Positions 1 through 64,000 of a DNA stretch of 64,000 nt are shown here, in pieces (within the stretch, counting starts at the first letter, position 1; each line of letters begins with the position of its first letter). The stretch lies in IMG/VR virus record IMGVR_UViG_3300010167_000013; one strand, 5' to 3'. Made by a program: the position numbers and the translations under genes. The stretch is from a virus (Duplodnaviria > Caudoviricetes). The notes beneath the pieces were generated by a model. That model was not told the origin of the DNA and did not search any database. It saw only the letters and a program-made list of their open reading frames with translations.

Positions 1-992
1 TCAACCTATACAATACCAACAAACACACGTTTGATGATTCTTTCAGGAAGAAACTTCTGATCGCCATGAGACGTAATTTCAGATTCAATCATGACTCATA
101 TAACGAAGATGGTATTTCGTTATTCCGTACATATATCTACACGATAATCGAAGATGAAGTAGATGCAAACTTCGAGTTCAAGATGTACATTGAATACGAG
201 AAGAGTCGCTGTTTGACAATGGATGTGAGGTATCCAAAGGTTCTTGAGTTCCTGAATGAGACTGATAAGCTAGAGCACAAGATACTGATCAACATTAGGC
301 TGTTGCAGTATCAGCTGTTCTTGTTCAACATTGACAAGATCAAAGAGCATCAGAACACAGTGAAGGGATTATTAGCTCAGAGAGATCCTAGTGTTAGGAC
401 TGACCATGACGAATACCTCGAGCAATTATTTGTCACATTAGCAGACTTTGTCGTGTTGATAATGGATGAGGAAGAGTTCAAATCTTACTACAACACAAAC
501 AAGCATGTGTTGGATGAATACATGAAATACAAACTGTTGAATATCATAGTCACTAGATTTAGGCATGATCCTGCATTCAACGATGACATCCTCAAGGAAT
601 ATATTGCATTGATTCTTGGAGAAGAAGCTGTAGAGTTCACGTATGCTGTTTATTTAGAAAAAAATGTATTCAGGTCTCAAGCTTCTCACAAGATAGATGA
701 AAGAATAGCAAAGTTCGAAGCTCTGTTGGATGGAGAAGAGAATCATGACAGACTCAGGAGACTTCATCTTGAGCTGATGGATCTCAATCAGATAGCTGGA
801 AACATCGACAAGGTTACGGATCATGCACTTCAATTCAATCAACTGATGATGGAAAGAGAGCAATATGGTTCCATGTTCAGCTATGAAAATGTCTATGGAA
901 TAAACAATGACGACAATGATAGTACATGGAAAGAACATCTCTACAGCCTGGGAAATAACCAGATAGTTAGCGATGCGTACAATTTAGCATAA
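1..992 (+). CDS. Alpha-helical hypothetical protein, 5'-truncated by window edge
   Basis: Frame is open from position 3 (NLYNTNKHTFDDSFRKKLLIAM...). Internal repeat YNTNKH..D....KLL occurs twice, suggesting a helical-repeat protein. Confidence 0.7.
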   Translation, partial: NLYNTNKHTFDDSFRKKLLIAMRRNFRFNHDSYNEDGISLFRTYIYTIIEDEVDANFEFKMYIEYEKSRCLTMDVRYPKVLEFLNETDKLEHKILINIRLLQYQLFLFNIDKIKEHQNTVKGLLAQRDPSVRTDHDEYLEQLFVTLADFVVLIMDEEEFKSYYNTNKHVLDEYMKYKLLNIIVTRFRHDPAFNDDILKEYIALILGEEAVEFTYAVYLEKNVFRSQASHKIDERIAKFEALLDGEENHDRLRRLHLELMDLNQIAGNIDKVTDHALQFNQLMMEREQYGSMFSYENVYGINNDDNDSTWKEHLYSLGNNQIVSDAYNLA

Positions 993-1000
993 AACCAATT

Positions 1001-1034
1001 TAATATAGCAGTGCCGATCGGCACTGCTATATTA
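1001..1034. terminator. Bidirectional intrinsic terminator
   Basis: Perfect palindrome TAATATAGCAGTGCCGATCGGCACTGCTATATTA between convergent genes. Confidence 0.8.
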
Positions 1035-1046
1035 CTATTTTTTACA

Positions 1047-1523
1047 TTATTTGCCCGGAGTATATGAACCGCCATTGTACGAAGATTGTACACTAGATTG
1101 CACAGGACTATTGTTAGCTGGACATGAATCGTAAGATGAATCATGAGAGTTACAAGTAGCGTAATTACTACCGCCATAATAGCTAGAAGTATTTACAGGG
1201 CTATTGTGTGCACATGGTACAGTCTCTTTAGAGTTTAACCAAGTTTCCATAGTTGCAAGGCGAGATGCCTGAATGAGAGTGCTGTTTGCTGTAACATTCC
1301 CACCAGCATTTGCTACAGCCCCAAGAGCACTTATAGTACCAAGAGTATTATACCCAGCTATGACACTATTCATTTCAGCTGCACTAACTGGGTTAGAATT
1401 CATAGATGCAAATGTATAATTTGATAGCTGGTGTTTTGTTCGTAGATTATTTATTGCAGTTCGAATATTAGTTAGTTGAGCAGATTGAACTACCGAGTTG
1501 CTAGTTGTTAGTGAGAGTGCCAT
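1047..1523 (-). CDS. Tail-fibre-associated small protein with Ser/Asn/Tyr/Cys repeat tail
   Basis: 158 aa with GGAGG RBS. Fibre-like N-terminus (LTNIRTAINNLR); C-terminal repeats NSPV..SSY.GGS.Y with 3 Cys. Confidence 0.6.
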   Translation of the reverse strand: MALSLTTSNSVVQSAQLTNIRTAINNLRTKHQLSNYTFASMNSNPVSAAEMNSVIAGYNTLGTISALGAVANAGGNVTANSTLIQASRLATMETWLNSKETVPCAHNSPVNTSSYYGGSNYATCNSHDSSYDSCPANNSPVQSSVQSSYNGGSYTPGK

Positions 1524-1563
1524 TCATTTATACCTCCTTCTCGAGGATTTCATAATGCATATA

Positions 1564-1905
1564 TCATGAAGCGATCTCTTTGTAAAAGTCTATCAAGTCA
1601 GGATCATTAATCCAGAATACCATTTCTTCAATGGTTTCATCGTTTACGTATTCAATCCTAGATGGCCCATAGCAATATACATGAGGATCATCTCGTACCT
1701 TGATTTTTATATAAGATATGTCAGGACTATTCGGGTCTAACAATCTTCCAAAACGTTTTCTGACACGAGTAGAGAAATTTCCAGCCACACTTCGTATTGA
1801 AAAATATGGATTAGTTTCTTCTTCGTGGATATCTATGATGAATCCTTGTTCAAAGCCAAAGCTACTTTGATCATTCAATATTACAGATATTGACTCAGAT
1901 ATCAT
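1564..1905 (-). CDS. Hypothetical protein
   Basis: 113-aa ORF with GGAGG RBS, co-oriented with neighbours. Confidence 0.65.
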   Translation of the reverse strand: MISESISVILNDQSSFGFEQGFIIDIHEEETNPYFSIRSVAGNFSTRVRKRFGRLLDPNSPDISYIKIKVRDDPHVYCYGPSRIEYVNDETIEEMVFWINDPDLIDFYKEIAS

Positions 1906-1930
1906 GCTCTCATAACCTCCCTCTTATGCA

Positions 1931-1965
1931 AATAAAAGGAGATTCTCAGAGAATCTCCTTTTATT
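1931..1965. terminator. Intrinsic terminator hairpin
   Basis: AATAAAAGGAGATTCTC-A-GAGAATCTCCTTTTATT inverted repeat. Confidence 0.7.
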
Positions 1966-1978
1966 CAATATTATCATA

Positions 1979-2299
1979 TCAAGAGTAAGTAATAGCACTA
2001 CGATCCTGAGCAATGAAGCTTATGATTTCTTGATCATCACTAGAATTGTAGGTGTACTCACACGTTCCCAGAGATACTTTGCTTCCACCCATTTCAAAAG
2101 AAACGTCAAACTTTATATCATCACCATTTATTTTACTGAAGAGATCGTTGAGTTTCTTCTTCATGGCAAACTTATCTTCACCTAACGAGGATATCGTGAG
2201 ATATGAAGTGAGCTTACTTTCATACAATCTCATGTCGAACCCTGTGAGATCATAATCAAACTTTTTCTTATTCACTTGAACTGTCAATTTCTTATTCAT
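1979..2299 (-). CDS. Hypothetical protein
   Basis: 106-aa ORF with GGAGGAG RBS. Confidence 0.65.
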   Translation of the reverse strand: MNKKLTVQVNKKKFDYDLTGFDMRLYESKLTSYLTISSLGEDKFAMKKKLNDLFSKINGDDIKFDVSFEMGGSKVSLGTCEYTYNSSDDQEIISFIAQDRSAITYS

Positions 2300-2356
2300 G
2301 CGATCACTGCTCCTCCGTTCTTTTTTATTAGATAAAGTGAACGTCCAATCGTGTTT

Positions 2357-2965
2357 TTATATATTGCAGATCAGCATGGATATTCTCTCTACAGAGTCTC
2401 CGAAATGATCTTCAAGAGCTTTGCCTATCACAGTACCGGGAGTTCTAAATTCCGATTTAGCTGCAACTCCAGGAATGTTTGATATCGACAACAGATCCCC
2501 TTTTTGAATATTTCCAGTAGCTTTGACGCTGACCCTACCAGCTATACCTACTGGCACATAGTTTTTCACTGTTTCAGGATCATCTTCATCTGCCCCCAGA
2601 ATAAATCCATACGTATCAGAGTACACTCCAACAATGAGGGTTTTGACCTCCTGGATATATTTGGTTATTCCATTTTCTCCCCAGAACACAACATCACCTG
2701 GTGTGATTATTTCTCTGGGGTCATCCTTTATCATCCACTCAGCAAGGTCGTTGTACACAGCCTGTTGTACTCTGCTGGCTGTGTTTATTATTGTCGTTGC
2801 TCCATGAATGAGAGTTCTAGTAGCCCCTATTGTCAGATTTCCACCACTAACTGTAAGATTAGCATTCATAGTAAGAGCACCAGTCATGGTGTCTCCGCTT
2901 CTATTTACTTTGTTTTCCCAGCTAGTACGGTCAGCTAGATCAATATGATGATTTTTGTTAGCCAT
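2357..2965 (-). CDS. Short tail fibre/appendage with C-terminal intramolecular chaperone (peptidase G2-like autocleavage domain)
   Basis: KVNRSGDTMTGAL fibre motif followed by YNDLAEW...PGDVV...VPVGIAGRV.VK...KGDLL...IGKALE. Confidence 0.75.
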   Translation of the reverse strand: MANKNHHIDLADRTSWENKVNRSGDTMTGALTMNANLTVSGGNLTIGATRTLIHGATTIINTASRVQQAVYNDLAEWMIKDDPREIITPGDVVFWGENGITKYIQEVKTLIVGVYSDTYGFILGADEDDPETVKNYVPVGIAGRVSVKATGNIQKGDLLSISNIPGVAAKSEFRTPGTVIGKALEDHFGDSVERISMLICNI

Positions 2966-3040
2966 TGTTCTTTACTCCTTCCTCTAGGGATGGTCATTAT
3001 ATTTTTGTGACTATCTTATTATGTAATGTAGCCCCATGGT

Positions 3041-6000
3041 TTATAATGGGGCTACATTTATCTCAGATGCCGAGGTAGCATATACCAGATGACATGGAGA
3101 GTTAGCTGGATACAAGCTCTGCATCGTAAACATATAAACTGCATGTGCGTCTGATACGTCTAACAAGGTGGGAGATACCAAATCAATCAAAGTGTTATCG
3201 CCCATCAATGCCTTGAAGTCACCTGTTACAGAAATAGTCGGAGTAGTAGTTGGTTTGATATCTTTGAATGGTATTCCGAATACAACACGATTTACTTCAC
3301 CGTTGGCATTAGATGTATTATTTCTGGTTGTAGTGAAACCAACAAATTCAGAAATAACATCATTTCCTCCTCCGGTGAATGTTTCATACCCAGTTCTATC
3401 TTTAACATTGATAGCTGTTGGGGTAACCGTAATGGTAGACTCAATGGAATCGTACACAAGATACCCAATGTTATTCATTGGATGTGCAGGACAGTCGAAT
3501 CTAATTACAGCATGACTGCATGTAGTAACTACAACGCTTGGAGAAGTCAATGCTTTTGTTGTACCATCTCCCATGAGAGCGTTGAAGCTTCCATTGACAG
3601 AAACAGTTGGTAGTACACTCTTGATATCCTTGAATGGTACTGTGAAGAACATTCTTGTTACATCACCATTTATATCAGCAGTGTTATCTCTTGCAAGAGT
3701 GATACCCTTGAAGTCAGACACATCTCCAGCTCCAGCTGCAAATACTTCTAAGTCATCCGGCCAGATAATTCTCTGGTCTGGTCCTATTGAAGATATGGTG
3801 ATACTGGATGCTGGATCTAGCACCAAGATACATGGACTACTGTGAGCAAACGATGTCGCAAGGGTGAAAGATATCATGGCATTGAATCTAGTCACAGATA
3901 CTATTTCAGGACTACTCAATACCACAGATGTATCGTCTCCAAGTAAAGCTTTGAAAGTACCAGCTAGCACAACACTTGGAGCTGAACCTCTCTGCCTGCA
4001 GAATGAAACATTGAACACAACCTTGGTTACTTCACCATTTGCATCACTTGTGTTATAGGCACTCGTGAATCCAACAAATCCGGTTATTCCATCTCCTGCA
4101 AATTCATGAATTTCATCGTCATCCATCCATCTGACATTCTTGTAGATTTCTGGATTCAACAACCTCCAGTTTACTCCATCGAATGAGAATGCATGGGTAC
4201 ACGCACTGCCAATCATGTAGTTCTCAAGAGGAAGTCCACCATACAATATTGGAGCTGGTCCGGTATTCTGAACATCTAACATGGTGGTTGCTGCACTATC
4301 ATCTTCATTGTCAAATGTAATACAAACCATACTTCCAATTTGCCTGATGAATGTAGGATCTATCATATGACTAGATCTCAGTGTTGCAACTTTTATCGAT
4401 ATATCTCCTGCAGTTGTACATTCTCCATGCATTGCTCCTGAGCCATTCTGACGCACCCATGCTGTAGTAGCTATTTGATCATCACTACTATCATCGGCAG
4501 GAGTCGGAGCTTTTGGAATACCAATAAACTCTGGAGAATCTATTGGGGCTCTTGTGATATCATTGGGATGTCTGTGATCTGCTCTAGCATAGAATCCATC
4601 ATCGGTTCCTATGAATACAGTACCATCCATTTCAGGTTCAGTCTCAGCAGATCTGGTATGACCAAATACACCACTGGTAGCTCTACCAAACGTGGATCCA
4701 GAAGGAGAAGTGTGAACCCTAGGAGCTTTTGTTGTATCCAAATATCTACCCATGTTGGCAGATAAACCAGCTACTGCAGAAGTGGACTCGAGATGATCTA
4801 TTACAGTGAATCCCTCGAGATCCAGTATCAAATTAATTACATCGTCAATGTCGGCTTTTCTGTCATTCAATATCCTACCCATGTTAGCCGACAATGGACG
4901 TTCCGCTTCGTACGAGATTAGGTTATTGATTACTTGAGTCTTGACGTATTCCGTAGTAGCTATTCTGTTTGATTTGTCACTAACTGGTTGAGTAGTTGTA
5001 GTGGGAGACTGCTTCAAGTGAATCGATGGCACCAGTTCGGTATCTCCAATTGAAGACGGAATGATGTTGGCCTTGATTATATTATCATCCTCTACTATCA
5101 CTTGGATATGTGTACCGATGCTACCATAATACAACTGTATCAATGCATTTATGTTGATTCTATTCTCGGTTCCATTTGGTAGTACTATTACCAATTCCTT
5201 GGTAGTGGAATCGAAATAGATGTTGTTGAATATGTCGGCAATAGGTATCGGAATATTCAATACGCTATCGTCGTTGAATGTGAATGTCAATGTCCCAGAT
5301 GTATTGTTCCAAGCAACATTCACAACGCAGGTTACTCCTGCCCCACCAAGCAAGATAATTTTATCGTTCAATTCGTCAAGAGCTAACTGAACAGCAGTGG
5401 ATATCGGTTTATTTACGTCTGTGGTATTATCTACATTACCCAATCCTATTTGTGATTTAGTAACACTGTGAGGATTAGCAAAATCATTCAGGTGATTATT
5501 AAATGAAGAAACTGGTACTGCTCCTATCAGAGAAGCACTAACCTTGTGTGGATTTGTGAAATCATTGATATGCTCGTATATATCTTGACGAATACCATCT
5601 AATCCACCAGGTCCATCAAGGAGAGCCTGAATATCACCTATGATAATATCTCTGATATCGAATTCCTTGCTGACAGCCTTCTGAGTAATAAACCCATCGT
5701 CATTCGGACCAAGAGTTTTATACCATTCTGGACGGCCATTGATCTTGTCCCACTTCACCAGTCCATCTGGAAGTTCCCAGCCAGATAATGTCAGATCGTC
5801 AAATAAGTCAGGTAACGATTTCCAGGTGGTATCATAGTTTTCATTTGAGAGTTTGACCAGAAGGTCTGTAATCTCACCACCGACTGCTACACCTTTTCCA
5901 TCAACACCATCTACATAGTCAACACCTTTGATGGGGGTATATCCATCATCACCCTTGATCTTGAAAGATGAAGGAGCTGTAGTTTCATCTGAGAGATCCC

Positions 6001-7078
6001 AGGATATAATTCCCTCACTGTCTATTGAAGGTTTCCATACATTGCCATTCAGTCCATCTCCACCCAATGAATCCTCACCGGCGTTGTTGGATAATACTCT
6101 CAAGAATCTACCCTGTACCCAAACAAACATTGCAGTATCTGGATATCGGATTATCATATCACCCGGGTTCATGTTTGCAAATCCAACTTCTTGCCACATT
6201 AATCCAGGACGTTTAATATAAATAATAACATCTTGAGTTTCGTTGATGAGATAATCTGTCACTGGTTTCAGTGCAAAATAAGTCAAGCTTGGATTAGGTA
6301 CATCGGGAAGTGAATCATTGAAGCCAAGTATGTAGTTGGGATTCCAGTTAGCTGGATGATACTTCACTAACTCGGCCTGATTCGTTCTGTCATCCCACAT
6401 TATATTGAGATAATTGAAGAACGATTCACGTAATGCCTCGAATAAATCATCCACTTCTCTACGAGTGTAGGTACCTGCTTGATGAGCTGTTACGTTGTGA
6501 GGATTATTGGTATCGTAAATGTGTTGATCTACTTCAGTCTGATCTGCTTTTCCATTCCAACGTACTCTCTCATCATTACCAATATGCATATTGGTATTCC
6601 CAATATGAGCTTGTAATGAACTCAGTGGAGCCATAGAGTTCCAACGAGTACGCTCAATATCAGTTGTATGAATCGAGTTATCGTTGATATGAGAGTTCAA
6701 GGCCGACATTGGAGCCCTGGTGTCAATCGAATCACCGATGGCTTTCTCGGTGGGGATCTTTTGATGTGACCTCAGGGATGGATCTCCATTGATACTCTTT
6801 ATTACCTCTAATGCTCCTATCTGCCCCTTGACACCAGACCAGGTCATTATGTTTCCCGGAAGTCCAGCCTGAATGATATCCTGTTTATCAGCAATCAGTC
6901 GATATATGCTCTCAAGTTCATCAGTCAGATTTGAAGAGTTATCATCCATGTTTCTCTTGACAGCATCGAAGACTGTTATTGGATATACAAAATCAAAATC
7001 AAACGGTGGAATTGGGAGTTGATCCGGGTCTAGCCAGTTTCTGCTTTGGACGATTTTCTTGTCTCTTAATTCTCCCAT
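3041..7078 (-). CDS. Long tail fibre protein
   Basis: NPHxVT repeats, GLGNVDNTTDVNKPISTA, APIDSPEFIGIPKAPT..IATTAWV fibre repeats, a collagen-like GYTPIKGVDY segment and three C-terminal ~120-aa beta repeats. Start moved to 7078 (AAAGGAG RBS). Confidence 0.85.
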   Translation of the reverse strand: MGELRDKKIVQSRNWLDPDQLPIPPFDFDFVYPITVFDAVKRNMDDNSSNLTDELESIYRLIADKQDIIQAGLPGNIMTWSGVKGQIGALEVIKSINGDPSLRSHQKIPTEKAIGDSIDTRAPMSALNSHINDNSIHTTDIERTRWNSMAPLSSLQAHIGNTNMHIGNDERVRWNGKADQTEVDQHIYDTNNPHNVTAHQAGTYTRREVDDLFEALRESFFNYLNIMWDDRTNQAELVKYHPANWNPNYILGFNDSLPDVPNPSLTYFALKPVTDYLINETQDVIIYIKRPGLMWQEVGFANMNPGDMIIRYPDTAMFVWVQGRFLRVLSNNAGEDSLGGDGLNGNVWKPSIDSEGIISWDLSDETTAPSSFKIKGDDGYTPIKGVDYVDGVDGKGVAVGGEITDLLVKLSNENYDTTWKSLPDLFDDLTLSGWELPDGLVKWDKINGRPEWYKTLGPNDDGFITQKAVSKEFDIRDIIIGDIQALLDGPGGLDGIRQDIYEHINDFTNPHKVSASLIGAVPVSSFNNHLNDFANPHSVTKSQIGLGNVDNTTDVNKPISTAVQLALDELNDKIILLGGAGVTCVVNVAWNNTSGTLTFTFNDDSVLNIPIPIADIFNNIYFDSTTKELVIVLPNGTENRININALIQLYYGSIGTHIQVIVEDDNIIKANIIPSSIGDTELVPSIHLKQSPTTTTQPVSDKSNRIATTEYVKTQVINNLISYEAERPLSANMGRILNDRKADIDDVINLILDLEGFTVIDHLESTSAVAGLSANMGRYLDTTKAPRVHTSPSGSTFGRATSGVFGHTRSAETEPEMDGTVFIGTDDGFYARADHRHPNDITRAPIDSPEFIGIPKAPTPADDSSDDQIATTAWVRQNGSGAMHGECTTAGDISIKVATLRSSHMIDPTFIRQIGSMVCITFDNEDDSAATTMLDVQNTGPAPILYGGLPLENYMIGSACTHAFSFDGVNWRLLNPEIYKNVRWMDDDEIHEFAGDGITGFVGFTSAYNTSDANGEVTKVVFNVSFCRQRGSAPSVVLAGTFKALLGDDTSVVLSSPEIVSVTRFNAMISFTLATSFAHSSPCILVLDPASSITISSIGPDQRIIWPDDLEVFAAGAGDVSDFKGITLARDNTADINGDVTRMFFTVPFKDIKSVLPTVSVNGSFNALMGDGTTKALTSPSVVVTTCSHAVIRFDCPAHPMNNIGYLVYDSIESTITVTPTAINVKDRTGYETFTGGGNDVISEFVGFTTTRNNTSNANGEVNRVVFGIPFKDIKPTTTPTISVTGDFKALMGDNTLIDLVSPTLLDVSDAHAVYMFTMQSLYPANSPCHLVYATSASEINVAPL

Positions 7079-7210
7079 ACATCTATTCTCTCCTTTACTT
7101 AGAATTAACTTTAACATTTAAAAGGAGGTTGGAGTGTGCTCTAACTATTCCTGTGTCATAAATATATCATATCTGAGCAAGCAGAACTTGGCTCATGTAA
7201 GGAGGCTAAT

Positions 7211-7729
7211 ATGAACATCAATGTTGGTGATCGAGTACAAGTTATAAATGGATCTATTGACGTCAGTAATGGAAATATTGCTAGAACTGGACAATGGTAT
7301 GTGACAGGTAGTTCTATGTGGGCTACTGTTGAACTAATAGATGATCAATGGAAAACTGGGAATAGATGGGAGTTACCATCCACAGTAACTAGAATAAAAT
7401 GTGTGAATAGTGCAGGTACTGTTGTTTGGCAAGTACAACCACATCACATATCACCACAGATAATAAAAACATCGGATAGTGATATTGTTCAGAGAGTTCC
7501 ATTCAAACTCCCACCAATACTAGCACCAACAGAACAAGGAGCATTGGACTTTGGGGTAGCTGGACTAGAATCTACTCCCCTTGAAGAGATTGTGGTCTCT
7601 CCTGTACTTGGTAATGCTCAATTTGCGGAAGAGGGTCCAATGATGAAAACGTCAGGAGCTGTTGGAATAGAAACACATGTTATATCAGGAACTACAATAG
7701 GACAAGGAGAACGTGTGATATATAAATGA
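7211..7729 (+). CDS. Hypothetical protein (baseplate operon)
   Basis: 172-aa ORF with AAGGAGG RBS. Confidence 0.6.
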   Translation: MNINVGDRVQVINGSIDVSNGNIARTGQWYVTGSSMWATVELIDDQWKTGNRWELPSTVTRIKCVNSAGTVVWQVQPHHISPQIIKTSDSDIVQRVPFKLPPILAPTEQGALDFGVAGLESTPLEEIVVSPVLGNAQFAEEGPMMKTSGAVGIETHVISGTTIGQGERVIYK

Positions 7730-7744
7730 AGGGAGTTGAGATAG

Positions 7745-9319
7745 ATGGATGAACAGCTGGACATACTAACAGATGCAGAAAGAAGAAACATCGGAACTCC
7801 TGCTTGGTTGACACGTGATCGTAGTATTCGTGGTCAGGAAGTTATACCAATGACAGCAGACGGTCAGAAAGTACGAGAGTTGTTGAACGAAATCCCTCAG
7901 GATAGACAAAACTCATATGAGTTTCCAGCATATAGAGCAGGTCCTCGGAGAGGTACAGATAGTAATGCCCTAGAGGAAGCTGGTGAACTTGCTCCACATC
8001 GTGGACTAAGAGTTGCTCAATATGATTACCGAATCGATGTTGGAGATGACAGATACCCTCTGACAGGACCAAGTTTGGAAGATAAACTGATGAATGTTCG
8101 TGCATCGGTTGGGCTTCCTGTTCACGGTAGGAATGATATTGCCAAGGCAATGAAGTACTACATGTACAATAGGTTCAAAAGCCCAGATACTAACCTTGCT
8201 CACAATAAGTCATTCACACATGTGTTTTTCACAAGGCCTGATTTAAATTTGCTCAATTATGAATCCACGGCAAATGAACAAGTTAGAAGCTTTGGGGAAA
8301 CTAATATATTGTGGCAAAGAAATCCAGAACTATTCAAACTATTGACAGAAGGTAGCCGTTGCAAGGATAACAATAATTTCAATCTATTGTTGTCAAATCA
8401 GATAACATCATTTGATATCCAAGATGAAATGCTATCCACTCAAGAGGCTGGTAAATCATGGGCTGGATATGAGATGATTTATGGTGATCAATATAATGGA
8501 AGAACTGCTGGAGAATTCAGTTGCGGGTTCACAGAAACTCAAGATTATTCTATCATAAATCTGATCAAGTTGTGGATTACATACATCGACAATGTGGCAA
8601 AGGGAGCTTGGAAGCCATCATATAATCTCAAAGGGGATGGAAGAGCAAAATCGGTATACAGCATGGAAGAATTCAATCTGAGTCATGTCTTCAGCAAGAC
8701 TCTTGATTATGCATCGTCATGCTACGTATTCAAATGTGGACCGGATGGAGAAGAAGTTCTGTATTGGTCAAAGTATTACGGGGTATTCCCAATTAACACA
8801 GGAGCTCAAGCGCTGAGCTGGGAATTGGCTCAGAATATTGGGGATGCTCCAAAATTAAATATTCGATTCAAATATTCGTTCAAGAGAGATTTATCCCCTG
8901 TATCTTTGATTGAGTTCAATGACAATGCCGGTAACCCATCAACATTTGTTCCCAAACATGGTCAGATCACCAATCCAGTGACTTCAAGTGTACACACAGA
9001 TTATTCAAATACAGTGAGGCCATATGTTGGATGTCCCTTTCTCACCATGGAATTTCGTGATCCAGTAACAGTTCCAGTTCGCAACGGAGCTGGTATTGGT
9101 CCTAGTGCTTCTTCTTCGAAGATTAGATTAAAATTTAGAAATGCAGAAGAGTCTGATACCAGGTTATCTGACAGAAACTTATATCGAGCTACGCTTGCAG
9201 GTTCAAACCATGCAGGGTCAACAGCATACCTTCAATCAGCATACAGAGTGAATGAAGATATTCATAGTAGGACGTACGAAGATGGAAGAGTAGAGGAATT
9301 GAGGAGGTATCTGATATGA
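7745..9319 (+). CDS. Virion structural protein, probable baseplate hub/tube initiator
   Basis: VFFTRPDLN and YWSKYYGVFP tube-like motifs as seen in jumbo phage baseplate proteins; translationally coupled to the wedge gene. Confidence 0.5.
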   Translation: MDEQLDILTDAERRNIGTPAWLTRDRSIRGQEVIPMTADGQKVRELLNEIPQDRQNSYEFPAYRAGPRRGTDSNALEEAGELAPHRGLRVAQYDYRIDVGDDRYPLTGPSLEDKLMNVRASVGLPVHGRNDIAKAMKYYMYNRFKSPDTNLAHNKSFTHVFFTRPDLNLLNYESTANEQVRSFGETNILWQRNPELFKLLTEGSRCKDNNNFNLLLSNQITSFDIQDEMLSTQEAGKSWAGYEMIYGDQYNGRTAGEFSCGFTETQDYSIINLIKLWITYIDNVAKGAWKPSYNLKGDGRAKSVYSMEEFNLSHVFSKTLDYASSCYVFKCGPDGEEVLYWSKYYGVFPINTGAQALSWELAQNIGDAPKLNIRFKYSFKRDLSPVSLIEFNDNAGNPSTFVPKHGQITNPVTSSVHTDYSNTVRPYVGCPFLTMEFRDPVTVPVRNGAGIGPSASSSKIRLKFRNAEESDTRLSDRNLYRATLAGSNHAGSTAYLQSAYRVNEDIHSRTYEDGRVEELRRYLI

Positions 9320-12063
9320 TTGAGAGAGTTGGAAACAGAGACGTCTTAGTCAGAAATTACACCAGTAATTTCGACGTAAAGGAATTCATACAGAGCGTCC
9401 TCATACCAAAAGCATTCCCCAATGTTCCAATGAATAAACTCAATCTTGGATTCACAGGAGTGACATCCGAATACATATCCCAGGCTATTGAGGACTCATA
9501 TGCAACTGCTGCACTCATGCTAAACGAGTCATTCATCACCAGAGCTGTGCTACCTAACTCGATATATTCCGAGGCTTCATTGTTTGATCTTGGATATACG
9601 TTTGCTACTCCGTCCAAATGTAGCTTTGCTGTTCAGATATGGATGGAGGATATAATCAAACATTCTACCAGAGTAAGGAATACACCGACCAGTAGGTACA
9701 AGCTGGATAAAAATACAAAGTTACTACTTGGGAATAATTCATATCGTTTTGACTATGACATCTTCATTGATCATCAGTTCATTGATGGACGTAGAGCATT
9801 CAACGTATATTACGACATCACCGAGAATAATTCAATTGCTATCGTCACCAACAGATATGTCAGACACCAGGTGACCTCAATAGGATGGTTAGTATTATTC
9901 GTTGATCTACAAGAGTTTGATCGGAAGATAGAAGAGAATACAATCGCAGACAATCTGATTACTACTAATAGTGATATCATATTGAAATGGAGCAGACAGA
10001 TTGCTGGTATGGATCTAGTCTACATCACCCCTCGTGGTGAAAGACTTCCGATGAAAAAAAAGATTCAACATACTAGACCTGATCAAGATCCATTTTCATG
10101 GTATTCTTTCATCAATGATAACACGCTTCGATTGATATTCTCAGACAGAAGAGGGTTCTTCCAACCTGCATTCAATAGTAAAATTGAATCAACCATCTAC
10201 ACGTGCAGAGGAGCAATTTCCAACTTTGATGAGTATGACAATAAGTCGGCTGTTCCTGTACAGAGAACTGGAGAGGTGTTTGAATATAATGCTAATACCA
10301 GAATGGTTGCATTGTGTTACGGAGGATCCAAGGGAGGAACAGATAGAGGAAACATCGAACTACTGAGGGACGATGTAATTACAGCATATAACACCGTAAA
10401 GGTGTTGTCCACGGATCATGATTTGGATCTTTGGTTCAACAACTTTGCCAAACGTCATAACACAAAGGCTTGTTTCTTCAAGAGGAGGGATGATCCAACT
10501 GGGAAGCTCTTCTCCCAGTTTGTTGTGATAAACGACAACAGCTATGTGTATCCGACAAATACTCTCAGTATTGATGTTCAGCACGATCAATTTGATTTTG
10601 TGAACAGTGATGATTTAGGGAACAACAGGGAGTTCATCATCAAACCTGGTCATCTCTGGGAATATGTAGATGACAGTAGAGACACTGTGAGGATGGTTGA
10701 AGGAACAGAAGGATTGGCATTTGTGAGTGATGAAGCGTTACCTCCAATAACTACAGATAGACCATTCATGTTTGTCAACCCATTCTACATCAAGGTTCAT
10801 AGACAACCAACCCTGTCTGCTAATTATAATTACTTGATAGATCATACATCATGGCCTGATGACATTCCGATAGACACAGATGTATTCTATCAGTTCCAAT
10901 TGGCAACTTTGTCAATTGAAAGATCGTTGTCAAGAAAGCTGAATAACAAATACAGAATTCAGGTAATATGTGTTCCAGTAATAAGTCAGGATGGGAATAG
11001 CAAATACATTGAGGGAATCGGCAATGAGTTCCCAGTAGAAGGTAATGATCTACGCTTGATTCTAGTGACAAGATCAAGGTTGGATGGAGAAACAGGATAC
11101 ATCGAAATGAAACCTATTGAGCTCAGACCAGGTGGAGCTATCTTCTACGAAACGACAATATCAGTTCATGACAATCTGAGATCGGATATGATGCTAGAAG
11201 TTGACATTGATGAAACTCCAGGAATAACATCACTGATTGCAAATGGTCCTAGAGAAGGTGGAGTTTACATCGATTCTGCAGAAACCAGTTTTCATTTCCT
11301 GATAATGATGAGGGATCCAAAAAATACATCAACCACGAATTTGTACGGAAATGATACATTCCAAGGATATGCAATGGCAAACAGATTCGCCAATCAACAC
11401 AGAGATCTGATATTGTACAAGCCAATGACAATGATGAGATCTGTTGTTACATTTGCCGGTTACAACAACAACTTCAGTCTCAGAGGTACATTGACACCGT
11501 TATTGAAGTACGACGTACCACTTGATGAGGAGAAGATGTCGTATTTCATCAGAGCATTCACCGATCAGTATTCTGCTGTAGAACCAGTGTTGAAAAGACT
11601 GGATGGTAATTCATTCCTGGACTTCAAGTTATTCAACACATATGGTAGGTCCAATAACTACTACATAGGACCTGCAGATGATTCAGACGTACTGTGGGAT
11701 TCCAACATCTTACTGGACAATGTTCATGTGAAGATCAAATTCCGCATGGCAGTGCATGATAGATCGGCTTATGTTCAAACTGTGGATGCTGTGATCAACG
11801 AGATAAAACTATTTTTCGAATCCTTGGATAGTGGGGAGCTTAGGGATATTCATGTATCAGACTTGATTCATATCATCAAGGAGAGGCATCCAAACGTAAA
11901 CTACATTCGTTTTGTGGGATTCAATGATTACGATGCAAATAAGCAATCGATATTCGTAAAATACGATGACATTTCGGAATTACCAGCAAGTAGCATTCAA
12001 TGCCATGTTCCAGAGCTAGTAAGAGTCTCCAGAGAAAGCATAGAAATAATCGAAGAAGTATAA
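9316..12063 (+). CDS. Baseplate wedge subunit (T4 gp6/baseplate J-like)
   Basis: 915 aa. NESFITRA...SIY, YTCRGAISNF and SKGGTDR..IELLR motifs; C-terminal HVSDLI..IK. Confidence 0.7.
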   Translation: MIERVGNRDVLVRNYTSNFDVKEFIQSVLIPKAFPNVPMNKLNLGFTGVTSEYISQAIEDSYATAALMLNESFITRAVLPNSIYSEASLFDLGYTFATPSKCSFAVQIWMEDIIKHSTRVRNTPTSRYKLDKNTKLLLGNNSYRFDYDIFIDHQFIDGRRAFNVYYDITENNSIAIVTNRYVRHQVTSIGWLVLFVDLQEFDRKIEENTIADNLITTNSDIILKWSRQIAGMDLVYITPRGERLPMKKKIQHTRPDQDPFSWYSFINDNTLRLIFSDRRGFFQPAFNSKIESTIYTCRGAISNFDEYDNKSAVPVQRTGEVFEYNANTRMVALCYGGSKGGTDRGNIELLRDDVITAYNTVKVLSTDHDLDLWFNNFAKRHNTKACFFKRRDDPTGKLFSQFVVINDNSYVYPTNTLSIDVQHDQFDFVNSDDLGNNREFIIKPGHLWEYVDDSRDTVRMVEGTEGLAFVSDEALPPITTDRPFMFVNPFYIKVHRQPTLSANYNYLIDHTSWPDDIPIDTDVFYQFQLATLSIERSLSRKLNNKYRIQVICVPVISQDGNSKYIEGIGNEFPVEGNDLRLILVTRSRLDGETGYIEMKPIELRPGGAIFYETTISVHDNLRSDMMLEVDIDETPGITSLIANGPREGGVYIDSAETSFHFLIMMRDPKNTSTTNLYGNDTFQGYAMANRFANQHRDLILYKPMTMMRSVVTFAGYNNNFSLRGTLTPLLKYDVPLDEEKMSYFIRAFTDQYSAVEPVLKRLDGNSFLDFKLFNTYGRSNNYYIGPADDSDVLWDSNILLDNVHVKIKFRMAVHDRSAYVQTVDAVINEIKLFFESLDSGELRDIHVSDLIHIIKERHPNVNYIRFVGFNDYDANKQSIFVKYDDISELPASSIQCHVPELVRVSRESIEIIEEV

Positions 12064-12100
12064 AAAATAGACTCCGGGAATGTCCCCGGAGTCTATTTTT
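12063..12100. terminator. Bidirectional terminator
   Basis: AAAAATAGACTCCGGG...CCCGGAGTCTATTTTT between convergent genes. Confidence 0.8.
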
Positions 12101-12121
12101 ATCACACTTTGAAAAGGATGT

Positions 12122-12487
12122 TTAGGAGGTTTCTCCATATTTCGCTTCTCTGAAATTCTCCCCCATCTCAGTTACAATAGCAGATGCCAGTTGGCCACGA
12201 TAACTATATCCATCTCCATCCTCCGACTCATCTAATTCAGTCTCCTGAACTTCTATTTGGACAAGTTTGTGATACAAATCATTGTACATTTTTTCCGATA
12301 TAGAATCTATATCAGATATACCAAACTCAGCTTTCAAGAAGCGGGCAGCTAGTTCATCAAATATATATCTATATTCTTCTGCCGATAATGAGGGAGAATG
12401 GAGATTCTCCGAGAGGAACTGGACACCCTGCTCAATTGACCATACTTCAGTTTCCATCAGATTTGACTTTAGCATAGTTTCACCCAT
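12122..12487 (-). CDS. Acidic hypothetical protein
   Basis: 121-aa ORF, last gene of the 14111-12122 operon. Confidence 0.6.
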   Translation of the reverse strand: MGETMLKSNLMETEVWSIEQGVQFLSENLHSPSLSAEEYRYIFDELAARFLKAEFGISDIDSISEKMYNDLYHKLVQIEVQETELDESEDGDGYSYRGQLASAIVTEMGENFREAKYGETS

Positions 12488-12490
12488 TCC

Positions 12491-13030
12491 TTATTGAGTT
12501 AATGTCATCAACTTTCCAGTTTGATGGCTAACTATCACCCGCATGTTTCCTTTACAATAAGCCATACCTTCTGTGGCAGCAACAGGTGTTGAGGTTTTTA
12601 ATGCTTCGATTACATCGTTAAGGTTAAACAAACGCTCCAGCATTCTTTCATATGGATGTTGACCATTGATGCTTTTTATTGTTATTCCATCGGATGTTAC
12701 TATTCCAATTATTGAGTTACGGAAATTGCTTAAACCTTTTCGGTACTCGTCCTCTGTTAGTGTTAGTACTACCTCCCTAGTTCCAAATCGATATATTTCA
12801 ATATTGCCATCTGCATTCTTTGTTTTTGGACTCTCTATGAGATATTCATTTTCATCCAAATTCTCCAGGCTTGATTCATGAAACATCATATGGAACAGAT
12901 TATCAGCAAATAGTATTTCGTACTCTGGTTCCATCCATGGGAATGAGGTTACCCTGGATACGATTCCACATTTCCCAATTTGAGATCCTTTTATAATTTT
13001 AACTTCAGTTCCAATTGCGTATTTATTCAT
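12491..13030 (-). CDS. KOW/SH3-like domain plus DUF4258/BECR-fold putative RNase
   Basis: N-terminal GTEVKIIKG...GKCGIV; C-terminal HPYERMLER....DVIEAL...RVIVS..TGKLMT. Confidence 0.45.
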   Translation of the reverse strand: MNKYAIGTEVKIIKGSQIGKCGIVSRVTSFPWMEPEYEILFADNLFHMMFHESSLENLDENEYLIESPKTKNADGNIEIYRFGTREVVLTLTEDEYRKGLSNFRNSIIGIVTSDGITIKSINGQHPYERMLERLFNLNDVIEALKTSTPVAATEGMAYCKGNMRVIVSHQTGKLMTLTQ

Positions 13031-13038
13031 CTCATTAT

Positions 13039-13554
13039 TTATAAATAAGGAAGATGTCTCAGTAATACATCAATTTCCATGTCCATTATTTCGTCGAATG
13101 TCCACGGACATTCTTTCGGCATACTGTTCATTGAACTAACATGATACGATTTAGGATCAGCATCTAGTATTCTTTCAAATTCGTTGAATGCCCGCCGATA
13201 TGCTAGAGAGATATTTTTCTCCACCAGACAAAGAACATTTACATCAGGATCTTCAGTATCTCTGTCAGTTATATTGTCTATTTCTTCTCTGAACAACTTT
13301 ATCTCTTCAGATAATTTCCTTCGAGTCAAGGTGTCATTTCCATACTTGAGCTTGAAAATGTGAATAATAATCTGCTTCATGAATTTGTTGGCTGGCTTGG
13401 CATCTCTCTTAGTTCCTTCTAAGTAGAGTTCTTCGTCAAAGGCCTCTGTGAATGTTTTACCTTGCGACATTGCAATTAGCGCTCTCTTTATCCTAGCGAG
13501 CTCTTCAGTATGTCGATTGACTCTCTCCATCATCATTGTAAGTTCTTGATCCAT
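13039..13554 (-). CDS. DUF29-like protein (paralog 2)
   Basis: IIIHIFKLKY, AY..A and PKECPWTFDEIMD motifs. Confidence 0.7.
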   Translation of the reverse strand: MDQELTMMMERVNRHTEELARIKRALIAMSQGKTFTEAFDEELYLEGTKRDAKPANKFMKQIIIHIFKLKYGNDTLTRRKLSEEIKLFREEIDNITDRDTEDPDVNVLCLVEKNISLAYRRAFNEFERILDADPKSYHVSSMNSMPKECPWTFDEIMDMEIDVLLRHLPYL

Positions 13555-13565
13555 AGGTATCCTCC

Positions 13566-14111
13566 TCAGGCTTTCCCACGCAGGCCATTGAGTAATTGTT
13601 TTATTAATTCTTCAACATTATTAGTCATCAGCTCTTTTAGAGACCAAGGACATTTCTCGGGAATTAATCTAACCCCATCTTTCAGATCAGGATACATTTG
13701 AGAACTATTTTGGTAGAACGTTACACCAATACTATATGCGCTATTGATAGATTTCTCAGCGTATCTAATCAGTGATGTATATCCAGGGTTCTCCATCCAT
13801 TCTAGTAGCAATATCAATTCATTCCTAGAACTGCGAAAGTGATTCATCCATTGACGCCTATTACTCCGAAGTGTTAGCTCGCTATCACAATATGCCAATT
13901 TTAACAGGTGCTCTACCATTCTAGCGATGTGTTTCTTTGTTTCTCTTTGCTCACTTTTTGACTCAATGAATATTTCATCGTAGGCATCTCTAACAGATTC
14001 ATCCGATTGTAATCCATTTTTCATTGCTTCTATTGCTACCAACATCCTCTGGCAATATTCCAACATTCTCTGGATCATTTCATTTCTTTCTTCCTCAGTA
14101 GTATTTTTCAT
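13566..14111 (-). CDS. DUF29 family protein (paralog 1)
   Basis: KSEQRE...MVEHLLKLAY...RQW...R and PEKCPWSLKELM motifs. Start moved to ATG 14111 (AAAGGAG RBS, promoter just upstream). Confidence 0.75.
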   Translation of the reverse strand: MKNTTEEERNEMIQRMLEYCQRMLVAIEAMKNGLQSDESVRDAYDEIFIESKSEQRETKKHIARMVEHLLKLAYCDSELTLRSNRRQWMNHFRSSRNELILLLEWMENPGYTSLIRYAEKSINSAYSIGVTFYQNSSQMYPDLKDGVRLIPEKCPWSLKELMTNNVEELIKQLLNGLRGKA

Positions 14112-14138
14112 ATTATATTCTCTCCTTTGATATATCAT

Positions 14139-14152
14139 ATAATATATAATTA
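14139..14152 (-). promoter_or_regulatory. Early-type phage RNAP promoter core
   Basis: TAATTATATATTAT, 28 nt upstream of the DUF29 start. The motif recurs across the window and contains the AR9-like TATATTAT. Confidence 0.6.
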
Positions 14153-14154
14153 TC

Positions 14155-14190
14155 TGATGTAGTAACCTCCAGAGGGAGGTTACTACATCA
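14155..14190. terminator. Terminator hairpin downstream of the structured RNA
   Basis: TGATGTAGTAACCTCC-AGAG-GGAGGTTACTACATCA, a 16-bp perfect stem. Confidence 0.65.
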
Positions 14191-14214
14191 TTCATGAATA
14201 TAAAAATATTTATT

Positions 14215-14540
14215 CTGTACCATCGGAGTGGACTGGCCTATCCGGAATAAGCCAGCCCATGCTCAATAGTTTTTCAACCGATGGGTGTTACTATTTGTTA
14301 CTGGCCCGGGGATTGGTGGGCCTGCTCTTCCTTTATCAGATATCAGATATCTTAAGGAACCCCACTATGACTACCAGGGTTCGTACCGGCTTACGCTTCC
14401 TACGGTTACGAACCCTGGTTCGTTGACACTTACTATGCGTCCATATTCGTGCCAACTTATGCGAAGGAGAATAGACCTGGTACCGTAACAGTCGGAACTC
14501 TGCCGCTGCCATATGGTTTAACTATCCTCTCTCGTCACAA
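14215..14540 (-). ncRNA. Putative structured non-coding RNA, family unknown (~330 nt)
   Basis: GC-rich intergenic block with at least 6 stems, including a perfect 13-bp stem (14373-14385/14407-14419). G-U wobbles form only on the minus strand. Has its own promoter (14545-14575) and a downstream terminator. Confidence 0.65.
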
Positions 14541-14544
14541 AAAT

Positions 14545-14575
14545 AGAATATATAATTTTGTGAAAGGGATATACG
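14545..14575 (-). promoter_or_regulatory. Bipartite early-type promoter driving the ncRNA
   Basis: CGTATAT-N11-AATTATATATTCT on the minus strand. Confidence 0.6.
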
Positions 14576-14587
14576 ATTTATTTATAT

Positions 14588-14893
14588 TTATGATATGACC
14601 CCAGCAACAATTAATTTAGCCTCGAAGTCTGACAGTTGGTGAGCTATCTGTTCGTTGGTTATTGTTGGAAGGGGCTGACATTGCGGAGTTTGTTCAGGAA
14701 AATAAAATGTATCTGTTTCTTCATTATATCTCATCCATGGCACTATCTCGGCGTTTTGAGGGTGCTTGGAAATATCAAAAATGTGGACTGTATCATTATC
14801 GGTAGGCCACATGCCTAATGATTCGTCTCCGATAAGGTTAACGAAACCGTCGGATTTAAGGATTTGAACATATTTACGTTCGAAATCTGCCAT
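14588..14893 (-). CDS. Putative tail fibre assembly chaperone
   Basis: 101 aa directly downstream of the Gly-rich fibre; W.Y...T..F motif and C-terminal helix. Confidence 0.55.
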   Translation of the reverse strand: MADFERKYVQILKSDGFVNLIGDESLGMWPTDNDTVHIFDISKHPQNAEIVPWMRYNEETDTFYFPEQTPQCQPLPTITNEQIAHQLSDFEAKLIVAGVIS

Positions 14894-14908
14894 TTATTTA
14901 TCCCCCTA

Positions 14909-16354
14909 TTACCATTCGAAAAATACGATTCCGTTACCGCCTGCGCCGCCCAGTCCGCCTGTTCCACCCGTTGTCTGGGTTCCAGCTCCGCCTCCCCCGC
15001 CGCCTGCACCGTAACCACCACCGCCGCCTCCGCCTCCGCCAGTAGAGTTTGTATAATTACCGCCCCCATTCCCGCCTTTTGAAATCGCGCCCCCACCGCC
15101 TCCGCCGCCTGGTGCCATACTAACGGTGCTCGCCATACCAGAGCCCAAAGACCCGCCCAATGAACCAGCAGTACCATTCGTACTCGAGCCACCAAAACGA
15201 GTTCCACTGCCACCCTTGCCTCCGCCAGAATAGCCTATGCCTCCTGTTGTAATTAAATTTGTGGTTTGATTACCTCCGCTACCTCCGCCTCCGCCCCCAC
15301 CGCCTCCGCCGCCTCTTCCAGTGCCCCCATCTCCGCCATTACCACCGCTATATCCCGAAATTATATCGCCGCCAGCACCGCCTCCTCCTCCTCCACCGCC
15401 GAAGCCCCCAATGCCGCCGCCACCTCCATTACGGGCTGGAGTGGCTTGACCCTGCAACCCATTCAAGCCATTCGTAGCGTAGATTGAGGGTATAGAAATA
15501 TTCCCTTTGATTAATGTTATTGTACCAAGCCCAGCACCGCTCAACACAGTATTTCCCGCACCTACCGTAATAGATATATTTGCTCCTGCTGTAACGGTAT
15601 AAACACGGTCAACGCTTTCTCCAGCTTTACCGCCAACGCCAGCGATTTTATCCGTTGTAGGATTACCTCCATCTCCACCCGACGCAAAAGCTAATATCTT
15701 AATAGCAGTAACTCCTGTCGGCACGGTAAACGTCCCGTTCGCGGTAAACACGGCTTTTCTCGCGCCTGTTCCACCAGAACTACTACTTGACGAATTCAAT
15801 ATTGCATTTAGTTTCGCCATTGCAGTACCCGCCGACGCAGTACCGCCCGTATCACCTGTAACACCTAAATTACTTTGCGCGGCTCTAGTACTAATAGCTG
15901 CATCTAAATTCCCAGCTCTAGCATCTGTCCAAGTATTTACAAATTTATTTGCTATCCATTTGATTATGCTGAACACACTACTGCCATTATTAGCAGCAGT
16001 ATCTTCAGAATTCCCAATTGATTCACTAATGTCATCTATGTCTTGCTGCATATTAGAAAAATTAACAGAAACTAATATCTCACCCTCCAAATCGGGTAAT
16101 ATATTCAAGTCAATAACAAATGTCTTGACAGTCTCAACTTCTTCAGGTTCAATGGTTACTGTAGTCACCATACCACTAGCCTTGTTCCCAATGTAAATCT
16201 CAAACTGGTATTCAATTGGGTTCTCATCGTCATTCGGAGGAATAACAATTGCACAGCTGTACTTCTTGTCACCTATTGGTACTAGTGGATAAAATGCATC
16301 TAGATCCAGTGAATACACTTTCACTTCTGGTATCAATGTAACAACTTTAGCCAT
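14909..16354 (-). CDS. Glycine-rich tail fibre/receptor-binding protein
   Basis: VFTANGTFTVPTGVT..., long Gly tracts, GAGGNGIVFFEW ending. Confidence 0.8.
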   Translation of the reverse strand: MAKVVTLIPEVKVYSLDLDAFYPLVPIGDKKYSCAIVIPPNDDENPIEYQFEIYIGNKASGMVTTVTIEPEEVETVKTFVIDLNILPDLEGEILVSVNFSNMQQDIDDISESIGNSEDTAANNGSSVFSIIKWIANKFVNTWTDARAGNLDAAISTRAAQSNLGVTGDTGGTASAGTAMAKLNAILNSSSSSSGGTGARKAVFTANGTFTVPTGVTAIKILAFASGGDGGNPTTDKIAGVGGKAGESVDRVYTVTAGANISITVGAGNTVLSGAGLGTITLIKGNISIPSIYATNGLNGLQGQATPARNGGGGGIGGFGGGGGGGGAGGDIISGYSGGNGGDGGTGRGGGGGGGGGGGSGGNQTTNLITTGGIGYSGGGKGGSGTRFGGSSTNGTAGSLGGSLGSGMASTVSMAPGGGGGGGAISKGGNGGGNYTNSTGGGGGGGGGYGAGGGGGGAGTQTTGGTGGLGGAGGNGIVFFEW

Positions 16355-16432
16355 AATATCACATCCCCTATGATGATTTTAAGATTAACTTAGGGTGGAT
16401 GGTTAATATAATGACAAAAAAAGAACTGAGAC

Positions 16433-16867
16433 TCAGTTCTTTTCTTTTTCTAGGTATGTGAATAAATCTAATGTTTGAATGTTCCCATACCAATGCTGAA
16501 GCATTATTTGATGATGTTTCGAAATGTAATTGAACATTTCAGTTTTTTTCTTTCCCTTCAATTCCCTTTCGACTTTGACAAGCTGTGTTCCTTTCAAAAG
16601 AATTCTTGGATTCTCTTCGATACTTACTGATATCATATTTCCATCGGGCATCAAAACCTTCACGCGAGGTATGCTATGAGTATTAGTTCTGGTTTTCCCA
16701 AGATCATCAAACCATAACCCGTAAGGTAGCCCAGAGCTTTTTGCCGGCCAATTTGCCATCTCAAATATTCCATCTTTGTACATGGCAATATTTTCCAACA
16801 CTTGTAACTGAAATGCTTTCATTTCAACAGTTGCTACTTCTTTCCCGAGTTTTTCCAAATCGTTCAT
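16433..16867 (-). CDS. DUF4160-like protein
   Basis: FEMAN...GLPY.LW.D...H..PRVKV...I..H...ML.HW pattern. Start at 16867 after GGAGGTG. Confidence 0.5.
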   Translation of the reverse strand: MNDLEKLGKEVATVEMKAFQLQVLENIAMYKDGIFEMANWPAKSSGLPYGLWFDDLGKTRTNTHSIPRVKVLMPDGNMISVSIEENPRILLKGTQLVKVERELKGKKKTEMFNYISKHHQIMLQHWYGNIQTLDLFTYLEKEKN

Positions 16868-16909
16868 TTGGTACACCTCCTAATTATATTTTTATTTTAT
16901 CTCATATTC

Positions 16910-16959
16910 ATAATATATAATTCTAAGTATAATATATAATTCTAAGTATAATATATACG
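16910..16959 (-). repeat. 19-bp tandem repeat (~2.5 copies) of the early promoter core
   Basis: ATAATATATAATTCTAAGT at 16910 and 16929, partial copy at 16948; includes CGTATAT-N11-AATTATATATTAT. Confidence 0.8.
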
Positions 16960-17024
16960 TTTAATCCGTTAACCAACCTAATAAAGGTGAACAAGTAATA
17001 TTATATAAAGAAGAGGTGTGAAAG

Positions 17025-18194
17025 ATGGATAAAAGCCTTACTCAATTTTATGATGAACTCAAGTCTGAGATCAATCAGAAACCCAAGGTGGAAACTCCCC
17101 TCATGAATGTTAGTTCGTTCAATGGAAATCAGAATTCTCCTGGTGCAATAAACTGGAGAAACCAAGCCGCAAAAGAATGTGATAACCTGAAAGATGGATG
17201 TTACAAGAGACTTCTGCTCGACATCTATTGCAAGGTACTTCCGTTGGATTCTGACTTCGTTGCTGGCAACCAAGGAATGATAAAGTCTGATATCAATGAC
17301 TTCCTTGGTAACAAGGGGTTGACCGCAACTCAGTATCTCACTTCTGGATATGAAAAAACAAATGCTCCACTATTGGAATTCATACTTCGTTCATGTGGTA
17401 ACATTGGGAAAGAATTCATGAGAGAAGCCAGTGAGAAATTGAAAGATGCTCAGGAGAATAAAATAGATATTCCCCCTCCTGAGGCTGATCCTGACAACAA
17501 GGAAATAGGAGATCAGTTAGTCGATATTCAGAAAGATACTGAGTATGAAAACTTCATTGACAAGCTCAAGCAGAAAACTGTCAGCAAGATAGTGTCTGAT
17601 GTATCCAAGATAATAAGTGATAAAAAAGAAGAAAAGAATATGACGTTTGATCCAAATCCTGTTGGTGATGTACCATCACTGGAATCGGCTGAAAATGTAG
17701 AAGGTCCATTCAATATGCTTTCCAAGGCCAGAGAACAGGAAATCGTTGCCAGGAAGACATATGGGAAGGATAGCGATGAGTACAAGAAGGCGCAGAAGAC
17801 CGTGAGAACTTCTGAGGGAATATACAGTAAGGCTGTGAGTGAGTACAAGAAGTCATTCAAGAAAGATGCAGAACCTCTTGTCGAGCCTGCTACAGAAACT
17901 CCTGCTCTTGTCAGTCCTGCCATTACTCAAGGAATGCCATTGAATCAGAATGAGTCTGTTGTATGTCTCATCATTGATCATATCCACAAGAATCTGTGGA
18001 AAGAGAATGTGGAACTTACTCCAGAATTGAATGAAGAAATAATAGGATTAGCCATCAGAGAAGCTACTCTGAATATGATAGATCTCTCATTCAAATATCC
18101 TGATTCTGAATTCAGACCGTTCAGCAGTAGGATAAGATTCAACAAGGGAGTATTGGTAACAGAAAAAACAATCAAAGATCTAATTGAAAAATAA
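17025..18194 (+). CDS. Hypothetical protein, possibly head-associated
   Basis: 389-aa ORF with GAGGTG RBS; several xxE-S/A motifs. Confidence 0.65.
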   Translation: MDKSLTQFYDELKSEINQKPKVETPLMNVSSFNGNQNSPGAINWRNQAAKECDNLKDGCYKRLLLDIYCKVLPLDSDFVAGNQGMIKSDINDFLGNKGLTATQYLTSGYEKTNAPLLEFILRSCGNIGKEFMREASEKLKDAQENKIDIPPPEADPDNKEIGDQLVDIQKDTEYENFIDKLKQKTVSKIVSDVSKIISDKKEEKNMTFDPNPVGDVPSLESAENVEGPFNMLSKAREQEIVARKTYGKDSDEYKKAQKTVRTSEGIYSKAVSEYKKSFKKDAEPLVEPATETPALVSPAITQGMPLNQNESVVCLIIDHIHKNLWKENVELTPELNEEIIGLAIREATLNMIDLSFKYPDSEFRPFSSRIRFNKGVLVTEKTIKDLIEK

Positions 18195-18197
18195 TAA

Positions 18198-18233
18198 AAT
18201 ATCAAGGGGTGGTATCTACCACCCCTTGATATT
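18198..18233. terminator. Bidirectional terminator
   Basis: AATATCAAGGGGTGGTA-TC-TACCACCCCTTGATATT between convergent genes. Confidence 0.8.
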
Positions 18234-19044
18234 ATTTCATTAGTTTGGAGAAGTCATAGGAATCCATAGATGCCCAATCGTAGTCTAGTTTTGGAGGAGT
18301 TACCACTCGGTAATCTAAGACAGTATTGGGGTCCCTGTAGAGTTGAGTGAATTTTAGATTGTTTCTGTCACCGATGTACAGAAACCGCTTATCGTAGTAA
18401 GCAACAGGCATAACGTCTGTTGCAGTATACATGGATAGCAATACAGGTTTGTCATTGTAATTTTCTAGTATCCATTCCACGTATGTTTCCACAGTTTTAG
18501 AAACGTACACTACGTCGGGGCTTCCAAAGTCGAAGAAATAGTACCAGTCTCCGTCAAGAACATAGTTCCATACATGCCCATTTGCATCTGACGTAGTATA
18601 CCACATGTACCCAACCTCATCGTAGTCATCTTTCAGGATGTAATTAACCCAGTTGGCTACGTCAGAACACAGACCGAAATTAGTTCTAACACTATGATAT
18701 CCAGGTTTATACTTATCCCATCTCATCTGACCTTCAAGGAAATAACTAGGTCTGGACTCATTCACTGAGTATGGTACTATAGAGAACTTGCTCTCTTGGA
18801 ATAATTTCTTCGCATCCCACAGTGTACGAATAGCCTTTTGTTTCTCTTCAGGCGTCTTGTCCAACATCGCTCTTATTTCGTCATAGGTGTAATCGCTGTC
18901 ACCCAGTGCGCCAATACTAACACGATAGAAGTCATCGAACCCGGGATACTTCTTTGCCAACTTAAGATCCACTTCTGCAGCTACTACAGATGTCAGTGAG
19001 AACACCATCAACAATACCAACATGATTCCAGTTACTTTTTTCAT
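18232..19044 (-). CDS. Secreted transglutaminase-like (Cys-His-Asp) protein
   Basis: Sec signal peptide MKKVTGIMLVLLMVFSLTSVVAA; GLCSDVA...GHVWNYV...WYYFFD triad. Confidence 0.75.
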   Translation of the reverse strand: MKKVTGIMLVLLMVFSLTSVVAAEVDLKLAKKYPGFDDFYRVSIGALGDSDYTYDEIRAMLDKTPEEKQKAIRTLWDAKKLFQESKFSIVPYSVNESRPSYFLEGQMRWDKYKPGYHSVRTNFGLCSDVANWVNYILKDDYDEVGYMWYTTSDANGHVWNYVLDGDWYYFFDFGSPDVVYVSKTVETYVEWILENYNDKPVLLSMYTATDVMPVAYYDKRFLYIGDRNNLKFTQLYRDPNTVLDYRVVTPPKLDYDWASMDSYDFSKLMK

Positions 19045-19091
19045 TCTAATACCTCCTAAAATATATTATATTTTTTATTCTATCTAACGTA

Positions 19092-19122
19092 ATAATATAT
19101 TATTACCTCAGAGGGATATACG
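19092..19122 (-). promoter_or_regulatory. Bipartite early-type promoter
   Basis: CGTATAT-N11-AATAATATATTAT upstream of the transglutaminase-like gene. Confidence 0.55.
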
Positions 19123-19136
19123 ATTGGAGGTTTGTC

Positions 19137-20264
19137 ATGAGAATACTGGTATTGGGTGATATTCACATTGGAAGTATCAAAGATACCAATTATGTGTACA
19201 ATGTGATCACAGACATATTTGAGAAGGAGTTGATATTCAACAAGATCGACGCTGTGATATTTCTGGGGGACTTATTCCACAGACTAATGAAGGTAAATGA
19301 GGAGTACACGTCGTTGGCAATAAACATCATGTCATATCTGGTGAGAATATGTAGGGGGAAAGAAATAAAGATTAGACTTCTCTACGGTACTGAATCACAC
19401 GAAATGGGACAGTATCGTTTATTCAATTACCATCTCACCAACACCATTGATATGAAACTAATTGATACTGTCAGTGAAGAAGAACTATTCCCTGGAGTGA
19501 ATGTTTTGTATTTTCCAGAAGAATATGTCGAGTCCAAGGAACATCACTACTCTAAATACTTCCAGAAGAAATATGACTATGTCCTAGGTCATGGAATTAT
19601 ATCAGAAGGAATGCCTATGATGGCATATGATACTGGGGCTAAGTCGAATGAGAAGAAGGTACCGCATTTCAAGTCAAAAGAACTATCTTCAATATGTAAG
19701 CTGTGTATCTTCTCGCACTACCACATTCATACTAGAATAGAAAAGAATGTTTACTATCTAGGATCTCTCTTCAGAGATTCATTTGGAGAAGAAGAGGACA
19801 AGGGCTACGGAATAATCGAAGATGGAAAATTCACATTTGTCAAAAATGAACAAGCACACATCTACAGAACGTATACGTTTGAAGAAGACTCTAATGTGTA
19901 CATTGATACCGAAAACCTAATATCCGAGATCAAGACAATCAAAGAAGATAATAAAGAAATATTTGAAGGTGAACGCTACGGACGAATCAGATTAATTTTC
20001 AAACTTCCTCAAGGAATAGATCAAACATTCAAGGAGACTTTGAGGTCATTGTTGTTCAATGACAAGTATATCTCACCATTGATAAAGGAGCAATCGGAAG
20101 TAATCCAAGAGGTACAAGAGACAATAGACGATGAGTACAATTTTATTCTGGATAACTCACTAGCTGTCACTGATAAGATTCATCGGTACATCAATAAACA
20201 ATATGAATCGGATATGAGTCTAGAAGAGCTAACCAAGTACATCAATGAAGAGTTCAAGGTATAA
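19137..20264 (+). CDS. sbcD: SbcD/Mre11-like metallophosphoesterase nuclease
   Basis: GDIHIG, LGDLFH, GTESHE, GHG, SHYHIH and YLGSLFR.SFGEEE.KGY motifs. Confidence 0.9.
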   Translation: MRILVLGDIHIGSIKDTNYVYNVITDIFEKELIFNKIDAVIFLGDLFHRLMKVNEEYTSLAINIMSYLVRICRGKEIKIRLLYGTESHEMGQYRLFNYHLTNTIDMKLIDTVSEEELFPGVNVLYFPEEYVESKEHHYSKYFQKKYDYVLGHGIISEGMPMMAYDTGAKSNEKKVPHFKSKELSSICKLCIFSHYHIHTRIEKNVYYLGSLFRDSFGEEEDKGYGIIEDGKFTFVKNEQAHIYRTYTFEEDSNVYIDTENLISEIKTIKEDNKEIFEGERYGRIRLIFKLPQGIDQTFKETLRSLLFNDKYISPLIKEQSEVIQEVQETIDDEYNFILDNSLAVTDKIHRYINKQYESDMSLEELTKYINEEFKV

Positions 20265-20267
20265 GGT

Positions 20268-20306
20268 GATAACTAGGTGGGTGTATGATACACCCACCTA
20301 GTTATC
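20268..20306. terminator. Bidirectional terminator
   Basis: GATAACTAGGTGGGTGTA-TGA-TACACCCACCTAGTTATC. Confidence 0.8.
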
Positions 20307-20329
20307 CATCATCATCATTTTCAATTGCC

Positions 20330-20788
20330 TCATATATTCAGATCTATTGATACCAGTCTAACTACATCAATCGTGGTGAATTGGCTGTAAATTATGACAT
20401 GATGTGCAAGACCACCTTCGTACTGATCAGCTAATCCAAACTCAAGTCCTCGCTTCGTCAGTACCATTGGAACATTGAAGTGAATTAAGGGAACATTCTG
20501 AAGTATGTTGTACTGCTCTGGAAAGTACCCCTCATATGCTTCTCTCAATCTCCTGAGAGATTCCATTGCAGTTCTGTGTAGCTCCGTGTCGTGTTCAGTT
20601 GTGAGAGAATACGTCCAATGATCAATTTGATCCCAACTAGATATCTCTTCGTCGAATATCTGTTGGATCCGTTCAATCAAGATCGCAATGGATATGAAAT
20701 CCCTCTCTGAACATTTGAACGTGTTGTCAACATACCGTGTTGTAGTTACGCCTCTGTTTGTCAGTATTAGGTCATCGTCACTACTCAT
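20330..20788 (-). CDS. Hypothetical protein
   Basis: Likely start MSSDDD at 20788 after AGGAGG; overlaps the stop of the upstream gene. Confidence 0.6.
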   Translation of the reverse strand: MSSDDDLILTNRGVTTTRYVDNTFKCSERDFISIAILIERIQQIFDEEISSWDQIDHWTYSLTTEHDTELHRTAMESLRRLREAYEGYFPEQYNILQNVPLIHFNVPMVLTKRGLEFGLADQYEGGLAHHVIIYSQFTTIDVVRLVSIDLNI

Positions 20789-21053
20789 AGTCTGGGTCCC
20801 TCCTAGTCCCTGGTAGTTTTTGTTCGGTTCCAATGTTCTCTTTTGATTTCTCATAAGACCTGTAATATCCAACTTCTGAACCTCCAATTGTCAGTATTAC
20901 TAGTGTTATCACTAGCCATGGGATAAAACCAAATACTGCTTGTGTCGTCAGTAAGAGTATTCCGCCAGTCCTACAAGATTTGTTACATATCAGTGTAACG
21001 ACCAGTATGACAAGCCAGAAATTCTCCGTGACAAATGATAATAATTCATCCAT
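20781..21053 (-). CDS. Small membrane protein
   Basis: 90 aa with hydrophobic segments; AGGAGG RBS. Confidence 0.6.
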   Translation of the reverse strand: MDELLSFVTENFWLVILVVTLICNKSCRTGGILLLTTQAVFGFIPWLVITLVILTIGGSEVGYYRSYEKSKENIGTEQKLPGTRRDPDYE

Positions 21054-21069
21054 GAATACATACCTCCTA

Positions 21070-21981
21070 TCAGAATGGATCCGGGCTAGGATGCTTTATC
21101 CTAACATTTTCTGTGTAGGTGTGATCTCTGTTGCCAATAGTAGATCCCTGGGTGAAATCATCCCACACGATTGATGGGTTATCGTTGTTGAATAGATGAT
21201 CGTATCCTCTCTGTATCCAATCATGGTAGTATATCATGGCCCACTTTGTATCAACAGATGCAGTGTACACCAGTTGGAGTAAATTCAGAAGAGAATGTTT
21301 TTCTCCTATCCACTGTAGCTCTGGGAACCGATTTGAATACTTCTTGACCTGTTCTATTTTGTCCTTGAGATCATATATTTCTACCCACGGTGATCCATAT
21401 TCAGTATTGAATGAATTTACATCGGTATACATCTTCTCCTGGATTACCCTAATCTTCTCAATATCTTTCCCTAATTCAACACCAAGCTCGATGATAGGAG
21501 TTGCATAATTAGAAGCTGACAATGGATGTTCCCTCTCGTACACCATTTCTGCTTCCATGTGTGGATGATGATCATGCCTATCCCCAAGATATCCTCTCTC
21601 TTCTACTGGATAGGTAAGCTGATCGGATACGTGAAAAAAATGTGACGGAGCTGTGTGACCAGGATCGGGATAATTATAATTAGTAGGAGGAGGATCATTC
21701 CTACCTGTCAATAGAATATCTTCATTGTAGAGTTCTGGATTACTCCCCTTGTGAAATATGAACTCTTCACCTTTCCAAGTTCCCTCCCTACGGTGATTAG
21801 CCTCAGCATCCGTGCTCTCCCCAATCACTGTATGAACATGGTCTATCGTATTTATTCGGTATCCTGATTCCATCGACAACAATGATATCTGTTTGGCTGT
21901 AGTATCCTTGATGCCATTGATGATATTATTTATTCTAATTAGATCGCTGCCCATCATTGTACATCTCTCCTGACAATTCAT
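21070..21981 (-). CDS. His-rich hypothetical protein
   Basis: 303-aa ORF; start probably at the MMGSD ATGs after AGGAGA. Confidence 0.65.
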   Translation of the reverse strand: MNCQERCTMMGSDLIRINNIINGIKDTTAKQISLLSMESGYRINTIDHVHTVIGESTDAEANHRREGTWKGEEFIFHKGSNPELYNEDILLTGRNDPPPTNYNYPDPGHTAPSHFFHVSDQLTYPVEERGYLGDRHDHHPHMEAEMVYEREHPLSASNYATPIIELGVELGKDIEKIRVIQEKMYTDVNSFNTEYGSPWVEIYDLKDKIEQVKKYSNRFPELQWIGEKHSLLNLLQLVYTASVDTKWAMIYYHDWIQRGYDHLFNNDNPSIVWDDFTQGSTIGNRDHTYTENVRIKHPSPDPF

Positions 21982-22009
21982 TAATCATGATATTTAATAA
22001 AGGAGTTGT

Positions 22010-22360
22010 ATGTATATGCCTAAAATAGTAACACTGATTCCGGAAATAAAAGTATATTCTTACTACAACACAACGTTTTATGAAGCAACAGAAGTATCAG
22101 ACAAGAAGTACACATGCACCATAACCCTGCCAGCAAATCTAGGAGAAGAGAACATTGAGTACAAGTTCGAGGCATATGCGAATGATGTTGCTACTGGGCT
22201 ATTTGCATTTGTGACAGTTGAATGTGAAACTATCTACAATTATGAGACAATCAAATCATTTACTATTGATCCTGATACATTGTCTCACGAGGGTGGGCAA
22301 GTGACAATTACCATTGACTTCAATGAACCTGAAGAAGAGGAAGAAGATCCTGAACCGTAA
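22010..22360 (+). CDS. Stand-alone paralog of the Gly-rich fibre N-terminal domain
   Basis: KIVTLIPEIKVYS...KKYTCTITLP..IEYKFE matches KVVTLIPEVKVYS...KKYSCAIVIP..IEYQFE of 14909-16354. Confidence 0.75.
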   Translation: MYMPKIVTLIPEIKVYSYYNTTFYEATEVSDKKYTCTITLPANLGEENIEYKFEAYANDVATGLFAFVTVECETIYNYETIKSFTIDPDTLSHEGGQVTITIDFNEPEEEEEDPEP

Positions 22361-22365
22361 ATCAT

Positions 22366-22402
22366 AAATAATAGAGAGGGTGTTCAACCCTCTCTATTAT
22401 TT
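22366..22402. terminator. Bidirectional terminator
   Basis: AAATAATAGAGAGGGT...ACCCTCTCTATTATTT. Confidence 0.8.
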
Positions 22403-22987
22403 TTAATATTCTGGAAACCTCTCCATATATAGCAATTCTACTTCACATCGAGGTTTAGCTGAATAAAATAATTCCTGCGTCGATTTTATTACTAAACAGT
22501 CATCCTTTAGCATACCATGTTGAATAGCATCAGATACCCCCTTGGCATAGTTGTCGAAATCACCCGTTCTTTTCCATGGAAGTATCAGACCTAGTTCTGC
22601 TAGCACCTTATTCTTTATGCTGAACGAAGAAGGTGTCTTCTCGTATACTTTCATATTCAATATACATGGAGTATCGATGAACGGGAGATTGTTTTCCTTG
22701 GCAAATTCCTGAAACCAATTAGCTTCCTCTTTTGCTCTTGGGACATACATATGAATATATCCCTTGGTACTATTTGCTCTTGGTCTAGCAGATGCTTTCA
22801 CTATCTTCCACATAGTAAATGTAATCTTCTTGTATTTTATCTTCTTGATCTTCTTGGCCTCTTCAGCTATCTTGTTGTTGAATTTGTCATTGGTAGCGTT
22901 CTTCCCAAGTATGTAAGCAATCCTCCCCAACTGATCATTGGGAATGTTACCAAATTCTTGCTCATATAATTTATCTTCTCTTCGCAT
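22403..22987 (-). CDS. rusA: RusA-like Holliday junction resolvase
   Basis: ARPRA, DFDNYAKGVSDAI, LKDDCLV and YSAKPRCEV motifs. Start trimmed to MRREDK after AAGGAG. Confidence 0.85.
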   Translation of the reverse strand: MRREDKLYEQEFGNIPNDQLGRIAYILGKNATNDKFNNKIAEEAKKIKKIKYKKITFTMWKIVKASARPRANSTKGYIHMYVPRAKEEANWFQEFAKENNLPFIDTPCILNMKVYEKTPSSFSIKNKVLAELGLILPWKRTGDFDNYAKGVSDAIQHGMLKDDCLVIKSTQELFYSAKPRCEVELLYMERFPEY

Positions 22988-23063
22988 AGTCATCAACTCC
23001 TTATTATAATATTGAAGCTCATCAAACGTTATTATATAATTAGAATAGAAGGGATTTGATAAC

Positions 23064-24962
23064 ATGTCAGAGAAGAAACATTTTCTGGAGTACTCCAACA
23101 GAACCAATAGCAATATTATTCCCAAGGATAGTTTCGATGATTTGGTCCAGGAGGTATTCGGAATAATATCAACAAATATCGCAAAGTCACTAGGTCCTCT
23201 TGGATCTTCAACTGTGATATTAGACGGCATGTTGACTAGTACTACCAAGGATGGTCATGCCATATTCAAAAGTTTTAGATTCCATAACCGATACAAGAAT
23301 ATGATATATAATTTGATAAAAGCCCCCTGTACACGCCTCAACAATACCGTGGGTGATGGTACCACAACTGCCATTGTACTAACGAACTACCTATTCCAGT
23401 ACTACCAGAAAATGAAATATGGGTTAGATTGTTACTACAGGCTTCCAAGAACATTTGTACAAACCTGGGATCATCTGATAGAAGAAATAGTAGAAAAGAT
23501 CAAAGGATATGCTACCCCATTGAACCCAGATGATTATGATCTTATTTACAGCCTGTCATATATCGCATCAAACGGTAATAGCGAGATCTGCAAAAATATT
23601 GCCGATACGTACAAAGATGCTAAGTCCCCTGTGATCAAATTGAAAAACTCTCCAACTAACAAGAGCTACATTACTCCGATCATAGGATTTGAGTTCCCTG
23701 CCAATCTCATTGATCAAGCCTATGTTAGAAACGAAGACCTCAGTACTGAAGAGAAGGATATCTGCGTGATGATATTCGACTACAAGATTGAAGCAGATAT
23801 ATGTTTGGATTTCATTATTCCTATGAACGAAGTACTGAAGGCTCAAGGAAAGAAACTTCTGGTATTAGCTCCATACTATGATGCTCATTTGTCAAATACT
23901 ACACTGAAGAGTTACATGAATCAAGAATATCAGAAGTATAAAAGCCTCAATCTCATACTTGCACAATATGCTATTGGGAAGCTGGATGATTATCAACTCC
24001 TAGATCTTTCTACCGTACTGAGGGCTATTGTCATCAACCAGGATATAGGACGAGAATTATTAGATGGATCTGGTAAGAATAAATTTTCTGGAATGACCGA
24101 TGGAGAAAAATATGAATTCGTTGAGGAAATCAAGGATACATCTCATCGGTATCATGGGCTAATTGGTACAGCAGCAACTGCTCTATTGTCATGCACAAAT
24201 GGATCTATCTTCAGGGTAAACGATATTGAGACTGATGAAAGATACATGGATATGTTGAGATCTGCTGAAAAAGAACTTCAGTCGATAATCGGACGTACTG
24301 ACAATGAGAAACAAGGATATGCATTTGAGATATCTAAAGCTCAGGCTAGGATATCACAGCTGAAGATGGAAAACTATCTATACTATATCGGATCGGATTC
24401 TGCTCTTCAGACTAATATCATATGGGACTCGGTGGAAGATGTAGTAAAATGTATTCGTTCGGCTATAAAATCAGGAACTGTTCCAGGATGCCAGTTATCA
24501 ATAGTGAGAGCCTGCATGGAACTGACAAAGGAAATCGGATCTGATATCACAGACATGAAAGAACTTACTGATTCGCAGAAGTTAGAGATAGGTATACTAC
24601 AGATGATACAAGATGCTGTCATCAATGTGTACAGATCGGTACTTCATGGTCCAGAAGGAAGAGGAATGATCAAGCTCGTTCCGATGTGGCAACATATCAG
24701 AGAAGAAGGAGCAGATGATCTAATCAAGGAAGCAAATAGCAAATGTGATAGTATCATTGAAGAATCCGTGATACGGAATGAAGTATTTGATCTGGAGACA
24801 CTAAAACACAATCCGAAGATAATAACATCAGCTGAGACAGATACCATGATATTGATCGCCTGCAGTGAACTGATAAAACTGTTGATATCAGGAAATCAAT
24901 GTGTATTCTTGGATGCTGAGATCAACAATGCACATGATGAAGAAGCAGAAGCATACGTATAA
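23064..24962 (+). CDS. groEL: Phage GroEL-like chaperonin
   Basis: SLGPLG, TTKDG, VGDGTTTAIVL and VEDVV..IRSAIKSGTVPG motifs. Confidence 0.9.
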   Translation: MSEKKHFLEYSNRTNSNIIPKDSFDDLVQEVFGIISTNIAKSLGPLGSSTVILDGMLTSTTKDGHAIFKSFRFHNRYKNMIYNLIKAPCTRLNNTVGDGTTTAIVLTNYLFQYYQKMKYGLDCYYRLPRTFVQTWDHLIEEIVEKIKGYATPLNPDDYDLIYSLSYIASNGNSEICKNIADTYKDAKSPVIKLKNSPTNKSYITPIIGFEFPANLIDQAYVRNEDLSTEEKDICVMIFDYKIEADICLDFIIPMNEVLKAQGKKLLVLAPYYDAHLSNTTLKSYMNQEYQKYKSLNLILAQYAIGKLDDYQLLDLSTVLRAIVINQDIGRELLDGSGKNKFSGMTDGEKYEFVEEIKDTSHRYHGLIGTAATALLSCTNGSIFRVNDIETDERYMDMLRSAEKELQSIIGRTDNEKQGYAFEISKAQARISQLKMENYLYYIGSDSALQTNIIWDSVEDVVKCIRSAIKSGTVPGCQLSIVRACMELTKEIGSDITDMKELTDSQKLEIGILQMIQDAVINVYRSVLHGPEGRGMIKLVPMWQHIREEGADDLIKEANSKCDSIIEESVIRNEVFDLETLKHNPKIITSAETDTMILIACSELIKLLISGNQCVFLDAEINNAHDEEAEAYV

Positions 24963-24966
24963 AAAG

Positions 24967-24997
24967 AAGTACAGGGGGATTAAATCCCCCTGTACTT
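24967..24997. terminator. Bidirectional terminator
   Basis: AAGTACAGGGGGATT-A-AATCCCCCTGTACTT. Confidence 0.8.
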
Positions 24998-25003
24998 TAA
25001 TTA

Positions 25004-25483
25004 TTACGGTTCGGGATCTTCCTCTTCGTCGTCTCCGTCATCCTCGGTGCCAAATACTTCTTCAAGGATGCCGAGAATATCGCCATTGGTGATTGGTTCA
25101 AGTTCATCCTTGGACCAATAGTTATCAAGGTCTATTTCGCTGGTACCAAGGTTGATCCACGATTCTCCAACATATACCCATTGAACATAGACATTGGATT
25201 CTCCATCTTCAGGGTCAGCCTTAATCAAATAAATGATACCGGGTTCGCCTTCACCAGGAAGATCTTCTACTACCTCGAAATCAACGCCACTGATCTTGGA
25301 GAGAGACTCTTGAAGCAAGTCATAGACAGCTTGTGCAGAAGGGATTTCGTCGTTCGTACTCTCTTCATCGATCAAAGTAACCATGCGAGAGTTGATCTTG
25401 AGATCCATCTTGCCAACGAGTTGAGCTGCTAAGAACTTTAAGCCATCAGCATCCAGAAAGTATCTTGTACTCGCCATTCTCAT
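25004..25483 (-). CDS. Tail-fibre adaptor-like virion protein
   Basis: FLDADGL N-terminus; VVEDLP..GEPGIIYLI...W..LG...DL.NY...PITN.DI motifs common in phage fibre adaptors. Confidence 0.65.
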   Translation of the reverse strand: MRMASTRYFLDADGLKFLAAQLVGKMDLKINSRMVTLIDEESTNDEIPSAQAVYDLLQESLSKISGVDFEVVEDLPGEGEPGIIYLIKADPEDGESNVYVQWVYVGESWINLGTSEIDLDNYWSKDELEPITNGDILGILEEVFGTEDDGDDEEEDPEP

Positions 25484-25520
25484 TCATTCCTTTCTTATTT
25501 TATTTTTTATACTTTTGTAC

Positions 25521-26006
25521 TCAGTCAGCAAGTACTTCGAGTATAAATTCCTCAGAGATTGGTTGAATGTCTAGTGATTCAAGTCCCTCAACTATTAATT
25601 TGAAATCATCCATGAGTTTCTCTAGAGCTGTTACTCTAATGGCTAATTGAGACAACGCTGTGCTGTCTTCTAGAGCTTTGATGCGATTCGAGAGAGCGGT
25701 TATGTCTCCAGTGATATTGTAGATGTTCGTGGTATGTTGAGATGTAAGAGTATTTAGGGTTGATACATTAGTAGCTAGAGTTGTCAAGTTAGGAAACCCA
25801 GCCAAGGTTGTTTCTATGGTACTAATCTTCAACGATAGTGAACTAAGTATAGCTTGAAGTTCTGGATTACCTAGATCAATTTCTCCCAGTTCCCCATCTA
25901 ATTTACCAAGCCATTCGATTATTCTTCTAGTCTGTCCTCCATCGAAGAACATCTTGTAGACAGGTCTGGTTGGTAATCTTGTCTTACTTGGTGCCATTTC
26001 AACCAT
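25521..26006 (-). CDS. Coiled-coil fibre-like protein
   Basis: Heptad repeats (ITALSNRIKALE, LAIRVTALE); C-terminal PISEEFILEVL. Confidence 0.65.
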   Translation of the reverse strand: MVEMAPSKTRLPTRPVYKMFFDGGQTRRIIEWLGKLDGELGEIDLGNPELQAILSSLSLKISTIETTLAGFPNLTTLATNVSTLNTLTSQHTTNIYNITGDITALSNRIKALEDSTALSQLAIRVTALEKLMDDFKLIVEGLESLDIQPISEEFILEVLAD

Positions 26007-26014
26007 TCCCTTCT

Positions 26015-26380
26015 CTACGGTTTACCCTTACCAGATTTCATTTTGATCCCTAACTCCTTGAGAAGATCTTTGATCTGTTCTATTGACAGTGAGCTTATGT
26101 CATCGCATCCACAGCCTCCGAGCATCTCTTGTAGTGCTTCCAACTGTTCTGCAAATCCTTTCAGCAGTGCTTCTAGTTCAGGATTATTAAGATCAAGATC
26201 GCCGATATTACCAGACATCCCCTTGAGGATTTCTAATATCTTTAGACGGATTAGTTGATCGTAGTATAGTTGGAATGAGGACTTCCCAGATGACGATGTA
26301 CCGAGACCAGCCATGATCGGATCTTCAGAAAACCCACCTGGCCTAGGTGGTAAGTTGGGACCGTAAATAGCAACTCCCAT
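26015..26380 (-). CDS. Hypothetical virion-associated protein
   Basis: Shares DL.NPEL..LL with 25521-26006 and GCGCDDI..LS..QI.D.L with 26399-27829. Confidence 0.6.
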   Translation of the reverse strand: MGVAIYGPNLPPRPGGFSEDPIMAGLGTSSSGKSSFQLYYDQLIRLKILEILKGMSGNIGDLDLNNPELEALLKGFAEQLEALQEMLGGCGCDDISSLSIEQIKDLLKELGIKMKSGKGKP

Positions 26381-26398
26381 GGTTTAACCTCCTTCTAT

Positions 26399-27829
26399 TT
26401 ATATAATTCCTATGTCAGATAATATATCGAGAATTTGACCTTCGGATAGAGGATTGATGTCATCACACCCACAACCACAGGAATTAGTTTCATCTTCCTC
26501 CTCATCCCCACAATCACAGTTCGGATAGTCCTCACAGCAAGGCTCGTCTTCAGGTGGGTCGTCTGGATCATCTGGATCTTCCTTGTGTTTCCCCTTCCCT
26601 CTGAGAGCTTTCATAGATTCTATCAGCTTCATTACCTTGTCATATGGAATCTTCTGGGAATCCTTTTTATCCAAAAGCAAACGAATGAGAGTATCGATAT
26701 CGATGTTCACAGAATGTTTGTGCCTTGGTTTGTAGGTATGATCAAGGAACTGTGCCCCAAGGGCTTGAGCTACACGTTGGGTATTGTTGACAGCAGTTAC
26801 ATCATTCTTCCAAATTGATATTTTGAATACTATTCTATGACCTGGATTGATCATGAACATTCTATTCACATGAGCCGTTCCACACGGAATTAGATATATC
26901 CGATTCTTCGGATCATTGAGTTCTTGATGATGGAGAATGATATCCTTGGCTTGATTATCAAATCGATAGAATCTGTTGAACATTATCCAACTAGGAGGAT
27001 GCATGAAATTGGCTTTATCACTACCATAAAAATCATCACAATTACATACCCCAGGAATACCAATAGCATGTTTATTCTGGTATTTCTGATGATGGTAGTA
27101 GGGATGAATATCATCATCAAAGTCATCTATGTCGGATAACCACATGGCTGAATTACCGGCTGACTGTCTAGGACCTTCCCTTCTCATACACTCATAGAAC
27201 ATTTGAATAGAAGTTATTCTGATGAGCATCCTATCCGTTCCATGTGTAAATTGATTCACACTAGAAACAATGGAATCCATGAAATTCACAATGATTGCAT
27301 TATCATTGATATCTCTTGGGTTGATGTCGACGAAATAGTTTCTATCTCGTATTCTCAGGTCTTCGCTGGTGGAACGTATGACGTGTTTAGTCCTCTGATT
27401 CTCCAGTCGATAGTTCACTCTAACTATGATGCCACGCCTGATCACATCAAGTCGATGGTTCAACCTGTCGGAATGCCGTGTTATCATCTTCAGCAGTCCA
27501 ATATTCTTCGTGTTATTCCCAACTATATTCGGTAGTCCATCAGATGCTCTTTTGCCGATATCATCTATGCTAATATCGACTATTGCTCTCATGGACTCTT
27601 TTTCATCAACAAACAGATGACTTTTAATCAGAGAGCGATCTATTTGATGGAACTGCCTCCTATCCAAGTACTCTCCTAGTAAATACGGAAACCGATTCAG
27701 ATCTAGAAAAGCATTGGTGTAACCAGGAGATTTATCAGGGATATGATGGTGATGATGGTCTTTCTTGAATACCTGGATATCTTCATCTACCCTGATGGGT
27801 GGACGTTTTCTACCATGTGTTCTGCGCAT
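26399..27829 (-). CDS. Hypothetical late protein with His- and Cys/acidic-rich segments
   Basis: 476 aa; AAAGGAG RBS; late-type promoter motif upstream. Confidence 0.65.
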   Translation of the reverse strand: MRRTHGRKRPPIRVDEDIQVFKKDHHHHHIPDKSPGYTNAFLDLNRFPYLLGEYLDRRQFHQIDRSLIKSHLFVDEKESMRAIVDISIDDIGKRASDGLPNIVGNNTKNIGLLKMITRHSDRLNHRLDVIRRGIIVRVNYRLENQRTKHVIRSTSEDLRIRDRNYFVDINPRDINDNAIIVNFMDSIVSSVNQFTHGTDRMLIRITSIQMFYECMRREGPRQSAGNSAMWLSDIDDFDDDIHPYYHHQKYQNKHAIGIPGVCNCDDFYGSDKANFMHPPSWIMFNRFYRFDNQAKDIILHHQELNDPKNRIYLIPCGTAHVNRMFMINPGHRIVFKISIWKNDVTAVNNTQRVAQALGAQFLDHTYKPRHKHSVNIDIDTLIRLLLDKKDSQKIPYDKVMKLIESMKALRGKGKHKEDPDDPDDPPEDEPCCEDYPNCDCGDEEEDETNSCGCGCDDINPLSEGQILDILSDIGII

Positions 27830-27869
27830 CTTAAAACTCCTTTCATGAACTTAGTTTGCTTCTAACACT

Positions 27870-27881
27870 TACATAGCTGTT
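27870..27881 (-). promoter_or_regulatory. Late-type promoter (AACA-N6-TA)
   Basis: AACAGCTATGTA matches the AR9 non-virion RNAP late consensus. Confidence 0.45.
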
Positions 27882-27885
27882 CCAG

Positions 27886-29112
27886 CTAGTTCATCCTCAG
27901 AATCTTTCGTATGATATAGATCACCAATGGGGTGTACAAGAATACATCAATATTCCGATATGATGAAATCAAAGAATCGGCTGTGTACAGTGAGACATCA
28001 TTAATCGACAATGAGTGTCCATTGTTGATGAACTTCCATATTAGTTTTTCGAACTCAGATGTTGGTAGTAATCCACCATCCTCAAATGCTCTGAATTGAG
28101 TATCGTCGAAATACGATAGCTCTCTATTGTTCATTCCGACCTGATTCAATGCCAGCGGTTGGATTATCTGGATATCCCCATCCGACCACCTGTAGAATGA
28201 CGAGTCGGGATAATCTTCAGAGTACATCATGGAGAAATGGAATTTCTGTAACATTCGTTTTGGTGCTCCAAGTTCAATCCAATTATACACAGAATTGTTG
28301 TAGTATAGCTCTTTCCTACTGTCTCTAATTTTATCATGTAGAATAATTACATTGGAAGTATTTTCTGAGTTCATGATGCTATGTTTGGCCATAAACTCAT
28401 TACCACAGAGATCGAACCATCTAGCCCCATGATCCTGGTTGTGAAATAAAAAACAATTATGTCTATCATTGTAAAACATTGAACGGTATGACCGGATCAT
28501 CTGGTTCACCATCTGTTGAATCTGACTTCTACGAATGAAATCATCCGCTTGAATAATAGGATTGATGTTTGACCCTACAGAATCTAAATCGGTATGATAT
28601 GTTTCAACACTTTGTTTATCCAAGTTTTCAAGTATTTCAATTGATGTGCTGTGAAGACGGTATCGTATCTTGTAATACCCTTCAATCTTCATACTATCAT
28701 ATTGAACATCTACCACTTGAAATATCGCATTCATCTTCAAATGATTTAGTCTGAAAAAATCGTTTGGGTTCGGAACTATTGTGGATGGAAGTATCTGGCA
28801 TTCTCCCTCCACGTTGATATCTTCTATCCCCAACTCATCAGTATTCGTTGGGTTCGCTTGACCAAAACCGTACAATGGGAAGTTCTCAATCTTATTGAAC
28901 CGCAGTGGAGATTTGAATCCGAACAACTGTTCAATATCTCTGATGCCTCTATCTACTGTAGTTGCATTTTCCTTGATGTTGTAGTAAGTGGTAAGTATCG
29001 CACCAGCCTCAACGAATCTATTGGTCATACTTTTTAGGCGCGATTCAAAACGGAAAATGTTATTGGTGATCAATGACTCCTCATTAAAAATTAATCCACC
29101 CATTTGTTTCAC
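27886..29112 (-). CDS. Virion structural protein (probable neck/head-tail connector)
   Basis: TYYNI, SPLRFNKIENFPLYG and ILPSTIVPNPNDFF motifs resemble jumbo phage structural proteins. Confidence 0.5.
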   Translation of the reverse strand: MKQMGGLIFNEESLITNNIFRFESRLKSMTNRFVEAGAILTTYYNIKENATTVDRGIRDIEQLFGFKSPLRFNKIENFPLYGFGQANPTNTDELGIEDINVEGECQILPSTIVPNPNDFFRLNHLKMNAIFQVVDVQYDSMKIEGYYKIRYRLHSTSIEILENLDKQSVETYHTDLDSVGSNINPIIQADDFIRRSQIQQMVNQMIRSYRSMFYNDRHNCFLFHNQDHGARWFDLCGNEFMAKHSIMNSENTSNVIILHDKIRDSRKELYYNNSVYNWIELGAPKRMLQKFHFSMMYSEDYPDSSFYRWSDGDIQIIQPLALNQVGMNNRELSYFDDTQFRAFEDGGLLPTSEFEKLIWKFINNGHSLSINDVSLYTADSLISSYRNIDVFLYTPLVIYIIRKILRMN

Positions 29113-29154
29113 CTCTCTTGTTGGATAATTAAACTTTGGTCAAAGAAGTAGGAA

Positions 29155-29182
29155 TGTGAGGAGGGATTAATCCCTCCTCACA
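29155..29182. terminator. Terminator hairpin
   Basis: TGTGAGGAGGGATTAATCCCTCCTCACA palindrome. Confidence 0.7.
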
Positions 29183-29187
29183 CATTC

Positions 29188-30189
29188 TCATTCTGCTGTT
29201 GGAAGTTTACCTAGAAATCGATCTTCGAGTGTGAGAATATGATTTAGCATTTTCTCTCGTATCTCAGGTTTGAGGGTGTTCCTGACGAACCTATCCAGCC
29301 CTAATACCATGGCGACTGCCTTGATAGTATCAAAATCTTTTCTATCATAAGTGGTACTATACATTAGTAGGTTCATGAAATATAACAGGAGAATATTACT
29401 TTGGTGATGATACCTCTCGGGAAGAAACCGTTTTTCAAACTGAGATATCTCCAATATGAATTTCGTTGAGATATTTAATTGGGTTAACTTCTCTCGGCTC
29501 TTGTTTATCCAATACTCAATTTTCGATTGATCAGAGAAGGCCTGAATGATACGATTCGATGTTTTACTATCCATGGGATCTGATAGGAACTCAAGATGTT
29601 TTTGGTAGTAATACATCTCAAGGCCTTTCTCACCACTAGCTTTTTTGACAGGATCTTCTTCTTTGTCAACAGCCTCCTGTAGTATTCTTATTTTCTCATC
29701 TTCCTTGGTTTCCATCAGTTCCATGTATGCATCGTTTACTTGTCGATATTCTTTGAGGGAACTCATCCAATGAAAGAAATCCTGCACGATGGATTTAACT
29801 CTGTCAATCGTGACAGTATGTTGTACCCCTATTATCGGATGACCATCTCCAAATATTTCCAATACTTTTTCTTCAGGGATAGTGTCTAATCCATTGAATG
29901 GATCGTATTTTCCCGATGAGATGTCATCATCGGTAGTTCCTTCTGGAGGAGGAATTCTATTTTCTTCGTTGTACTGATGGAGAAGCTTCATATGTGAATC
30001 TGTTATTCCAAATTCTCGTTTGGAACTTTCCCACTGAGCTTCCAACATACTAACTATTTCTCGTATTTGTTTGATCAGTTGAGTGAGCTGAGCTTCTGTT
30101 GTATCATTCAATGGATCCTTCTCATCTAAGACCGGAGGACCTTCATCAGGTGGTCTTTCCGGAAATAGTTCAATAACTTTGTCGTTCAT
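29188..30189 (-). CDS. Hypothetical protein
   Basis: 333-aa helical ORF in the RNAP operon. Confidence 0.7.
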   Translation of the reverse strand: MNDKVIELFPERPPDEGPPVLDEKDPLNDTTEAQLTQLIKQIREIVSMLEAQWESSKREFGITDSHMKLLHQYNEENRIPPPEGTTDDDISSGKYDPFNGLDTIPEEKVLEIFGDGHPIIGVQHTVTIDRVKSIVQDFFHWMSSLKEYRQVNDAYMELMETKEDEKIRILQEAVDKEEDPVKKASGEKGLEMYYYQKHLEFLSDPMDSKTSNRIIQAFSDQSKIEYWINKSREKLTQLNISTKFILEISQFEKRFLPERYHHQSNILLLYFMNLLMYSTTYDRKDFDTIKAVAMVLGLDRFVRNTLKPEIREKMLNHILTLEDRFLGKLPTAE

Positions 30190-30190
30190 A

Positions 30191-30670
30191 TTATATCTCC
30201 TCGTGTTCTTCTATGTCTTTTTCCCACATCTGTTTTATCAATGCTGCCGAGGTTTCTGCGATGTATTTCTCGTAATATTCTTGAGTAAAGAAAGTATCTT
30301 CAAATGAGAAGATATTCCCATTCAGTGATCGATGGGCAGTCTCAGCTACATCTCTAACCAGTGATTCCAGAATGGTTTTATTTATCTTGGTCATATCATG
30401 ATTGTCTTGAAATGTTCGATATTTCAGAATGGCTATCTGAGCAAGCATGTTCCGAATCATTTCAAGTATGCTATTCGAATACTCGGCTGTCCTATTTCTG
30501 TTTTCTTCCTCCAGTTCCTTGTATTCTATCTCCTTTGACAATCGAATCTGTTTGAGTTCAGTATACTTGAGCAGAGATCTAACCATGAAGATGGCAACTA
30601 TTATCATGGCAATGAGAACACCTGTCAGTATGATGTACATTAGCTCTTGGGTAGTTCCGATGATATCCAT
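30191..30670 (-). CDS. Single-pass membrane protein
   Basis: N-terminal TM helix (LMYIILTGVLIAMIIVAIFMV); GGAGG RBS. Confidence 0.7.
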   Translation of the reverse strand: MDIIGTTQELMYIILTGVLIAMIIVAIFMVRSLLKYTELKQIRLSKEIEYKELEEENRNRTAEYSNSILEMIRNMLAQIAILKYRTFQDNHDMTKINKTILESLVRDVAETAHRSLNGNIFSFEDTFFTQEYYEKYIAETSAALIKQMWEKDIEEHEEI

Positions 30671-30681
30671 ATTATCCTCCC

Positions 30682-31170
30682 TTAGTTACAAAATGATTCT
30701 AAATTATCGTTGAATAAATTAATGATATTGTCAGTGAGATATTTCTTTTTGAATGGTAAATTCTTCATGATGTACTCCCACACCTCATTCATATCATCAA
30801 TGGTATTCAAACGATCTTTCGAATACATCTTGTACAGTTTGGATAGTTTGGTCAAGTAATACATTTCATTCGGAGTACAGAAGATTACTCTATTGCGTAT
30901 GTTATATCCTACAGTATCGATATCATGTTCTGGTTCCCCAATAAATTCACTTTCATCAATGATTGTTTCCATTCTGACACCCAGTGACTTCAAATATACT
31001 TGCAGTATCTCCGCTGATCTAGAGGTGAATTTTTCTGGTAAATCATATTCGCCATCCTCAGATAGTATGGCCTCGTACATAAATCTTCTACCATCTATAG
31101 ATGATCTGTATAATGCTGTCACCAGGGCGAAATCGTTTGGATCTGTCACGATTAAAAAGTTCGGTGTTTC
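30682..31170 (-). CDS. rpoB: RNA polymerase beta C-terminal subunit, exon 3
   Basis: Starts ETPNFL, completing RFGEY|E; SAEILQVYLKSLGV resembles the beta C-terminus. Confidence 0.85.
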   Translation of the reverse strand, partial: ETPNFLIVTDPNDFALVTALYRSSIDGRRFMYEAILSEDGEYDLPEKFTSRSAEILQVYLKSLGVRMETIIDESEFIGEPEHDIDTVGYNIRNRVIFCTPNEMYYLTKLSKLYKMYSKDRLNTIDDMNEVWEYIMKNLPFKKKYLTDNIINLFNDNLESFCN

Positions 31171-31579
31171 CACTACCTTCACATGGTTCGCAAGTCCATG
31201 CAGTACATTTAAGTACTTCTTATGCTCTCGCATAACGACATCAGAATCTCACTGATGAAGTGGCATTATGCCAGTTGAGACTATATCTTTAACTACACGA
31301 TGTGTAGCAGAGCTAAGCTTTTCCATTTAAGGGATTCTCACCCGCCAGCATCAGCTTCTGGCCGTACTCCTGTTGGCATTTCAGCCCAAGGGATAGTCGT
31401 TGAACCTTCCACCTACGTTGTAGGTAGCTTGGCTGCGTATGATTATCTCTATCAACTACGTTTTTACAATACCCAGATCGTTATACCTGGTGCTACACCA
31501 TCTATCACTAGTGGCTGCTGTAGTAGTTGCCTAACGAGATGTTCCCGCAATTAACATAGTTTAACGAGTACAAAATTTC
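31171..31579 (-). ncRNA. Group I intron 2 (409 nt, no ORF)
   Basis: P1 GAGTAT/GTACTC with U.G at the splice site; P AATTGCGGGAA, Q ACGCAGCC, R GTTCAACGACTA, S AAGATATAGTCT; terminal G at 31171. Confidence 0.9.
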
Positions 31580-32299
31580 ATACTCTCCAAACCTTATGGG
31601 AGTCTCAGAAAAGGGCGCCTTAGAGATCTTTGACTCGTGAGACTTTTCTGGTAGAGATTCATCAGAAATAGCTCCAGCCGATCTTACCGAAAATCCCCTT
31701 TCCCCACTCTGCTTCAGTAGCAGAATATATTGATACCCAACATAGTCTTTCCCAATGTAGATATCCCTTCCCCAATTTGGTTTTGGAACAAATATGTTGT
31801 ACGGTTTTATTACATCGCCATACTTCTCATATATTTCAATGATAGCATCACGTAGATTAATTTCCTTGCTGAATGCCTCCCATCTAATGTATATTCCTTG
31901 ATTAGTCATGATGAGTCCATTGCTGTCTAGAGAGATTGAGGATTCTACAAACTTTCTCTTCTCTCTATCTGACAATGTCTTGTACAGTGCTCGTAGATCT
32001 TTGGATTGATATGGGTTCAGAATATCCATGATCTTGAACATGAATTCTACCGCATCATCATTATTCAAGGTAGCCATATGTTTTCTAGTTCTATCCAGAA
32101 TAAATGTGATGCTAGGTTCAATCAATGCCATTGGTATAGTTCTATTTATTACAGCTAGAGAGTTTGTGATTAGATCCACTCGCTCATGGGGACCTGATGG
32201 ATGAACAACCCCATCCTCATCTGAATATGCCTCTGTGGTAAGATATGGCATATCTTCATCTTTCCAGATATTGCAAACGACAGCTTTGTTTCCGTGTCT
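31580..32299 (-). CDS. rpoB: RNA polymerase beta C-terminal subunit, exon 2
   Basis: RHGNKAVV, DMPY, DLITNSL, VGYQYILLLKQ...SVRS.G and PIRFGEY motifs. Confidence 0.9.
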
Positions 32300-33498
32300 C
32301 GCTATCTTCACACTATATCGCAACTATAGTGCAGTACATTTAAGTACTTCTCCTACTCTCATAGGACGTCAGTGTATTCCAACACTGAAGGAGGGGCCTT
32401 CCCTCGTCGAGATCATATCTTTTGGAATATTTTCCAAATGGCTTTTCCATTTAAGGGATTCTCACCCACCCCATTGGCTTGGGCCGTACTCCTATTGATC
32501 CATTGGATCCAAGGGATGATCGTTGAACTCTCATGTTAATTCTCATATGGTAGAAATAAATAATCCTTTGAAATGCTTTTATGAGATTTGCCTGTTCTGA
32601 TATCATATACAAGGCCTTTAAATCGAGGATACTGTATATGATTTATCAATCCTATCTCATTAAATATTTCCCTGAGAGGATAATTCGCTTCTAAACATCT
32701 ACATATATGATGAATTATTTCATCTGGAATTTTTTTAAGGGAACCGGTTTTTATAAAATCATATTCTCTACTGATATCTTTCCATGCACGACCAGTTCTA
32801 ATTCTAGTAATAAGGCCTTTGCCATGTGGGTCATTTGGAAGACCCAGTTGGGTTATGATATCAATATTTTTTTACCTTCATTTATTAATCCACAGATTTT
32901 ATGAACTGTCTCATTTGAAACAGAACTATATGATAGTAGATCACCGGTTTTTATTAATCCCATTGCTCGAGCATGTTCATTATTTTCTTTATTAGTAGAC
33001 CATTCGAGGTTATCCAGATGATTATTTAATCTATTCCCATCCTTATGATTGACTTGGGGTTTATTCTCAGGATTAGGAATAAAAGTTAAAGCCATTATAC
33101 GATGAACAGTTCTTCGGACAAATTCATAAAGACCATCATCACGAGTTATTCGAAGTGATACCGCTCGATATCCTCGTTTTTCAATCCATCCGTCAAGAAC
33201 CTTACCCGTTTCTGTATTAGTAATTACAGCATTTTCATCAATTGTATAATGGGTTGGGATCTTTCCATCAATATATATATTTCTCCATATAAGTACACAA
33301 ACCTTTCTACTTAATTTATCATTTATAAGTAGTAAAGTGTTTGATATATAACACAACAGCTGCGGATTATCCAATCCTACTCTCTTTTACCATACCTGAG
33401 TGATTAGTTCAGCCACTATCTACATCGCTGTGATAGTTTGGTGTAGTAGGCTCTAAGGATGTTCCCGTCAATTAGCTCATTTTAAAGTTGGCAATCAT
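32300..33498 (-). mobile_element. Group I intron 1 (1199 nt) carrying an HNH homing endonuclease
   Basis: P1 GTTGGT/GCCAAC; P AATTGACGGGAA, Q AATCCGCAGC, R GTTCAACGAT, S AAGATATGATCT; terminal G at 32300. Splicing restores GRKIVG|RHGNK. Confidence 0.9.
32536..33374 (-). pseudogene. Intron-encoded HNH homing endonuclease, frameshifted at an A7 run
   Basis: VHRIMALTFIPNPENKPQVNHKDGNRLNNHLDNLEW HNH motif. The frame stops at 32853, but the -1 frame continues two IRTG...IS..Y.F repeats to a stop at 32536. Confidence 0.75.
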
Positions 33499-34656
33499 AC
33501 CAACTATCTTCCTTCCAACACGGATATGTTCTTTTTTCCGAACTAATATCTCTACCATTAGATTGGAGAATACATTGTCATTGAATGCCCATAACGCCTG
33601 GGTATCTAAATAGTCCTGGGACTTTTTCATCCAACGATTGATTTCCTTGTCTACATATCTATGACCACCATTGATTATTTTCTTGCATGTTCGGTATACC
33701 TCTGTGTAGAACCATCTGGCATCATTGTAATATTGAATCAGTTGTTTATTGACCTTATTCACTTTTAGGTTGGGATTGTTGGAGTACACATTGATGTCAA
33801 TTATTTCCCCATCCCCATAGAACACCTGGTCTGATTGTAAATTAATGGTACTAAGTGAACTATCTCTGAGATCGGAGAACATTCTAGTTTCTTTCACACT
33901 ACGTGTAGCTGCTAGTATACCATTTGATATGTGATCACCGATATTTGGTAGTCCTTGATATTCCCCATCTGTTCCATACAGATTCAGAAAGATTGTGCTC
34001 TCATTAATTGGTATTGTCTTCTGACTAACTTGGTTACTAATCATTCGTTTGGAGAATGATTCCGATATGATGATTGCATCATCTTGTACTGCTGGATGAG
34101 TAGCATACAATATTCTACCGTTGACTCCTATCGATACATTCATATCATCATCGTATGATGATGATGTGTATAGTACGGTATCCTTTGGTATAAGTTCACC
34201 TACCTCGGCATTATCCAGGTAATCATTCTTGTAATCAAATCCAAAGTTTTCTGTTAGATTCTCAACTTCTTTCCGTTCTACTAATTTATATGAATCATCA
34301 TCCTTGCAGTAGAGAAAGTACAGAGATGAATAACATTTTCCCTTCAGTAGCTCATTGTATTTTTTCACTATGCTAAATACACGGTATTCCTTGTCAGTCC
34401 TCCTGTAGAAAGATGAGTGTTCTCCAACTAGATTTTCTTTACCATCGTAGATGTATGGGAATTCTGGATCATCGATGGTCAAGTGTTGAGCATGGTGCTT
34501 GATATTCATGGCAGATCTCATTAGTGAGTTTGCTCCACTAAAATCCCCTTGACCAATCAGTGATAATTTCTTAGATCCCTTTAGCTCGTTACTTTGCTTA
34601 ACAAGATCATTCACAAGGTTGTATTTCTCCCTAGGCATACTTACAATATCCTCCAT
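33499..34656 (-). CDS. rpoB: RNA polymerase beta C-terminal subunit, exon 1 (probably non-virion RNAP)
   Basis: GANSLMRSAM..H.AQ, GVNG, QDDAIIISES and VGRKIVG motifs. Spliced product is ~788 aa (alternative start 34638). Early-type promoter upstream. Confidence 0.9.
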
Positions 34657-34723
34657 TCTATAATAGTCACTTTCTTCATAGCATCATTCTCCCTGAATAA
34701 TTAGTTTATTAGTAGTTACCCTC

Positions 34724-34738
34724 AGAATATATAATTAG
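34724..34738 (-). promoter_or_regulatory. Early-type promoter core
   Basis: CTAATTATATATTCT upstream of the RNAP gene. Confidence 0.55.
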
Positions 34739-34750
34739 AGAACCGACTAA

Positions 34751-34779
34751 TACACAGAGGGCGAAAAGCCCTCTGTGTA
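34751..34779 (-). terminator. Terminator after tail tube gene
   Basis: TACACAGAGGGC-GAAAA-GCCCTCTGTGTA. Confidence 0.75.
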
Positions 34780-34815
34780 CTAATCTGTTGCATTCCGAGG
34801 GGAGTATGTTGGGAG

Positions 34816-35913
34816 TTATTCTTGAGCAAAACCATCCCAGCTAGGCTGTGCTTTGTATCCTGGTTGTCCAGCAAGCTTGGGACCAATACCAGCTGTGTTG
34901 GTATTGAAATCATAACCATCCTGTACGATAGTCTTAGGAGCATTGGTACCGTAGAACGAAGGAAGATTACCAATGTTGGTACCACTAGCAGAGTCAACAG
35001 GTACAGGACCAAGAGAGCGATTAAATGCACTGATGTTCTCAGGAGCGTACACGGCGTCACCCAATTCCGGATTGAAGTTGAGAGAATTCGATACGATTCG
35101 GTACTGTTTCAAGAGATCATTTGCAATAGCAGTGATGATCGGAGAACGATACAGAACACAGTTGAACGTAACATCATATGTTACGTTGTCATGAGTTCCT
35201 TGACCAGCCATGTCTAGAACAGCACCCTGAGCAATTCCTTTCGGGTAACAGTCGGCTAACATAACGGCACGTTCAACTTGAGCACCAGTCCTATCATGCA
35301 TCACATAAATGAATTCAGCCGTATGATTAGCCTCGTTGAACGGAATACCATCATCCGATTCTCCATTACGCATGTAGAGACGTTTCTCTAGTCCATCCTG
35401 ATTACGACCACCAGACACCCAACCACCGTAAGTAGCCAATCCACTGTTCTCATCACCAATCGCATTCATCCAACCATCTATGACAGTATATACCGGAACT
35501 CCAACAAGTTCGTACAATCCAATCGTAATTTCATTGGTTGTTTCCTTGGTGACAGTTGGGGTATTGAACAGACGACCGGCAAATCCACCTTGAATAGGAG
35601 TACCTGCATCTTCGATACGTTTTTCAGCAAATCCACTAACAGAACGATTCATGTATTCAAGCATATGTTTGAACTGTATGAACAACGAATCTTTGCTGAA
35701 TAAAAGTCCATCGTTTCCGGCGAACATTTTCAGTATTGCCTTTGGAGGTCTAACCATGAACAGACGACCAAAACCATTTAGCAGTGGAGAATAATTACGT
35801 AACGCATGATGTGTCGCGTTTACTCCACCTACGAACATACTGTAGTTCGTCATTTCAGGCGCATCAAATATTCTACCACCTGTTTGAGATGTTATAACGC
35901 TCGGGATAGCCAT
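34816..35913 (-). CDS. Tail tube protein
   Basis: Directly after the sheath gene. GFGRLFMVRPP, YELVG.P, W...IGD.NSGLATY.G and NHTAEFIY motifs; high-expression codon bias. Confidence 0.75.
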   Translation of the reverse strand: MAIPSVITSQTGGRIFDAPEMTNYSMFVGGVNATHHALRNYSPLLNGFGRLFMVRPPKAILKMFAGNDGLLFSKDSLFIQFKHMLEYMNRSVSGFAEKRIEDAGTPIQGGFAGRLFNTPTVTKETTNEITIGLYELVGVPVYTVIDGWMNAIGDENSGLATYGGWVSGGRNQDGLEKRLYMRNGESDDGIPFNEANHTAEFIYVMHDRTGAQVERAVMLADCYPKGIAQGAVLDMAGQGTHDNVTYDVTFNCVLYRSPIITAIANDLLKQYRIVSNSLNFNPELGDAVYAPENISAFNRSLGPVPVDSASGTNIGNLPSFYGTNAPKTIVQDGYDFNTNTAGIGPKLAGQPGYKAQPSWDGFAQE

Positions 35914-35915
35914 AA

Positions 35916-38441
35916 TTATTCACCTCCAAATCTATTTCCATATTTTTCAACAGCCTTTGTAGCTCCATACTCATAGACTTTGTTTCCTCCAGTTTCATAA
36001 TCCGGACGTTGGATATTAATCTCGAGGATGATTCTCTTGATAATATCTCTGAATGAGACATAGACAAGACATCTCATGATCATGCGCTCTTGTTCCCATT
36101 CGTTTGCAGTGAAGAGTATCTCGATGTTATGAACCATTGTTCCAATCCAAGGACGGTATACTTCCATCTGAGATTCGGTGTATCCTCTGCGGACCTCTGG
36201 CTCATTCCATTCGTACAAGTATCCTCTGCAAGCTTTCTCCAGACCTTTCTTGAGAGCATTGAGTACACGTACATTGTTCTCTTCAAGAAGAGCAGATGCA
36301 TCTCTTTGACGGGTATTCTGTACAGCTCTTTGAACACTTCTCCCCTCATCGGTTGTTAGATAATAGTTGAGTCTAGAAGTGAAGAGGCGTTCTTTGACAT
36401 CCCAATCTATGAGATCTATGTCTGGGCGGAACGAATCACGGATCATACTACCGGTAACAACTCTACTGGAGGAATTCCTACGAATAGCACGTAAGGTTGC
36501 ATAGTTGTACGTGAACGGTTTATTCAGTCCTTCTCTCATGATATGAGGTACAAGACTCTGAGCAAGGAAGTAGGTCGTAGTAACTTGAACTCTTTTACTC
36601 GACATGGGATCATAGATTTCGTAGTACCCAAGATCGATCGAAGTATTACGTCCATCGAATTCTTCCATCATATTGATGATATCAATTAATTCAGAGCTTA
36701 CTGTTACATTTCTAATACCAGTCAAATTACAGTCGAGATGCAATAAACACCCAGCACCTTCTGCAAGATCTACGGTCATACCATTCCGATTACGGAACTG
36801 ATTGAGATCATACATGGCTCTCTTGACATTGAGATCACTGAAGTCAACCAGGAAGCTGTTAGATCCAAGAATAGCCAATTGTTGAGCATCTTTGTCTGTC
36901 AATATGGTAGACTGGGTGTACAGCGGCATCATCTGAGTATCCAACCAGATATCTTCATCAGCCGTCATATTGTAATTCGCATCAAATATGAAATCTAAAT
37001 TAACTCGAGCCGGAGATAAAATCTTTCTATCCTTTTCTCCACGGAATGCCTTGACATACTCCTTGGAAAGCAAGAGCTTCATCTCAGCACTATTCGGAGA
37101 ACGAACATCTCCACCAACACTAATTTCTTGGAAGTCGCCGTCATGTCCACCATCGAATCTATTTCCAACTGGAATCTGAAGATCTAAACCATTGTATTGA
37201 TCGGCATCGATCTCTGTCTCTTGCCCTTCGTCATAGACAATGTTTCCAGTCTCAGGATCAATGTGAACTACACGATATATCCAACGGTATCCATCGTTGA
37301 GAGGATCCGCTATTACCAGTACCCTAGCACCAACAAATGCAGTAGCCCAATCAGAAATATTGAGAGGCTTCTGAGCTCCTACTGTGTTAGGAACGGTTAA
37401 ATTTGGTTCAACCCAAGGACCGGTTGGTTTGACGGTATAATTTCTGTAGTACGGAATCAATTGAGAACTCCTGGTATTCAATCTCATACCAAATATGGGA
37501 TCAAATGCATCTGGAAGAATAGAGTTGGCATATCCAAGTTCAATTATATCATCTGCAGTACCAGATGCCCCAACATATACCGAGTTCTTGTCTACTATCT
37601 CTTCCTTGTAAAAATTATACAGATGAACAAAGCTATCCTCGTATGTATGAATCTTCACAGGACAAGAACCGGTAGAGAATTGGTCAAGAACATCGTCCAC
37701 CAATGTGGACATTTCATATCTGGTAGTCTGGTACATGGAGCCGGCAAACATATTGGTTACTCGAGTTCTGAGATCATTGGTCAGAAGAGTATAACGATAC
37801 ATCTTCATACCATATTCTTTTTCTGCTTCATTGTCTCTAGCAAGTCTCATCGAGTAATGATTGCCATACCTACCACGACCAATACTCCTTACGTAGAAAA
37901 GAGGTACAGTCATGTACCCAGTCAATGGATCTGGGGTTAGTTTAGTTAAACTCTGACCAAACTCTTCTATATCTCCATCGCTCATTGCACCTTCGGTAAG
38001 ATACGGTTTGGCTGCATACGCTGTGGAGAATTTAACCTCCATGCGAATCTTACCAGTTTCCTGAGAAAGCTCATCCAGTATTTTTCCGCTACGGAAGTGA
38101 GCCAACACAACCATATTGGAATACGTTGCATTATCAGGTAATACTCTGCAAAACCATACACTAGTATGCCCATTGAATAATGCATCAGCCTGCAACGAAG
38201 ACTGACCGTACCTTTGGTAGTTACCCCTTCCAAACAATGCTTGCTTCGTTCTGATGTTACTCAGTTTGATGAACGTGTTGTCTATACCAGTATCGGCCCC
38301 GGTCACCACACAGGTTCCATATGGCAGATCATCTGGATCAATCGGGGTTGCCACAGTCTCATCATACCACGTTTGGTCAAAAATTACAGTGTGGACATGA
38401 GGGTGAGCATAGTAGGGTATTATCTGAGCACTCGATGCCAT
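35916..38441 (-). CDS. Contractile tail sheath protein
   Basis: 841 aa. FG..NY.RYGQ, CRVLPDNATY, GRGRYGN and SALLEENNVRV motifs; C-terminal VSFRDII.RI.LEI.I. Confidence 0.85.
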   Translation of the reverse strand: MASSAQIIPYYAHPHVHTVIFDQTWYDETVATPIDPDDLPYGTCVVTGADTGIDNTFIKLSNIRTKQALFGRGNYQRYGQSSLQADALFNGHTSVWFCRVLPDNATYSNMVVLAHFRSGKILDELSQETGKIRMEVKFSTAYAAKPYLTEGAMSDGDIEEFGQSLTKLTPDPLTGYMTVPLFYVRSIGRGRYGNHYSMRLARDNEAEKEYGMKMYRYTLLTNDLRTRVTNMFAGSMYQTTRYEMSTLVDDVLDQFSTGSCPVKIHTYEDSFVHLYNFYKEEIVDKNSVYVGASGTADDIIELGYANSILPDAFDPIFGMRLNTRSSQLIPYYRNYTVKPTGPWVEPNLTVPNTVGAQKPLNISDWATAFVGARVLVIADPLNDGYRWIYRVVHIDPETGNIVYDEGQETEIDADQYNGLDLQIPVGNRFDGGHDGDFQEISVGGDVRSPNSAEMKLLLSKEYVKAFRGEKDRKILSPARVNLDFIFDANYNMTADEDIWLDTQMMPLYTQSTILTDKDAQQLAILGSNSFLVDFSDLNVKRAMYDLNQFRNRNGMTVDLAEGAGCLLHLDCNLTGIRNVTVSSELIDIINMMEEFDGRNTSIDLGYYEIYDPMSSKRVQVTTTYFLAQSLVPHIMREGLNKPFTYNYATLRAIRRNSSSRVVTGSMIRDSFRPDIDLIDWDVKERLFTSRLNYYLTTDEGRSVQRAVQNTRQRDASALLEENNVRVLNALKKGLEKACRGYLYEWNEPEVRRGYTESQMEVYRPWIGTMVHNIEILFTANEWEQERMIMRCLVYVSFRDIIKRIILEINIQRPDYETGGNKVYEYGATKAVEKYGNRFGGE

Positions 38442-38497
38442 ATTATCCTATCTCCTTTTCTACATATTTTTGATGAGTAAATCCTTGATAACTCTTT

Positions 38498-38509
38498 TAA
38501 CTAGTTGTT
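38498..38509 (-). promoter_or_regulatory. Late-type promoter (AACA-N6-TA) of the sheath/tube operon
   Basis: AACAACTAGTTA, 57 nt upstream of the sheath start. Confidence 0.5.
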
Positions 38510-38535
38510 GATATGGCATCAAGTGGTCATCAGGA

Positions 38536-38549
38536 TAATTATATATTAT
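38536..38549 (+). promoter_or_regulatory. Early-type promoter core
   Basis: TAATTATATATTAT upstream of the nuclease-MTase gene. Confidence 0.6.
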
Positions 38550-38581
38550 AATGATAATGATAAAGCAGGAGGTGTAGGATA

Positions 38582-40468
38582 ATGCCAAAAATTAAACCAG
38601 AAGGATTTATACTAGCATGTGACAAATGTCATAAAGAATTTGACTGCAGCAAACAGCAATCACGTAGGTCCAAGAGGAAAGGATACTATAGATGCAGAAG
38701 CTGTGCAAGAAAGAGTAACAATCCTATGTACACCAGAAAGTATGAGTTCATATGCAAGGATTGTGGAGTGAAGGAAACCCTTTCATATGAAGGGTATAGA
38801 ACTGTAACAAAGAGAGGGTATTATCAGTGTAGAAGTTGTATTAGTAAGCAACAATATGTCGATAATCCTGATCTTGGGAATATTCATGGAGATAAAATGA
38901 ATGAATATTATATCGACAATCCTGATGCCCATAGTATCCATAGTAAAAGTTATTGGGATTCCATGGAAGATCAAGAAAGATCTTCCCGGAACAAGCAGCC
39001 GTATATTGACGATCCAATGCTATCAAAATTCCAAGGTAAACGATTATTAGAAGATAGGGAAAAATGGTTTAACTCATTATCACCTGAGGCTCAACAAGAA
39101 CATATCACAAGTCATCTTAATTCCTTGCATACCGGAAGAGACAGATACTATGAGGGACTATCAAAAGAGGATCTAATGTCTCGTAGCAAGGTTGCAACAG
39201 AAGGTTACTTCAAGTGGCTAAACGGTATGACTGATGCACAATTCTTTGAATACAATAACAAAAGGTTGGCCAAAACCGGTGGAAAAAATAATCTACACAA
39301 GAAATTCGAAAAATGGTTCGAAGAATCATATATCTCAAATCAATTTCATATCTACCCGGAATATAGGGTAATAGTTGAAGGAATCCCTAAACGTTGGGAC
39401 TATGTAATATACGATAAAGTTACCAATGAACTAGCTATGGTGGTAGATCTAGACGGTAGACGCTTTCATGGAGATTATGGAGATTATGATGGTATACATG
39501 GCAAAGAGGAATATGACGAGCGTAGATATCAATTTATCCCCAATGGTGTAAAATTATGTATCATATACGAGGAAAGTTTCTCTAATTCATTCGATTACAT
39601 GATCAAACAACTAGTACTGAATTATGACGAATTTATTGAGGAACAATTCAAAACATGTAGAAACATACCATTCCCAAATCCTAAATACCAAGAAAAAGAT
39701 CTAATTACTGCATGGAAACATTTGGGGAAAATAGATCCAAACTATAAATATCTCAAGAAGTCCACCAATAGTCGGGTGGGGGATAGAGTAATTACCCATT
39801 TCCATGAGTCCATATATTCAGCTAATGTGAAAGGTGATATATCACCACATGCAGCATGGTATGATGATGACCTACTGAAGAAGGTTATAATGAATAGAGT
39901 TATCTACATAAATCATCTAAACCCAAACAAAATTCTCCAGGGATTTAACATCAGTAAGATAGCACCAAAGGTTAGTGTATTCTCAGCTGGTAGAGCTAAG
40001 TTACTCATTCACAAATACCTCAATGACTATCAAGTTGTATTTGATCCATTCAGTGGGTTCAGTGGTAGAATGTTGGGTACACTAGCATTGGGTAAACAGT
40101 ATGTAGGACAGGACATCAGTGAGATACATGTCAGGGAGTCTAATGACATCATTGAGTTTTTAGTAGCTAATAGCTGCATCGAGAGAGATATTGTTACAGT
40201 TACTTGTAGGGATATACTACAGTCATCAGGTGAATATGGCTGTCTATTCACATGTCCTCCATATGGTGATAAAGAACAATGGTTAGATGTCCCAGTAAGT
40301 AGGAAATCTTGTGATGATTGGATAGACGAATGCCTACAGAGGTTCAAGTGTAACAAGTACTTGTTTGTGGTGGATAAGACTGAGAAGTATCAAAAATATA
40401 TAGTAGAGACTATAAGTACCAAAAGCCACCTAAGTAAAGTTAAAGAATACGTGATATTGATATGGTAA
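38582..40468 (+). CDS. Zn-ribbon / Vsr-DUF559-like endonuclease / amino-DNA-methyltransferase fusion
   Basis: Four CxxC; EYRV...KRWDY..VDLDGRRFHG nuclease motif; VFDPFSGFSGR (SAM motif I) and FTCPPY (motif IV). Confidence 0.75.
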   Translation: MPKIKPEGFILACDKCHKEFDCSKQQSRRSKRKGYYRCRSCARKSNNPMYTRKYEFICKDCGVKETLSYEGYRTVTKRGYYQCRSCISKQQYVDNPDLGNIHGDKMNEYYIDNPDAHSIHSKSYWDSMEDQERSSRNKQPYIDDPMLSKFQGKRLLEDREKWFNSLSPEAQQEHITSHLNSLHTGRDRYYEGLSKEDLMSRSKVATEGYFKWLNGMTDAQFFEYNNKRLAKTGGKNNLHKKFEKWFEESYISNQFHIYPEYRVIVEGIPKRWDYVIYDKVTNELAMVVDLDGRRFHGDYGDYDGIHGKEEYDERRYQFIPNGVKLCIIYEESFSNSFDYMIKQLVLNYDEFIEEQFKTCRNIPFPNPKYQEKDLITAWKHLGKIDPNYKYLKKSTNSRVGDRVITHFHESIYSANVKGDISPHAAWYDDDLLKKVIMNRVIYINHLNPNKILQGFNISKIAPKVSVFSAGRAKLLIHKYLNDYQVVFDPFSGFSGRMLGTLALGKQYVGQDISEIHVRESNDIIEFLVANSCIERDIVTVTCRDILQSSGEYGCLFTCPPYGDKEQWLDVPVSRKSCDDWIDECLQRFKCNKYLFVVDKTEKYQKYIVETISTKSHLSKVKEYVILIW

Positions 40469-40556
40469 GTTTCCGTGTATCATATATCCTACTAATTCAA
40501 TGATATATTCTATATATGTAACAAAATAAAATATATTATACTTGGGAGGTATAATC

Positions 40557-40850
40557 ATGAACGACAACGACTTGATGACGTACAAAGAGTTTGTTGCCAG
40601 CAGAACAACAAACAGCAGTTTGATAAAAACATTCAGACCGCATCTCAAACTTACCCAGGAACATCTTGGGAGACTCTTGGGTGTAAGACAGGACACGGTC
40701 TCTAGATGGGAAAAATCCATTGGCATCTCTGAGCATATGCCGATAAGTAAGTTGTGTAAATTTGCACAACTTTTAGGAGTTAGCGTTGAAGACCTAATGT
40801 ACCGCTATAGGGCAGTCAATGACAAACTTGTTTCGGTGAGGTATCAATAA
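40557..40850 (+). CDS. XRE-family HTH regulator
   Basis: LTQEHLGRLLGVRQDTVSRWE motif; GGGAGG RBS; promoter variant CATATAT-N11-AATGATATATTCT at 40481-40511. Confidence 0.85.
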   Translation: MNDNDLMTYKEFVASRTTNSSLIKTFRPHLKLTQEHLGRLLGVRQDTVSRWEKSIGISEHMPISKLCKFAQLLGVSVEDLMYRYRAVNDKLVSVRYQ

Positions 40851-40888
40851 AAAATAAACCCAGGCGAATTCGCCTGGGTTTATTTTTT
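40849..40888. terminator. Bidirectional terminator
   Basis: AAAATAAACCCAGGCGAATTCGCCTGGGTTTATTTT. Confidence 0.8.
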
Positions 40889-41603
40889 AATAATAAATTA
40901 TTTTTTCCAATGGACTAACAGCCTCTTCATTTCCTTCAATTGAGTTGTTGATTCCAGTAGTAATCATTCTATTGATATCTTCGAATACTAGCCCGGAAAA
41001 TGTCGATAGCCCTTCAACTACTCCACGTACATTCCCAGTAGCATAATCATATCCGTTAGGATTACTCTGTCTGCCATAATGCTGTCCATATCGTTCCTTG
41101 AAGTTGTTTGGATTACGATATATACTGGCGATAATCATCTCATATATCTTTGATGGAACCTTGAAGTTTACATTGGCTATTTCTAGGTTCCTCCACCATA
41201 TATCTAGAATCTTTGAATACTGCAATGTTCTAGGTAGTTTACCCATGAGCATTGTATTCAGGAAGGATTCAGCAATACCCTTCCCTTCCTGGATGGATTG
41301 ATGAAGTATATATGAGTCTTTCAAATACTTTGACACAATGACCTTTATTGTCCTACCGTTTACTTTGATCTCGTCATTTGAAATATCATATGTCGAGATA
41401 TTTACGATGGAAGGAATGTTCAATAATTTGATAGGACCTTCTACCCCGTTAGCATATGATCTGATGTAGACAATTCCAATTGTCTCAAATGAATCACCCT
41501 TGTTTATTGCGAATCCATCAGCTTCATAGTCAGATGGAATATATATTTCCAGGTAATCTTTTGAGTATATTCGTCCATCCTTGGCATACAATAATTCGTT
41601 CAT
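40887..41603 (-). CDS. Probable virion RNAP beta' C-terminal subunit
   Basis: KIYEMIIASIYR resembles beta' KHIEVIVRQM; STFSGLVFEDINRMITTG resembles SFISAASFQETTRVLTEA; ends SPLEKII. Confidence 0.55.
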   Translation of the reverse strand: MNELLYAKDGRIYSKDYLEIYIPSDYEADGFAINKGDSFETIGIVYIRSYANGVEGPIKLLNIPSIVNISTYDISNDEIKVNGRTIKVIVSKYLKDSYILHQSIQEGKGIAESFLNTMLMGKLPRTLQYSKILDIWWRNLEIANVNFKVPSKIYEMIIASIYRNPNNFKERYGQHYGRQSNPNGYDYATGNVRGVVEGLSTFSGLVFEDINRMITTGINNSIEGNEEAVSPLEKIIYY

Positions 41604-41618
41604 ATGGTCCCTCCCATT

Positions 41619-43814
41619 TTATTGATTTATTAACTCGAAAAAGTGAGGTTGAATCGAAACGGTATCATCGAAGGGATTCTCCAGCTCATTACGTCTTTTA
41701 GAATATACTTCATCATGAACATGTGGATTCACTGATACTAAATATTTTATTTGCTCCTCTACTCTAATAGCATCTTCGATGAATATTGATTCATATGTTA
41801 CATTTTCTGTAGAAAAAAATCCTGATAGATGATCCTTTTCTGCCATACGGGTTTCCATATCTATTTCAACTGGGCCTAATATCGGATGTTCTGATTTGAC
41901 GATCCCGAATATCTCTAAGTTGTCTCCAGTGTAGTAGATGTATATTGCATGTAGATAGCTCATCACACAGTCATCATGTTCCTTGGAGACAGCTTGTATT
42001 CTTCCAGTAGAGGTTCTCACCAGTTTACATATATCATCCACTAGATACTCAGTATTCAATAGCTGTTTGCATTCGTTCACATGTTTGAACAGCAACTCAA
42101 ACATTGCTTCTCGAACTTTTTTGGTCAAATAAGTTCCATACTTTTTCCAAGACTCTGCAGCTTTTCGTAATTCGTAATCTGCTTCAGATTCTTCTACCAT
42201 CTGTTCAAGTTGTCTTTTTGATTCCGACCAGTAGAGATTCTCCTTGATGGATGTTTGATTCACGATCATTTGAATCAAGAAGATACCCATGGAATTCTTT
42301 TCTGGAATTATCACGGCCTTTGGAATATGTTCGTTGACTAGAGTAACAAGCACTCTGCACAAATCGGTTCCTGAAATGTAGGGACTCTTGAACTCAGCAG
42401 CCACCTGGAGATTATATGGGTTGATGGCCGTGATTGAGGTATTGTCTCCTCCACCTCCTGCTGCAGGATCTATTCCAACTATGTATGGTATCCTCTCATC
42501 TAAATCCTTCAAGCCATTAATTGTTCTTCCTTGACCATGGTCGTAGAGGCGAAATCTCCACTTGTTATTCAGAATCAGATCCTTGTCAGACTTCTTCATA
42601 TTTGAAATCAGGAACTCAATATCTTCTGGACTAATTGGAGAATCTGATGAACCTCTCAGACGTTGCAGTAGTATCTCACGTCTGATAGCCATCTTGTCAC
42701 CAGCTAGCTTGTACTGTTCCATTACCCAGTCATATGTTTTCCTGACCTGGTAGTAGTGATACTCCAGGTAGAATACCTCAATAACCTCACGTTCTCTGAC
42801 AATAGTTTCATCAGCATGATATTGTTCTCTGTACACAGACATGTATTCCTGAATCTGTGTTTCTGTCATATCATATATTTTTTCAGACCATGGAATCATT
42901 GATTCAATAATTGGTTTTGATTCAATTCCTTCTCTTGTGTCCAAATTTCCACAAGTTGTTGTCATCATACGACCATATGGTTTCCCTTGGCTCTTGGCAT
43001 TATCGGCTGCCGTTTTGAATGCTGGAGCTGAGTTGGAAAGTAATTCCTTGAAGAATGGGGTGTGTTCTATCTCATCGAAATACAACATAGCAGCTGCAGC
43101 ACCACGAGCCATACCTTGAGCATGACTCAGGCTAGCTGGTCTTGGATGTATCTCCAGCCTATTGTGAAGTAAATTGTTCTGAAGTATCTCAGTAGACTGT
43201 CTGGCTTTCTTCACCTTTCCATCGTCTGCCTGGTATCTTTTGAACTGCAACCACTCCGGTAGTAATTCTATGTAATCCCTGAGATAGGCTAAATTTCGTT
43301 TTGTATTATCTGTCTCTTTCCCGAAGAAATGTACATTCAAATTTTGAGATAACTGAAATGCCCATGCAACTATGGTAGCAATAGTTCCTGTGGTTTTCCA
43401 TGTTTGACGAGGTTCACACAAACACCAGTCATATCTTTTATCAAAACACCATAGAGCTGCAGCTAGTCCTCTATGAAGCTCAAATGGAACTATACCTTTG
43501 TCGGTTCTCATTCTAACTACAGTTCTTGCATAAAACCATAGATTGTTCTGTAGTTCATGCATTAGGGCTTGAACTTCTTGCTTGGTTATATTTGGCTTGA
43601 ATGGATCTATGTCAGCAACTCGTGGATTGATTATATACAACATGAAGTAGTAGTTCTTTATTCCAAGTACCTTCAGCTCCATTGCTGTCTGAATGAATGA
43701 TTTGTTTGTTGGAGAAAAATCGAATAACTTACCATTTATTTCTCTGATATCACTAATGCTACTCACCTCCTTATTACGCACTGATTGCTTATTATCTAGG
43801 TAGTATTGGATCAT
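41619..43814 (-). CDS. terL: Terminase large subunit
   Basis: PRQTWKTT (Walker A variant), YFDE (Walker B), TTTCG, IVGIDPA and HDDCVMSY (RNase H nuclease) motifs. Confidence 0.9.
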   Translation of the reverse strand: MIQYYLDNKQSVRNKEVSSISDIREINGKLFDFSPTNKSFIQTAMELKVLGIKNYYFMLYIINPRVADIDPFKPNITKQEVQALMHELQNNLWFYARTVVRMRTDKGIVPFELHRGLAAALWCFDKRYDWCLCEPRQTWKTTGTIATIVAWAFQLSQNLNVHFFGKETDNTKRNLAYLRDYIELLPEWLQFKRYQADDGKVKKARQSTEILQNNLLHNRLEIHPRPASLSHAQGMARGAAAAMLYFDEIEHTPFFKELLSNSAPAFKTAADNAKSQGKPYGRMMTTTCGNLDTREGIESKPIIESMIPWSEKIYDMTETQIQEYMSVYREQYHADETIVREREVIEVFYLEYHYYQVRKTYDWVMEQYKLAGDKMAIRREILLQRLRGSSDSPISPEDIEFLISNMKKSDKDLILNNKWRFRLYDHGQGRTINGLKDLDERIPYIVGIDPAAGGGGDNTSITAINPYNLQVAAEFKSPYISGTDLCRVLVTLVNEHIPKAVIIPEKNSMGIFLIQMIVNQTSIKENLYWSESKRQLEQMVEESEADYELRKAAESWKKYGTYLTKKVREAMFELLFKHVNECKQLLNTEYLVDDICKLVRTSTGRIQAVSKEHDDCVMSYLHAIYIYYTGDNLEIFGIVKSEHPILGPVEIDMETRMAEKDHLSGFFSTENVTYESIFIEDAIRVEEQIKYLVSVNPHVHDEVYSKRRNELENPFDDTVSIQPHFFELINQ

Positions 43815-43819
43815 TTTTC

Positions 43820-43832
43820 AATTATATATTCT
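43820..43832 (+). promoter_or_regulatory. Early-type promoter core
   Basis: AATTATATATTCT upstream of the second DUF29 pair. Confidence 0.55.
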
Positions 43833-43856
43833 AATGTAGAATAATAAGAAAGGGAA

Positions 43857-44399
43857 ATGTTTATGAATGCTAATTTTGACGAAGTAGTACAGAATGAGCT
43901 TCGAGTAGTTCGAGAGCTATTGGAACGTGCTAATGTTGCACTGGAACATCTGCAGAATGGTAGAAGGGAAGAGTTTTTAAACGAAGCAGATGGTTTGTAC
44001 TTGGAGTCGAACAAAGCAGATGCTAGGAATGCCCTGAGTTTTGTGAGACTCATAATGATTCACCTCTTCAAGATAATGTATGGAAGAGATGAAAGATCTT
44101 CTAATATATTAAATAGGGAAATCAGGAATTTCCGATTTGACCTAACAGATATATTGGATTGGGACAAGAATAAACGTAATACAAGAGCTATTGAGCTTGT
44201 GGAGAATGAAATAGAGATTACCTACATCAGAGCTGTTAGAAGATTTCAAAGTACCATAATTGATGAACCTTCTGGATGTAGCATCGAAAATATCAGTATG
44301 TTTCCAACAGAGTGTCCTTGGACACTATCGCAACTTATCGATAGCTCAATAGTCGAGCTAATATTATTATTTGAAGGAGAGGATGTTAATAATGGATAA
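43857..44399 (+). CDS. DUF29-like protein (paralog 3)
   Basis: LYLES, MIHLFKIMY, EIRNFR and FPTECPWTLSQLID motifs. Confidence 0.7.
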   Translation: MFMNANFDEVVQNELRVVRELLERANVALEHLQNGRREEFLNEADGLYLESNKADARNALSFVRLIMIHLFKIMYGRDERSSNILNREIRNFRFDLTDILDWDKNKRNTRAIELVENEIEITYIRAVRRFQSTIIDEPSGCSIENISMFPTECPWTLSQLIDSSIVELILLFEGEDVNNG

Positions 44400-44934
44400 A
44401 ATACCAGAAGATTTACGTGAAATGATGGAAAGAGTAAATGCCAACACCGAGAATTTGCGAGTGATAAAAGAAACTCTAGCAACTATTCAGAAGGCGGTGA
44501 ACTATTATGAGCTTGGTGAAAATGAGGAGTTTTGGGAAACGGTTGATGAATTATACCTGGAGTCAAACAGGAGTGTTTCTGATAACGTGCTAACGTTTCT
44601 AGAATTACTAATGTTACACATGTTCAAACTTGCATACGGAAACAATAAAAATAGCAGTGACTATCTCATGAAAGAAATTCGTAATTTCAGGAAAGAAATT
44701 ATTTGGAGAACAGCATGGGACTTGAAGAAGAGGAGGAAAAATATCATCTCAATGGTAGTAGAACAACTAGACGTTGCATACAGTAGAGCTGTTAAGGAAT
44801 TTCAATGGATACTATCAACTTCCCAAAATGATTACTCAATTAGTACTACTAAGTCATTTGCATCAGAGTGCCCATGGTCCTTGCAGGAATTGATGGATTG
44901 TGATGTCGAAGATCTAATTTGGAGGATACAATGA
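44392..44934 (+). CDS. DUF29-like protein (paralog 4)
   Basis: LYLES, MLHMFKLAY, EIRNFR and ECPWSLQELMD motifs; start after GGAGAGG. Confidence 0.7.
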   Translation: MDKIPEDLREMMERVNANTENLRVIKETLATIQKAVNYYELGENEEFWETVDELYLESNRSVSDNVLTFLELLMLHMFKLAYGNNKNSSDYLMKEIRNFRKEIIWRTAWDLKKRRKNIISMVVEQLDVAYSRAVKEFQWILSTSQNDYSISTTKSFASECPWSLQELMDCDVEDLIWRIQ

Positions 44935-45977
44935 AACTATTTGAGAACCAAAAACTGAATAACCCAGAAGCATACAACAAGGGATTGTTTTACCTCTATA
45001 GAGATAACATCCGGAAGGGATCTGAATTCTTCAGGAACTGCGATGAGCTATTTACCAAATGTGATTTTGAGAAACTTCATTGGGATCTGATTAAATTCTT
45101 CTCCATACGACACAACGATCCTGACATCAATAGATTCGCTGCATGCATATATATTACATATGGTTTTGATGATGGAGTTCCTACTATGGATTACTGGCCA
45201 AACTCTTCCCATATAGAAAAGAGAACTGAGGTATTAGCGAGAATAAACGCTTTTCTCAAAGAGGATGAGGCAATACGAATAGTTAGTGATGGGGGCCTTC
45301 TAAATAATGTGAGCTACAACTATTGTTGGCATGGTAAATGGCAATATTCGTATGCTATGGATCTAGATGACTTCCTCACCGATGAAGCTTTGGATGAAGT
45401 GGCTAAAATTCGCAAGACAAGAAAAGACGAGTATCACGATAGATGTAGTAAGAGACAAATTGCTGCATCTAATCCAGATACCCAATTATCTGAACTTCTA
45501 ACATCAGGCTTTCCTGGTAAACTGATTGAGAGAACATTCGGAATAAAAACGGTAGGAGAGATGTTTGACCTGATAGCAAAAGATCAAGAGCATTTCTTCC
45601 GTAGGTTAGCAATCGCCAGAACACATGGGCATACCAATAATATTGATGAACATGTCAAGCGTACCAAGGAACTTCTACTCAAGAAGTTCAGACAGTGGGG
45701 TATTGAAATACCATCACAGAAGGTTCTAATAAGGGAAGAACATCCTCTACTTGATATCAAGATAAGGGAGGCTGTTACTGTAGCTGAGAAGTACGGGGCG
45801 GTTAGTGGTGAAGATCATAAACAGTGGATTATAGATCAGATGCTTCGTAGAATGCTGAATAAAGAATACAGTAAATGGGTCTCAATATACAATTCTCGTA
45901 TTGATGAAAATGGTAAACCATACATACCCTGGTGTGAAGGAGTAGAAATAGAAGAGGAGAATGTTAATGAAGAATAA
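44931..45977 (+). CDS. Hypothetical protein
   Basis: ATG after GGAGG; C-terminal HKQWIIDQM motif. Confidence 0.65.
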   Translation: MKLFENQKLNNPEAYNKGLFYLYRDNIRKGSEFFRNCDELFTKCDFEKLHWDLIKFFSIRHNDPDINRFAACIYITYGFDDGVPTMDYWPNSSHIEKRTEVLARINAFLKEDEAIRIVSDGGLLNNVSYNYCWHGKWQYSYAMDLDDFLTDEALDEVAKIRKTRKDEYHDRCSKRQIAASNPDTQLSELLTSGFPGKLIERTFGIKTVGEMFDLIAKDQEHFFRRLAIARTHGHTNNIDEHVKRTKELLLKKFRQWGIEIPSQKVLIREEHPLLDIKIREAVTVAEKYGAVSGEDHKQWIIDQMLRRMLNKEYSKWVSIYNSRIDENGKPYIPWCEGVEIEEENVNEE

Positions 45978-46677
45978 ATTCACAAGCCATCTGGTAAAAA
46001 ATAAACCTGGAAAGAAAAAGTATACCTGGTACACAGAAGAGGACATGGTTGAGTTATACGAATTCTATGGTGAACTATTTGGTGATAGCTATACAAATCT
46101 ACATGAGATAGTGTCAAACGATATCCATCTAGACGTTGTGATATACAAACCATCGATTTCTCGTCAATACTGGACATTGGTAACAATGGGAGCTGGATCT
46201 CACCCAATGAAAACTACCATGTATGATTCAGGTGGATGTAATAGAGTCGAATTGGTAATGACACTCCCAATGGACTGGCATCTGTATCTTCCAGGATGTG
46301 ATGATGTGGCCTCCACCGAAAGATGCTACTGGCCGATCAGATGGCTAAAAGACATGGGACGTGTTCTTATTAGCAATGATAGCTATTTAGATGAGGGACA
46401 CACCATGGAAATGGCTGACTGGAAAGTGAAAGAATCTCAAAGTGGATTCAGCAGTTTACTGGTAATTGGCCCGGTGATAGACTCGAAGAGCGAGCCAACA
46501 TATTTCCAATTTTCTGATGGAAGGAGATTACGTCTTCTCCAGGTAACACCCTTGTACAAAGAAGAATTAAATCATAAAGTTAACACTACTTCAGACAATC
46601 TATTGAATATGTTTGATCTGAATTGGCATGTTGTTACTATTGGTAGGCCTAACATGTGTTTACAAAAGGAGCAGTAA
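45961..46677 (+). CDS. Suppressor-of-fused (SUFU) domain protein
   Basis: HEIVS.DIHLDV, TLVTMG, RVELVM.LP.DW, WPIRWLK, GHT and PLYKEEL motifs. Confidence 0.8.
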   Translation: MLMKNKFTSHLVKNKPGKKKYTWYTEEDMVELYEFYGELFGDSYTNLHEIVSNDIHLDVVIYKPSISRQYWTLVTMGAGSHPMKTTMYDSGGCNRVELVMTLPMDWHLYLPGCDDVASTERCYWPIRWLKDMGRVLISNDSYLDEGHTMEMADWKVKESQSGFSSLLVIGPVIDSKSEPTYFQFSDGRRLRLLQVTPLYKEELNHKVNTTSDNLLNMFDLNWHVVTIGRPNMCLQKEQ

Positions 46678-46686
46678 TAAAGAACT

Positions 46687-46718
46687 AAAAAGAAGGGAGG
46701 CTAGCCTCCCTTCTTTTT
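46687..46718. terminator. Bidirectional terminator
   Basis: AAAAAGAAGGGAGGCTAGCCTCCCTTCTTTTT. Confidence 0.8.
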
Positions 46719-46723
46719 GTCAA

Positions 46724-49408
46724 TTACCCTTCATACCCTTTTGGAAATTTGATATCAATCAGAGGTCTGTCATTCGGGTTGGTTATTTTCACATCCATTA
46801 TCTTTTTATAGAGGGACAACAGCTGTGTCTTCATTCTTTCTAGATATTCTTTGTTGTGAGGTACTACGTATTTTTTAGACCCAACAGACAGCAATTCGAT
46901 GTACCAGTCAATGATTTCTAATTTACCTAGCAAGTACGAAATCAACATGTGTTTGTCATTAGAATCTCTGATTGATTCTGCTTCAACGCTAATGTATGCA
47001 ACTAAATCTGTTGGAATCTTTTTCAGTCTCTTCATTCCAAACTTCTCATACATCAACTGAGTCTGAACAGATTCTGATTTGTACTGTCGATCTATTTGTT
47101 CATCGATGAACGTTCTCGAGGATTCTAATATCATGTCCTCGTATCCGTTGAAATACAACATCTCTACGGCTTCTGCCAGATGAGATAAACTCTTCATATT
47201 ATCGCCGGGTTCACAACACTCTCTCAAATTCTTGACCATGTCTTTGACATCTTCAATTATCTTTTTCTTTTCCTTCTCAGGAGCTGCATAGTGAGAAGCT
47301 ATATTTCGAACAAATTTATTGACAGTCTGGATATCATCATCACTAATCGAGAAAGTATCTTTGTTATTCATATCAACTTCATCAAACACAAATAGCAAAC
47401 TCAATGGATATGTGACTAAGCCACTCAGCTTACTGTTGGCAACTAGATGTCTCATGTTATGTCCTAACCTCATAACCTCAATCATCAATCTATTGCCAGC
47501 TTTTTCAAGCTTCGTATCGTAATACTGAACAGCTAATTTGAAGAAATTGTAGGCGTCATTTGGATCTTTCATCGTACGGAATATGTTTGGAGACATCTTG
47601 ATTCTGATCTCAGAATTCTTGTGTATGAAGGACTTGAGAGTTTCTCTTCCATTTATGAAACGAGATACAAAGTCTTGACTCATTGATGGAGATATGAATT
47701 CGAAAATCGGAAGTGATTTGTCCCCATCTAGCGTAATTTTTAACTTGTTGAATCCACTAGTCCACTTCGGTAATAAGTTCTTGGTTATGATATTGGCATA
47801 GATGTTGGCTGTGTACTGAGATACTTTCTTTTTCTTATCCTTGGAGAAGTCGGTCATCAGCGACTGGGATAGAGTTTGTAATGTCTTCTTGGCTTGTGTT
47901 TCAGACATGTCGGTATTATATTCAAGGGTTTCTGAAGATTCGTTAAATATCTTTTTCCCTATTTGTAAAAATTTTTTAGCGGGAAGTATCGCATCGATTT
48001 GAATTTCCATATGCTCTATGTCTATCCCAGACTGTGAAACGTCCGTGAGTGAAAATACCACCTGAGAACTTATGGAATTAATGTTTTTTCGAAATTGAAT
48101 GTAATCCGATCTATTTATCAATACATTAGCCACATCAGTATAGATAAAAGCTAGCCCTTCATTGGAAAACAACTGAGCTTTTGATTTATTCTCCGTGGTT
48201 TTCACGAGTGTTCCAAACGTGGCAACCCCTCTATACATATCTTCAACATCTTGAACCAGTCCTTTAGCTGCCAATGGATAGCTCTTATCAAATACATTCC
48301 TAATATGTATAGTAGCCCTATTCTCATATTTTGTTAAATCGAATACAGATGTCCCCAGTATATTTGATACTGTGTTTCTTATGAATTTACTATTGATCTT
48401 AGAATCTATCTTGGGTATTAAATATCCTACAAACTTCCAAACACCGTCTACTATAATGGCATCTATAAACTTAATAAATATAGATTCCATGATAGTAGAG
48501 TCAGTCTCCAAAAGCATTTCACCGGACTCTTTTAATTCCTTTACTTTGTCATGTGCTGATTCCAAAACTTCCCCACTTTTACCAGATGGAGTTTTAGTTA
48601 TTCTTTTATCTGGTTGACTGAACCACCCACAATGTTTACACCATATGGATCCTCCACCATACACCCAGGAGTGTTTACAGTTCATTGCTTCTTCTTTGCT
48701 CGCATTGTTCCTAGTTGGTTCTGGATAATTCCAACTACCTGTGTCGAGATGTTTTTCGTCGAATGCATCAGAAGATTCTGACTCCTTTAATTCCTTTGGC
48801 TTCTTCACGTTCTTATTCCCCACATTCTCCAGTAGATCCCATACCTGCTTTGCTATTTCATTCGATGGATATGCATCCCATCCTTCAAAGTCTTTGTCCT
48901 CTGACTCGTTGTCTAGTCTGATTTTGTACTCCTTCTGTATTCCAGATTTCATTTCAGCATACACGTCAGAAATGAATTGGTGAAGAAGTTTCTCAATGGA
49001 GTTCTTTTGCCCGTTCTTGAAATGCCCTGTAATTTGTACCATACAATCATATTTTCCATTACCTTTGTCAGTTACTCGAACCATTCCAACATCAGAATTG
49101 TTTTTCGGTGGAGTGCAAAAGATTGCAACATTCTTCATTGCTTCTCTTGAGTCATTGATCTTGTCGTACTTCGGACTCTTGACTAAGGTTTTAACTTTGT
49201 CTATTATCGACTTATTTACTGACCTTAGAGTTGTCTGAAGATCACTTGGAAGATCCGAGAAAGACCCATCTCGATAGTTTTTCTCATTAAAAACATTTTC
49301 TGTTATATCATCCAAGTAGGCAGATTCAGTCTTCAAGAATCCTTGGGCTTTACTATCATTGATTACATTTCTTGCCGCATTCAAATTGGCCAATACATTT
49401 GTCTTCAT
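46724..49408 (-). CDS. Large putative internal head protein
   Basis: 894 aa in the head region, with many xxE-S candidate protease sites. Confidence 0.55.
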   Translation of the reverse strand: MKTNVLANLNAARNVINDSKAQGFLKTESAYLDDITENVFNEKNYRDGSFSDLPSDLQTTLRSVNKSIIDKVKTLVKSPKYDKINDSREAMKNVAIFCTPPKNNSDVGMVRVTDKGNGKYDCMVQITGHFKNGQKNSIEKLLHQFISDVYAEMKSGIQKEYKIRLDNESEDKDFEGWDAYPSNEIAKQVWDLLENVGNKNVKKPKELKESESSDAFDEKHLDTGSWNYPEPTRNNASKEEAMNCKHSWVYGGGSIWCKHCGWFSQPDKRITKTPSGKSGEVLESAHDKVKELKESGEMLLETDSTIMESIFIKFIDAIIVDGVWKFVGYLIPKIDSKINSKFIRNTVSNILGTSVFDLTKYENRATIHIRNVFDKSYPLAAKGLVQDVEDMYRGVATFGTLVKTTENKSKAQLFSNEGLAFIYTDVANVLINRSDYIQFRKNINSISSQVVFSLTDVSQSGIDIEHMEIQIDAILPAKKFLQIGKKIFNESSETLEYNTDMSETQAKKTLQTLSQSLMTDFSKDKKKKVSQYTANIYANIITKNLLPKWTSGFNKLKITLDGDKSLPIFEFISPSMSQDFVSRFINGRETLKSFIHKNSEIRIKMSPNIFRTMKDPNDAYNFFKLAVQYYDTKLEKAGNRLMIEVMRLGHNMRHLVANSKLSGLVTYPLSLLFVFDEVDMNNKDTFSISDDDIQTVNKFVRNIASHYAAPEKEKKKIIEDVKDMVKNLRECCEPGDNMKSLSHLAEAVEMLYFNGYEDMILESSRTFIDEQIDRQYKSESVQTQLMYEKFGMKRLKKIPTDLVAYISVEAESIRDSNDKHMLISYLLGKLEIIDWYIELLSVGSKKYVVPHNKEYLERMKTQLLSLYKKIMDVKITNPNDRPLIDIKFPKGYEG

Positions 49409-50463
49409 AGTGTTGAACTCACCTCCTGCATCCCTTGAATATTTTTGAAGCTATTCAAAATTTTTTCAGCATCATCGATCTTTGATAGAGAGGAATTCTT
49501 ATATTGCATGTCACTAATATTCTTGGAGAGTTTCCTTAGGATCCCAATGTTATATTCAATCTTTTTTATATAACCACTATAGCTACTGACAGGACGATGT
49601 GATATTATATCTCCTATTCCAGGACTATTATTGATAGTATATTTATCATAATTAGTTACTGGTAATTGGCCCCTAGTATAACCTCTGACCTTGGGAGTAA
49701 ACTGAAATTGGCTAAAGTTGGACATATTCCAGAAAAGTTTGGTAGTTTTATATTTATTCGCACCCTGTCTATCGTTATCGTCTTTACTGATGTGGTATTC
49801 TTCCCAAGTCCCTTTTTTCAATTGTTTTGCCTCATCAATAAATGCACTCTTAAAAGTATCAGATTGGATCAGTTTTTCTACCGAATTGTTCTGCATGAGT
49901 CTAGGTTGAGATTTTATCAAAGTACTAACAACTTGCATTAACAGTTCTCGACCTTTGCCAAATACTGGAACTAATCGAACTGATGATATTTGTTTTCCGT
50001 CTTTGTGAAATATTGATAATACCTTCAATGATTTACTTAGATGATCTATGTGACCATATCTCTTTATCGTTTTCTTGACCTCCGATAATGCATCAGAGTG
50101 CATTTTGTTGATGTCATCCTTTGTTTTATTTGGGAAAACCGCTGACGTCATCGCCTTGTCTCCAACTACTGTGATATCACTTGGGAGAAGTTCAAATTGA
50201 ATAGCTACTCTGTCTCCAGTATCAATATCAAATCCTATCCGATATGCATACTTTAGATCTTTATGAGACTTTTCAAATAACACCGAATAAAAATTTTCTA
50301 ATTGTTCAATGCTCTCTACTACTCCGCGAGAAGTAAATAGTGAACTAGGGTCTTCAATGTCTGGTTTATATTCTTCATATGATAATACCATTTCTTCCAA
50401 ATAATCTAGAACATCGGAATCAAGTCTAGCATCCGAACATATTTTATTTATCTCATCATTCAT
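49405..50463 (-). CDS. Hypothetical protein, possibly head-packaged
   Basis: 352 aa; acidic N-terminus ending VLFE followed by a basic domain. Confidence 0.6.
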   Translation of the reverse strand: MNDEINKICSDARLDSDVLDYLEEMVLSYEEYKPDIEDPSSLFTSRGVVESIEQLENFYSVLFEKSHKDLKYAYRIGFDIDTGDRVAIQFELLPSDITVVGDKAMTSAVFPNKTKDDINKMHSDALSEVKKTIKRYGHIDHLSKSLKVLSIFHKDGKQISSVRLVPVFGKGRELLMQVVSTLIKSQPRLMQNNSVEKLIQSDTFKSAFIDEAKQLKKGTWEEYHISKDDNDRQGANKYKTTKLFWNMSNFSQFQFTPKVRGYTRGQLPVTNYDKYTINNSPGIGDIISHRPVSSYSGYIKKIEYNIGILRKLSKNISDMQYKNSSLSKIDDAEKILNSFKNIQGMQEVSSTL

Positions 50464-50501
50464 ATATTAACCCCTTTATATAAAAAATAAAGGGATTATT
50501 A

Positions 50502-50915
50502 TTACAATCCCTCTGTCTGAAGAGCGTATTCTAATTCCTGTTTAGATATCTCACGTATCCAATACGAACTTAATAGTTCATAGTTTTCCGTAAGGAATGC
50601 TACGATCTTGTCCCAGTGATCCCGGATACCGAAGAATTCTAAGTCACTCTCAAACCTGTGAGATGGGCATGCGAATGACACTTCTCCATTGACGATATGT
50701 ACTAGCATACCTGAATATCGTCCCATGGTGAGTTCTGGGCCAGATATTCTGAATGGAAATCCAATTGTTCCATCTATGGATATAGGTCTATCGGAATTAT
50801 CTATCCATACATGTACATATGGGGGTAACTGTGCACCTCTGATATACATCTTATTTGTAGATAACTCCAGCAGGTGCTCTAGTGGAACCCATTGGGAAAT
50901 ATGATCTTTTACCAT
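50502..50915 (-). CDS. Hypothetical early protein, distant resemblance to 16433-16867
   Basis: LLELS...LP...VWID...I..FL..N..LL..YW pattern; AAGGAG RBS. Confidence 0.55.
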   Translation of the reverse strand: MVKDHISQWVPLEHLLELSTNKMYIRGAQLPPYVHVWIDNSDRPISIDGTIGFPFRISGPELTMGRYSGMLVHIVNGEVSFACPSHRFESDLEFFGIRDHWDKIVAFLTENYELLSSYWIREISKQELEYALQTEGL

Positions 50916-50946
50916 TTCGAATCATCTCCTTATTTATATTCAGCTT

Positions 50947-50977
50947 ATAATATATAATTAGAAAATGATCATATACG
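50947..50977 (-). promoter_or_regulatory. Bipartite early-type promoter
   Basis: CGTATAT-N11-AATTATATATTAT. Confidence 0.6.
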
Positions 50978-51075
50978 CTATATTTCAAACTCTCAATTAC
51001 ATATTTTTGATTCCTTCTCACATTGGGAATTAATCCATGTTAACATTATATCGAGGTTGACGATAGACGAAAGAA

Positions 51076-51107
51076 TATAGTAGCAGGGACTAGTCCCTGC
51101 TACTATA
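51076..51107 (-). terminator. Terminator after major capsid gene
   Basis: 32-bp perfect palindrome TATAGTAGCAGGGACTAGTCCCTGCTACTATA. Confidence 0.7.
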
Positions 51108-51159
51108 CTCGATATTATTGGGAGGGATAAAATATGGTGATGGCCGAATTTATCATCTA

Positions 51160-53028
51160 TTACGGAGTTGGGAATGCGGCCAACGGTGCCCACGGAGCTC
51201 CTGTAATCGGAGGACGTACTGGAGCGGGACCATAGACGCGTTCGCTGTTGAGCATAATCAAGCGACCCTGGATTCCTTGAACAGCTAAGGTATGGAACCT
51301 CGAGGTAGCAGTGACTATGTTGTACGCACCACCAGGAGCATTCGTACTCTGGTAAGCAGTCTGGCTCTGGGAAGTGAACAGGTGCGAAGTGTACTTCAAG
51401 TGACGGAAGGAAATATGTTCTGGGGTTGTCGGATATCCGTACAGGTGAAGTATGAGTTCCCTAGCAGGAGGAGTTACTCCATCAGGATTAGTAATCGGAT
51501 CAACAGTATATGCATCATACAGATTGGTAGCTACTACACGAACATTAGCTCCCATATCAGTAGCAAAACCATAGCTGTTATTTACAGTGATACCACCAAT
51601 GGTTGCACCTTGTTGGGTCTTCCACTGAACGAATTCAGTTATCAGCTGACACGCCATCGGGTTGCCGACGATGATGAAGCTGAGGTTATCCATCTTCAAG
51701 CTCTCAGTGATCTGATGGATTAACGCCTTGAGGCGGAACTGAATGGCCGTCGAGATATACTTGAACGGATCGCCAGCAAAGTACGACGGAGGACTAAGGT
51801 CAACTTGGAATGCCATTGCAAGAGATTCCAATTTGTAGATATCAGTAGTAACACCGTGGTACATCTCGAATTGGTTATTGAGGAATTTGATAACAGTCAT
51901 GCACTCTTGCATTTCCTGAGTCTTGACAATTTCATCAACCATCCGGTTGTAGTAATTGATGTCAAGCAACGCAGCGGCATCTTCGATTTCTTCAATCGAG
52001 AAAGGCATGTTCCAACGCGGTCCATCCTCGATCGTGAAACGGAGAATGTCTCTCTTCTCACGGACACTAATGTGACGAAGGTTTTTCTCATTGGAAAGAT
52101 ACCCAGAGAATACAACACCTTCTACCTGTCCACTAGACGAAGACATATCGATAGTACCGTTTTTGAAATCAACTTTACCACTCAGGGTATCTTCTACATC
52201 GGTGCCACCCTCACTGGTAAACTTGAGATCTCCATTGATAAGAGTTCCACCAGTCGAGAATTCAACCGTAATACCATTGCCCTTGAGACGAATTACTTCA
52301 GTACCAACTTGAACACCAATTATCTTGAACTGGAAGCTGAGTTGATCAAGACCAGGGGTACCATCAGTAAGACTGCTGATTATATCATACTTCCAGAGTT
52401 TCCCAGCAACAAACGGTACAACCTCTTCGCGAATCGGATGACCTTTTGATGCATTCCACATTTCTTCCCAAGTACCATCGAACATACATTTCGGATACTC
52501 TAACTCTTCACCAGTCTCATTGTTAACCATGTAGGTTGTGCGAATATGCTTGGTGATGTTCGGAGTTTTTACCGTTTCTACTTCGATGATGTCCTTGAGG
52601 ATGGACTGGAAGAACTGCTTCAAGAGAACCGGGAATTCAAGAGTTGCAATCGGTAAGAACCCAGTCATACTGGCAGACTCACTATAGTTCCTGACCTTCG
52701 TATCCCAGAATTTCTGCACGTTCTCGATGATGCTTTCGATGTGAGGATCATTCGGAGACATTGCCCTAAAGCCTTCAAACACTGGCTCCATGAGAGCCGT
52801 CTTGTACTCCTCCATGAATGAACGATCAGCCATCATTCCACGCATGTCGGTCTTGATGTCGATAGAGTTGTTCTCCTTGTAGTGCTCGTAAAGATCGTTG
52901 AAGTGCTCGTCAAGAGTTTTTACACCCTCTTGCTGAAAAGCTCCGAAGGAACTAGCAGGAGCTACATACCCACTATTTTTTCTCTCAGCAGCAGATTCAT
53001 AGAACCAGCCCACTTTGTTTTTGCTCAT
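51160..53028 (-). CDS. Major capsid protein precursor
   Basis: 622 aa with the strongest high-expression codon bias in the window; N-terminal propeptide ending YSESAS; late promoter upstream; located in the head cluster. Confidence 0.75.
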   Translation of the reverse strand: MSKNKVGWFYESAAERKNSGYVAPASSFGAFQQEGVKTLDEHFNDLYEHYKENNSIDIKTDMRGMMADRSFMEEYKTALMEPVFEGFRAMSPNDPHIESIIENVQKFWDTKVRNYSESASMTGFLPIATLEFPVLLKQFFQSILKDIIEVETVKTPNITKHIRTTYMVNNETGEELEYPKCMFDGTWEEMWNASKGHPIREEVVPFVAGKLWKYDIISSLTDGTPGLDQLSFQFKIIGVQVGTEVIRLKGNGITVEFSTGGTLINGDLKFTSEGGTDVEDTLSGKVDFKNGTIDMSSSSGQVEGVVFSGYLSNEKNLRHISVREKRDILRFTIEDGPRWNMPFSIEEIEDAAALLDINYYNRMVDEIVKTQEMQECMTVIKFLNNQFEMYHGVTTDIYKLESLAMAFQVDLSPPSYFAGDPFKYISTAIQFRLKALIHQITESLKMDNLSFIIVGNPMACQLITEFVQWKTQQGATIGGITVNNSYGFATDMGANVRVVATNLYDAYTVDPITNPDGVTPPARELILHLYGYPTTPEHISFRHLKYTSHLFTSQSQTAYQSTNAPGGAYNIVTATSRFHTLAVQGIQGRLIMLNSERVYGPAPVRPPITGAPWAPLAAFPTP

Positions 53029-53081
53029 AATTAATATTCTCCTTTACCATAAATTTTAATACGGCATTTGCCGAGGTGATT

Positions 53082-53093
53082 TAATTGATTGTT
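53082..53093 (-). promoter_or_regulatory. Late-type promoter (AACA-N6-TA) of the capsid gene
   Basis: AACAATCAATTA, 54 nt upstream of the start. Confidence 0.5.
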
Positions 53094-53707
53094 TACTCCA
53101 TCGCCTTCATCCCTTTTTGAATATTTTTTCCAAAGATGTCATTGAGCAATTTGAGTAAATTAAGACACTTATTAAAGAACAGTAGGTTTTTGCTGTAGTT
53201 CTCGTTCAAAAAATAATTAGCTAGATATGCACGAATGTTTTCATCTAGCTTCTTCAATGACGAAACTATATCCAGTGAATCATTGGATATTGTGAATAAT
53301 ACATCATTGTTATTTTTTATCATCGAGAGTTGATTTCCTACGCTATTTAATAATGATAGAAATCGTTGATACAGATTCTGATTCATGATAGCTGATATCT
53401 TTTCATCAAGTCCCAAATCTTCAGGAACTTCTTCCTCAGATCCGATATCTCCGAACCCTTCTTCATCTCCAAAATCTTCTCCTAATTCAGGAGGATCTGA
53501 CCCAGACATATCACCCCCTGGATCTCCTCCACTTGCTGCTGGTAAATCAGGAGGATCTCCACCACCGGTATCAGGAGGTGCATCTGAAGTAGGTTCTTCG
53601 GCGGGAATATCCGGAGGAGGATCTCCAGGAGCTTCATATATGACTCGTTCAAATAGACTAAGTTCTCTTTCCATGTTTCCTTCACCCACCTCCCTTTTCA
53701 AAGACAC
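53093..53707 (-). CDS. Acidic Pro/Gly-rich head assembly protein (scaffold-like)
   Basis: GDPP repeats followed by a helical C-terminus; adjacent to the capsid gene; likely start MERELS. Confidence 0.55.
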   Translation of the reverse strand: MSLKREVGEGNMERELSLFERVIYEAPGDPPPDIPAEEPTSDAPPDTGGGDPPDLPAASGGDPGGDMSGSDPPELGEDFGDEEGFGDIGSEEEVPEDLGLDEKISAIMNQNLYQRFLSLLNSVGNQLSMIKNNNDVLFTISNDSLDIVSSLKKLDENIRAYLANYFLNENYSKNLLFFNKCLNLLKLLNDIFGKNIQKGMKAME

Positions 53708-54339
53708 TATAGTATCTTAGCCATCTCTTTAGTCCCGCCTACTCTAATAAGTTTCTTATTTAATTCGTTCTTGAAGCGCATCAGTTGATATTTGGCTTTG
53801 TTGTCTCCCTTGGAATTAGCATCTCTGATCTTCTCATCGATGATTTCAAGTTCGGCTTTCAACTCACCTATCATCTCATTACGAAGTCTAAATTCATTTC
53901 TGTTCTTCCCGATCTTCCTAGTTATGGATAGAAATAGGAACACTGGGTTCAGAAGTATACCAGCCTTGAATAGTGATCCTCCAATGATAGATGCTTTCAC
54001 AGCTTTGAATATATTACTTCTAGCATGAGGATCAGCCATCTTTTCTTTGATATTATTTTCATCAGCGTCTTTCCACTGATTGATCATGTTGGTTACCCAT
54101 TGAGAAGTTCTTTTCAATGGTTTTACAAATGCTTTGCCAACATTCACTGTATCTTGAACCTTTTTCTTGGCTGCCTGTTGACCTTTGTTGAGGGCCCTAT
54201 CAATGTCCATCATGGTATCTCGGATTGGGTGATCTGACTCTGGTTTATCTTTGTCAGCATCTCCAACAGCTTCAGCTATCCCTTTGGGATGATGTTCAAT
54301 ACGTACATCCCCTATCCCTTCTGGAATGTACTCAACTGA
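53707..54339 (-). CDS. Head-region ORF, probable -1 frameshift extension of the upstream gene
   Basis: No SD at its TTG; overlaps the upstream ORF at T_TTT_TTT; C-terminal ELKAELEIIDEKIRDA..KGD..KY.LMR coiled coil. Confidence 0.6.
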   Translation of the reverse strand, partial: SVEYIPEGIGDVRIEHHPKGIAEAVGDADKDKPESDHPIRDTMMDIDRALNKGQQAAKKKVQDTVNVGKAFVKPLKRTSQWVTNMINQWKDADENNIKEKMADPHARSNIFKAVKASIIGGSLFKAGILLNPVFLFLSITRKIGKNRNEFRLRNEMIGELKAELEIIDEKIRDANSKGDNKAKYQLMRFKNELNKKLIRVGGTKEMAKIL

Positions 54340-57293
54340 AAAAAACTTTCTAGTTCCCAAGGAGCTGATTCAGTTAGCTCGTTTTCTACCTTATTCAGTA
54401 CTTGAACAGCAGATCTGTAGGCACTACTCATTGTTCTTACAATTATATCAAGTAGTCCTGAAATAGCTTTACCAGCGAGGACTAATGTGTTGAGATTTCT
54501 TTCACCGGAGAATCTGTCTCTGAGAATTTTACTCCTCATCATACTAACTAGCATCCTCAATTCCGTGATACTAGTTTGTGAGGAGAACCCAATATCTCTG
54601 CTCAATATAAGCTTCACTCCAAAGGCCTCTAATAGATGTCCTTCGGAAAATGTTGCTGACATTTTATCTACATCGTCCTTGCCATGCATTCGTTCTAGTT
54701 CACCAAATCCACCAGAAGAAGATATACGGAATGCTGGACTAGCGTATGTCTGTGCTGCTCCGAACCATATTGCAATCTTTCTTCCAGGACCTGTATTGGA
54801 TAAACTTTGATAGTAGCTACCATCGTGTTCAGGAATTCTGGAAGTGTTCAAGTACTCAGCAATATCCCTGATGGCAACATCTACCCCCTTCGTGTTAGGG
54901 GCTTCTAATTTCATAATAATCAACTTATCGTTATTTATTTTAAGTCTTTCCTTGATCTTTTCAGATGCATTGAACTTTTTCTCAAGTTCATTAAATGCCG
55001 CAATTGTTTTTGGGAATACCTTATCCAGAATATTTAGAATAAAATCCCATATTCTTCTCAAGACCTCTTTGGCTTTATCCAAAAACGATGGACTAGACTC
55101 GATGGATTTTCTATTCAATCCAGGAAATGGTACCGCTAGAGAATCTTCTGTAAAAAGATCAACTGCGCTCAAATAGTCTTGATAGATGGACTCATACAGA
55201 CCAAATGGCTCTGATAGTGGAAGTTCCATGATGCTCTCTAGCTCGAATGAAACTGATTCGGTTTTAGCATCACTGAAGTTATCTAGGAGGAATTTTTTAG
55301 CGGGGAGTATCATCACTAGATCGACAGCACAGTATTCACAAGATTTAGCTTCTTTCGATAGTGCTGCCCAAGCCTTCTCATATTCTTCTTCTGGCTTATC
55401 TTTGTACTCTTCCATCTGTAACTCTGGATGAGATGATATGACTCCTGCATCATGCAAGTATGTCCAAGCCCCACCACTATCATCACCTGGAAGATCCAAT
55501 TCGGTAACAGAGAATTTTATATCAGAAGATAATCTATTGAGTTTGTCAACATATGCTTTCACAGATGTTTTCTTGATGACTCCGGTAACAACGTCATTGG
55601 CAGCAAATGCTAGATTGTCTTCTGAAAAGGTAACCTTACTAGCATCCTTCTTGTTTGACAATGATCCCCAACAAGCATCTATCTTGTTGATCTTGGACTT
55701 AGTTTTCTCAGGTTTGTAGAAACCGCCCAAGATGGTACGTTTATTTTTATCACAGAGATCTTGGAATTCTTTATTTGCAGCTGAAATATATTTCTGATGA
55801 TTATTCCCAGCACCTTTACCAAGTATAGATGAAATAGTTTTCCCGATAGCCTTGTTATCTTTGCTTTTCGAGATACCTAATGCTGTGACACTAATTCCCC
55901 CGAGTATGATTGGGAATAGAACAATACCCAAGATTGCTCCTAATACTACAGAACCCTCACTAAACTCCTCATCACATTCCTGGTTGATGTCGTCACTATT
56001 GATTCTCTTCCCAATAGAATGATCATCAACTGATTTGGAATTATCAACGCTCTTCTTGTTGGTATTGTGAGAGTTAGTAACGTTGTTGGAATTGGTGTAT
56101 GTGTAGTAATAATAGTTATTGATTGCTTGCTGCTTTTCTTCAGGAGTTGTAGCACTCTTGATGTCGTCCTTCAATTCTTCTACTGTAGTATCAGTAGCGA
56201 CAGTAGATGGACGTTTGAAATCGTCCAAGCTTGGTTCTGGTTCATCATCAGAGGTTGATTTGCTTTTCCCATCATCTTCACCGTAACCAAGACTGTGATT
56301 CTTTTTGATGTAACCTGGCATCTGGCCAGAAGTTTTATTCGTGGTAGTATTCCGTGCAGCCCATTGTTCCTTCAGCATAGGACTGACGGGTTTCTGTGAT
56401 GGTAACATCGGAAGTACATTGTCAGTAGTATCTTCTACCAGACCTTCGAATTCTTCGTAGAGGGAATATATTTGTTTTTGTACATCCATGATCTCATCTG
56501 TATTCTCAAGACATGTCATCATGTACTCCTTGAATGAAATGAGGTTTTCCATGGACACAACTTCTTCTGGAGAATACTCAATCATGATGTCATTATTTCC
56601 AGTTAATACCGATTCCCTGAAGAGTAGATGTTTCCTGGATTTTATTACATCATATATTCCATCCAACGATTTCTCTGATATGGCTTGATGATCTTCCTTG
56701 TACTCAATATCTTTCATGCACTCAAGTATCCATTGATACGTGATAGCATCCAGTTTACTATTTTCAAATATAGTCAATAGTTGGTCAACGGTATCGTTCT
56801 TGACAGATTCTATGATTGCATCTGGAATGACAACATTTCCAAATCGACGATACTGTTTGTCAAGAGTTTTTATCAGGGGAACATCTCTCTCATAGTAATG
56901 GTTCACATATCCTAGCTCTAGATTGTCCTCGAATGCTTCAAACATGATGAAGTTATATTTGTATTTATTCTTGAATGACTCCATTCGCCTGGTAGCTTCC
57001 AGGTATGGAGTGTTATCCTTTGCCTGTTGCCCACATTTCTTGATGGCTGATTCGAGATACTTCATCACCACACCATAGCTTGCTAGTGATAAACCATACT
57101 TCTCAATGAACGTATCCAGTGTGTTCAAAGTGCTAGTAGATGAAATTATATATTCTAAGTTTAGCAGATACTCGTTTGGTTTATTCATGAGAAGGTCATC
57201 GACAGCTTCCAGATACTTTTCTATATCCACCGGTCTACCACTGGATCTAGCCGCATGATACAACGTCTTGATATCTTCCATAATGTATCTCAA
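54312..57293 (-). CDS. Large putative head/inner-body protein
   Basis: 993 aa with multiple xxE-S motifs, upstream of the capsid gene. Confidence 0.6.
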   Translation of the reverse strand: MRYIMEDIKTLYHAARSSGRPVDIEKYLEAVDDLLMNKPNEYLLNLEYIISSTSTLNTLDTFIEKYGLSLASYGVVMKYLESAIKKCGQQAKDNTPYLEATRRMESFKNKYKYNFIMFEAFEDNLELGYVNHYYERDVPLIKTLDKQYRRFGNVVIPDAIIESVKNDTVDQLLTIFENSKLDAITYQWILECMKDIEYKEDHQAISEKSLDGIYDVIKSRKHLLFRESVLTGNNDIMIEYSPEEVVSMENLISFKEYMMTCLENTDEIMDVQKQIYSLYEEFEGLVEDTTDNVLPMLPSQKPVSPMLKEQWAARNTTTNKTSGQMPGYIKKNHSLGYGEDDGKSKSTSDDEPEPSLDDFKRPSTVATDTTVEELKDDIKSATTPEEKQQAINNYYYYTYTNSNNVTNSHNTNKKSVDNSKSVDDHSIGKRINSDDINQECDEEFSEGSVVLGAILGIVLFPIILGGISVTALGISKSKDNKAIGKTISSILGKGAGNNHQKYISAANKEFQDLCDKNKRTILGGFYKPEKTKSKINKIDACWGSLSNKKDASKVTFSEDNLAFAANDVVTGVIKKTSVKAYVDKLNRLSSDIKFSVTELDLPGDDSGGAWTYLHDAGVISSHPELQMEEYKDKPEEEYEKAWAALSKEAKSCEYCAVDLVMILPAKKFLLDNFSDAKTESVSFELESIMELPLSEPFGLYESIYQDYLSAVDLFTEDSLAVPFPGLNRKSIESSPSFLDKAKEVLRRIWDFILNILDKVFPKTIAAFNELEKKFNASEKIKERLKINNDKLIIMKLEAPNTKGVDVAIRDIAEYLNTSRIPEHDGSYYQSLSNTGPGRKIAIWFGAAQTYASPAFRISSSGGFGELERMHGKDDVDKMSATFSEGHLLEAFGVKLILSRDIGFSSQTSITELRMLVSMMRSKILRDRFSGERNLNTLVLAGKAISGLLDIIVRTMSSAYRSAVQVLNKVENELTESAPWELESFFQLSTFQKG

Positions 57294-57353
57294 CCTCTTT
57301 TCTAATCGTGATATTGTTATAAATTTATAAATTGGTGCGGGAGGACTCTGTCT

Positions 57354-60191
57354 ATGCCTAAGGAATCAAAACAAAAGTCAAAGGAATTACCAAAAGCAAA
57401 CGATATCAAGATAAATAAAATCAATGTCTTCTTCAAACCACCCATACTGAAATCGGTTATGAAGATATTGACAATGGAACACAGTGGGTTCCGAACACTC
57501 AAATCAGTTAAAAATATAAATCGTCTATTCAACTCCCTAGATATGAGTAAATATAACACTGAGGAACTCATATCATATGTCTGGTGCATCAAGTATATGT
57601 CAAAGCAATGGTTGGATGGCATCACAAGTATAGATCTAATATGGGAGGGAGCTAAGCGTAGTACTGAGTATGATATCATCAAGGATGATATTATATCCAA
57701 GTCTATCGGGGATCCAAATATTATATCAGCTCCAGAAGCCAAAGCTGTATTTAATTTGATTGGTGAAGCTCTCCAGTTTGGATTTCTGGTAGCAATAAAA
57801 GATAAGTATGAAGATCTATTGATGCAGATCGATCTGGATAACCCTGGAGCATTCAGAGAACTTGCAGATAGGCTATTTACCATATCTCAATCTCTACTGG
57901 ATATCAAACATAACACGAATCTAGTAACAAACAAGGTTACATTCAACACAGGTGATATGGATTCAGTGAAGGAATCAATATCTCAAACGATTACATCATT
58001 GAGTGCATCAAATAATATATTCAAGGTTGGAATCAAAAGGTTGAATACGTTACTGTCTCCTGGGTACATGAATGGTGCTATCTATGTGTATCTGGGGTTG
58101 CCTGGTTCAGGAAAAGCGCAACCCGATGATACTCCAATTCCGACACCTAATGGATTTAAGCGTCTTGATGAATTAAATATAGGAGATTATATATTTAATT
58201 TGGATGGGGAACCAACTTTGATCACTGGAATATTTCCCCAAGGTATACAAGACACTTATAAGGTTACATTTACAGATGGAAGATCCACTAGATGTAATAT
58301 TGAACATCTTTGGTATACTCTTGCAAGAAACGGAAGCACTGGATACTATAGTCCTGTAATAAGAAAGCTTTCTGAGATGATGGATGATTTTGAAAGGGAT
58401 CATCCAAGTGATCCTGGAAAGAAACATCATAAATATATAATACCGAATAATGGTGTAGTAAGGTTCTCTGAACAAGAAGTGAGAGTGCATCCATGGGCAA
58501 TAGGATATATTATAGGAAATGGATGTTGTAAACAACGAGAATTTCAGGTATCATCACCCGATAATTTAGCCCCAAAGAAAATTGCCAGGATACTTAATAA
58601 AAAATGGGAGAGTTCTCATGATACAAACTATTCATATATCTTTAGAAATCAGAATCGTAGTAGATTCCATACCAAAGATTTGATAGGAGATATTCCGGAG
58701 ATATTTGATAAATATTCATATGAGAGGCGAATTCCTCCTTCGTATTTATATAATACCGAAAGTGTGAGAAAAGAATTGTTGAGGGGGTTGATGGATAGTG
58801 ATGGATGTATAACTGTTAATAGAGAAAGAGATATTCCAAAATTTAATGTATCATATTCTACTAGTTCAAAAGGACTAGCTGAAGATATAATGTTGCTTCT
58901 TAGATCTTTGGGTATAGCATGTTCTATATATGAGTATGATCCATTAAATAGAACAAATCCTAATAGTAATAGAATTGAATATAGTATCACATTGAATACA
59001 TCAAATTTGAAAATTTCTACATTATTCACTTTAGGTAAAAAATATGAATTAGCCATGGAGGCTTTTTCATATCGTAACATAAGGCGATATGAATTTAATA
59101 GAATATGTAATATTGAAAAAGTTGAACCTACGAGTCAAAGATGTATTATGGTGAAAGATTGGAGACATGTATATCTCACTGAAGATTTTATTCCAACTCA
59201 TAATAGTTTGATGCTCCTGAAGTCTGCGCTAGATATAAGAAAGTATAATCCCAACTTTCAGCCGAAGACTCCAGGAATGAAACCAGCTGTGTTATACATT
59301 ACAATGGAGAACACTTTCACAGAAACCATTGAAAGAATATGGAACATGTCATTCGATGATAGTATCACGAATTACACAGAAGAGCAAGCCATTGAAAAAA
59401 TATCCAAGGAGCTAGGAATTGATTATATCTATCGAGATGATATTCAAGTCACTGACATGGACACTGGGAAAAGTGAAATAGCTGAACTATTGGCAAATAA
59501 GGATGATATACAAAACATAGAAGTTGTCGTGAAATATTTTACATACAGAGAAATCAATACAGATGATCTATTTGTAATTATTCAAGATCTCAGGGATGAA
59601 AATCTAGAAGTATGTGCGCTGGTAGTTGATTATATTAAGAGGATAAGACCTGCCGATGGGGTTCCTTCTGACAACGAAAAACTTGAATTGAATAGGGCAA
59701 TAAATGAACTGAAGGCACTGGCTGGAATACTAGATATTCCTGTCATCACTGCTCATCAGATGAATAGAGTTGCTGCAGCTACTGTTGATGGAGCAGCTAG
59801 AGATGGAAAGGGAGATGTAACTAAATTAGTTGGTAGAGAGCACGTTGGATCTGCCTTCGAGATCATAGAAAGCGCTGACTGGGCTGCTGTCTTGAACATC
59901 GAATACAAACCTGGCTCTATGGATGATAGATATCTGGTCATCAATGTAGTGAAGAGAAGAAGGATAGAAGCTGGAGAATCAGACTTCGCCAAATATACAT
60001 ACATTGCTCATCCATTTGCCAAGAATAATGGATTTCGATTATTGGATGACTTTGGCTTGGACAAGATATTATCAGTGCAAAGTTTGGTGACTGATATCAA
60101 TGAAGTTGGAAAGGAAAAGACAAATGCTACCGAGAGGCTAAAGATAATGAGCCCATCGGAGTTTGTTGAACTTGATGATGACTTTGATTAA
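57354..60191 (+). CDS. dnaB: DnaB-like replicative helicase (intein-containing; ~582-aa extein)
   Basis: GLPGSGK|S Walker A, YITMEN, VVDYI and PVITAHQMNR motifs. Confidence 0.9.
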   Translation: MPKESKQKSKELPKANDIKINKINVFFKPPILKSVMKILTMEHSGFRTLKSVKNINRLFNSLDMSKYNTEELISYVWCIKYMSKQWLDGITSIDLIWEGAKRSTEYDIIKDDIISKSIGDPNIISAPEAKAVFNLIGEALQFGFLVAIKDKYEDLLMQIDLDNPGAFRELADRLFTISQSLLDIKHNTNLVTNKVTFNTGDMDSVKESISQTITSLSASNNIFKVGIKRLNTLLSPGYMNGAIYVYLGLPGSGKAQPDDTPIPTPNGFKRLDELNIGDYIFNLDGEPTLITGIFPQGIQDTYKVTFTDGRSTRCNIEHLWYTLARNGSTGYYSPVIRKLSEMMDDFERDHPSDPGKKHHKYIIPNNGVVRFSEQEVRVHPWAIGYIIGNGCCKQREFQVSSPDNLAPKKIARILNKKWESSHDTNYSYIFRNQNRSRFHTKDLIGDIPEIFDKYSYERRIPPSYLYNTESVRKELLRGLMDSDGCITVNRERDIPKFNVSYSTSSKGLAEDIMLLLRSLGIACSIYEYDPLNRTNPNSNRIEYSITLNTSNLKISTLFTLGKKYELAMEAFSYRNIRRYEFNRICNIEKVEPTSQRCIMVKDWRHVYLTEDFIPTHNSLMLLKSALDIRKYNPNFQPKTPGMKPAVLYITMENTFTETIERIWNMSFDDSITNYTEEQAIEKISKELGIDYIYRDDIQVTDMDTGKSEIAELLANKDDIQNIEVVVKYFTYREINTDDLFVIIQDLRDENLEVCALVVDYIKRIRPADGVPSDNEKLELNRAINELKALAGILDIPVITAHQMNRVAAATVDGAARDGKGDVTKLVGREHVGSAFEIIESADWAAVLNIEYKPGSMDDRYLVINVVKRRRIEAGESDFAKYTYIAHPFAKNNGFRLLDDFGLDKILSVQSLVTDINEVGKEKTNATERLKIMSPSEFVELDDDFD
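58116..59204 (+). mobile_element. Class 3 intein (363 aa) with LAGLIDADG endonuclease
   Basis: Starts Ala (AQPDDT); block B CNIEHLW; block F QRCIMV; block G IPTHN|S; LAGLIDADG motifs IGYIIGNG and LRGLMDSDG. Confidence 0.9.
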
Positions 60192-60222
60192 AATAAGCCC
60201 CACATTTAGTGGGGCTTATTTT
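60190..60222. terminator. Bidirectional terminator
   Basis: AAAATAAGCCCCAC-ATTTA-GTGGGGCTTATTTT. Confidence 0.8.
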
Positions 60223-60503
60223 TACACATATTTTTCTAGGATATCATCCAGCTCATCAGGATATGAATCGAAACCATCCATCTCAATAGTTTCACTCAAG
60301 AACTCTTCTTCATCGCATTCTTTTCGAACTATGTTTATCATGGTAGCTTCCATCATACCAGCTAACTCAACCATCTTCATCAAAGTTTCTTCAATTTCAT
60401 CATCAATGTTTCCATCTTCTCTGATTTCATTTACATCAGACATGAATGAGTCTAGTTTCATGATAGATTGTTTGAGTAATCCCAATGGAAGTTTGTGTTC
60501 CAT
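60222..60503 (-). CDS. Small acidic hypothetical protein
   Basis: 93-aa ORF with GGAGGAGG RBS. Confidence 0.6.
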   Translation of the reverse strand: MEHKLPLGLLKQSIMKLDSFMSDVNEIREDGNIDDEIEETLMKMVELAGMMEATMINIVRKECDEEEFLSETIEMDGFDSYPDELDDILEKYV

Positions 60504-61348
60504 TATTCTTCCTCCTCCTCTGTTTCGAATTCCATATTGATATTTTTAGCTTTCACATACGTGTACTGGTTATTTGACAATGGAACGTTTGGTAAAACCC
60601 AAGGTGAATATTTGTAGCAGTCCATTCTTCCAAAAACCAAACAGCTGCCACCATTATTTTTAGTGAATGTAAACTTATAACAGATAAATTGTCCAATATC
60701 TCCATTACATATAAATGTTTTTGGACTCCATACGGTATTCGGAAATGTTATTTCGACTCTAGAATCAACAACTATCCAATTTGCTTTATCGTTAGATCCT
60801 TCAACGATCCATGTATTTGGAGAGCATATAGCCATGGTGTTATCATGAGATGACCCTCTAGTACTGATAGAATATTCTTCTAATAGTTGTGGCTGATTCA
60901 ACATCACTGACAACGCCTCATTTCCTATTCCACCTGAGTAAGAATTGTTGGCTGTTGCCCATCCATCTCCTGTCTGCACCCTTCTAAATAGAAGCCAAGG
61001 TTCAAAAGTGGAATTATACACAGAAGATCTTTCTATTACATAAGGAGATGGAGAAGTATTCGATGTCATTACTGGAACGATATATGTCAATGGTCTTGTG
61101 ACGCCTAGGACCCCTATTAACTCAGGATACTCTTCTATGTCAATCTCTCGTCCATCCATCCGTAACCATATTCCTTGATTGGTATATACTACAGGATCAT
61201 TCCATCCCATCACTTGTTGCCATCCTATTGGGTAGGCTAATGTATCTGCAACAAATACTACTTTAGCAGGTTTCTTTCTATCTATTTCGGTCTTTACTCC
61301 GTTCAACAATCTTTTTATTCCAGATGAATCAACTAGCTTTTGTTGCAA
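60503..61348 (-). CDS. Tail collar plus discoidin (F5/8C-like) receptor-binding protein
   Basis: WLRMDG...EEYPEL collar motif; PVMTSN...SP..WIVEGSND..NW..VDSR discoidin-like domain. Confidence 0.75.
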   Translation of the reverse strand: MQQKLVDSSGIKRLLNGVKTEIDRKKPAKVVFVADTLAYPIGWQQVMGWNDPVVYTNQGIWLRMDGREIDIEEYPELIGVLGVTRPLTYIVPVMTSNTSPSPYVIERSSVYNSTFEPWLLFRRVQTGDGWATANNSYSGGIGNEALSVMLNQPQLLEEYSISTRGSSHDNTMAICSPNTWIVEGSNDKANWIVVDSRVEITFPNTVWSPKTFICNGDIGQFICYKFTFTKNNGGSCLVFGRMDCYKYSPWVLPNVPLSNNQYTYVKAKNINMEFETEEEEE

Positions 61349-61378
61349 CTGTCATCCCTCCTCTACAAGATCTTGGAA

Positions 61379-63019
61379 CTATTCCACTTCATATTTGAAT
61401 CCCTTGTGGTTAGCCTTGACGTATGTATACTTCCCGTTCACAAGTGGTACGTTCTCCAATGATGGTTCTGATTTTACATATATAAGTTTTAGATCCCCAA
61501 TACAAACACAGTTACTATCGCCGATAGCTTCAGTTTTTGTGATGTTCAATTTGTAGAATTTGTACATTTTCCTCTCGGGTAACATGTACTGCTTGGATGC
61601 ATATGCAGTTAGTGGGAATGACTGACCTGTTTGACTATCAATAACATCCCACGTATTTCCGTCTAAACTTCCTTCTAATGTCCATTGAGATGGATTGAAT
61701 GAATACTTGACATTAGTATTTACACCTCTACGGTGAATGATGTATTTGTCAATGCTTTTCTTCTCCGGAAGTTCAATCACCAACCAAACATCTTTATTGG
61801 CTACATAGTTTGTGAAACAGCTATTTGGTGTGCTCCAACAGTCATGTTCATCGTTGAGCCCGGCTACTTGATCGAATGCTTTCCATGGTTGGTAGGTTGG
61901 AGTATGTAACGGCATCCCAGGTGGCATTGATGCTTTATACCCATTCATCTCATTGCCGTTCATGGCTGGTGTGATGATAACGTCACCAGTAAAACAGTCC
62001 AATGTTGTACTACCAGCCAACTCGGGGTATTCTTCTATATCTATTTCTCTACCATCACATCTCAACCATTCACCATCATGTGCATATACTATTGGATCAT
62101 TACATGCTAATACTTTTAACCACCCTATTGGATAGTTTGGATACATACGATGATCTGTAGCCTTTATGTATGAATTTAGATCATCAACTGGTGGAATGTT
62201 TTTCAGAAAATAAATCGGCTTTCTAAATAAACCTAACTCCGAGATAGTTAGCTGTGTGGATGTTGATTTTATCTTGGTTATAGTTAACCTGTAGAACTTG
62301 AATGGTTTTGATTCTTCTGCCAGTGAGTATATAAAACGCTGCGCATGGGCTGTGAAGTTCTGATCTGTTTGAGAATCTATTACCTCAAAATTGGCACCAT
62401 CGAATGATCCCTCGATAATCCAGTCAACAGGTGAACCAAAGGAGCTACCAGTAAGAAGATTAGACCCAGCATTACGTCTACAACTGCTTATCCCGTAGGA
62501 ACTAATTGAATTTCCAACAGGCAGTTCCATTTGTATCCAGTCGTTTCCTACAGCTCCTGGATATGAGTTAACGGAGGATGCCCATTGATAGTATGGAGGT
62601 GTATTAGAAGTTGTTACACTTCTAACACGGGTGAACGCATACCATGCTCTAGTCATAGTATCAGCATACCTTGACTCAGATGCTGTAAATCCATTTGTAG
62701 TGACTCCAGTCATTATTGGGGTCACGAGTGCATCATCACTAGGCGCCTCAATATAGCTAATCGCTGTAGCACCTGCTAACTCAGGATACATTTCTATATC
62801 TATTTCTCTACCATCACATTTTAACCATACATTACCCCAATAATCAGTAACTATATCATCTATCCAAGCTGCTTTAGTAATAGCTCCTACAGGCAAATCA
62901 GGTATCACAGAAGTAACATGAGGATGTTTGAGATCAGCCTTCTTTGCATTGATAGCGCGGAGAGCTCGTGTCAATCCAAGGTTGTCTATGAGTTTTTGAA
63001 TCATGTTATCCAGTGTCAC
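61379..63019 (-). CDS. Tandem collar-discoidin receptor-binding protein
   Basis: Two units of WL.CDGREIDIE.YPELAG + P.M...P..W..EGS.DG....IDSQT...Y..Y.L.ITK. Confidence 0.75.
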   Translation of the reverse strand: MTLDNMIQKLIDNLGLTRALRAINAKKADLKHPHVTSVIPDLPVGAITKAAWIDDIVTDYWGNVWLKCDGREIDIEMYPELAGATAISYIEAPSDDALVTPIMTGVTTNGFTASESRYADTMTRAWYAFTRVRSVTTSNTPPYYQWASSVNSYPGAVGNDWIQMELPVGNSISSYGISSCRRNAGSNLLTGSSFGSPVDWIIEGSFDGANFEVIDSQTDQNFTAHAQRFIYSLAEESKPFKFYRLTITKIKSTSTQLTISELGLFRKPIYFLKNIPPVDDLNSYIKATDHRMYPNYPIGWLKVLACNDPIVYAHDGEWLRCDGREIDIEEYPELAGSTTLDCFTGDVIITPAMNGNEMNGYKASMPPGMPLHTPTYQPWKAFDQVAGLNDEHDCWSTPNSCFTNYVANKDVWLVIELPEKKSIDKYIIHRRGVNTNVKYSFNPSQWTLEGSLDGNTWDVIDSQTGQSFPLTAYASKQYMLPERKMYKFYKLNITKTEAIGDSNCVCIGDLKLIYVKSEPSLENVPLVNGKYTYVKANHKGFKYEVE

Positions 63020-63022
63020 CTC

Positions 63023-64000
63023 CTATAGATCTATCACTGTAAATTTTTTACTTTTCTTTCTCAATACATTTGTCCTGGTTTTAGCCCAAGATCTCAACTG
63101 AGGAATACCAGCGTCGACAATATCCCACATGTAAGTATCTTTTCCATCTGGCCTACGACGTAAACGTCCAGAAACTTGGTCTGCCAAAATCCAACTTTTG
63201 AATTGTTCACTTACTACCAGCTTTGACAGATCCTTTACATCAAACCCAGTACCACAACTCTTCACAGTGCTTATCATGATTCTACACTCAGCTTTGATTC
63301 TGTCATTCTCTGCCTTCACATTACGAGAATGGATTGTTCCAACTTCTACATCAGGATACATTTCCCTCACGTATTTAGCTAACACTTCTACAGAAGCTAT
63401 GGTGGGAGTCAGTACCAACATCTTTCCGTATGTAACTTCTTCATTGGCCATCTTGATTACTTTTAGAATCTTCCTAAGAAATTTTGTCATAGTACCATCT
63501 GAAGGAATAATTAATTCAGTGTAAGCCGGAATACTGATCCCATACCTCATCCATCTTCCAGCTCTTTCTGAGTACCTCATTGATGAGGTAACTTTTTTTA
63601 TTTGTTCTTCTGTCAATCCAGATTTCGTCCATACCATCTTCACGTTCATATGGGGTTTCATTCCATACACGTTACCTGGTTTTCTATTGAAGAGAGTTGG
63701 CTGTTTATCTTTCTCTCTGAAGATAGCGAGATCTCCAAACATTTGTTGATATAAATTATTTTCTTCATCAGCTGATCTACCGAATGTTCCTGTAAGGTAC
63801 CAATTGTGACATATGTTGGAAGACCCATCTACCTTTATAATATTATGAAACCACATTTGTACTTCATCAATTACCTTTATCCCAAATTTATTATTCTTCA
63901 TGATCTTCTCCAGATCATATGTTTTGTTCAATACCGCTAATGATGCCTGGGATACTACAGCAAAATCAGCCTTGACATTGATAAAGTCTTTTGGGGAATT
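63023..64000 (-). CDS. Superfamily 2 helicase (UvsW-like), 5'-truncated by window edge
   Basis: VIDEVQ, YLTGT, STVKSCGTGFD and QVSGRLRR motifs; frame is open to position 64000. Confidence 0.85.
   Translation of the reverse strand, partial: NSPKDFINVKADFAVVSQASLAVLNKTYDLEKIMKNNKFGIKVIDEVQMWFHNIIKVDGSSNICHNWYLTGTFGRSADEENNLYQQMFGDLAIFREKDKQPTLFNRKPGNVYGMKPHMNVKMVWTKSGLTEEQIKKVTSSMRYSERAGRWMRYGISIPAYTELIIPSDGTMTKFLRKILKVIKMANEEVTYGKMLVLTPTIASVEVLAKYVREMYPDVEVGTIHSRNVKAENDRIKAECRIMISTVKSCGTGFDVKDLSKLVVSEQFKSWILADQVSGRLRRRPDGKDTYMWDIVDAGIPQLRSWAKTRTNVLRKKSKKFTVIDL

Follow-up and report, generated by a model that had tools for sequence, protein, structure and literature searches.

A candidate stand-alone structured non-coding RNA in the genome of an uncultured AR9-like jumbo phage

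The pRNA of phi29-type phages (RF00044) is a stand-alone structured phage RNA that is transcribed from an early promoter and is neither an intron, a tRNA nor a tmRNA. The GOLLD, ROOL, raiA, OLE and HEARO families of RNA occur in mobile or phage contexts, and ToxI-like RNAs, which consist of direct repeats of about 34-36 nt arranged in tandem, are found upstream of a toxin gene. To our knowledge, almost nothing is known about the non-coding RNAs of jumbo phages. phiKZ expresses some non-coding RNAs (review PMC13282480), and the early promoters of AR9 have the consensus AAATATATATTAT-N6-G(+1) and are used by the injected virion RNA polymerase (PMC5312081).

Here we describe a structured block of about 320 nt in the genome of an uncultured jumbo phage. 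The distant kin of this phage are the AR9/PBS1, Staphylococcus S6-like and Fusobacterium phages, with whose counterparts its 915-aa structural protein shares 22-28% amino-acid identity. We tentatively favour the reading that the block is a stand-alone orphan gene for an early-transcribed, structured non-coding RNA of about 320-385 nt, although we hold this with slightly less confidence than would let us call it probable. The status of the block as a new RNA family is plausible but unproven.

The locus and its fold

The block was analysed within a stretch of 64,000 nt of phage DNA (the window), to which all positions refer unless a relative is named. It shares its orientation, on the minus strand, with both neighbouring operons (the fibre/101-aa operon and the DUF29 operon). 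The locus is made up as follows:

14219..14538, minus strand: structured RNA body, ~320 nt (MFE, shuffle z, no Rfam match)
14588-14893 (stop at 14588), minus strand: 101-aa ORF, upstream neighbour of the block (ORF reading)
ATG at 14111, minus strand: DUF29 gene (Pfam PF01724, E = 6e-9), downstream neighbour of the block
roughly 12100-16950: accessory island of ~4.8 kb (relatives are without it)

An earlier note, made from the sequence alone, had described the block as visibly more GC-rich than the genome, and this description held: the GC content of 14219-14538 is 0.46-0.50, compared with 0.389 for the window as a whole. The genes within about 5 kb of the block comprise a fibre-like gene, the 101-aa orphan, DUF29 genes and unknowns; farther away in the window, the phage encodes a GroEL-like chaperonin (23064-24962, plus strand; phrog_5725, E = 1e-66). 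The block is one of three gaps of at least 220 nt in the 64-kb window that contain no codon-plausible ORF. The second such gap is a group I intron (RF00028; 31260-31606, minus strand; E = 4e-8), which scores slightly below the Rfam threshold (44.6 vs 50 bits). The third, at 40469-40886 (418 nt), contains promoter-motif copies that face each other at 40500 (plus strand) and 40539 (minus strand), and each of its strands gives a weak, palindromic Rfam match (BSnc120, 33 and 28 bits).

On the minus strand, the 320-nt core folds with a minimum free energy (MFE) of -118.6 kcal/mol, corresponding to z = -5.44 against dinucleotide shuffles; the plus strand reaches -99.3 kcal/mol and z = -2.50 against shuffles of the same kind. 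The main helices have base-pair probabilities of 0.8-1.0, and 4 of the 5 domains are individually significant on the minus strand. Among 26 GC-rich ORF-free gaps, collected from the window and from three related complete genomes, the block has the strongest z, and its GC-corrected MFE is the second most negative among 797 sequence windows. These fold statistics are nevertheless weak discriminators, because the known group I intron at 31260-31606 is not flagged by them. The observation is real, and for one sequence it clearly exceeds what chance would produce, but it has yet to become an established discovery.

All of the minus-strand helices listed in the earlier note were found in the sequence where it had placed them. 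Read from the 5' end of the RNA, the fold comprises:

14457..14538, minus strand: 5' domain, a closing stem and GAGGAUAG/CUAUUCUC around a UGGCAG-CGG hairpin (z = -2.4, pair probability 0.72-0.99)
14529-14522 / 14474-14467, minus strand: the helix GAGGAUAG/CUAUUCUC, enclosing UGGCAG/CUGUUA (read in the sequence)
14422..14456, minus strand: hairpin 2, formed by GUUGGCAC/GUGUCAAC (14456-14449 / 14429-14422) with an inner UAUG/CAUA (from the fold)
14373..14419, minus strand: hairpin 3, a perfect 13-bp stem (14419-14407 / 14385-14373) with a 3-bp extension and a GUAA (GNRA) tetraloop (from the fold)
14274..14370, minus strand: central multi-branch domain with GUGGG/CCCAU as closing helix, UUCCUU/AAGGAA and GGCCC/GGGCC (from the MFE fold); by itself not significant (z = -0.72 over 14272-14372)
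14219..14284, minus strand: 3' domain, a 14-bp hairpin with 3 G-U pairs (14259-14246 / 14242-14229) inside CCAUCGG/CCGAUGG or the alternative ACUAUUG/CGAUGGU (from the fold)

The individual domains differ in how far they distinguish the two strands. Hairpin 2 has a folding energy of -14.6 kcal/mol and z = -4.65 on the minus strand, vs -6.6 kcal/mol and z = -1.87 on the plus strand, and the 3' domain has -30 kcal/mol and z = -3.95 vs -22.6 kcal/mol and z = -1.88. Hairpin 3 (-28 kcal/mol, z = -6.3; domain value -6.33) folds equally well on both strands, because it is without G-U pairs. Over the whole MFE structure of the minus strand, 13 of the 115 pairs are G-U. The earlier note had argued from such pairs for selection at the RNA level. 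What stands of this argument is the presence of the G-U pairs and a shuffle-normalised z that favours the minus strand; the difference between the raw folding energies of the two strands, however, ranks 142nd among the 797 windows and is ordinary for this genome. The strand preference is thus modest, with the shuffle-normalised scores alone pointing to the minus strand, and the G-U argument is weaker than had been claimed.

The same comparison bears on whether the block acts as DNA, that is, as a cluster of protein-binding or cruciform palindromes such as a replication, recombination or packaging signal. We consider such a DNA-level site very unlikely. The plus strand is somewhat above chance too (z = -2.5) and the strongest stem, the perfect one of 13 bp, folds alike on both strands; but the plus strand is clearly the weaker one at hairpin 2 and at the 3' hairpin (by the energies given above), the promoter described below points into the block, and there are no iterons or repeated binding-site motifs in it except a 7-nt unit repeated 2.6 times.

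Two pseudoknots had also been suggested from complementary loops. One of them, GUGGG/CCCAC, clashes with the GGCCC stem, and the strand ACUAUU of the other is paired otherwise in the MFE fold. In the modelled structure, these pairings may possibly represent alternatives that compete with the MFE helices.

Promoter, transcript ends and coding capacity

The sequences around and within the block contain the following elements:

14569..14575, minus strand: upstream promoter element CGTATAT, 11 nt before the core (the same element and spacing occur at other copies of the core)
14545..14557, minus strand: early-class promoter core AATTATATATTCT (recurring motif that resembles the AR9 early consensus)
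14538, minus strand: predicted transcription start G, the 9th base after TATATATT (by analogy with the spacing in AR9 early promoters)
14336..14512, minus strand: 58-codon ORF within the RNA, judged non-coding (codon score, no homologue)
14155..14190, minus strand: perfect 16-bp hairpin without a U-tract, putative transcript end (inverted-repeat reading)
14137..14151, minus strand: second copy of the early promoter core, for the DUF29 operon with its ATG at 14111 (motif copy)

The core AATTATATATTCT agrees with the AR9 consensus AAATATATATTAT at 11 of 13 positions, and the 9th base beyond TATATATT is a G. The core is also an exact match to the phage's own promoter consensus, copies of which precede several of the window's genes at 24-42 nt from the start codon. 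This core is the sole part of the query with BLAST matches in related phages, where it is present in many copies. The full bipartite early promoter that the earlier note had claimed is therefore borne out as a recurring motif, with the consensus and spacing of AR9. As judged by this motif, the block is preceded by a putative early promoter of the AR9 type (virion RNA polymerase), from which transcription is predicted to start near G14538.

On the 3' side, the block is followed by an AT-rich linker, the 16-bp hairpin, the second promoter core and the ribosome-binding site of the DUF29 gene, in this order. Only a part of the downstream terminator that had been proposed could be verified: the perfect 16-bp hairpin is present, but it has no U-tract, and a scan with a terminator consensus gave no call at 14155-14190. 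Among the relatives, comparable hairpins, both with and without T-runs, are located 5' of DUF29 promoters, and in one relative comparable U-poor hairpins occur at gene ends. Since the DUF29 gene has a separate copy of the promoter, the RNA would form a unit of its own; without a U-tract at the hairpin, transcription may continue into DUF29. At the other end, no terminator is present in the sequence between the 101-aa gene and the block, so that late transcripts of the fibre operon may cross the block, and the block could serve as a 3' UTR of the 101-aa gene.

These observations leave some room for a cis-acting RNA, which would be either a long 5' leader of the DUF29 operon or a 3' UTR of the late fibre/101-aa operon that guards the mRNA from 3' exonucleases. 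Such a reading is at odds with the presence of two promoters, one in front of the block and one, for the DUF29 gene, past the hairpin; the DUF29 operons of two relatives consist of a hairpin and a promoter with no leader; no riboswitch or leader family matches the block; and no clear antiterminator alternative is apparent on reading the sequence. What speaks for a cis-acting element is the stretch from the 101-aa stop (14588) to the block, which is free of terminators, the possible read-through at 14155-14190, and the orientation that the block has in common with both neighbouring operons. Taken together, we regard this explanation as quite unlikely.

The 58-codon ORF raises the further possibility that the early transcript encodes a protein. 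When scored with the phage's own codon table, this ORF reaches -0.11 bits per codon, which is within the off-frame range and below all 234 in-frame 58-codon segments taken from real genes. It belongs to no Pfam family, its 58-aa product has no relative in a set of 5.8 billion proteins, and a full HMMER scan with it returned long Arg-rich repeat proteins only. Gene callers left this stretch empty on other contigs. The ORF of 58 codons is accompanied by ORFs of 55 and 67 codons on the opposite strand of the block; open frames of similar length therefore arise cheaply from the composition.

One observation counts against the non-coding reading: the distance of 31 nt from promoter to AUG, together with the GAGG that precedes this AUG, is near the values of real genes in this phage. 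A small protein gene, whose early transcript would encode a 58-aa arginine-rich basic peptide (ATG 14512), would account for this likeness to real early genes and for a frame that stays open over 58 codons. We consider such a gene highly improbable, with no more than a slight chance of being correct, given the codon score below every real segment, the lack of a homologue and of a Pfam family, and the cheapness of open frames in this block. Moreover, its GAGG is located 13 nt before the AUG, compared with 8-10 nt at neighbouring genes, and the ORF crosses stems of -14.6 and -28 kcal/mol. The non-coding call of the earlier note is thus not undone by the ORF, with codon score, Pfam, homologue and HMMER searches all arguing against coding.

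Known RNA families and related phages

The earlier note could not match the block to tRNA, tmRNA or group I introns and had suggested a search of Rfam. This search was run with Rfam 15 (4227 models) and produced no family match: the whole window has 0 matches at gathering thresholds, and the best match on the block at E <= 10, to the DUF2693 RNA, is not credible (13 bits vs a threshold of 81). ARAGORN reports 0 tRNA or tmRNA genes in the whole window. The inability of the note to place the block in any of these three classes was thereby confirmed.

Several specific identities were considered and rejected. A group I intron does not agree with the intergenic position of the block and with its own promoter, nor with the absence of an RF00028 match at E <= 10; in addition, the order of helices misfits P3-P4-P6-P7-P3'-P8-P7', because a P8 could not be accommodated between the strands that are candidates for P3' and P7'. 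Identity as a tRNA or tmRNA is contradicted by the ARAGORN result. For an omega RNA of TnpB or IscB, there is no match to a transposon nuclease family among the genes within about 5 kb, and for the template repeat of a DGR, no repeat is shared by the block and the fibre gene or the rest of the window. A retron msr-msd RNA was rejected on the grounds that the downstream genes encode DUF29 proteins and that no reverse transcriptase family is found among the neighbours. The sole tandem repeat in the block is the 7-nt unit mentioned above (x 2.6), and Pfam shows no RNase toxin among the neighbours, which is not what is seen with a type III antitoxin RNA (ToxI-like). A riboswitch or leader was set aside for lack of an Rfam family match.

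To place the block among its relatives, we used ten IMG/VR jumbo-phage records (55-77% amino-acid identity, five of them complete) that were found via the major capsid protein and the 915-aa protein. No counterpart of the RNA was detected in these ten records by blastn, by nhmmer or by two covariance models, R1 (14216-14372) and R2 (14373-14534). There was likewise no homologue by blastn in the INPHARED phages and PLSDB plasmids, by exact-pattern scans of the IMG/VR and GTDB genomes, or by IMG/VR scans with both flanking proteins, and the 6 matches from a pattern scan of JGI metagenomes were chance ones, all rejected by the covariance models. The flanking proteins are near-orphans themselves: among 5.8 billion proteins, the 101-aa ORF retrieves itself and one homologue (57%) on a 775-bp contig from ERZ27264051, and the DUF29 protein itself alone. 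The same phage is present in JGI 3300010882, ENA ERZ27257295 and Logan runs; ERZ27257304 and the runs SRR10512951 and SRR5215144 likewise contain it. The other copies of the RNA for which there is DNA (L025 and L026) are 100% identical to it across the RNA, and because they are the sole other copies, covariation gives no signal either way. Two relatives have DUF29 operons whose 5' side consists of a hairpin and a promoter and no RNA, which speaks against an obligatory module of RNA and DUF29. HMM searches gave no support for a BECR RNase among the neighbours.

Gene content 3' of the 915-aa homologue differs in the relatives, and because they carry other genes at this place, the island at about 12100-16950 is lineage-specific. 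Besides the RNA, it contains a pair of DUF29 genes, two unknown genes, the 101-aa gene and a fibre-like gene of 60% GC whose 481-aa product is Gly-rich, and it is bordered by a bidirectional terminator (12063-12100) and by tandem early promoters (16910-16947).

Such a setting would also suit relic or selfish DNA, that is, a non-functional remnant of mobile or horizontally acquired DNA (for example a decayed intron or an insertion element) that was brought in with the variable fibre island and whose palindromes serve no purpose. In its favour, the island around the block is absent from relatives, the products of both flanking genes have almost no kin in the set of 5.8 billion proteins, the RNA is missing from the 10 related records, and the genome has mobile introns. 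A remnant is, however, difficult to reconcile with an exact early promoter directly 5' of the block, with flanking promoter copies that are both intact, and with G-U pairs that are concentrated in the helices of one strand. Nor does the block resemble the window's group I intron or any other sequence of the window; it has no Rfam group I signal at E <= 10, no terminal inverted repeats and no split target site. We therefore judge this explanation unlikely, though one to be taken seriously. Chance takes the remainder of our confidence after the named readings.

Other ORF-free regions and RNA genes were observed in the relatives. A 270-kb relative has an ORF-free block of ~300 nt with a GC content of 0.48 (G003:C1:183738-184036; L072:3738-4036), which is followed by a canonical terminator and has z ~ -3 on both strands; it has no Rfam match and no similarity to the 14219-14538 RNA. 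The region G003:C1:188525-189496 (L072:8525-9496) contains three adjacent RF00028 matches in 1 kb (63, 48 and 32 bits). In a 292-kb relative, eight ORF-free gaps are clustered at G001:C1:106000-115200 (L038), and the gap 112250-112800 in this cluster contains the group I-like AATTGCGGGAAA and GAAGATATAGTC, with no RF00028 match at E < 0.01. Four tRNA genes (Lys, Gln, Asn and Met; G001:C1:45219-47239) are present in the complete relative that is closest to this phage; tRNA genes are absent from the window and from two other relatives.

A possible role and comparison with known systems

We propose that the block is transcribed early in infection as a non-coding RNA of its own. The bipartite promoter at 14575-14545, which is of the early class (virion RNA polymerase type), would start a transcript near G14538 that ends no later than at the 16-bp hairpin at 14190-14155. 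From its 5' end, the body of the RNA would fold into a stem of three tiers, two strong hairpins, of which one carries a GNRA tip, a multi-branch centre of lesser strength and, on the 3' side, a strong hairpin domain. The block, so far found in this phage lineage alone, is part of a variable accessory island. With its synthesis beginning in the first minutes of infection, the RNA may be a stable one that acts in trans and binds a protein as a decoy or scaffold. We infer this mode of action because of the early promoter class, the multi-domain fold and the lack of an obvious antisense target or cis partner; action by base-pairing or as a cis element seems less likely than protein binding. The decoy, antitoxin, scaffold and ribozyme functions put forward for the RNA are not established.

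If this proposal is true, a 320-nt multi-domain RNA made from a promoter of the virion polymerase would represent an early phage product of a new kind and might offer new RNA biochemistry. A bolder version would make the block the first known example of a new class of phage RNAs, large and intricately folded, that are made early by the virion RNA polymerase and serve as ribozymes or as the core of a take-over or anti-defence RNP, carried as swappable cargo of the island; we hold this version to be speculative and unlikely. The present value of the block is that of a well-defined target, with its ends, strand and helices given, in a single sequence from an uncultured phage.

The block can be compared with several described systems. 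With the GOLLD, ROOL, raiA, OLE and HEARO RNAs it shares an intergenic location, a fold of many helices and a GC content raised above that of an AT-rich genome; weighing GC content against intergenic length, the approach behind those RNAs, also singled out the block. Those families comprise hundreds of covarying sequences, whereas the block is a one-sequence orphan; none of their models matches it at E <= 10, and it has no tRNA neighbours. The group I introns of AR9/phiKZ-like phages are of similar size (about 320-350 nt), and at least one of them is found in the same genome, but the block splits no gene and shares no sequence with the window's intron. The non-coding RNAs of phiKZ, like the RNA proposed here, are non-coding transcripts of a jumbo phage; they are defined by expression and the block by structure, and a relation in sequence is not expected. 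Finally, the block differs from the pRNA of phi29-type phages in having no Rfam match and no evident link to packaging, in being about twice the size, and in belonging to an AR9-like jumbo phage, but like the pRNA it would be a stand-alone structured phage RNA with an early-type promoter.

Follow-up and report, generated by a model that had tools for sequence, protein, structure and literature searches.

Background

Among the selfish elements that cut DNA, homing endonucleases and restriction-modification (R-M) systems are as a rule regarded as two distinct kinds. The stretch of phage DNA analyzed in the present work (64,000 nucleotides, hereafter the window) contains an open reading frame (ORF) of 628 amino acids in which a nuclease of the homing type appears to be joined to a methyltransferase, and the question raised by this locus is whether the fusion should be understood as a homing endonuclease, as an R-M enzyme, or as a combination of the two. 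The explanation favoured here, for which the chances can be put at about even, is that the cassette containing the ORF is a free-standing mobile gene of the homing-endonuclease type, which would act as a single-chain cut-and-protect element in a giant phage resembling AR9.

A sporadic insertion between virion genes

The ORF carries in its translation every motif that had been quoted in the original prediction, and the span originally assigned to it (38536-40888) also takes in a promoter, an XRE-family gene and a terminator (Table 1). The genes that flank the cassette, which encode a tail sheath, a virion protein of 238 amino acids and the large terminase, lie on the - strand, in agreement with the earlier description of the fusion gene as a free-standing gene placed on the opposite strand between virion genes. 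When the locus was checked in relatives, the site was found to be empty: in three related phages (L006, L004 and L010) the sheath gene comes 76-161 bp after the gene for a virion protein of 234-237 amino acids, and the cassette is absent. The sheath proteins are 64% identical, and in the alignment of the junctions homology picks up at the ribosome-binding-site (RBS) region of the sheath gene (about 38442-38476 in the window). Because the virion/sheath junction is free of the cassette in these three phages, the whole 2.4-kb cassette is an insertion, and a sporadic one.

Proteins identical to the 628-amino acid product were called on three other metagenome contigs. No presence/absence variation of the cassette was found among near-identical genomes, none of 50,697 phage records was matched when the 8.5-kb region was searched by megablast, and no further copy of the fusion gene was detected within the window by tblastn. 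Nothing points to an intron around the cassette, since neither the window nor L006 gave any match in Rfam and tRNA scans.

Table 1. Positions in the window of the cassette and its component features
Feature	Position	Strand	Details
Whole inserted cassette	38477..40886	.	promoter, nuclease-methyltransferase gene, XRE gene and terminator; ~2.4 kb
Early-promoter-like motif AATTATATATTAT	38537..38549	+	33 nt 5' of the ATG of the fusion gene
628-aa fusion protein gene	38582..40468	+	RBS AGGAGG at 38567-38572
Two CxxC...CxxC zinc ribbons	38618..38839	+	residues 13-41 (38618-38704) and 58-86 (38753-38839)
Short helical repeat array, presumed DNA-binding	38843..39286	+	residues about 88-235; Y.DNPD; W..LS.E
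Predicted Vsr/DUF559/EDxHD-type PD-(D/E)xK nuclease domain	39287..39616	+	residues about 236-345
Helical domain, constant companion of the methyltransferase core	39617..39946	+	residues about 346-455
Predicted Class I SAM-methyltransferase core	39947..40465	+	motif I 40040-40069; motif IV 40250-40264
Weaker second early-promoter-like motif TAAAATATATTAT	40527..40539	+	precedes the XRE gene
XRE-family helix-turn-helix protein gene, 97 aa	40557..40850	+	HTH_3 E 2e-6
Two-way intrinsic terminator	40848..40889	.	flanked by an A-run and a T-run

Architecture of the fusion protein

The quoted zinc-ribbon and repeat motifs were all located in the N-terminal part of the translation. The first ribbon has the form CDKC...CRSC (C13-C41), and its four cysteines are invariant in an alignment of 25 homologues; the second, CKDC...CRSC (C58-C86), is a duplication in which the sequence KRGYY.CRSC recurs, and P0026 also has a second ribbon, located at a different position in the array. 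The short helical repeats which follow (YVDNPD, YIDNPD and YIDDPM, with W/Y..LS.E) are presumed to bind DNA; their number and sequence vary widely, both between homologues and between paralogs within one genome, and the repeats of relatives give weak matches to DUF3106 and STPR. The placement of a zinc ribbon and repeats ahead of the nuclease is the layout of a homing endonuclease, and this layout, together with the lack of a C-terminal target-recognition domain, bears out the original assignment of the N-terminus to the homing type rather than to type IIG.

The nuclease block reads WDY...VVDLDGRRFHGD...DERR in the translation. It was modelled with AF2 over residues 225-355 (moderate confidence, pLDDT 78, with the conserved loop 299-310 unmodelled), and in the structural comparison by VIA-align the model matched Bax1 (Z 9.1), I-Bth0305I (3r3p, Z 8.6, rmsd 3.3, 94/98 residues aligned), DUF559 (3hrl, Z 8.5), Vsr (1cw0, Z 8.3), BpuSI (Z 7.0) and DrdV (Z 6.3), values which are only modestly above background. 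All matches returned by Foldseek were PD-(D/E)xK nucleases. In I-Bth0305I the EDxHD positions are E170, D196, N208, H213 and D222 (PMC3239194); the residues proposed for these positions here, E243, D273, D291, H296 and D312, fit the EDxHD order when mapped by eye, with the spacing of five between D291 and H296 equal to that between N208 and H213, and all five are invariant in the 25 homologues. In a larger set of 120 homologues D312 is again invariant and most other nuclease residues are at least 90% conserved, D289 and D298 falling below 90%. Profile methods gave little of this picture: phmmer and hmmsearch searches against the PDB with E up to 10, which used the whole protein and a 25-sequence profile, returned no match to Vsr, DUF559 or I-Bth0305I, nor to any nuclease, the weak match to an N4C methyltransferase being the only one, and Pfam scans of 25 and of 75 members found no Vsr or DUF559 domain apart from a single match to MTES_1575 (1.1e-4). 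The structural matches nevertheless support the assignment of the middle domain to the Vsr/DUF559/EDxHD type of PD-(D/E)xK fold, as had been predicted from its motif.

The C-terminal half was modelled with higher confidence (pLDDT 92.5). Its first part is predicted confidently as helices and accompanies the core as a conserved unit, in Lak phages as well as in other types of fusion. The core itself has a SAM-methyltransferase fold whose nearest solved structures, METTL5 (Z 15.0), PH1948 (14.4), Trm14 (13.9), Trm11 (13.7) and TGS1 (13.6), are RNA-acting enzymes, while its best viral structural matches are giant-virus proteins named N4C DNA methylases. At the sequence level the core matches PF01555 (N6_N4_Mtase) with E 0.0019 and 18.6 bits, below the gathering cut-off of 26.7, and the N4C DNA methyltransferase 8s9m with E 0.016; its PADLOC matches are MTase_II and mad2, and an NCBIfam search of the fusion protein gave nothing. 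Among distant relatives of the module, 34 of 75 match PF01555 at E up to 1e-3 (best 4e-8), and weak matches to Methyltransf_15 also occur. Motif I (FDPFSGFSGR, residues 487-496) precedes motif IV (TCPPY, residues 557-561), an order which is permuted with respect to the IV...I order of PF01555, and the protein ends 67 amino acids past motif IV, where the model contains only the closing Rossmann strands and no C-terminal target-recognition domain. Taken together, these results support the identification of the C-terminal half as a small amino-methyltransferase, probably a permuted relative of the N4/N6 DNA methylases.

Motif I and residues C558, P560 and Y561 are invariant in the 25 homologues, and motif IV is fixed as C-[PS]-P-Y; D511, which follows strand 2, is invariant as well. 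Across the 120 homologues the methyltransferase motifs vary little or not at all, with the exception of G492 and F493, and the SAM-binding motifs are nearly invariant in the 75 distant representatives. Because the zinc-ribbon cysteines, the acidic residues and histidine of the nuclease, motif I and the three motif IV residues are all invariant in the 25 homologues, the motifs on which the domain assignments depend are not chance resemblances. The Cys of the unusual CPPY motif noted in the original prediction is a fixed feature of an amino-type motif IV; because it occupies the first position instead of D, N or S, it is not certain that the enzyme carries out ordinary amino-methylation.

Promoters, terminator and the XRE gene

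The early promoter of AR9, which is recognized by the virion RNA polymerase (RNAP), has the experimentally defined consensus AAATATATATTAT-(6N)-G (PMC5312081). The motif ahead of the fusion gene agrees with this consensus at 12 of 13 positions, and motifs of the AR9 type are enriched in the window, with 29 sites compared to 9.3 expected, a number which none of 100 shuffles reached. The same site also overlaps a sigma-70-like sequence, TGGTCA-17-TATAAT, but a generic sigma-70 scan of the region showed no enrichment (9 sites compared to 11.6 expected), and for this reason the promoter assignment rests on the AR9-type motif. The motif that precedes the XRE gene agrees with the AR9 consensus at 11 of 13 positions and has G at +1. 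The match supports the predicted early promoter of the fusion gene. The terminator is a strong one, a perfect hairpin of 19 bp (-28.3 kcal/mol, z -10.2) within a 27-nt inverted repeat that is 93% complementary; its sequence overlaps that of the stop codon of the 238-amino acid virion gene, which is convergent.

The XRE gene is likewise a real ORF, most likely starting at ATG 40557, in agreement with a separate gene call, and its product matches PHROG families of transcriptional repressors (E 4e-11) and, weakly, the PADLOC family Control_protein (E 0.0026). Control of the C-protein type, which had been suggested for it, is not supported as a trait of the family: the gene sits downstream of the fusion gene, no relatives were found in IMG/VR by a peptide-pattern scan that reaches close relatives only, and no XRE-type gene was called beside family members in eight other contexts. 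The search for a C-box yielded AT-rich imperfect palindromes overlapping the promoter and half-sites 5' of the XRE gene, which are indistinguishable from promoter motifs. Three of the five ATATATKWWAC half-sites in the window cluster at 40477-40541, a pattern that was picked after they had been seen, and no operator is claimed.

Distribution and shuffling of the modules

The methylase module falls into 1212 clusters at 50% identity. Members of the family often occur two or three per genome (a complete 292-kb phage has two copies and a 266-kb MAG contig has three genes with the module), and their loci adjoin conserved genes, among them those for RNAP, gyrase or topoisomerase, DnaB, prohead protease and sheath, at sites which differ. 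The family is nearly missing from prokaryotes, a survey of 185,579 genomes having found four loci, all of them on MAG contigs, and a tblastn search of phage records with the module found it only in Lak phages, in two Vibrio, two Haloarcula and two Mycobacterium records and in one uncultured record. Between paralogs in one genome the nuclease and methyltransferase blocks are approximately 70-80% identical, as judged by eye, whereas the N-terminal arrays are largely unalignable.

The modules have also been recombined with others. At 52% identity, the methylase module recurs elsewhere in fusion with a C2H2 finger, repeats of DUF7487 and another nuclease, of the PD..EIK type, and DUF7487 is present in 53 of the 75 distant representatives. 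Fusions of LAGLIDADG and of DUF723 to the methylase were encountered as structural look-alikes in the ESM Atlas and are regarded as leads, the former being unconfirmed by sequence in the tblastn search of phage records with the module. The module also exists as a stand-alone protein of 275-303 amino acids, and in Lak megaphages it occurs with zinc ribbons alone and no recognisable nuclease, which indicates that the methylase can serve other ends. The Lak methylase had been considered as a stand-alone example and was rejected as such, because the Lak-B5 match lies in an ORF of 647 amino acids that also encodes two zinc ribbons and a linker rich in Lys. Literature searches on the fusion, on DUF7487 and on EDxHD combined with a methylase found no description of such proteins.

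Proposed mechanism and alternative explanations

In the mechanism that we propose, a cassette that has entered the genome of an AR9-like giant phage between a virion-protein gene and the sheath gene would be transcribed early, from a promoter of the virion-RNAP type, to yield a single chain with four modules: a variable array of zinc ribbons and helical repeats, a nuclease of the EDxHD/Vsr type, a helical domain and a small amino-methyltransferase. The N-terminal array would choose and bind a DNA site. The phage's own DNA, which would arrive methylated and become hemimethylated after replication, would be methylated at a base in or near the site and would not be cut, while unmethylated DNA containing the site, from co-infecting related phages or possibly from the host, would be cleaved. 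If the cleaved genome of a rival were then repaired from that of the carrier, the cassette or its flanks would be copied, producing homing or marker exclusion.

A more tentative extension, to which considerably less weight is given, is that the fusion represents a previously undescribed class of phage gene drive, in which the fused methylation immunises the carrier of a homing endonuclease against its own cut site. The carrier would then not need to lose or mutate the target, the variable array would constitute a modular code for DNA recognition that is reassorted to give new specificities, and the CPPY methylase would have been recruited repeatedly by unrelated folds (EDxHD, PD..EIK with DUF7487 and possibly LAGLIDADG). 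It would be a still bolder step to suppose that the invariant Cys of motif IV marks a chemistry other than ordinary N-methylation.

The same domain order could instead belong to a single-chain R-M weapon without homing, which degrades the unmethylated DNA of the host or of rival phages early in infection while the fused methylase shields the phage genome; the scattered distribution would then reflect the ordinary turnover of accessory genes rather than endonuclease-driven copying. T4 offers a parallel, in that EndoII and EndoIV spare hmC DNA. This reading, which we consider rather unlikely, overlaps the favoured one and differs from it solely in whether cutting drives the spread of the gene itself. 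It draws on the early-promoter motif, on the order of nuclease, helical domain and methyltransferase, which recalls type IIG enzymes (with BpuSI and DrdV among the nuclease matches), and on a precedent in the literature, the Mom-REase fusions of jumbo phages (PMC7824862), but long and highly variable arrays suggest long, rare sites, which fit homing better than bulk degradation, and the genes next to family members are conserved and essential, a placement shared with free-standing homing endonuclease genes. It is improbable that the protein is simply a homing endonuclease whose CPPY half no longer methylates and serves only as a clamp for DNA binding or base flipping. The non-canonical first residue of motif IV and the lack of a target-recognition domain in the module would suit such a clamp, yet the SAM-binding motifs are conserved throughout the alignments, the Cys is itself invariant, as would fit a catalytic role, and a mere clamp would not have been kept in proteins that consist of the module by itself or with zinc ribbons only.

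The two remaining explanations assign the methylase a different task. Vsr acts beside Dcm, and Vsr genes are classically linked to cytosine methylases; by analogy, the methylase could modify phage DNA to evade host restriction, and the Vsr-like domain could be its repair partner, nicking the DNA where mismatches or lesions arise at the modified base. The presence of Vsr among the best structural matches, the classical linkage and the invariant Cys, which invites the idea of cytosine chemistry, are consistent with this scheme, which is nonetheless judged quite improbable: I-Bth0305I and DUF559 match as well as Vsr does, the module is also paired with the unrelated PD..EIK nuclease and possibly with LAGLIDADG (a lead), neither of which is a mismatch-repair enzyme, and arrays of variable ribbons and repeats, like sporadic insertion, characterise homing endonucleases rather than repair enzymes. 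An RNA substrate for the methylase, whether rRNA or tRNA of the host or transcripts of the phage, would make the fusion unrelated to DNA protection; this is very improbable. The top solved neighbours of the core are indeed RNA amino-methyltransferases (METTL5, Trm11, Trm14, TGS1 and RsmD-like enzymes), and the weak Methyltransf_15 matches point the same way; against this, the core resembles DNA N4/N6 methylases and type II methyltransferases in sequence, and the fusion partners of the module are consistently DNA nucleases and zinc-ribbon modules of the DNA-binding type.

In a large superfamily that is restricted to phages, a homing-type nuclease and a presumed DNA-binding array come with a methylase of their own. 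If the cut-and-protect mechanism is correct, the fusion would be a hybrid of the homing endonuclease and R-M kinds of element; it would account for the ability of giant phages to carry several of these nucleases and yet leave their own DNA uncut, as well as for the possible exclusion of rival phages in the gut. The enzymes would also be compact, with specificity seemingly located in a swappable repeat array, and hence of practical interest for site-specific cutting or methylation. Motif IV, with its invariant Cys instead of D, N or S, raises an enzymological question.

Comparison with known systems

Like the C-protein R-M systems (PvuII, Esp1396I), the cassette contains a small helix-turn-helix gene of the XRE type together with a nuclease and a methylase, but here this gene lies downstream of the nuclease rather than ahead of it and is not conserved with the family. 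The methylase resembles the beta-class N4/N6 enzymes (PF01555, 8S9M) in that the motif X-I-II region aligns (FsA..A..li..yl...d.vFDPFsG...r) and motif IV aligns as T-[SC]-P-P-Y; it differs from them in the permuted order of the motifs, with I before IV, in the Cys that begins motif IV, in the score of the window protein, which is below the Pfam gathering threshold, and in the dedicated helical domain ahead of the core. Circularly permuted relatives of these methyltransferases have been noted in jumbo phages (Iyer et al. 2021, PMC7824862). The same study describes the Mom-REase fusions of jumbo phages, which were read as protecting self and attacking others; these likewise combine a DNA-modifying enzyme with a domain of the restriction-endonuclease fold in giant phages, under a similar logic of self-protection and attack on the host or a rival, but Mom is GNAT-like whereas the methyltransferase here has a Rossmann fold, and no zinc-ribbon or repeat array is described for them (PMC7824862).

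The type IIG/IIC enzymes (BpuSI, MmeI, DrdV, Eco57I) share with the fusion protein a single chain made up of a PD-(D/E)xK nuclease, a helical connector and a methyltransferase, with motif I before motif IV, and a logic, proposed in the present case, in which a single recognition event leads to cutting or to methylation. The fusion protein differs from them in having no C-terminal target-recognition domain, recognition presumably being provided by the N-terminal array, in its motif IV (CPPY as opposed to NPPY/F), in its nuclease, which appears to be of the Vsr/DUF559 branch, and in being phage-encoded and multi-copy; Pfam, NCBIfam and PADLOC searches gave no match to the type IIG families (Eco57I, MmeI).

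The EDxHD homing endonucleases include I-Bth0305I of Bacillus phage 0305phi8-36 (PDB 3R3P) and phage enzymes of the Hef type (PMC3239194, PMC2677866). The link to these enzymes is structural only, without a sequence-profile match, and the fusion protein is unlike them in that its N-terminus consists of zinc ribbons and helical repeats rather than NUMOD2/HTH, its gene lies outside any intron or intein, and a complete methyltransferase module occupies its C-terminus. To our knowledge, no described EDxHD enzyme carries a fused methyltransferase module. What is shared with them is a Vsr-like catalytic fold, predicted here, located C-terminal to a modular, presumed DNA-binding region, and a phage-borne, sporadic and free-standing gene; conserved residues can be placed by eye at the E, D, x, H and D positions.

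The insertion and its setting

The window covers the structural gene region of a large uncultured myovirus, as judged by PHROG matches that also include a major head protein, tail fibres and a GroEL-like protein, and the 628-aa fusion protein is encoded within it on the strand opposite to its flanking genes, between those for the tail sheath and a virion protein. The motifs quoted in the original prediction are all found in the translation of its ORF.

In three related phage contigs (L006, which is IMGVR_UViG_3300031555_005587, L004 and L010), whose virion proteins are 57-63% identical to that of the window, only 76-161 bp lie between the virion-protein gene and the downstream sheath gene (64% protein identity to the window sheath in L006), and alignment of the junctions places the restart of homology at the RBS region of the sheath gene. 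About 2.4 kb (38477-40886), with the XRE gene and the terminator, is therefore extra in the window: this cassette is an insertion, and the three relatives hold the empty site. It is present in all near-identical contigs, and one empty-site relative carries a member of the fusion family elsewhere on its contig, without an XRE gene. The XRE gene is part of this particular insertion and not a family trait, so the C-protein-style control that had been proposed for it is unsupported.

Features of the window, with the evidence for each
Feature	Coordinates	Strand	Remarks
Tail sheath gene	35916-38441	-	PHROG
Fusion ORF	38582-40468	+	628 aa; RBS AGGAGG
XRE-type HTH gene	40557-40850	+	97 aa, 3' of fusion ORF; HTH_3 E 2e-6
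Hairpin after XRE gene			Perfect 19 bp, A- and T-runs on flanks; -28.3 kcal/mol, z -10.2
Virion protein gene	40887-41603	-	238 aa; PHROG
Large terminase gene	41619-43814	-	PHROG
AATTATATATT(A/C)T motif sites	14139, 14545, 16910, 16929, 34724, 38537, 43820, 50947, 57144
481-aa protein	14909-16354	-	C-terminal half almost wholly Gly-rich repeats; no PHROG match; probably a fibre
945-aa protein	57354-60191	+	Terminase-large-subunit PHROGs at 247-620, DnaB-like helicase PHROGs at 645-873; probably a P-loop helicase or primase-type replication protein, not a second terminase

The Gly-rich repeats of the 481-aa protein account for a local G+C peak of 52% at 15-16 kb. The large terminase is a single ORF of 716-731 aa in the window, L004 and L010, and in L006 the corresponding region (5360-7781) consists of two ORFs of 189 and 451 aa, about 500 bp apart; this split could reflect an intron or another insertion, and Rfam detected neither a group I nor a group II intron in that region.

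Promoter-like motifs

The early promoter consensus of the giant phage AR9, AAATATATATTAT-(6N)-G, was derived from dRNA-seq and primer extension (PMC5312081). A 12/13 match, AATTATATATTAT, lies at 38537-38549, 33 nt 5' of the fusion ATG; the same variant also precedes several other window genes, and the XRE gene has a weaker copy in front of it (11/13, G at +1). With up to two mismatches allowed, the window holds 29 matches against 9.3 expected, a count reached by none of 100 shuffles. The recurrent AATTATATATT(A/C)T motif, found 20-35 nt 5' of several start codons between 14139 and 57156, is one base from the AR9 early (virion RNAP) consensus and about threefold over shuffles; on this sequence evidence, it likely marks the early genes of the phage. 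The insertion also separates the virion and sheath genes by a terminator. Within the left edge of the cassette, 57 nt 5' of the sheath ATG, AACAACTAGTTA (38509-38498, minus strand) fits the AR9 late motif AACA-(6N)-TA; the motif is short and is only a lead, which, if a real late promoter, would make up for the inserted terminator by restoring expression of the sheath gene.

The family and its distribution

A word-indexed search returned 549 homologues at E up to 1e-3, none of them named, and many of their contigs are 100-560 kb long. Alignments of 25 and of 120 members show little or no change in the first zinc ribbon, the nuclease block and motifs I and IV; the region between zinc ribbon and nuclease varies in length and sequence, with a varying count of W..LS.EEK-type helical repeats. 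The window protein is unusual in that a second zinc ribbon occupies the place of the first repeats; the homologue P0026 has a second ribbon too, but deeper within the array. Fusion paralogs of one genome are about 70-80% identical (by eye) in their catalytic halves and barely align in their N-terminal arrays, a divergence that would be expected if the array sets specificity.

Only 4 family loci, all on MAG contigs, emerged from one scan of 185,579 prokaryote genomes; close matches among cultured or named phages are confined to Lak megaphages, and one complete 292-kb phage carries two copies. Neighbours of other members include gyrase B with an RNAP subunit, a topoisomerase with an intein, DnaB, a prohead protease and an HNH-interrupted RNAP gene. 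Beside the homologue P0019 (ena:ERZ28655934 scaffold_15, 6940-11902 of locus L107) a gene for an RNA polymerase subunit seems to be interrupted by one for an HNH/NUMOD4 endonuclease, and several mobile nuclease genes are clustered there. At another locus, L090 (ena:ERZ28655900 scaffold_2, 1-13989), gene order is mirrored around 5950 (1541, 632 and 662 aa, then 662, 632 and 1541 aa), most likely as an assembly artefact from a palindromic join, not a real inverted duplication.

The nuclease domain

No sequence method linked the middle domain to a known family. An AlphaFold model based on a 120-sequence alignment (pLDDT 78, with the conserved loop at residues 299-310 disordered) has an alpha-beta-beta-beta-alpha-beta core, for which Foldseek matched PD-(D/E)xK nucleases only, at weak E-values, and an exhaustive VIA-align search placed at the top Bax1 (Z 9.1), the catalytic domain of I-Bth0305I (Z 8.6, rmsd 3.3, 94 residues), a DUF559 protein (Z 8.5) and Vsr (Z 8.3). 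The EDxHD residues of I-Bth0305I are E170, D196, N208, H213 and D222, equivalent to E25, D51, H64, H69 and D97 of Vsr (PMC3239194). By order and spacing these positions correspond to E243, D273, D291, H296 and D312 of the fusion protein, all invariant in the 25-member alignment; D312 is the sole invariant nuclease column across all 120 members. Because of the top structural matches and this residue fit, the middle domain is accepted as a predicted active nuclease of the Vsr/DUF559/EDxHD type, with the residues mapped by eye.

The methyltransferase module and its partners

Residues 345-628 are modelled (pLDDT 92.5) as a helical domain and a seven-stranded Rossmann core. The solved structures closest to this core are those of small amino-methyltransferases with (D/N)PP(F/Y): METTL5 (Z 15.0), PH1948, Trm14, Trm11, TGS1 and RsmD-like proteins. 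The motif X-I-II stretch resembles N4/N6 DNA methylases (PF01555 E 0.0019, up to 4e-8 in relatives), and further sequence matches are to the N4C methyltransferase 8S9M (E 0.016) and PADLOC MTase_II and mad2. HMMER aligns TCPPY of the module with TSPPY of 8S9M in permuted order; the module is thus a circularly permuted beta-class methylase (I before IV) that lacks its own target-recognition domain. Its best viral structural matches are giant-virus proteins annotated as N4-cytosine DNA methylases. Motif IV is C-[PS]-P-Y across the family and, since Cys is isosteric with the Ser of N4C enzymes, the simplest guess is that the module would carry out N4-cytosine methylation.

At E up to 1e-3 a full HMMER scan of residues 346-628 against 1.84 billion representatives gave 1212 clusters, of which 289 have E up to 1e-30. 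Among the matches listed, nearly all are 450-880-aa proteins with the module as their C-terminus, and a few, 275-303 aa long, consist of it alone. DUF7487 repeats occur in 53 of 75 more distant representatives, and NUMOD3, MTES_1575 REase, TnsA-like and DUF723 domains in one each. Two DUF7487-type proteins read directly have a C2H2 finger, DUF7487 repeats (E 4e-18 and 7e-27), a PD..E-I-K nuclease motif (weak DUF1064 match) and then the module, 52% identical to that of the window in one of them. ESM Atlas look-alikes suggest LAGLIDADG and DUF723 as candidate partners. The methylase module has repeatedly been paired with nucleases. Lak proteins were considered as stand-alone methylases and rejected, the Lak-B5 module being joined to two zinc ribbons and a Lys-rich linker in a protein of 647 aa that has no recognisable nuclease. 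On the 266-kb MAG contig JAZLKX010000052.1, three genes have the CPPY/CSPY module, and a C5-cytosine DNA methylase gene (L103, 2778-3710; PF00145 E 1.3e-10) lies directly 3' of a DUF7487-nuclease-methylase fusion gene.

Interpretation

The cassette has the anatomy of a free-standing homing endonuclease: a presumed DNA-binding array before an EDxHD-type nuclease, sporadic presence and conserved-gene neighbours. Purifying selection acts on the fused methylase as it does on the nuclease. In the simplest mechanism a single recognition event would lead to cutting or to protection: the phage's own DNA would be kept methylated, and the cut would be made at unmethylated cognate sites in rival or host DNA. 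Homing is a possible further step, in which cutting would also copy the cassette. A pure weapon would share the cut-or-protect step and dispense with homing; set beside the homing-type anatomy, this reading is unlikely, though worth keeping in view. An inactive methylase serving as a clamp is, with motifs I and IV nearly invariant, improbable. A Vsr-like repair partner, which the Vsr match of the nuclease recalls, is slightly less probable again in a cassette so sporadically present, and RNA as the target of a methylase with sequence similarity to N4/N6 DNA methylases is very improbable.

Literature searches returned no description of the nuclease-methylase fusion. New here are the empty sites in three relatives, the extent of the module superfamily and its alternative nuclease partners, the correction on the Lak proteins, the paralog divergence pattern and the AR9-type early promoter. 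The proposed cut-or-protect choice at one recognition event would be like that of type IIG enzymes, and the Mom-REase fusions of jumbo phages provide a conceptual precedent (PMC7824862).
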